NCBI GenBank assembly: GCA_037441385.1 | Contig: JBBISH010000111.1 | Location: 1 to 20,997 of the forward strand | Origin: Myxococcales bacterium | GTDB taxonomy: Bacteria > Myxococcota_A > UBA9042 | Length of the DNA stretch: 20,997 bases | Reading direction: 5' to 3' | Part shown: piece after piece, positions 1 through 20,997 of the stretch | Position numbering within the stretch: position 1 is the stretch's first letter | Layout of the letters: every line of letters begins with the position of its first letter | Made by a program: the position numbers and the translations under genes | The notes under the pieces: generated by a model | The model's database searches: none | Seen by the model: the letters and a program-made list of their open reading frames with translations, nothing else | Told to the model about the DNA's origin: nothing

Positions 1-1
1 G

Positions 2-3000
2 TGCAGCGACGGCAATGCCTGCACCTTGGGCGATGTCTGCGCGGCCGGCGCGTGCAAGGCCGGCACCGCCAAGACCTGCAACGACGGCAACCAGTGCACC
101 GACGACGCGTGCGACGCCGGCACGGGCAACTGCCTGAACTCGAACAACAGCGCCGCCTGCGACGACGGCAGCGCCTGCACGTTGTCCGACACGTGCGCCG
201 GCGGCACCTGCAAACCCGGCGCGGCCAAAAACTGCGCTGATACCGACACCTGCACCACCGACACCTGCAACGCCGCCGACGGAACGTGCCTGCACGCCCC
301 CATCGTCGGCTGCGGCGGCAACTGCAAAGCCGCGGCCGACTGCAACGACGGCAACCCCTGCACAGACAACCAGTGCACCACCGGCAAGTGCGCGTTCCCC
401 GCCAACACCGCCGCCTGTGACGACAACAATGCTTGTACGATCAGTGATTTGTGCTCGGGCGGCACCTGCAAGTCTGGCGCAGCCAAGGCGTGCGACGACG
501 GCAATCCGTGCACCAACGATGCTTGCGATTCGTCTACCGGCAACTGTACAAACGTCAACAACACCGCCAGCTGCAGCGACAACAACGCCTGCACGGTGGG
601 CGACGTCTGTGCCAGCGGCGCCTGCAAGGCCGGCAGCGCCAAGACCTGCAGCGACGGCAACCCCTGCACCGACGACAGCTGCGCCACCGCCACCGGCGCG
701 TGCACCAACCTGGCCAACACCGCCACCTGCACCGACAACAACGCCTGCACGGTGGGCGATGTCTGCGCCAGCGGCACCTGCAAGCCCGGCAGCGCGCTGG
801 GTTGCGACGACGGCAACATCTGCACCGTAGACGCCTGCAACCCCGCCAGCGGCTGCACCCACGGCGCCGCCACCGGCAGCTGCGACGACGGCAACAAGTG
901 CACCAGCGGCGACGTCTGCTCGGCCAGCGCCTGCAAGCCCGGCACCGCGGTGGTCTGCGACGACAATAACCCTTGTACCACCGATACTTGCGATCCAGCG
1001 GCCGGCTGCAAGTTCGCCAACAACACCGTGGCCTGCAGCGACGGCAACGCCTGCACGCTGAACGACCTCTGCGCGGCCGGAGCCTGCACCGCGGGCGCCG
1101 CCAAGGTCTGCAACGACAGCGACACCTGCACCAGCGACGCTTGCGACCCGGCCACCGGCACTTGCGTGTTCAAGGCCATCATCGGCTGCGGCGGCAACTG
1201 CGCCGTGGCGGCCGACTGCGCCGACGGCAACATCTGCACCGACGACCTGTGCAGCGCCGGCAAGTGTAAAACCATTTACAACAACGCCACTTGCAGTGAC
1301 AGCAACGCCTGCACCAGCGGCGACGTCTGCACCAGCGGCACCTGCAAGGGCGCCGGCAGCGTGCTCTGCGACGACGGCAACCCATGCACGACGGACAGCT
1401 GTAACCCGGCCAGCGGCTGCGCCTTTGCCAACAACAGCGCCACCTGCAACGACAACAACCCCTGCACCGCCAGCGACGTCTGCGCGGCCGGCAAGTGCGC
1501 CGGCACGGCATACAGCTGCGACGACGGCAAGGCCTGCACCACCGACACCTGCATGGGCAATGGCAGCTGCACCAACGCGGTCAATTCAGGTACTTGCTTG
1601 ATAGGTGGCGTGTGCTTCAACGCTGGACAGCTCAACACGGCCAACGACTGCCAAGCTTGCCTGGCTGCCAGCAACGCCGCCTGGTCGCCGCAGCCCGCCG
1701 GCACCGCGTGCAACGACAGCAACCCCTGCACGGTGGGCGAAACCTGCAACGGCGCCAGCACGTGCAAGGGCGTGGTCAACCTGGATGCCGACAAAGACGG
1801 CGTCATCGCCGCCACCGCCGTGGGCAGCGACGGCAAGACCGTGCAATGCGGCGGCCTGGACTGCAACGACGGCAACGCGGCCATCAAGCCCGGCGTCGCC
1901 GACCCGCACGACGGCTTTGCGACCACCATCGACGTGGTCGACGCGGGCGGCAACGTGGGCGCGTGGCTGGCGATGGCGGTCGATCTCACCGGCCGCTCGC
2001 ACATGGTCTGGTACAACGAGCTGTCGAAAGACTGGGAGTACGGCAGCAACAGCGGCGGCATCTGGCAAAGCGTTGTGCTAGAAAGTGCAGGCGACATCGG
2101 CAAGTACGCGGCCATCGCCCTGGACAAGGCCGGCAAGGTCCACACCGTGGCGTACTCGGTCACGGACAAGGATCTCCACTACGTCAGCAACGCCAGCGGC
2201 ACGTGGGTCAGCGAGAACGTCAGCAGCGACACGACCAACGACGTGGGCCAGTGGGCGCAAGTGGCCGTGACCAGCGACGGCAGCGTACACGTGTTGTACC
2301 TGGACGCCACCGCCAAAGTCATCCAGTACCGCAAGCGCAGCGGCGGCCAATGGGGCACCCCGGTGGCGTTGACCGCCGCCAGTACGTGGGAGGCAATCTC
2401 GCTCATCGCCGACAGCAAGGACAACCTGCATGCCGCCTGGCACGACAACGTCAAGTACGACCTGATCTACGCGATGGCGCCCGCGGGAGCCGCCTTTACC
2501 ACCCCGGTCACCGTGGACAGCGCGGGCAGTACCGGCGACCACCCGGCTTTGACGATCGACAACAACGGCCAGCCCCACATCGTCTACAGCGACGCCACCA
2601 ACCAGGACCTGAAGCACGCCTGGTTCAACGGCAGTGTGTGGACCAGCGGCAAAGCCTGGGCCGGCAGCTCGGCCTCGTACCCCGGCGACTACCGCTACGG
2701 CGCGGCCATCGACAGCAACGGCGCCCTGCACGCCTGCATGGTCAACGTCGTCTTTGACGGCATCTCGTATTCCTGGACCATTCGCCGCATCTTGGGCGCC
2801 GCCTTGCCCTTTGGCGTCAACACCAACTACCACAGCGAGCTGGTGGGCCCGAAGATGGCGCGCGCCAGCTGGTGCGCCATGGCCCGCGGCAACGACGGCA
2901 AGATCTACATGGCCACTTCGCAAATCGGCGGCGGCACCAGCACCGGCAACATCGCCCAGGCGGTCACCACCAGCGGACCCGGCTGGCGTCTCATCGACTC

Positions 3001-5056
3001 GCTCAACAACCAAGGGCAGTACGCTACCACGGCGGTCGGCAGCGACGGCACCACCTATGTCGCCTGGTACGACGCCACCGCCACCTCGCTGCGGTATGCC
3101 TGGCGCCCGGCCGGCGGGTTGTGGCAGCCCAGCTTGACCCTAGACGCCGCCAATAGCGTCGGCACCTTCCCTTCGCTGGTCGTGGCCGCCGACGGCACGG
3201 TCACCATTGCCTACTACGACGCCAGCAACACCAACTTGAAGGTCGTCAGCGGCAGCAAGAGCAGTTTTGGCGCGCCGGAAGTCGTTGATGGCGCCACACC
3301 CGCGACGGTGGCGGGCAAGTACGCGTCGCTCGCCTTGGATCCGGTCAAGGGCACCTTGGCGATCGCCTACTACGACGACAGCGCCAACGATCTGAAATTG
3401 GCTATCAAAGTCGGCTCGACCTGGTCGCTGCAGACCGTGGCCGGCGCGTCGCCCAGCAACGACACCGGCATGTACGCCGCCGCGGCCTTTGGTCCAGACA
3501 GCTTGCTTCACGTCGCCGCGCTCAACAACACCAACAATATCCTGGTGTACAACGTGGGCACGGTGGGCGCCACCGGCGTTTGGAGCGGCGGCGCCTGGCA
3601 GAACCTGGACACGCTGAACAGCCCAGGCCGCTACACCGAATTGGCGGTGGATGCCAAGGGCAATCCGGTGTTGGCGCACGTCGCCACTGGCAAGAACGAG
3701 CTGCGCGTCCTGACCAACAGCAGCAAGGGCAGCGGCACCTGGACCAGCACCGTGGTGGCCGCCAGCACGCCCAACCAGCGCCTGGGTCTGGCGATCGACG
3801 CCACCGGCAATCGCATGGTGGCGTGGCGGTCCACGGCCACCGACGCGGTGATGCTGGCTACTCAGTCACCCGGCGGCACATGGAGCAGCCAAGTCGTGGA
3901 TCCGATTGCCTCGACCGACGTTGCGTTGGCCACCGCGGGCAGCGGCGACTGGCACATCCTCTACGTCGACCCCAGCCTGTCGGCCCTGCGCGAGGCGTCG
4001 AACACATGGACCGCCTACGGCACCAACGACACCGTGCTGCTCGACACGGCGGTCGGCGCGTCGCAGACCGGCGCGGCGGTCGACGCGAGCGGCGTGGTGC
4101 ACGTGGTCTACTACGACAAGAACAACGCCTCGCTCAAACTGGCCCGGCGCATCGGCGGGGCCTGGTACCGCGCCCATTTGGACCCGGGCAGCGGCGACAC
4201 CACGGGCGACTACGCCTCGATTGCGCTTGGCGTGGACGGCACCGCCCACATCTCGTTCCACGACACGGCCAACAACGACCTGAAATACGGGCGCTTGCTC
4301 CCCTCGGGCGCCTGGCAAAGCGAGACCGTGGACAGCGCCGGCAGCATCGGCCGCTACAGCAGCATCGCGGTCGCGGCCGACGGCACGGTCCACATCGCCT
4401 ACCGCGACGACAGCAACAGCGACCTGAAGTACGCCGTGGGCAGCTACAAGTTGTGGACCGTGCAAAAAGCCGTAGACAGCTACGGCAACGTGGGCGTGTT
4501 CGCGTCGATCGCGCTGGACGGCCAGGGCCAGCCGCACATCGCCTGTGCCTACGCGTCGAGCTGGGATCTGCACTACATCTTCAAGTCCGGCGGCACGTGG
4601 CAGGCGGTGCAGGCGCCCGAAACGGTCGATTCGGTGGGCTACTACGCCTCGCTCGCGCTCGACGCCAACGGCAAAGCCCACATCGCCCACAAAGACGAAA
4701 CGACCAACAAGGTCCACTACACCACGAACAAGAGCGGCAGCTGGGTGACGACGGTGATGGCGTCGACCAGCAACGACGGCAATTACGCGTCGCTGGTCCT
4801 CAACCCCGCCGGCGGCGCCTACATCGCGTACAAGAACATCTCGACCAACGACGTGTGGATGGTCACCAACGTCTCGGGCGCGTGGGACGTGCCGTGGCTC
4901 ATCGAGGCGACCAACAACGTAGGCGACTGGCTCAGCATGGCCCAGGGCCCCGACAAGAAGCTGTACGCTTCGTACCGCGACGCCAACCTCAACGTGCTCA
5001 AGGTCGCGCGCGTCACGATCAACAACAACGTCGACGACAACTGCGACGGCTACTGA
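2..5056 (+). CDS. Giant extracellular/surface protein, 5'-truncated: tandem Cys-rich CxDGNxCTxDxC repeats, a split MopE-like metal-binding motif, and 21 beta-propeller blade repeats
   Basis: Frame is open from position 2 (CSDGNACTLGDVC...) to TGA 5054-5056 with strong GC3 bias. About 590 aa of CDDGNPCTxDxC repeats are followed by 21 repeats of about 49 aa (G.Y.S.A.D..G..HI.YYD....DLKYA....W). The start lies upstream of the window. Confidence 0.93.
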   Translation, partial: CSDGNACTLGDVCAAGACKAGTAKTCNDGNQCTDDACDAGTGNCLNSNNSAACDDGSACTLSDTCAGGTCKPGAAKNCADTDTCTTDTCNAADGTCLHAPIVGCGGNCKAAADCNDGNPCTDNQCTTGKCAFPANTAACDDNNACTISDLCSGGTCKSGAAKACDDGNPCTNDACDSSTGNCTNVNNTASCSDNNACTVGDVCASGACKAGSAKTCSDGNPCTDDSCATATGACTNLANTATCTDNNACTVGDVCASGTCKPGSALGCDDGNICTVDACNPASGCTHGAATGSCDDGNKCTSGDVCSASACKPGTAVVCDDNNPCTTDTCDPAAGCKFANNTVACSDGNACTLNDLCAAGACTAGAAKVCNDSDTCTSDACDPATGTCVFKAIIGCGGNCAVAADCADGNICTDDLCSAGKCKTIYNNATCSDSNACTSGDVCTSGTCKGAGSVLCDDGNPCTTDSCNPASGCAFANNSATCNDNNPCTASDVCAAGKCAGTAYSCDDGKACTTDTCMGNGSCTNAVNSGTCLIGGVCFNAGQLNTANDCQACLAASNAAWSPQPAGTACNDSNPCTVGETCNGASTCKGVVNLDADKDGVIAATAVGSDGKTVQCGGLDCNDGNAAIKPGVADPHDGFATTIDVVDAGGNVGAWLAMAVDLTGRSHMVWYNELSKDWEYGSNSGGIWQSVVLESAGDIGKYAAIALDKAGKVHTVAYSVTDKDLHYVSNASGTWVSENVSSDTTNDVGQWAQVAVTSDGSVHVLYLDATAKVIQYRKRSGGQWGTPVALTAASTWEAISLIADSKDNLHAAWHDNVKYDLIYAMAPAGAAFTTPVTVDSAGSTGDHPALTIDNNGQPHIVYSDATNQDLKHAWFNGSVWTSGKAWAGSSASYPGDYRYGAAIDSNGALHACMVNVVFDGISYSWTIRRILGAALPFGVNTNYHSELVGPKMARASWCAMARGNDGKIYMATSQIGGGTSTGNIAQAVTTSGPGWRLIDSLNNQGQYATTAVGSDGTTYVAWYDATATSLRYAWRPAGGLWQPSLTLDAANSVGTFPSLVVAADGTVTIAYYDASNTNLKVVSGSKSSFGAPEVVDGATPATVAGKYASLALDPVKGTLAIAYYDDSANDLKLAIKVGSTWSLQTVAGASPSNDTGMYAAAAFGPDSLLHVAALNNTNNILVYNVGTVGATGVWSGGAWQNLDTLNSPGRYTELAVDAKGNPVLAHVATGKNELRVLTNSSKGSGTWTSTVVAASTPNQRLGLAIDATGNRMVAWRSTATDAVMLATQSPGGTWSSQVVDPIASTDVALATAGSGDWHILYVDPSLSALREASNTWTAYGTNDTVLLDTAVGASQTGAAVDASGVVHVVYYDKNNASLKLARRIGGAWYRAHLDPGSGDTTGDYASIALGVDGTAHISFHDTANNDLKYGRLLPSGAWQSETVDSAGSIGRYSSIAVAADGTVHIAYRDDSNSDLKYAVGSYKLWTVQKAVDSYGNVGVFASIALDGQGQPHIACAYASSWDLHYIFKSGGTWQAVQAPETVDSVGYYASLALDANGKAHIAHKDETTNKVHYTTNKSGSWVTTVMASTSNDGNYASLVLNPAGGAYIAYKNISTNDVWMVTNVSGAWDVPWLIEATNNVGDWLSMAQGPDKKLYASYRDANLNVLKVARVTINNNVDDNCDGY

Positions 5057-6168
5057 CCGTCGACTTCGTACGCACCCGACTCGCGCAACTTGGCCACGCG
5101 GTAGCGCATCTGGTCGCGGGTCATGCCCAGCAGCTCGGCCGCCATCGCCTGGTTGCCGTGGGTGCGCTGGATCGCTTGCACCACCAGGTCCTGTTCCAGC
5201 GCAGCGATATCCAGCCCGTGCGGCGGCAGTTCGAGCAGGTGGTCTGGCCGGTGGTCCACGGCATAGAGCGGCCGGTCCGGGTGCTCGTGGTCGCAGCAGC
5301 GCGCCAGAGCCACTTGGGTGGTGGTCGCCCGCGCCGCCACGCGCGCGCCGGTCCCGGCCACGGTCAGGCTCCGGTGGCTGGACTCGGTCAGGTCAAAGTC
5401 CGACGGCCCCAGTACTGCGCCCTCGCTGAGCAATACCGCGCGCTCCACCGCATTGCGCAGCTCGCGGACGTTGCCGGGCCACGAGTGCGCTTCCAGAAAC
5501 ATCCGGGCCGCCTGGCTCAACGGCCGCACCGGGCGGTGCTCCTCGCAGGCAAAGATGCGCTGGAAGTGGTCCGTGAGCAGCGCCACATCGCCCAGCCGGT
5601 CGCGCAGTGGCGGGACCTCGATGGGGACGGCCCGCAGGCGGAAATACAAGTCTTCGCGGAAGGTTCCGGCCTGCACCGCCGCGTGAAGGTCGCGGTGCGT
5701 CGCTGCCACCACTCGCACGTCGACGCGGACGTCTTGGCCGCCGCCCACGCGCATGAAGGTGTGGTCCTCTAAAAAGCGTAGCAATTTGGCCTGCAGGGCC
5801 GGCGACATTTCGCCCACCTCGTCCAAGAAGACCGTGCCGCCGTCGGCCAACTCGAGCAGGCCGCGCTTTTGCATCTTGGCGTCGGTGAACGAGCCCTTCT
5901 CGTGACCGAACAGCTCGCTGTCCAGCAACGACTCTTGCAGTGCGGTGCACGTAATCGTCAAGAACGACCGCGTCCGCCGCTCGCTTTGCTGGTGCAGCAT
6001 CTTGGCGGCCAGGTCCTTGCCAGTCCCGCTCTCGCCGATGAGTAGCACGGTCGTTGCGTGCGACTGAGCTACTTTCAACAGCAGACTTCGCAAGTTGCGA
6101 ATGGCTGCCGACTCGCCGATCATCTCGCGTACTGGGTGAATCGGATGGAGCTGGGCAATTGCGCTCAT
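5050..6168 (-). CDS. Sigma54-dependent transcriptional activator (AAA+ domain plus Fis-type HTH) without an N-terminal sensory domain
   Basis: Walker A GESGTGKD, ELFGHEKGSFTDA (GAFTGA-like loop), Walker B VFLDEVGE, FREDLYFRL, WPGNVRELRN, and HTH GNQAMAAELLGMTRDQMRYR. ATG at 6168 has GGAGG upstream. The track's extension to 7050 does not look protein-like. Confidence 0.95.
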   Translation of the reverse strand: MSAIAQLHPIHPVREMIGESAAIRNLRSLLLKVAQSHATTVLLIGESGTGKDLAAKMLHQQSERRTRSFLTITCTALQESLLDSELFGHEKGSFTDAKMQKRGLLELADGGTVFLDEVGEMSPALQAKLLRFLEDHTFMRVGGGQDVRVDVRVVAATHRDLHAAVQAGTFREDLYFRLRAVPIEVPPLRDRLGDVALLTDHFQRIFACEEHRPVRPLSQAARMFLEAHSWPGNVRELRNAVERAVLLSEGAVLGPSDFDLTESSHRSLTVAGTGARVAARATTTQVALARCCDHEHPDRPLYAVDHRPDHLLELPPHGLDIAALEQDLVVQAIQRTHGNQAMAAELLGMTRDQMRYRVAKLRESGAYEVDGQ

Positions 6169-6525
6169 CGATCCCTCCCTGCGTGGGTGCTTGCCGCCGA
6201 CGCAGATCTCTTGTGCGAAACACCTATTGAACCCGCACGTGCCCCGTCCGACGAAGAACACCCCCGGTCGCGAACCAGCCGCGCTGTCGTTGGGGAGTCG
6301 TGCACTCGGCAAGCTAGCCCGCCAGCCCAGAACTTCAAGGCGCAGTGAAATTTGGTATGACAAACTTGTGATATTTCGCGGCGGCGGAGGCGAGGCCGAA
6401 GTCTGAGCTTGAGTGGGAATTTCCTTATGAATATGCCTTCGCGTGCAATTACATGGGCCGCTTCGAACCGCGAACCATCGCGGGACCACGCGGTGGGCGA
6501 GGCGTCCGTGCTGAGCGGCGCGGCC

Positions 6526-6558
6526 GGGAAGTTTTCCGCGGATCGCGCAAAAATCCCC
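6526..6558. promoter_or_regulatory. Candidate upstream activator sequence (imperfect inverted pair) for the sigma54 promoter
   Basis: GGGAAGTTTTCCGC-GGATC-GCGCAAAAATCCCC is an imperfect inverted repeat about 90-120 bp upstream of the -24 box, a typical enhancer distance. Confidence 0.4.
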
Positions 6559-6645
6559 ACGCACCCTGGGCCCCGGCGCACCAAGCGCGTGGTAAACTGC
6601 CAGGCAATGCAAGGTGTTTTGGGGGCTCGGTCCGGGTTTGGGGGC

Positions 6646-6662
6646 TTGGCCCAAGTCTTGCA
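6646..6662 (+). promoter_or_regulatory. Sigma54 (-24/-12) promoter
   Basis: TTGGCCCAAGTCTTGCA has exact GG-N10-GC spacing with TGGC and TTGCA boxes. It faces the 6799 gene and is divergent from a sigma54 activator. Confidence 0.75.
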
Positions 6663-6798
6663 CCCCAGCGCATCGAACTCGCGCAGGCGTCGCAAGGCCC
6701 AGGAGCTGGAGGCGCCACCGGTGCGGGGCAGCTGGGAGTGCGGACTTGCCGTCACCCTTGGTCGGCACGCCGCCCCCAAACAGCCATCGGAGGGTACC

Positions 6799-7035
6799 AT
6801 GTCCGAAGAAAATCCTATCATCAAGCCAGAACGGCAAGGTCTTTGGACGGCTGCGGCCTTTACGCTCGCCTTGCTCGGCTTGGTGGCGGCGATGGCCGGC
6901 GTGTTCCGCGTGTACGAGCTCACCTACCTGACCCAGGCGGAATTCGTCCTGCTGAACCAGAAGATTGCCGATCTGCAGGCCCAGCACCCGGTGGCGCCGG
7001 GCGGGCCGGCTGCGCCGACGGCGCCCGTCAAGTAG
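6799..7035 (+). CDS. Small (78 aa) single-TM membrane protein with a short coiled-coil, function unknown
   Basis: GGAGG RBS before ATG 6799, hydrophobic stretch LWTAAAFTLALLGLVAAMAGVF, amphipathic LLNQKIADLQAQ, host-like codon usage. Confidence 0.8.
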   Translation: MSEENPIIKPERQGLWTAAAFTLALLGLVAAMAGVFRVYELTYLTQAEFVLLNQKIADLQAQHPVAPGGPAAPTAPVK

Positions 7036-7155
7036 CCCCCTCTGCCGCACTCATGGAGCGCCCAGGCACGCTGGCCGGCCTGTGGGCCCGAACTGTGGAC
7101 CCGGCCTGACCTGCGCGCCCGCGCCGCCGCTAGGCCCGGCTGCAATACCGGCTGA

Positions 7156-7287
7156 TACGAACCCCGTCTGATTCACGCCTGTACGGCTTCTCTGACCCGG
7201 TCTGCAACCGGCGAGAATCAGGCGGGGACCCCGGTTCGGGCCCGAAGAATTGCCCGAGTCTTCGATCCGATTCGGACGGAACTGGTA
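7156..7287 (-). repeat. 132-bp dispersed MITE/ERIC-like element, copy A (full length)
   Basis: Reverse complement aligns without gaps to 10344-10475 and 19474-19605. Flanked by TGA on both sides (7153-7155 and 7288-7290). Confidence 0.92.
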
Positions 7288-7423
7288 TGAAGTGTCGGCT
7301 GCAGCACCGGCCCGCCGGTTTGGTCCACGGATCGGCTGCAATTGACTGCAGCGCCGGCTGCGGTGTACACCCAAACCGCCGCGATAGGTCGCGCAACGGG
7401 CCTCGCAATGCGGTGGAGCGGGC

Positions 7424-8170
7424 ATGACCGACGGGCATTCGCAGCACAAGCCGCGCCGCACGGGCACCGGCGGCCTAGAGATTCGCGAGATGGAGATCGG
7501 CGATCTGGCGGCCGTATACGAGTTGGGCGAGCAACTGTTCACGGCCGAGCGATGGCCTGCGCTCTACCGCACTTGGGACGCCTACGAACTGGCGGTCCAC
7601 TTTGCGTCGGATAGCGAGATGTGCCTGGTGGCCGAATACCAGGACAAGGTGGTGGGCTTTGCCGTGGGCACGATGCTGGAAAAGCGCGGCTCGGCTTGGA
7701 CCTATGGCCACCTGCTGTGGCTGGGCGTGGACCCCAACGCGGGCCGCAAGGGCATCGGCGGCAAGCTGACCGCCCACCTGCAAGAGATCTTCATCGAAAT
7801 GGGCGCGCGCATGATCCTGGTCGACACCGACGCGGACAATGCGACGGCGATTGGCTTTTTCAAGCGCGCCGGGTTCGACGACGACAGCGCCCATGTGTAC
7901 TTGTCCAAAAACCTGACCTATGACCCGCAGTACATCGAGTTCCACAAGAAGGGCCGGGTGGCCGATCGCCCAGGCGGGGTGCGGCGGGCCATCCGCCGGG
8001 CGGCCGAGCTGCGCCTGGCCGAGCAACGGCAAGCCGACGTGAAGGCTGCGGAATTGCGCGCTGCCGACCAGAAAGCCGCGGAACGCAAGGGCGCCGACAA
8101 GCACGGTCGCGCGAGCACGCCCGCACCCGCCAAACCGGGCAAGCCCAGCGCGGATGGGGAATCCGTCTGA
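7424..8170 (+). CDS. GNAT family N-acetyltransferase with a charged low-complexity C-terminal tail
   Basis: IREMEIGDL N-terminus, CLVAEYQDKVVGF, acetyl-CoA motif LGVDPNAGRKGIG, NATAIGFFKRAGF; GGAG RBS. Confidence 0.92.
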   Translation: MTDGHSQHKPRRTGTGGLEIREMEIGDLAAVYELGEQLFTAERWPALYRTWDAYELAVHFASDSEMCLVAEYQDKVVGFAVGTMLEKRGSAWTYGHLLWLGVDPNAGRKGIGGKLTAHLQEIFIEMGARMILVDTDADNATAIGFFKRAGFDDDSAHVYLSKNLTYDPQYIEFHKKGRVADRPGGVRRAIRRAAELRLAEQRQADVKAAELRAADQKAAERKGADKHGRASTPAPAKPGKPSADGESV

Positions 8171-8286
8171 ATCGGCTAGAAACATCCGGCAATTCTTCTT
8201 GCCCGAACCGGGGTATCCGGTTAATTCTCGCCAGTTGCGCAACAGGTCAGAGAAGGCGTACCGGCGCGAATCAGGTGGGGTGGGTA
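8155..8286 (+). repeat. 132-bp element, copy B (diverged, first few bases eroded)
   Basis: TCCGTCTGAATCGG...GCCCGAACCGGGGT...ATTCTCGCCAGTTGC...GAATCAGGTGGGGTGGGTA is colinear with the other copies and fills the GNAT-M20 gap. Confidence 0.88.
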
Positions 8287-9440
8287 TGAACAGTCGCAAC
8301 GTCCAGGCGGTCTTGACGGCCCTGCGGCCGCGCAGGCTGGTCGAATTGCTGGCCGAGGCGGTGGATGCCTACAGCCCCACCTACGCCGAGGCGCCCGCCA
8401 CCGAGGTCTTCGAGCGCGCCCTGCTGCGCGGTGGTCTGACCGTGGTGCGCCAGCCGGTGGCGAATCCCAGCGGCAACGGTGCGCGCCACAATTTGCTGAT
8501 TCGCCTGGGGCCCGAGCCGCTGGCGCTGCTCTTTGTCGGCCACGTTGACACAATTCCTGCAGGGAGTGGGGCGATGCGGTTTGCGCCCGCGCGCATCGAC
8601 GACGACCGGCTCATCGGTCTGGGGGCGGCGGACATGAAGTCCGGATGCGCCGCGATGGTCGAGGCCGTGCTGGCCGTGGCCGAATCGGGCTTGGCGCTGC
8701 GGCACGGCGTGGGACTGGCGCTGGTGGTGGGCGAAGAAGAGTACGGCGACGGCTCCGCGGCATTGCCCGACGCGTTTTGCGCGCCGCTGACGGTGGTGGG
8801 CGAGCCGACCAATTTGTCGCCGTGCATCGAGCACTACGGCTACTTGGAATGCCAACTGCTCAGTCGCGGCATTCGCTCGCACGCGGCGCTGGCCGGGCAG
8901 GGCGGCGGCGCCATCCACGCGCTGCTCACCTGGCTGCTGGGCATCTTGGACGGTGCCGAGCCGACGCGAGCGGGCATTGCCATCAACCCGCGGCTGGTGC
9001 AGGGCGGCGGGGAGCTGTTCGTGGTGGCGGACCGGTGCGAGGCGACGTTGGACGTGCACTGGCGGCCGGGCGTCGAGGTCGACGAGGTCGTGGCGGCGAT
9101 CGAGCGCGGTCGCGGCGAGGCCCAGCGCAGCCACACCACCTGCCAACTGGAGTACCGAGAGCTGTTCCGCGCCCAAGGGTACAGCAATCGCCCCAGCGAG
9201 CCGCGGCTGCAGCCTCTGGCTCACGCGTTCGACGTTGCTGAACTGCCTTGGAGTCCTGGAGTTTTTCGCTCGCACTCGGACGCGGATCTGTTCCAGCAGC
9301 GCGGCAGCGTGGCGGTGGTGTGCGGTCCGGGAGCGCTGGAAGTGGCGCACGCACCGGGCGAGTTCGTCTCGCTTGCCGAGACCGAGCGTGCCGCGCGGCT
9401 GTATGCCTGCCTGGCGACGCTGCTTTGTACCGGGGCGTGA
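8286..9440 (+). CDS. M20 family metallohydrolase (ArgE/DapE-like deacylase)
   Basis: Metal-ligand motifs GHVDT, GAADMKSG, GEEE, VGEPT, SDA and AHAPGE. ATG 8286 chosen because 8154-8285 is repeat DNA. Confidence 0.9.
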   Translation: MNSRNVQAVLTALRPRRLVELLAEAVDAYSPTYAEAPATEVFERALLRGGLTVVRQPVANPSGNGARHNLLIRLGPEPLALLFVGHVDTIPAGSGAMRFAPARIDDDRLIGLGAADMKSGCAAMVEAVLAVAESGLALRHGVGLALVVGEEEYGDGSAALPDAFCAPLTVVGEPTNLSPCIEHYGYLECQLLSRGIRSHAALAGQGGGAIHALLTWLLGILDGAEPTRAGIAINPRLVQGGGELFVVADRCEATLDVHWRPGVEVDEVVAAIERGRGEAQRSHTTCQLEYRELFRAQGYSNRPSEPRLQPLAHAFDVAELPWSPGVFRSHSDADLFQQRGSVAVVCGPGALEVAHAPGEFVSLAETERAARLYACLATLLCTGA

Positions 9441-9546
9441 TCCGCAGCGCCCGTGCCGCCACGTTCCGCTTGACCGCCAGTGGCCGCGCGGTCAAGGTGC
9501 CGGCCGCAGCGCGCACAGCGACGCACCGGATTCCCCGGACCCCGCG

Positions 9547-9597
9547 CAGAGTACAACCCGGCGCCGAATACGACTTCGCCCAGAACACAACCTCGCA
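9547..9597 (+). repeat. Three imperfect tandem 17-bp direct repeats upstream of the DUF1697-like gene
   Basis: CAGAGTACAACCCGGCG / CCGAATACGACTTCGCC / CAGAACACAACCTCGCA; units 1 and 2 each match unit 3 at 12/17. Confidence 0.6.
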
Positions 9598-9618
9598 ACG
9601 CGGCAGGTGCAGAAACGC

Positions 9619-10200
9619 ATGAAAATAGTTGGACTACTTCGCGGAATCAATGTCGGCAAGTCGATCCAGGTGCCCATGAAGGAGCTCACGCGGCTGCTCG
9701 ACGCCGCCGGCCTGGCGCAGGTCGCCACCTACCTGAATTCGGGCAACGTGGTGTTCGACTCGGACGAGCCGATCGCTCAACTGGGGCCCCGCCTGGACGC
9801 GTTGATCGAGGCCCGGTTCGGCGTACCGATCCCCATGCTGCTGCTGGGCGGGCCGCAGATTCGGGCGATCCGCGACGCCATCCCGATCGAGTGGGAAAAC
9901 AACGAAACCGAGCAGACTTATGTGGCGTACCTGTTCCCGGATGTGGATCGCCCCAGCCTGGTCCAGGAACTGCCGGTGCGCCGCGAATGGATGGACCTGC
10001 GCTACCTACCGGGTGCGCTGATCTGGAACATCCAGCGTGTACACGTCAATCGCAGTCAAATCACCAAGATCGTCAGCCACAAGGCCTATGCCCGCATGAC
10101 CACGCGCAACGTCAACACGGCCCGCAAACTGGCCGAGCTGTGCGAGGCTGGGCTGTCGACCGGGCCATCGCCACAGGGCTCGCCACAGGGTTCCCTGTAG
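9619..10200 (+). CDS. DUF1697-like protein
   Basis: Characteristic LLRGINVG...VPMKEL...V.TYLNSGNVVF N-terminus and MTTRNVNT.RKL C-terminus. Confidence 0.88.
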   Translation: MKIVGLLRGINVGKSIQVPMKELTRLLDAAGLAQVATYLNSGNVVFDSDEPIAQLGPRLDALIEARFGVPIPMLLLGGPQIRAIRDAIPIEWENNETEQTYVAYLFPDVDRPSLVQELPVRREWMDLRYLPGALIWNIQRVHVNRSQITKIVSHKAYARMTTRNVNTARKLAELCEAGLSTGPSPQGSPQGSL

Positions 10201-10257
10201 CGTTAGCAGGTCGCGCGACCGGCGCCGCGCCCAAGGCGGCCAGGGGCCAACACGGGA

Positions 10258-10318
10258 ACCCAATTCCGCCTGATTCGGCTGAAAGTTCCGGGAATTCTCC
10301 GGGCCCGAACCGGGGTCC
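10258..10318 (+). repeat. 132-bp element, copy C (5' half only)
   Basis: CCAATTCCGCCTGATTCGGCTGAAAGTTCCGGGAATTCTCCGGGCCCGAACCGGGGTCC matches the first ~62 nt of the element (one 1-nt gap) and stops at the internal motif. Confidence 0.82.
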
Positions 10319-10343
10319 GTAGGTCGCTATGCGACGCCCGTCA

Positions 10344-10475
10344 TACCAGTTCCGTCCGAATCGGATCGAAAACTCGGGCAATTCTCCGGGCCCGAACCGG
10401 GGTCCCCGCCTGATTCTCGCCAGTTGCGCAACGAGTCAGAAAAAGCGTATAGGCGTGAATCAGGTGGGGTGCGTA
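10344..10475 (+). repeat. 132-bp element, copy D (full length)
   Basis: 121/132 identical to copy E by hand count. Flanks are TCA and TTA; the TTA is the CBS gene stop codon on the minus strand. Confidence 0.93.
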
Positions 10476-10883
10476 TTAGCGGCCCATTTGCCGACCGATC
10501 TCGCGCACCGCGCGCAGGATGTCAAAGCGCGTAATTGCGCCGACCAGCTTGCCATTTTCGACCACCGGGTAGCGGCGGACGTAGTCGCCCAAGAACATGC
10601 CGGCACAGAAGAAGATGTTCATGTTGGCGCTGACCGTGCGCGGGTTCTTGGTCATGAAATCGGCCACCGTGCCCTTGGGCAGCTCGTTGTCCACGCCAGC
10701 CGCCAGCAAGCGCAGCAGGTCCTTTTCCGAAATAATGCCCACCACCTCGCCCGCCTCGTTTACGACCGGCGCGCCCGTGACATGGTGTTCCAACAAGAAG
10801 TCGACGGCCGCCAGGATGTCGGTGTCGGGCTTCAGGGTCTGCAGGTCCTTGTCCATGTATTGGCTGACGCGAGGCATGTTCAT
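10476..10883 (-). CDS. Stand-alone CBS-pair (Bateman domain) protein, 135 aa
   Basis: VSQYM...HHVTGAPVVNEAGEVVGIISEKDLL and TVADFMT...RRYPVVENGKLVGAITRFDIL; AAGGAG RBS before ATG 10883. Confidence 0.93.
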   Translation of the reverse strand: MNMPRVSQYMDKDLQTLKPDTDILAAVDFLLEHHVTGAPVVNEAGEVVGIISEKDLLRLLAAGVDNELPKGTVADFMTKNPRTVSANMNIFFCAGMFLGDYVRRYPVVENGKLVGAITRFDILRAVREIGRQMGR

Positions 10884-10908
10884 GACGTACTCCTTTTCGC
10901 AACAAGCA

Positions 10909-10924
10909 AGCGGGGTGCTTGCCA
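10909..10924 (-). promoter_or_regulatory. Possible sigma54-type promoter for the CBS gene
   Basis: TGGCAAGCACCCCGCT has GG-N10-GC spacing but lacks the TT before GC. It overlaps the palindrome GCAAGC-N5-GCTTGC. Confidence 0.3.
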
Positions 10925-11096
10925 CAGCGTAGGTGGCCAGCCCGTGCTGGTCAACACGCCGGTGCCCATCCGGACCGGTGTGGCTCGGAAAACGTCTATG
11001 CCGATCACCTAGTTGCCGACTTGAACAAGCTGGACCTTGCCGCGCGCCGCGCCTGCCCGTAGGCTCCACAACCTTTCCACCTGGAGCCTCTTGCCC

Positions 11097-11705
11097 ATGC
11101 AATTCGAATTCAAGTCGGACTTCCCCGTCCAGGACGACGCCTGCAAGCAGGCCACCGGCAAGGCCTTGGCCGACTGGTTTCAAATCATCGAGGCCAACGG
11201 TCTTTCGACCAAGCGGCGCGACGCCATCCAGCACATCTACAACGAGACGGGCCGCGGCAAAGACGTCTGGTGGCCCACCACGATTTGGGTCGAATTCGAG
11301 AGAGCCCGCGGCATCGTCCAGCGCGACGGGCGGGCCGAGGGCTACAACATCTGCTGCACCAAAGGGTTCAAGCAGACGCCGGCCGAGATTTTTGCCCACC
11401 TGCGCCACGAAGCGGCGTTTGCCCAGTGGGTCCAGGGCTGGTCCGGCGCGCTCGTCGAAGGGGCGCCCTTCACGTGCGGCGTGTGCTCGGGCGCGGTCGG
11501 CCGGATTCGCGACGGCAAGGACTTGCGCTTGCTGTGGCAGAGCCCCGGTTGTGGCGTCACCGACGTCGAGATGATGTTCGTCGTCGCCGCCGGCAAAACC
11601 ACGCTCAACATCTACCACAAGCGCATCGCCAGCCGCGACGAGGCCGACGGCCTGCGGCGGGCTTGGGGGCAGGCCCTCGATCGGCTCAAGGCATTGGTCG
11701 GCTAG
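11097..11705 (+). CDS. DUF4287-like N-terminal helical domain fused to an SRPBCC/START-like domain
   Basis: KQATGKALADWF...WWPTTIWVEFE N-terminal part; C-terminal KTTLNIYHKRI...ADGLRRAWGQALDRLK helix typical of SRPBCC; GGAG RBS. Confidence 0.75.
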   Translation: MQFEFKSDFPVQDDACKQATGKALADWFQIIEANGLSTKRRDAIQHIYNETGRGKDVWWPTTIWVEFERARGIVQRDGRAEGYNICCTKGFKQTPAEIFAHLRHEAAFAQWVQGWSGALVEGAPFTCGVCSGAVGRIRDGKDLRLLWQSPGCGVTDVEMMFVVAAGKTTLNIYHKRIASRDEADGLRRAWGQALDRLKALVG

Positions 11706-11738
11706 GGGTTGCGGCCGGCTGACGAACCTTGGCTGGCC

Positions 11739-12347
11739 ATGGACGCAATGGGCTCGCGGAGGCTCGGCGTGGTTGACTTGCGCATGCTTTACGGATCGGC
11801 TTTGGCGCTGCTTCTGTCGGCCACCAGCCACGCCGCGCTGGCGATGGAACCGCACGCGCCGCCCACGGGATGGGGGCTGGCGTGGGCGCCCCTGCGGCTG
11901 ATCGATCAGCAATTCGAGCTGCGCGGCGAGTGGCGGCAGTCGCATTATGGCGTGGCCGTGCTCGCGTCTGCGGGTGGGCAGACCACCCTGCAACCGCTGG
12001 AGCAGGTGCAGCGGGGCGTGGGCGGCGGGACCCAAGCCCTGCTGGCCGCGCTGGGCGACATGCGGCGCGGATTGCTGGTTGGTGCCGAATTTCGCTATAG
12101 TTATCAGTGGGTAGATGCCGCCGCCAACCTCGTGCCGATCCCGGTAACGACGCAGCGATGGGCCGGCGGGGTGGTGCTGGCGGCGCGCTGGTCGTCCGCG
12201 CAGGGGAGGCTGTTTGGCGAGGTGCAGGCGGTCGCCCGATGGCAGCGGACCACGGCTGAGATCGTTTGCTGCACGACGATCCGCCAGGAGCAAACGTCAA
12301 GTGAATTCAGGGTGGTGCCCACCTTGTTGGTGGGGTTCCAATGGTAG
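11739..12347 (+). CDS. Hypothetical exported protein, possible small outer-membrane beta-barrel (start uncertain: 11739 or 11784)
   Basis: Signal-like ALALLLSATSHAALA, alternating beta-strand pattern, C-terminal aromatic LLVGFQW; 7-bp overlap with the next gene. Confidence 0.6.
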   Translation: MDAMGSRRLGVVDLRMLYGSALALLLSATSHAALAMEPHAPPTGWGLAWAPLRLIDQQFELRGEWRQSHYGVAVLASAGGQTTLQPLEQVQRGVGGGTQALLAALGDMRRGLLVGAEFRYSYQWVDAAANLVPIPVTTQRWAGGVVLAARWSSAQGRLFGEVQAVARWQRTTAEIVCCTTIRQEQTSSEFRVVPTLLVGFQW

Positions 12348-13246
12348 CACCGCAACGACCGCCCGCAGCAGCTTCCAGGCGCTGGCCGCGATGGGTCGCA
12401 CTTGGCGCGCTCTTGGCGCAGCTGCTGGCCGGCGAGGCAGCTGCGTATTCGCCCAATTGGCTCTACGAAAACCCCGTTGGTCTTCCAACGGCGGCGACGG
12501 CGCCCGGCGACAGCGAATGGCCCGGTTCCGGCAGCGTCGAGCTTTCGGTCGGGCAGGCGCTCCACGGCGGCCTACTTGGCTTTGAGATCTGCTCGCTGAC
12601 CCACTGCCGGCAGGCGGCGCTGCACTTCGTGGCCATCGGCGACGGCGCTGGGCTGCTCTTGGGCGGCCTGGTCGGGTCGCGCTTGCGTCCGCATCAGGCT
12701 ATGCTCATCAACTCGGGCACCGCGCTGGGCTTTTTCAACTCCCTGGCATTGGACTGGGACCAACCCAAGGCCCAACCTGGCCGATGGCTCGGCTTCCAGG
12801 TCGGGGGAGCGCTGGCGGGTGCGATCGCGGGCCAATTCGCCCACCCCGAGACCGGGCGGCTGGCCATGGCCAATTCGGCCGCGCTGTGGCTGGCCACCGC
12901 CACGTACTTCGGCCGGCACGCGGCGAATCGCGAGAACTTTGGCCTGTGGACCGCCGCGGCCGCCGACCTGGGCTACGTCTTTGGTCTTTTTGCGTGGGAC
13001 GGACTGCCGTTGTCGCGAGCTAGGGTGGCCCAGATCGACGCGGCTGCGGGACTTGGGCTCACCCTGGGCGTGCTCGGCGCACACGCGGCCGTGGATCGCA
13101 ACGACGACCATGCCATGTGGGTTGGTGGCACGGTTGGCGTGCTGGCGGGCGTTGCACTGGGCACGTTGTGGGCCGATTGGCGCAGCGCCGCCGCCGTCCA
13201 GATCGTTCCGCAGGGCAACGGGGTGGCGCTGATGGGCACGTTCTAG
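12341..13246 (+). CDS. Hypothetical Gly/Ala-rich envelope protein with glycine-zipper helices
   Basis: Signal-like N-terminus (…LLAGEAAA|Y), repeated GxxxGxxxG helices, C-terminal VQIVPQGNGVALMGTF of the type common in myxobacterial envelope proteins. Confidence 0.75.
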   Translation: MVAPQRPPAAASRRWPRWVALGALLAQLLAGEAAAYSPNWLYENPVGLPTAATAPGDSEWPGSGSVELSVGQALHGGLLGFEICSLTHCRQAALHFVAIGDGAGLLLGGLVGSRLRPHQAMLINSGTALGFFNSLALDWDQPKAQPGRWLGFQVGGALAGAIAGQFAHPETGRLAMANSAALWLATATYFGRHAANRENFGLWTAAAADLGYVFGLFAWDGLPLSRARVAQIDAAAGLGLTLGVLGAHAAVDRNDDHAMWVGGTVGVLAGVALGTLWADWRSAAAVQIVPQGNGVALMGTF

Positions 13247-13321
13247 CTCGCGGCCAGTCCACAGCTCGCCCCCTGGCCGCAAGACACGAAGTCGCTGCAC
13301 TTCGGCGCCAACGGCCAGGTA

Positions 13322-15583
13322 TTGACGCCGCCCGTCGATCTCGCGGCTGAGTGGAAGATTCCCGTTTCGATGGCGGCGCCCGGCCTTGCCTATGCGCACG
13401 GCCAGTTCATCTTGGCCTATATGCTGTTGCCCAAGGAATATGGCACCAAAAGCACCAACTTGTCGCTGCGTCTGCGCGCCTGGGACGAGGGCTTGGGCGG
13501 CTGGACCGGCGGCGAGCAAATCCTTGGGGTCGATTCGTTGGGATGGAAGTCGCCAGAATTGCTCGCGACTTCGTATGGCGTGCTGGCCGCCAAGGACTGG
13601 TGGAGCTCGGGCGCAGACCCCAACGGCGCGGCGCTCATGGCGCTCATCGGTCCGGACGCCAAGCCGGTGGCTCCGCTGTGGATTGGCACTGGTGGCAACA
13701 AGACGCTGCTGCGCATTCAGCCGCTGCAGGTGGGCGACCAACTGGTGGGGATTGCGACGTCCGGCAGTGGCCAGCAGGTCGACTTGGCATGGGTGCCCAT
13801 TTCGTGCCCGAGTACCGGCAAGTGCGCCAGCCCGGCCCAGTGCGACGACAACAACCCCTGCACCAGCGATGCGTGCGACTTTGTCAGTGGCTGTCTGCAC
13901 TTGCCTACTGCCGCCACTTGCACGGACGGCAACCCGTGCACCTTGGCCGAGACGTGCTTGGACGGGGCCTGCACCACCCCCGCGCTCTGCGACGATGGCG
14001 ACCCGTGCACCACCGATGTCTGCGACGCCGGGGGCACGTGCAGCCACCAGGCCCAAGATTTGGCCTGCAACGACGGCTTGCCCTGCACCAAGGACGACCA
14101 ATGCAAGAACGGCAAATGCGCCGGCAGCACCGACGACTGCAACGACGGCAACGCGTGCACGAACGACTTGTGCAGCCCCACGACCGGTTGCGTCCACACC
14201 GACAAGTCTGCCGAATGCGACGACAGCAACCCGTGCACGGTGGACTCGTGCAAGGCCACGGGCGCCAGTGCGGGTTGCCAGCATACCCCTGCGCCTGCCA
14301 ACGCGGTCTGTGTGGCGGACTGCACGCTGGGCTATTGCGCCGGGGCCAAGTGCCAGGCGGGCAGCGATTCGGCTTGGTGGCGCGTCGGGGCCGGCGAGGA
14401 TGGCAACGGCGACGCCGTGGCTGCGACGCCCGACGGCGGCATGGTCTACGGCGGCTATTTCTGGAAAGAACTGAAGCAGTATGCCTTGGTCAGTCGAGTC
14501 TCGCCGGGCGGCGTCGTGCTGTGGTCGTCCGTGTCGGCCACCCAAGACAGCGTGGTCAAGGCCATTGTGGCGACTCAAGACGGCGGTGCGCTGGCCGTTG
14601 GCGCGACCAATGCGGGGGGACTGGCGTCGTCGGCGTGGCTGCAGGGTTTTGATCCTGCTGGAAAAATCCAGTGGACGACTCAGGTGCCGCCGGCCGCCTC
14701 CTATCTTGCCGGGGCCGCGCCTGATGGCAGCGGTGGCCTGGTGGCGGTGGGCAGTTTGGAGAAGCCGGACGGGAGCCTCACAGGGTATGTCGTGCGTGTT
14801 GCGGGTTCGGGCAAGCTGCAGTGGCAGTTGCAGGCGCCGGCCGCGCCCATTGCGGGCCACCTGCGGGCCGTGGTCGCGGTGTCAGACGGGGGCTTTGTCA
14901 GCTGTGGCACCGCCACAAGCTCGCCTTCCAAGTTGGTGCTGGTGCGGTTTGGCGCTGACGGGACCTTGGCCTGGCAAAAGGTCGTGCAAGGCGGTGCCAT
15001 GGGCTGCTCGGCGCTCGCCGCCGTGCCGGGCGGTTTTGCCGTGGCCGACTACTTGGACATCGTGCGCTTGGACATGGCCGGCAACGTGCTTTGGGCGGCG
15101 CCTTTGCCCCCGGCTCCATACGGCGCCGAATACAACCTGTTCGCCCTGGCCGCCGAACGCGATGGCGCGCTCATCCTGGTCGGCGATCGGTACGAACCCG
15201 ATTATTACAAGCATCTATCTTGGTTTGCGCGCCTCGATTCGGGCGGCCATTTTGCGCAAGAGACCCTGTTTGGCGGCGACGCCTACGACCAATGGCACGC
15301 CGTCACGGCCGCGCCAGGAGGTGGCTATCTGCTGGTGGGCGAGGGCACGTCTGCCAAGCAGAGCAGTGGCGCCGTGGTGGCCCGATTGGACCCGTGGGGC
15401 CAAGCCGAGTGCGCCGCCTCGGGCAACTGTGCCAATCTTGCGGGCAACAGCTGCAGCGATGGTAACCCGTGCACCGTAGACAGTTGTTCGCCCAAGGGCG
15501 GTTGCCAACACGTCAATCTGGACTGGCTCCCATGCGGCACGGGGCAGGTTTGCGACGGCGGCTGGTGTGTGCCGTTGCCGTGA
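13322..15583 (+). CDS. Cys-rich repeat plus 7-blade beta-propeller protein, probably 5'-truncated (possible pseudogene)
   Basis: CDDNNPCTSDAC-type repeats, seven blades (A...DGG....G......RxDxxG...W), and a final Cys repeat. No signal peptide or clear RBS; the frame stays open back to 13247. Confidence 0.8.
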   Translation: MTPPVDLAAEWKIPVSMAAPGLAYAHGQFILAYMLLPKEYGTKSTNLSLRLRAWDEGLGGWTGGEQILGVDSLGWKSPELLATSYGVLAAKDWWSSGADPNGAALMALIGPDAKPVAPLWIGTGGNKTLLRIQPLQVGDQLVGIATSGSGQQVDLAWVPISCPSTGKCASPAQCDDNNPCTSDACDFVSGCLHLPTAATCTDGNPCTLAETCLDGACTTPALCDDGDPCTTDVCDAGGTCSHQAQDLACNDGLPCTKDDQCKNGKCAGSTDDCNDGNACTNDLCSPTTGCVHTDKSAECDDSNPCTVDSCKATGASAGCQHTPAPANAVCVADCTLGYCAGAKCQAGSDSAWWRVGAGEDGNGDAVAATPDGGMVYGGYFWKELKQYALVSRVSPGGVVLWSSVSATQDSVVKAIVATQDGGALAVGATNAGGLASSAWLQGFDPAGKIQWTTQVPPAASYLAGAAPDGSGGLVAVGSLEKPDGSLTGYVVRVAGSGKLQWQLQAPAAPIAGHLRAVVAVSDGGFVSCGTATSSPSKLVLVRFGADGTLAWQKVVQGGAMGCSALAAVPGGFAVADYLDIVRLDMAGNVLWAAPLPPAPYGAEYNLFALAAERDGALILVGDRYEPDYYKHLSWFARLDSGGHFAQETLFGGDAYDQWHAVTAAPGGGYLLVGEGTSAKQSSGAVVARLDPWGQAECAASGNCANLAGNSCSDGNPCTVDSCSPKGGCQHVNLDWLPCGTGQVCDGGWCVPLP

Positions 15584-15674
15584 GTCCTTGCGTAGTGAGA
15601 AGCGAATCTGGCAGGCTTTCCGGCAGAGCGACCCTGCCCAATTGTTCCGGGGTCCCAACAACGCGGAGGATTCT

Positions 15675-16694
15675 ATGCGCACGTATCGCCCGATCGCCTG
15701 TGCCCTCTTCGCCGCCGTGGGCTTGTTGGCTGCCGGCTGCCACACCACCGACACCAGCGCCAGCGACGGATCCGGTTCCGAAATCGCAGCCAGTGTGGTC
15801 AGCGGAGCCCTGAACAACAGCGCGGGCTCGTCCGTCGCCGACAGCCGCCAGTTGCCACGGCCCGAGCGCGAGTTCTGGCGGCCGCTCCTAGACGCTTTGC
15901 GCCCCGTGTCCGAGGCGTTTGCCGCCAAGTGGTCGTGCCAGGGCGGCAACCTGCAGCCAAAATTTGCCGGCGACAAGGGCAATCCCTACACGTACACGCC
16001 GATCAGTTGCACGGTGACTTGGGGCAACGGCAAGACCTCGTCGGTCACCTGGAGCGGCACTTTCAGCTTGAACTACAGCAAGGAGTGCGACGCACTCCAC
16101 CCGTGGATCGGCAACCAGATCGCCGGTTGCGGCGTGACGCGCACCACCGCCGCGGGCGGCAACACGCGCACCCTGACCGGACCAGCGGGCAACAGCTACG
16201 CGGTCGTGCACGACACCCACGGCGCCACCAGCGGCTGGGACAGCAGCGTCACGCCCGCGCCCAGCGACTCGGGCGTGGTCGCCACGTGCGGCGCCAGCGG
16301 CTGCAAAGAGGGCGGAACCTTGGTCATTTCGGGCAGCCACCTGACCGGCAACGTCACCAGCGGCGGCAAGACCTCCAAGCTGTGGGATCACACAGTGTCG
16401 ACGAGCGCCGGCGGCTTGACCATCGCCAGCAGCGGCGCCAATCGCGAGGTGTCGGGCACGGTGATCGTTCAGCATAACCTTGCCAAATTCACGACCAAGA
16501 CCACATTCAACCAGGTCAAGTACAGTGATCCGTCGTGCTGCTTCCCAACCAGCGGCTCGATCACCACGGCCTTTACGGGCGGACCCCATGTCGGCAAGAC
16601 CGAGAGCTTGGCGTTCAACGGCGCGTGCGGCGATGCGACGCTCACGGCCAGCGATGGCACGACCAGCACGCTGGTCCTGCAACACTGTCTGTAG
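15675..16694 (+). CDS. Lipoprotein of unknown function, Ser/Thr/Gly-rich, beta-rich, with paired Cys
   Basis: GGAGGA RBS, ATG 15675, lipobox LLAAG-C, host-like codon usage. Confidence 0.87.
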   Translation: MRTYRPIACALFAAVGLLAAGCHTTDTSASDGSGSEIAASVVSGALNNSAGSSVADSRQLPRPEREFWRPLLDALRPVSEAFAAKWSCQGGNLQPKFAGDKGNPYTYTPISCTVTWGNGKTSSVTWSGTFSLNYSKECDALHPWIGNQIAGCGVTRTTAAGGNTRTLTGPAGNSYAVVHDTHGATSGWDSSVTPAPSDSGVVATCGASGCKEGGTLVISGSHLTGNVTSGGKTSKLWDHTVSTSAGGLTIASSGANREVSGTVIVQHNLAKFTTKTTFNQVKYSDPSCCFPTSGSITTAFTGGPHVGKTESLAFNGACGDATLTASDGTTSTLVLQHCL

Positions 16695-16835
16695 CCGTCT
16701 GCTCCAGAGCGTTGGGCGGCTGCCGTGGAACTCATCGGAGATTGCTTCCCCGTTCATGGCCCGCTGATCGTTGGCCCCCGCACGCTCGCGGCCCGCTTGG
16801 TCGCGGAATTCGAGTCGGCCATGCTGGTGTTCTAG

Positions 16836-17034
16836 GAGCCTGTCGGCAAAATGGGCGACACTGCATGTCCATTTAGTTATACATTATGATCTTATTGGGT
16901 GCCGCCAGTCTCCTAGCCTTTTTCGTTTGTCCAACTGGCCGAAAATCGCCCGAAGTGAATTCGTGCGATTTCAGCCAGTTGCCGCCGCGCAAGACGCGGC
17001 GCTAGGATTGTGCCGGGATTATCCCGACACGCTC
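16836..17034. mobile_element. 199-bp non-autonomous MITE with ~17-bp terminal inverted repeats and CTAG flanks (IS5/IS1182-like ends)
   Basis: CTAG|GAGCCTGTCGGCAAAAT ... ATTATCCCGACACGCTC|CTAG; TIRs match 14/17; AT-rich interior; no transposase ORF. Confidence 0.8.
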
Positions 17035-17113
17035 CTAGGGGACGGCGCCTGCCTTACCGGATGGCCACTGGTGCCGTAAGTGCAGTGGAAACCTGTGCGA
17101 TCCTTGGCACTTG

Positions 17114-17297
17114 GCCCTCACCCCGCCGCCTTCGGCGTCTGCCCCGCTCTCCCGGCGCCGCTGGCGCCACTCGCTCGCTTCGCTCACCGCGGGGACCCCT
17201 CCTCTCCCAACGCTTTGGGCGAGGGGCAATGCAATTTCCCTTTATCCCTCGCCCACTTCAGTGGGAGAGGGGTCGGCAGCAGGCCGGGGGTGAGGGC
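17114..17297. repeat. REP-like palindromic cluster (CCCTCACCCC / CCCTCTCCC...GGGAGAGGG type)
   Basis: Perfect 11-bp outer inverted repeat GCCCTCACCCC / GGGGTGAGGGC enclosing the hairpins CCTCTCCCAA-CGCT-TTGGGCGAGG and CCCTCGCCCACT-TC-AGTGGGAGAGGG. Confidence 0.78.
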
Positions 17298-17760
17298 TTT
17301 CGGCGCTGCGTCAGAGTAGGCAAGCGGTAAGGCAGGGGACGGCGGGCCTTCCCAGCGCAGCCGACATCTTCCGCGCTGGCCGAACCGGCGGACGGAGGCG
17401 CACGCCAACCGTCGCGGCATCGGTGCCCCGCCGCCCTTTGTCGTGGTCTTGCCGCGGGAGGCAACGCGAGGTTCGGCCGACGAACGAGAACAGCACGTGT
17501 ATCATGCGGTTCCTCTCGCCTTTGCCGGGCTGAAGGTGGCACGCCGATTCGGGGGGACGCGCGGCGACGGCAACTTGCGATCCTCGCATTCGGTCTGTTT
17601 GTGTCCCGAGACGGCGAGATGGAGTTGTGGCCAGGAGAATATTCCGTATAAGGGAAATAGATTGTCGTTCACGCGACATGAACCAAACGGTGCCCTGGTG
17701 CACCCAAATCTCGTGCAGCCGAACAGGCTCCCCCCTTAGCAGCGGCCGCACGGAGTTGCC

Positions 17761-19368
17761 ATGCGCATAGGTACCAAAATGGCTCTGCTTGGGGGCGCGG
17801 CCACGCTGCTGGCGGGCGGTGCGGGCGTGTTGGCCGTGTGGTTGGCAAGCTTGGTGGTCGAGCGCCAAGTCGTCGAGAAGTTCGAAGCTGTGTCGACCTA
17901 CACCATGGACAAGGTTCATCGGCTGTTTGCCCGCCGGTCCGACGACATGGCGGCGCTGGCGGCCGACCCGGCCCTGGAAGCTACGCCGCTCCCACTCGAC
18001 GCGGTGGCGGCCAAGCTGGGCGATTACCTGCGTCGCTACCCGAACTACGCCCCCTACACGTCGCTGTCGTTGTTTGACCTGCAGCGGCGGCGCCTTGCGG
18101 ACACAACCGGGCGCGGTATTGGCGAAACCCACACGCTCTCCGAGTACTGGCCCGAAGTGATGGCAGGCCACGATCGCGTATTGCAGGTGTCGACGTCCGA
18201 ATCGCTTGGTCAGCCGGTGTTCCATGTGGCGCAAGTCGTGCGGGATCCACAACGCCGGGCTGCGGGGGTGCTGGTGGCCCGCATCGCCGTCGCAAGCCTG
18301 CGCGACGTGATTGGGCGGCCCCTGCGGCTGTTTGCCGTCGATGGCCCATTCGAGGTCGATCTGCTTGACCGCACGGGGCTGGTGCTCTACGCGAACCACG
18401 ACCAAGAGCGCACGTTGCGGCAGCGCCACCCGTTGCACACAACCATCGCCAACCTGGTCGCGAGCGGTCCGCGCACGGGCGCGCTGGTCGTGCCGCAAGC
18501 GGCGGCCGAGGGCGACCGCCTGGTCATCTACGCCCGCGAACCCAGCGAAGGCACTGAACCGAGTGGGGATTGGACTCTCGTCATCAGCATACCTGAAGCG
18601 GTGGCCCTGGCTGATATCAACGCGCTTCGTCGGCAGTTGCTCGCCCTGGTGGCCGCCGTTGGGCTGTTGGCCATCGCCCTGGCCTGGCTGCTGGCGCGCA
18701 ATCTCCTGCGGCCGATCGATGCGCTGGGTGCGGCGACCGCGGCCGTAGCTGCCGGCGACTTGAGCGTGCAAGTTGCCGTCAACGGCAAAGGCGATTTCGC
18801 CCTGTTGGCGCAGCGTTTCAACGCCATGGTCGCCGATCTGCGCGAGTTGCACGGCGGACTGGAGCGCGCCGCCACCACGGATCGCCTGACTGGGTTGTTG
18901 AATCGCCACGGGTTCGACGACATGTTGACCCGCGAGCTAGACCGCGCCAAGCGCTACGGATCGCAGCTGTCGCTCATCTTCATCGATATCGACCACTTCA
19001 AGTCCATCAACGACCGCTTCGGCCACGCGGCGGGCGACCAAGTCCTAGCCGAAGTTGCCCGACTTCTGCAAGGCAGCGTACGCAGCACCGACGGTCTGGG
19101 GCGCTGGGGCGGCGAAGAATTCGTGATCTTGACACCAGAGACCAGCTTGCGCGACGCCGCGGCGTTGGCCGAGCGTATCTGCCAAACCTGCAGATCGGCG
19201 GACTTTGCCAACGTGGGCCGGACCACCCTGAGCGCCGGCGTGGTGTCGCTCGCGCCGGGCGAGGCTGGCGACGCGCTCCTGCGCCGAGCCGATGCCGCCG
19301 TCTATGCCGCCAAAGCCAACGGGCGCGACCGGGTGGAGATCGACGCCGAGCCGGGTTGCCGCAGCTGA
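17761..19368 (+). CDS. Membrane-bound diguanylate cyclase (TM, periplasmic Cache-like sensor, TM, HAMP, GGDEF)
   Basis: Two TM helices, HAMP (RPIDAL...GDL...DFALLAQRFNAM), TDRLTGLLNR, DIDHFKSINDRFGHAAGD, intact GGEEF with RSTD I-site; GGAG RBS. Confidence 0.95.
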   Translation: MRIGTKMALLGGAATLLAGGAGVLAVWLASLVVERQVVEKFEAVSTYTMDKVHRLFARRSDDMAALAADPALEATPLPLDAVAAKLGDYLRRYPNYAPYTSLSLFDLQRRRLADTTGRGIGETHTLSEYWPEVMAGHDRVLQVSTSESLGQPVFHVAQVVRDPQRRAAGVLVARIAVASLRDVIGRPLRLFAVDGPFEVDLLDRTGLVLYANHDQERTLRQRHPLHTTIANLVASGPRTGALVVPQAAAEGDRLVIYAREPSEGTEPSGDWTLVISIPEAVALADINALRRQLLALVAAVGLLAIALAWLLARNLLRPIDALGAATAAVAAGDLSVQVAVNGKGDFALLAQRFNAMVADLRELHGGLERAATTDRLTGLLNRHGFDDMLTRELDRAKRYGSQLSLIFIDIDHFKSINDRFGHAAGDQVLAEVARLLQGSVRSTDGLGRWGGEEFVILTPETSLRDAAALAERICQTCRSADFANVGRTTLSAGVVSLAPGEAGDALLRRADAAVYAAKANGRDRVEIDAEPGCRS

Positions 19369-19470
19369 CACGAAGCCCACCTATTCGAGCCTGTGCGGTT
19401 TTGCGGGTCTGTCTGTAACCAGCGAGACGCAAGTGGGGATCCGCTCAGAAAATGCCCCCAGACCAAGGTA
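19369..19470 (-). repeat. 132-bp element, copy F (decayed, internally deleted, inverted relative to copy E)
   Basis: CACGAAGCCCACCT-ATTCGAGCCTGTGCGG...TCTGTAACCAGCGAGA...GTGGGGATCC aligns to copy A (TACGAACCCCGTCTGATTCACGCCTGTACGG...TCTGCAACCGGCGAGA...GCGGGGACCC). It ends in GGTA next to copy E. Confidence 0.72.
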
Positions 19471-19473
19471 CTA

Positions 19474-19605
19474 TACCAGTTCCGTCCGAATCGGCTCGAA
19501 AACACGGGCAATTTTTCGGGCCCGAACCGGGGTCCCCGCCTGATTCTCGCCAGTTGCAGAACGGGTCAGAAAAGCCGTACAGGCGCGAATCAGGTGGGGT
19601 GCGTA
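19474..19605 (+). repeat. 132-bp element, copy E (full length)
   Basis: Gap-free alignment to copies A and D; flanks are CTA and TTA. Confidence 0.93.
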
Positions 19606-19689
19606 TTACTCGGGCGCTTGCCAGCCGCGCCGCCCGTGTGTAGGTTGTCGATGCGATCTGGGTTCGCGCAACAGGTCTTGGGGGGCGCG

Positions 19690-20997
19690 ATGAAAGTCCG
19701 AGGCTGGGCCCGCCTGAGGCTCGTGGTGGTCGAATTGTCGTTGCTGCTGGGCGCGTGCGCCGGGTTGCCGGACGGCGGCGGTCAAGGCGACGGCGCGGGC
19801 TCCACCGTTGCCGATGGCGCCGGGCTGAACGACGCCAGCACTAGTCAGGCCGATTCTGGCTTCGAAATCGGTTCGCTGGGCGATACCGGCGGACCCGGCG
19901 ACGTCCCTGGCGAAACGACCACCAACAAGCCGCCGGTGGTGGTTTTTTTGGCCCCGGACGCGTCGACCGTGGTGGCCCTTGGCAAGCCTTTGCACATCGC
20001 GGTCCAGGTGGCTGATGCCGAAAGTGCTGCGGGGGGCCTCCAACTGGTCGTGGCCAGCTCGGCGATGCCTCAGCCCATCAAGGCGGTGTCGGCTAAAAGT
20101 GCTGAGTTAATTGCCTTTGACGTGGCCAACCTGCCCGCCGGCCCCCAGATTCTGAGCGCAACCGTCACCGATGCGGGCGGTCTGGCTACAACGGCCCAGC
20201 GCAGCGTAGTGGTGGACCCCGGTCCCGGAGCGCCCAAAGTCGCCATCGTTCCGGCGCAACCGACCACGGTCGATGCGCTGCACGCGGTGGTGCTGCCCCT
20301 GCAACCAACGCCCGAGACGCCGATCACCTTGTCGTATGCCTGGACGCGCAACGGACAAGTCATGAGTTTTTCCGGCGACACCGTTCCAAGCGGCAAGGCC
20401 AAGAAGGGCGAGACCTGGAAGGTCGAGGTGGCGGCGAGCGATGGAATTGCCGTCGGACCGGCGGGATCGGCGCAAGTCGCAATCGTCAATGCGGCGCCGA
20501 GTGCGCCGGCCGTCGGCCTTGCGCCGCAGGCGGTGGACCTCATGTCCGTGGTGACGTGCACCATCGCGGTTGCCGCTAGCGACCCAGATGGCGAGCCGCT
20601 CTCCTACACTTTTGCCTGGTGGCTCGACAACGTCGAGGTGGCTGGAGCGACCAACGCGGCCGTTGCCATCCAAGAGTTGACGCACGTGGACGGCAGCCCG
20701 GCCCATGCCGGCTCGCTCGTGGCCTGCCGCGCGGTGGCCAGCGACGGCAGCGCCACCGGACCGGCCGGCTGGTCCACGGCGGTCGCGGTGGCCGGTTTCG
20801 ACGTCTGCGGCAGTCCGGCAAACCCTTGTGCACCAGACGCGATCTGCGTGGGCAGCGACACCTTGGCCGTGACGTGCACCTGCAAACCCGGCTACAGCGG
20901 CGACGGCAAGACTTGCCAGGACTTCGACGAATGCGCCCTTGGCACTGCGGGCTGCGACTTGGCCGCGACCTGCACCAACACCGCTGGCAGCTTCGCC
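19690..20997 (+). CDS. Lipoprotein with Ig-like domains and EGF / calcium-binding EGF repeats, 3'-truncated (absent from the ORF track)
   Basis: Translated by hand: MKVRGWARLRLVVVELSLLLGA-C lipobox, Gly/Asp linker, NKPPVV.. and SDPDGEPLSYTFAW Ig-like modules, then CTCKPGYSGDGKTCQDFDECALGTAGCDLAATCTNTAGSF. No stop codon before the window end. Confidence 0.9.
   Translation, partial: MKVRGWARLRLVVVELSLLLGACAGLPDGGGQGDGAGSTVADGAGLNDASTSQADSGFEIGSLGDTGGPGDVPGETTTNKPPVVVFLAPDASTVVALGKPLHIAVQVADAESAAGGLQLVVASSAMPQPIKAVSAKSAELIAFDVANLPAGPQILSATVTDAGGLATTAQRSVVVDPGPGAPKVAIVPAQPTTVDALHAVVLPLQPTPETPITLSYAWTRNGQVMSFSGDTVPSGKAKKGETWKVEVAASDGIAVGPAGSAQVAIVNAAPSAPAVGLAPQAVDLMSVVTCTIAVAASDPDGEPLSYTFAWWLDNVEVAGATNAAVAIQELTHVDGSPAHAGSLVACRAVASDGSATGPAGWSTAVAVAGFDVCGSPANPCAPDAICVGSDTLAVTCTCKPGYSGDGKTCQDFDECALGTAGCDLAATCTNTAGSFA

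Follow-up and report, generated by a model that had tools for sequence, protein, structure and literature searches.

A family of short TNA-flanked elements between the genes of a Myxococcales metagenome-assembled genome

Copies in the window and their neighbouring genes

The stretch of DNA analysed here (the window) comprises 20,997 nucleotides of contig JBBISH010000111.1 and contains six loci of a short repeated element, labelled A to F, in both orientations. The copies had first been described in a sequence-only reading, and A, B, D, E, and F were re-located at the positions and on the strands that it gave. The long copies A, B, D, and E have a core of 132 bp and, as that reading had it, align with each other without indels. 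Copy A (7153–7290, core 7156–7287, minus strand) is a full long form with 95% identity to the family consensus, located in the divergent spacer between a sigma-54 activator gene and a GNAT gene. It is flanked by TGA/TGA on the plus strand (TCA/TCA in the orientation of the element), a target-site duplication. Copy B (8152–8289, core 8155–8286, plus strand) is a long form with 81% identity to the consensus; its left end has decayed (GGA TGG), and TGA is found at the right flank. The stop of the GNAT reading frame (TGA, 8168–8170) lies within copy B, and the final A of the copy together with TG of the flank makes an ATG (8286–8288) at which the M20 peptidase gene may start. Copy C (10255–10324, core 10258–10321, plus strand), previously taken for a half copy, is instead a complete but decayed 65-bp short form; its flanks are GGA/GGT, the TNA having been lost. 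Copy D (10341–10478, core 10344–10475, plus strand) is a full long form with flanks TCA/TTA. The right TTA (10476–10478) is the TAA stop of a minus-strand gene for a CBS-domain protein. The orthologue in the congener G007 retains TTA at this position, with no adjoining element. Copy F (19366–19473, core 19369–19470, minus strand) is a decayed long form with an internal loss, of which 19367–19442 was aligned by nhmmer to model positions 60–137. Its low-side flank TGA (19366–19368) is the stop of a GGDEF gene, and its high-side triplet CTA is common to copy E (19471–19608, core 19474–19605, plus strand), a full long form with flanks CTA/TTA arranged head to head with F. Neither D nor E has a perfect duplication, although both are among the 56 least diverged copies of the family.

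The flanking triplets re-read here (TGA/TGA for A, TGA to the right of B, TCA/TTA for D, CTA/TTA for E, and TGA/CTA for F) and the two real gene stops among them agree with the first description. The TAC...GTA core that it reported is present in A, D, and E; in B the left end has decayed to TGG. No mobilising enzyme is encoded within the window, again as described. An Rfam scan of the whole window (E up to 1) gave no match on any copy, in line with the earlier failure to assign the element to a named family. Elsewhere in the window, the scan gave a single sub-threshold hit, to a ybhL leader (14224–14289). Six loci in 21 kb compare with 1.42 expected (Poisson probability 0.0035); since a genome of 316 such windows should contain about one this dense, the local density is unremarkable in itself. 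The syntenic contig of G007 (C43) is too rearranged to reveal empty sites for A, B, E, and F, and the comparison of the window was feasible only for the right flank of copy D.

Genome-wide family and its target-site duplication

The source genome (G000) is a metagenome-assembled genome of 6.6 Mb with 67% GC; the bin is 91% complete and holds no contig under about 2.6 kb. A search with nhmmer gave 455 hits, corresponding to 449 distinct loci and 52,180 bp (0.79% of the genome), and many contigs of the bin terminate inside the element. Three forms are found. The short form has 65 bp; a second form is a symmetric hairpin, with near-perfect inverted repeats at its ends; and the long form of 132 bp, which is abundant, can be read as the left part of the short form followed by the hairpin form. 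In the long form, inverted repetition between the ends is weak, with agreement at 11–12 of 24 positions. Reading frames that cross copies belong to adjacent genes; no protein family is expected of an element this short. Cores of 132 bp and 65 bp, within the range of about 50–500 bp usual for prokaryotic MITEs, the lack of coding capacity, and 449 loci are characteristics of a MITE. Only 3 of the 279 long copies are located inside gene calls, and the coding sequence contains about 110,000 TNA sites; the family survives almost only between genes.

The flanks of the element are a 3-bp target-site duplication, TNA. In 254 copies, the left flank has T in 198 and A in 203, the right flank has T in 202 and A in 214, and the middle base is free on both sides. 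The number of loci and these flanks go beyond what chance would give. The 279 long copies show TNA on the left in 165, on the right in 195, and on both sides in 128, with the same triplet on either side in 116 of these 128. In the short form, TNA is found on both sides in 12 of 52 copies and is identical in 12/12. Perfect duplications fall as divergence from the consensus rises (40/56, 42/71, 14/41, 10/40, 8/43, and 2/28), and even 16 of the 56 least diverged copies, D and E included, are without one. The first description had itself considered that the triplet might be part of the inverted repeat; as the middle base agrees across the two sides of a copy, it is not. Every TNA is TAA, TGA, or a reverse complement of these, so flanks that look like stop triplets arise automatically.

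The duplication also bears on whether the element is palindrome-associated, of the IS200/IS605 or REP/RAYT kind, moved in single-stranded form by an HUH tyrosine transposase that recognises hairpins. The right half of the element can form a stem some 20 bp long (−58.4 kcal/mol, z −4.3), and this strong hairpin potential, together with the weak terminal repeats of the long form, would suit such an element. IS200/IS605 and REP/RAYT elements, however, are not known to duplicate their target, and they require a fixed short target at just one of their sides. Here, a triplet is duplicated, its free middle base agrees on both sides in 116/128 copies, and empty sites hold a single copy of the triplet, so that neither an IS200/IS605-derived PATE nor a REP/RAYT element matches what is found, and a mechanism of this kind is extremely improbable.

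Mobility and distribution among relatives

The congener G007 (81% complete) provided 24 copies for comparison, 12 of which have both flanks on one G000 contig. For three of them (L047, L051, and L014), exact empty sites are present in G000, the flank alignments overlapping by one TGA. Empty-site alleles are what the sequence-only reading had proposed to look for, and each of these three holds a single TGA. At 7 of the 12, the element is absent from G000 and the junction has diverged; L045 is filled in both species, and L049 is a mapped copy whose junction was not read base by base. The old shared copy (L045 against C15) has decayed faster than its flanks. The element has thus been mobile in the past, and the target-site duplication and empty sites bear out its earlier description as a non-autonomous mobile element. 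It was active both before and after the split of the two species.

Among 41 genomes searched, the family is present in three, namely, G000, G007, and, as one weak hit, G001. An exact 19-mer of the right end was found in six stretches among 185,579 species genomes, all in one groundwater MAG, and in one contig of the JGI metagenomes, a plain copy of the MITE. The element is confined to one genus-level lineage, as its first description as lineage-specific had proposed.

The same comparison weighs on the idea that the copies are structured non-coding RNA genes or regulatory sites that are kept for a function in the host and are not primarily mobile. Folding is better than that of shuffled sequences on both strands (z −4.3 and −3.1), and the centre of the element is better conserved than the tips, among the copies of G000 and likewise when G000 is compared with G007. 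A conserved host function nevertheless has very little to recommend it: copies occupy both orientations and all spacer types, orthologous positions in the sister species lack the element, the old shared copy has decayed faster than the sequence around it, and the element matches no Rfam family.

Gene calls were made with a home-made, self-trained codon-usage caller, which replaced one based on GC at codon positions that had called 68% of the sequence coding and made wrong strand calls; the per-site rates that follow are rough. The sequence-only reading had held that the element targets stop-like triplets, which would amount to a mechanism that recognises translation stops or gene ends as such and gives the element a safe harbour and the gene a 3′-UTR structure. 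The flank is the stop of a called gene in 62 of the 279 long copies. Per available TGA or TAA stop, this is 62/2106, compared to 207/16232 or 207/9694 at other intergenic TNA; within convergent spacers, the figures are 22/456 and 43/2009 (ratio 2.25, Fisher p = 0.003). Of the 260 classified copies, 69 are in convergent spacers, which make up 690 of all 4486 spacers. Altogether, copies are in excess at stops by 1.4- to 2.3-fold per available site, and a two-fold excess is what purifying selection at other intergenic sites would lead one to expect. The majority of copies (207/279) are intergenic yet off any stop, TCA and TTA flanks are present where no gene ends, and divergent (promoter) spacers hold 45 copies, about their genomic share. 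TAG is the commonest stop (54% of calls), yet it is the flank in only 10/279 copies on the left and 6/279 on the right. The bias in orientation is weak (85 versus 61, p = 0.057). Genes had also been thought to run into the same end of the element, which is a coincidence of the window, since genome-wide the left end is involved in 31 cases and the right end in 30. Recognition of stops as such is therefore very improbable; the triplet is the duplicated TNA, its middle base free, and the excess can be explained if insertions at gene ends are tolerated. TAG-rich stop usage was considered as a response to TNA-seeking elements and was rejected, as relatives free of the MITE show TAG richness too in small samples of 30–45 long reading frames.

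Origin of the element and candidate enzyme

The data very probably describe a gene-less MITE that inserts at TNA with a 3-bp duplication and is moved by a DDE transposase supplied from elsewhere. A transposase acting in trans would cut out or copy the element and insert it at the palindromic trinucleotide TNA, where filling in of a 3-nt staggered cut would leave TNA on both sides. Copies are found on stops because a TGA or TAA stop always offers a TNA site, and one at which insertion is harmless; the duplication would restore the stop codon. The long form may have arisen by insertion of a hairpin-form copy into sequence flanking a short-form copy, with later loss of the junction. The mobilising enzyme would belong to the IS5 family and be of the IS1031-group type, as that group is recognised by a TNA target and a direct repeat of exclusively 3 bp. 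In the excerpts of PMC12016507 and PMC1676026, IS1031-group elements prefer TNA and make a 3-bp repeat, and the element resembles them in both. Its TAC...GTA tips differ from the GAG-type tip of the one such element at hand, described below. MITEs derived from IS5-family elements are on record (P. gingivalis MITEs and Neisseria ATR, in the excerpt of PMC4596501), and the element is like them gene-less, short, multi-copy, and intergenic; its 449 loci, a high number for a bacterial MITE, and its three modular forms set it apart.

Other known systems were compared by description. Tourist-like MITEs (PIF/Harbinger) have a 3-bp TWA/TNA duplication, favour genic neighbourhoods, and move by means of a trans-acting transposase akin to those of the IS5 family; they are eukaryotic, and the likeness is one of description. 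Correia/NEMIS, ERIC, and RUP share with the element a size of 100–160 bp, hairpin potential, a location between genes and often near gene ends, and polymorphic presence or absence. Correia and RUP duplicate TA, and the hosts of the three groups are Neisseria, enterobacteria, or pneumococci, whereas the element duplicates TNA and is found in a high-GC groundwater lineage that bears the label Deltaproteobacteria in the record of a congener. The open-access literature searched describes neither the family nor any bacterial MITE with TNA duplication as its defining feature. The element is of an ordinary kind, in a family not previously described.

Ends of IS5-family elements usually start with GG or GA, not TAC. 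No autonomous element with TAC...GTA ends was found in G000, and the exact 19-mer revealed no autonomous parent in the 185,579 species genomes or in the JGI metagenome set; the MITE-end motif was also absent from 30 IS5-family transposase loci examined among 36 relatives of the same taxonomic family. As the bin is incomplete and small contigs are missing, failure to find a parent says little for or against one. Matches to PF01609 in G000 and G007 are an IS1182-family gene (C209) and an IS1634 fragment (C4), both without MITE ends, and no genes matching PF13359 (DDE_Tnp_4) or PF13340 were found in either genome. Solo-end matches outside the known copies (19 right-like and 10 left-like) include no end of an IS; several are MITE copies split by other small elements.

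A search of both genomes with PF13586 led to an IS5-family element at contig ends of G000, here called ISx, with the inverted repeat GAGGGTGTGTACA and a GAG-type tip. All 16 ISx contig-end junctions are flanked by TNA. With a TNA-flanked element of the IS5 family in the same genome, the required chemistry exists in this host. Whether ISx is itself the source of the enzyme that moves the MITE, in spite of the differing tips, is a separate matter. In addition to the common target, 6 of the 16 ends adjoin the TNA at the left end of a MITE copy, each at a separate locus (binomial probability 3e-6 to 5e-5, relative to the fraction of intergenic TNA that such sites represent). This abutment could mean that the ISx transposase binds the MITE end. 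Copies of ISx are 100% identical over 103–191 bp, so the enzyme was recently active, and some MITE copies have 98–99% identity to copy D. However, ISx, the only IS1031-group element whose ends could be compared, matches the MITE ends at only 2–7 of 20 anchored positions, and the one internal match (15/19) has an uncorrected p of about 0.02–0.03, with six comparisons made. The bin lacks the interior of ISx, leaving its binding sites unreadable. Nor was ISx found in the genus outside G000, in 10 genomes that include G007, in which the MITE inserted after the split; its tip was seen only in G000 and at none of the IS5-family transposase loci of 36 relatives. ISx is thus an unlikely source of the enzyme. 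It is equally doubtful, though a landing pad would explain 6/16 ISx ends on one MITE flank, that the left end of the MITE is a landing pad for ISx and that the same enzyme now moves the MITE with no shared terminal repeats. IS1397/ISKpn1 and some IS110-family elements insert into REP sequences, a behaviour that the 6/16 ends recall; here, ISx sits at the flanking TNA of the MITE rather than in a hairpin loop and has an enzyme of another family. Were the landing-pad reading true, one element would mobilise another in trans with no terminal repeats in common, and a transposon would be homing to the flank of another. If only the link between ISx and the left end is real, it would add a small new point on target choice by IS1031-type transposases.

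Under the preferred reading as a MITE moved by an enzyme from elsewhere, stop-like flanks are the product of any TNA-duplicating transposon, and their apparent oddity is removed; where similar flanks are met elsewhere, a matching middle base should be checked before other readings are considered. The element is a newly recognised, abundant MITE family (about 0.8% of the genome) of an uncultured high-GC groundwater lineage, in which it breaks short-read assemblies, and its three modular forms show how two short MITEs can build a long one.

Window copies and their flanking triplets

The window holds six copies of the 132-bp intergenic MITE, here the TNA element (T, any base, A), whose ends are TAC...GTA: A (7156-7287, minus strand), B (8155-8286), C (10258-10321), D (10344-10475), F (19369-19470, minus strand) and E (19474-19605). 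A repeat finder gave direct copies at 8154-8308, 10343-10497 and 19473-19627, their inverted partner at 7148-7290 (complementarity 79-90%) and a shorter piece at 10281-10318. The six stretches align as four colinear 132-bp cores without indels, the decayed copy F and the short copy C. The alignment and the sequence itself agree with the coordinates in the sequence-only reading, and the flanking triplets read the same. Two flanks are, as that reading held, genuine gene stops: a minus-strand CBS-domain gene ends with the TAA at 10476-10478 (TTA on the plus strand), and the GGDEF gene ends with the TGA at 19366-19368. No Rfam family matches any window copy. The copy B stretch (8152-8289) is wedged between two genes with no spare bases. 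The GNAT frame at present ends at a TGA 13 bases into the copy, and the ATG of the M20 peptidase frame (8286-8288) takes its A from the last base of the element and its TG from the flank; insertion at A|TGA would thus preserve the start codon.

Conservation extends beyond TAC...GTA into the flank columns. In 254 copies, the third base out is T (198 left, 202 right), the first base out is A (203 left, 214 right) and the middle base is free (on the left C 102, G 81, A 44, T 27). With each of the 279 long copies first aligned to the profile, TNA was present on the left of 165, on the right of 195 and on both sides of 128. The two triplets are identical in 116 of these 128, against about one-third by chance from base frequencies. 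The flanks are therefore a 3-bp target-site duplication outside the inverted repeat; a triplet belonging to the inverted repeat, the competing explanation, does not account for a middle base that matches between the sides. Perfect duplications fall with divergence from the consensus, from 40/56 at ≥95% identity to 2/28 below 70%, the pattern expected of a mark left by the insertion event. Whichever base N is, TNA reads as TAA or TGA on one strand or the other, and the rule that every flank is stop-like is thus automatic.

Forms of the element

Copy C, first taken as a half copy, belongs instead to a 65-bp short form, in which the left 60 bases are directly joined to the last five; profile matches with the left end only are mostly complete copies of this form. 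The short form has its own TNA duplication (both sides TNA in 12 of 52 copies, matching in all 12). A few of the right-only matches are a symmetric hairpin form, the left end being the inverse of the right end, with TNA flanks. The long form, with its 132-bp core, reads as the left part of the short form fused to the hairpin form. One copy is often inserted in the flank of another (in the window, E and F have one triplet in common), which suggests that a hairpin-form copy landed beside a short-form copy; the junction would have been lost later, an order that we infer. The right half is predicted to form a ~20-bp stem (−58.4 kcal/mol, z −4.3), and the opposite strand has a predicted fold with z −3.1.

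Abundance, mobility and the putative mobilising enzyme

The genome bin (G000; 6.63 Mb, 221 contigs, 66.9% GC, 91% complete), of which the window is contig C111, contains 455 profile matches, of which 276 reach both ends, 101 the left end only, 60 the right end only and 18 neither. Merging the long and short-form profiles gives 449 loci and 52,180 bp (0.79% of the bin). Many contigs terminate inside a copy; the family thus breaks the assembly. The window has six loci against 1.42 expected, a density that one window or so in a genome of this kind should reach.

A search of 41 genomes from the genus, family and class found the element in G000 and in its congener G007, where copies are about 80% identical, and gave a single weak match in G001; this bears out the proposed lineage specificity. 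The flanks of 24 G007 copies were mapped onto G000, both falling on one contig in 12. The empty-site alleles that the sequence-only reading had suggested looking for are present. Three copies (L047, L051 and L014) have an exact empty site in G000, where the flank alignments overlap by three bases, a single TGA facing TGA-element-TGA in G007. Seven (L060, L062, L055, L043, L009, L050 and L052) are without the element in G000, with a diverged junction. One site (L045) is filled in both genomes, the G000 copy having decayed more than its flanks, and the twelfth (L049) was mapped at the level of its flanks. The empty sites and the shared filled site indicate activity of the family both before the two species parted and afterwards. 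At the copy D site, the CBS-gene orthologue in G007 closes with TTA and has no adjoining element; the rest of the window is rearranged too far in G007 for comparison. The 605-codon CBS frame (10476-12293, minus strand) is probably not one gene: it has a coding score only in the last ~150 codons, and matches to 10476-10957 and 11082-11705 lie ~9 kb apart on contig C43 of G007.

Within the IS5 family, the IS1031 group is described as preferring TNA and making a 3-bp repeat (PMC12016507; PMC1676026), and IS5-family-derived MITEs are already on record (PMC4596501). From the TNA target alone, we infer an IS5-family enzyme for the element. No larger element with its ends was found in G000, in public collections (exact 19-mer) or at the IS5-family transposase loci of relatives. 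G000 does carry one IS1182-family gene and a fragment of IS1634, both rejected as partners since their ends are unrelated.

A multi-copy IS5-family element, ISx, coexists with the TNA element in G000. Its termini are found at 16 contig ends, the left end on C84, C89, C98, C116, C146, C147, C164 and C216 and the right end on C28, C42, C120, C124, C149, C156, C158 and C174. The copies are 100% identical, the inverted repeat GAGGGTGTGTACA begins GAG, all 16 junctions are TNA-flanked and the interior is absent from the bin. Its final 57 codons match the IS5-family model NF033580 at E 4.9e-13; with no more than a fragment to align, the match stays under the full-length cut-off. ISx was not found in the 10 other genomes of the genus, and its tips are unlike those of the TNA element (2-7 of 20 identities). 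Six of the 16 ISx ends, at six different loci, adjoin the TNA flanking a left end of the TNA element, and none is at a right end. Such left-end sites make up ~3-5% of intergenic TNA (binomial probability of 6/16, 3e-6 to 5e-5). Either a wider target preference of ISx happens to be met there, or the ISx transposase may bind the left end of the TNA element.

A second small repeat family, unrelated to the TNA element, occurs at 17049-17336 (288 bp, inverted ends beginning CCTGCCTTACCG, 8-bp duplication GGACGGCG); of its dozens of copies in G000, one interrupts a TNA element on C64. The terminal sequence of an IS1182-family element on C209 is left as short remnants at 17020-17039 and at C130:1741-2004, and on C130 a ~200-bp piece with this end splits a TNA-element copy. 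The intergenic region at 16.7-17.7 kb is thus a pile of small transposon relics. Elsewhere in the window, 1-5056 and 13322-15583 encode large secreted-type proteins with cysteine-rich repeats of ~25 residues; the repeat finder gave many CxDDGNxCT-like units in both genes, and the latter matches Pfam Dicty_CTDC.

Stop codons and the TNA target

Gene calls (4,705 genes, 88% coding) came from a self-trained codon-usage caller, which is rough, chiefly at gene starts. Of the 279 long copies, 62 have a called gene's stop as a flank; 7 are entered by a reading frame, 3 lie inside a gene call and 207 are otherwise intergenic. Per site, insertion at TGA or TAA stops (62 copies, 2106 sites) exceeds that at other intergenic TNA (207 copies, 16,232 sites) 2.3-fold genome-wide, and 1.4-fold when genes are extended to their longest frames (9694 sites). 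The ratio is 2.25 in convergent spacers (22 copies at 456 stops versus 43 at 2009 internal TNA, p = 0.003), where both borders are stops and start-codon errors are therefore irrelevant. Where a gene runs into a copy, it meets the left end in 31 cases and the right end in 30, and in tandem spacers 85 copies are oriented with the genes versus 61 opposed (p = 0.057). Site rates, end use and orientation of the long copies give no sign of a stop-sensing mechanism.

G000 uses TAG more than any other stop (54% of 4,580 calls, 62% among the 501 best-scoring genes), an unusual preference in a bacterium with 67% GC. Long frames were sampled in G005, G013, G034 and G007; in small samples from relatives without the element, TAG ends 55% of 40 and 57% of 30; the excess is thus a lineage trait, independent of the element.

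The sequence-only reading had the element targeting stop-like triplets; with only 62 of 279 long copies on called stops, the stop-codon pattern is instead a by-product of the TNA target. The excess at stops is modest, as expected if insertions there do the least harm, the stop being restored by the duplication. The family is real and abundant and duplicates TNA; it is undescribed, yet of a well-known kind.
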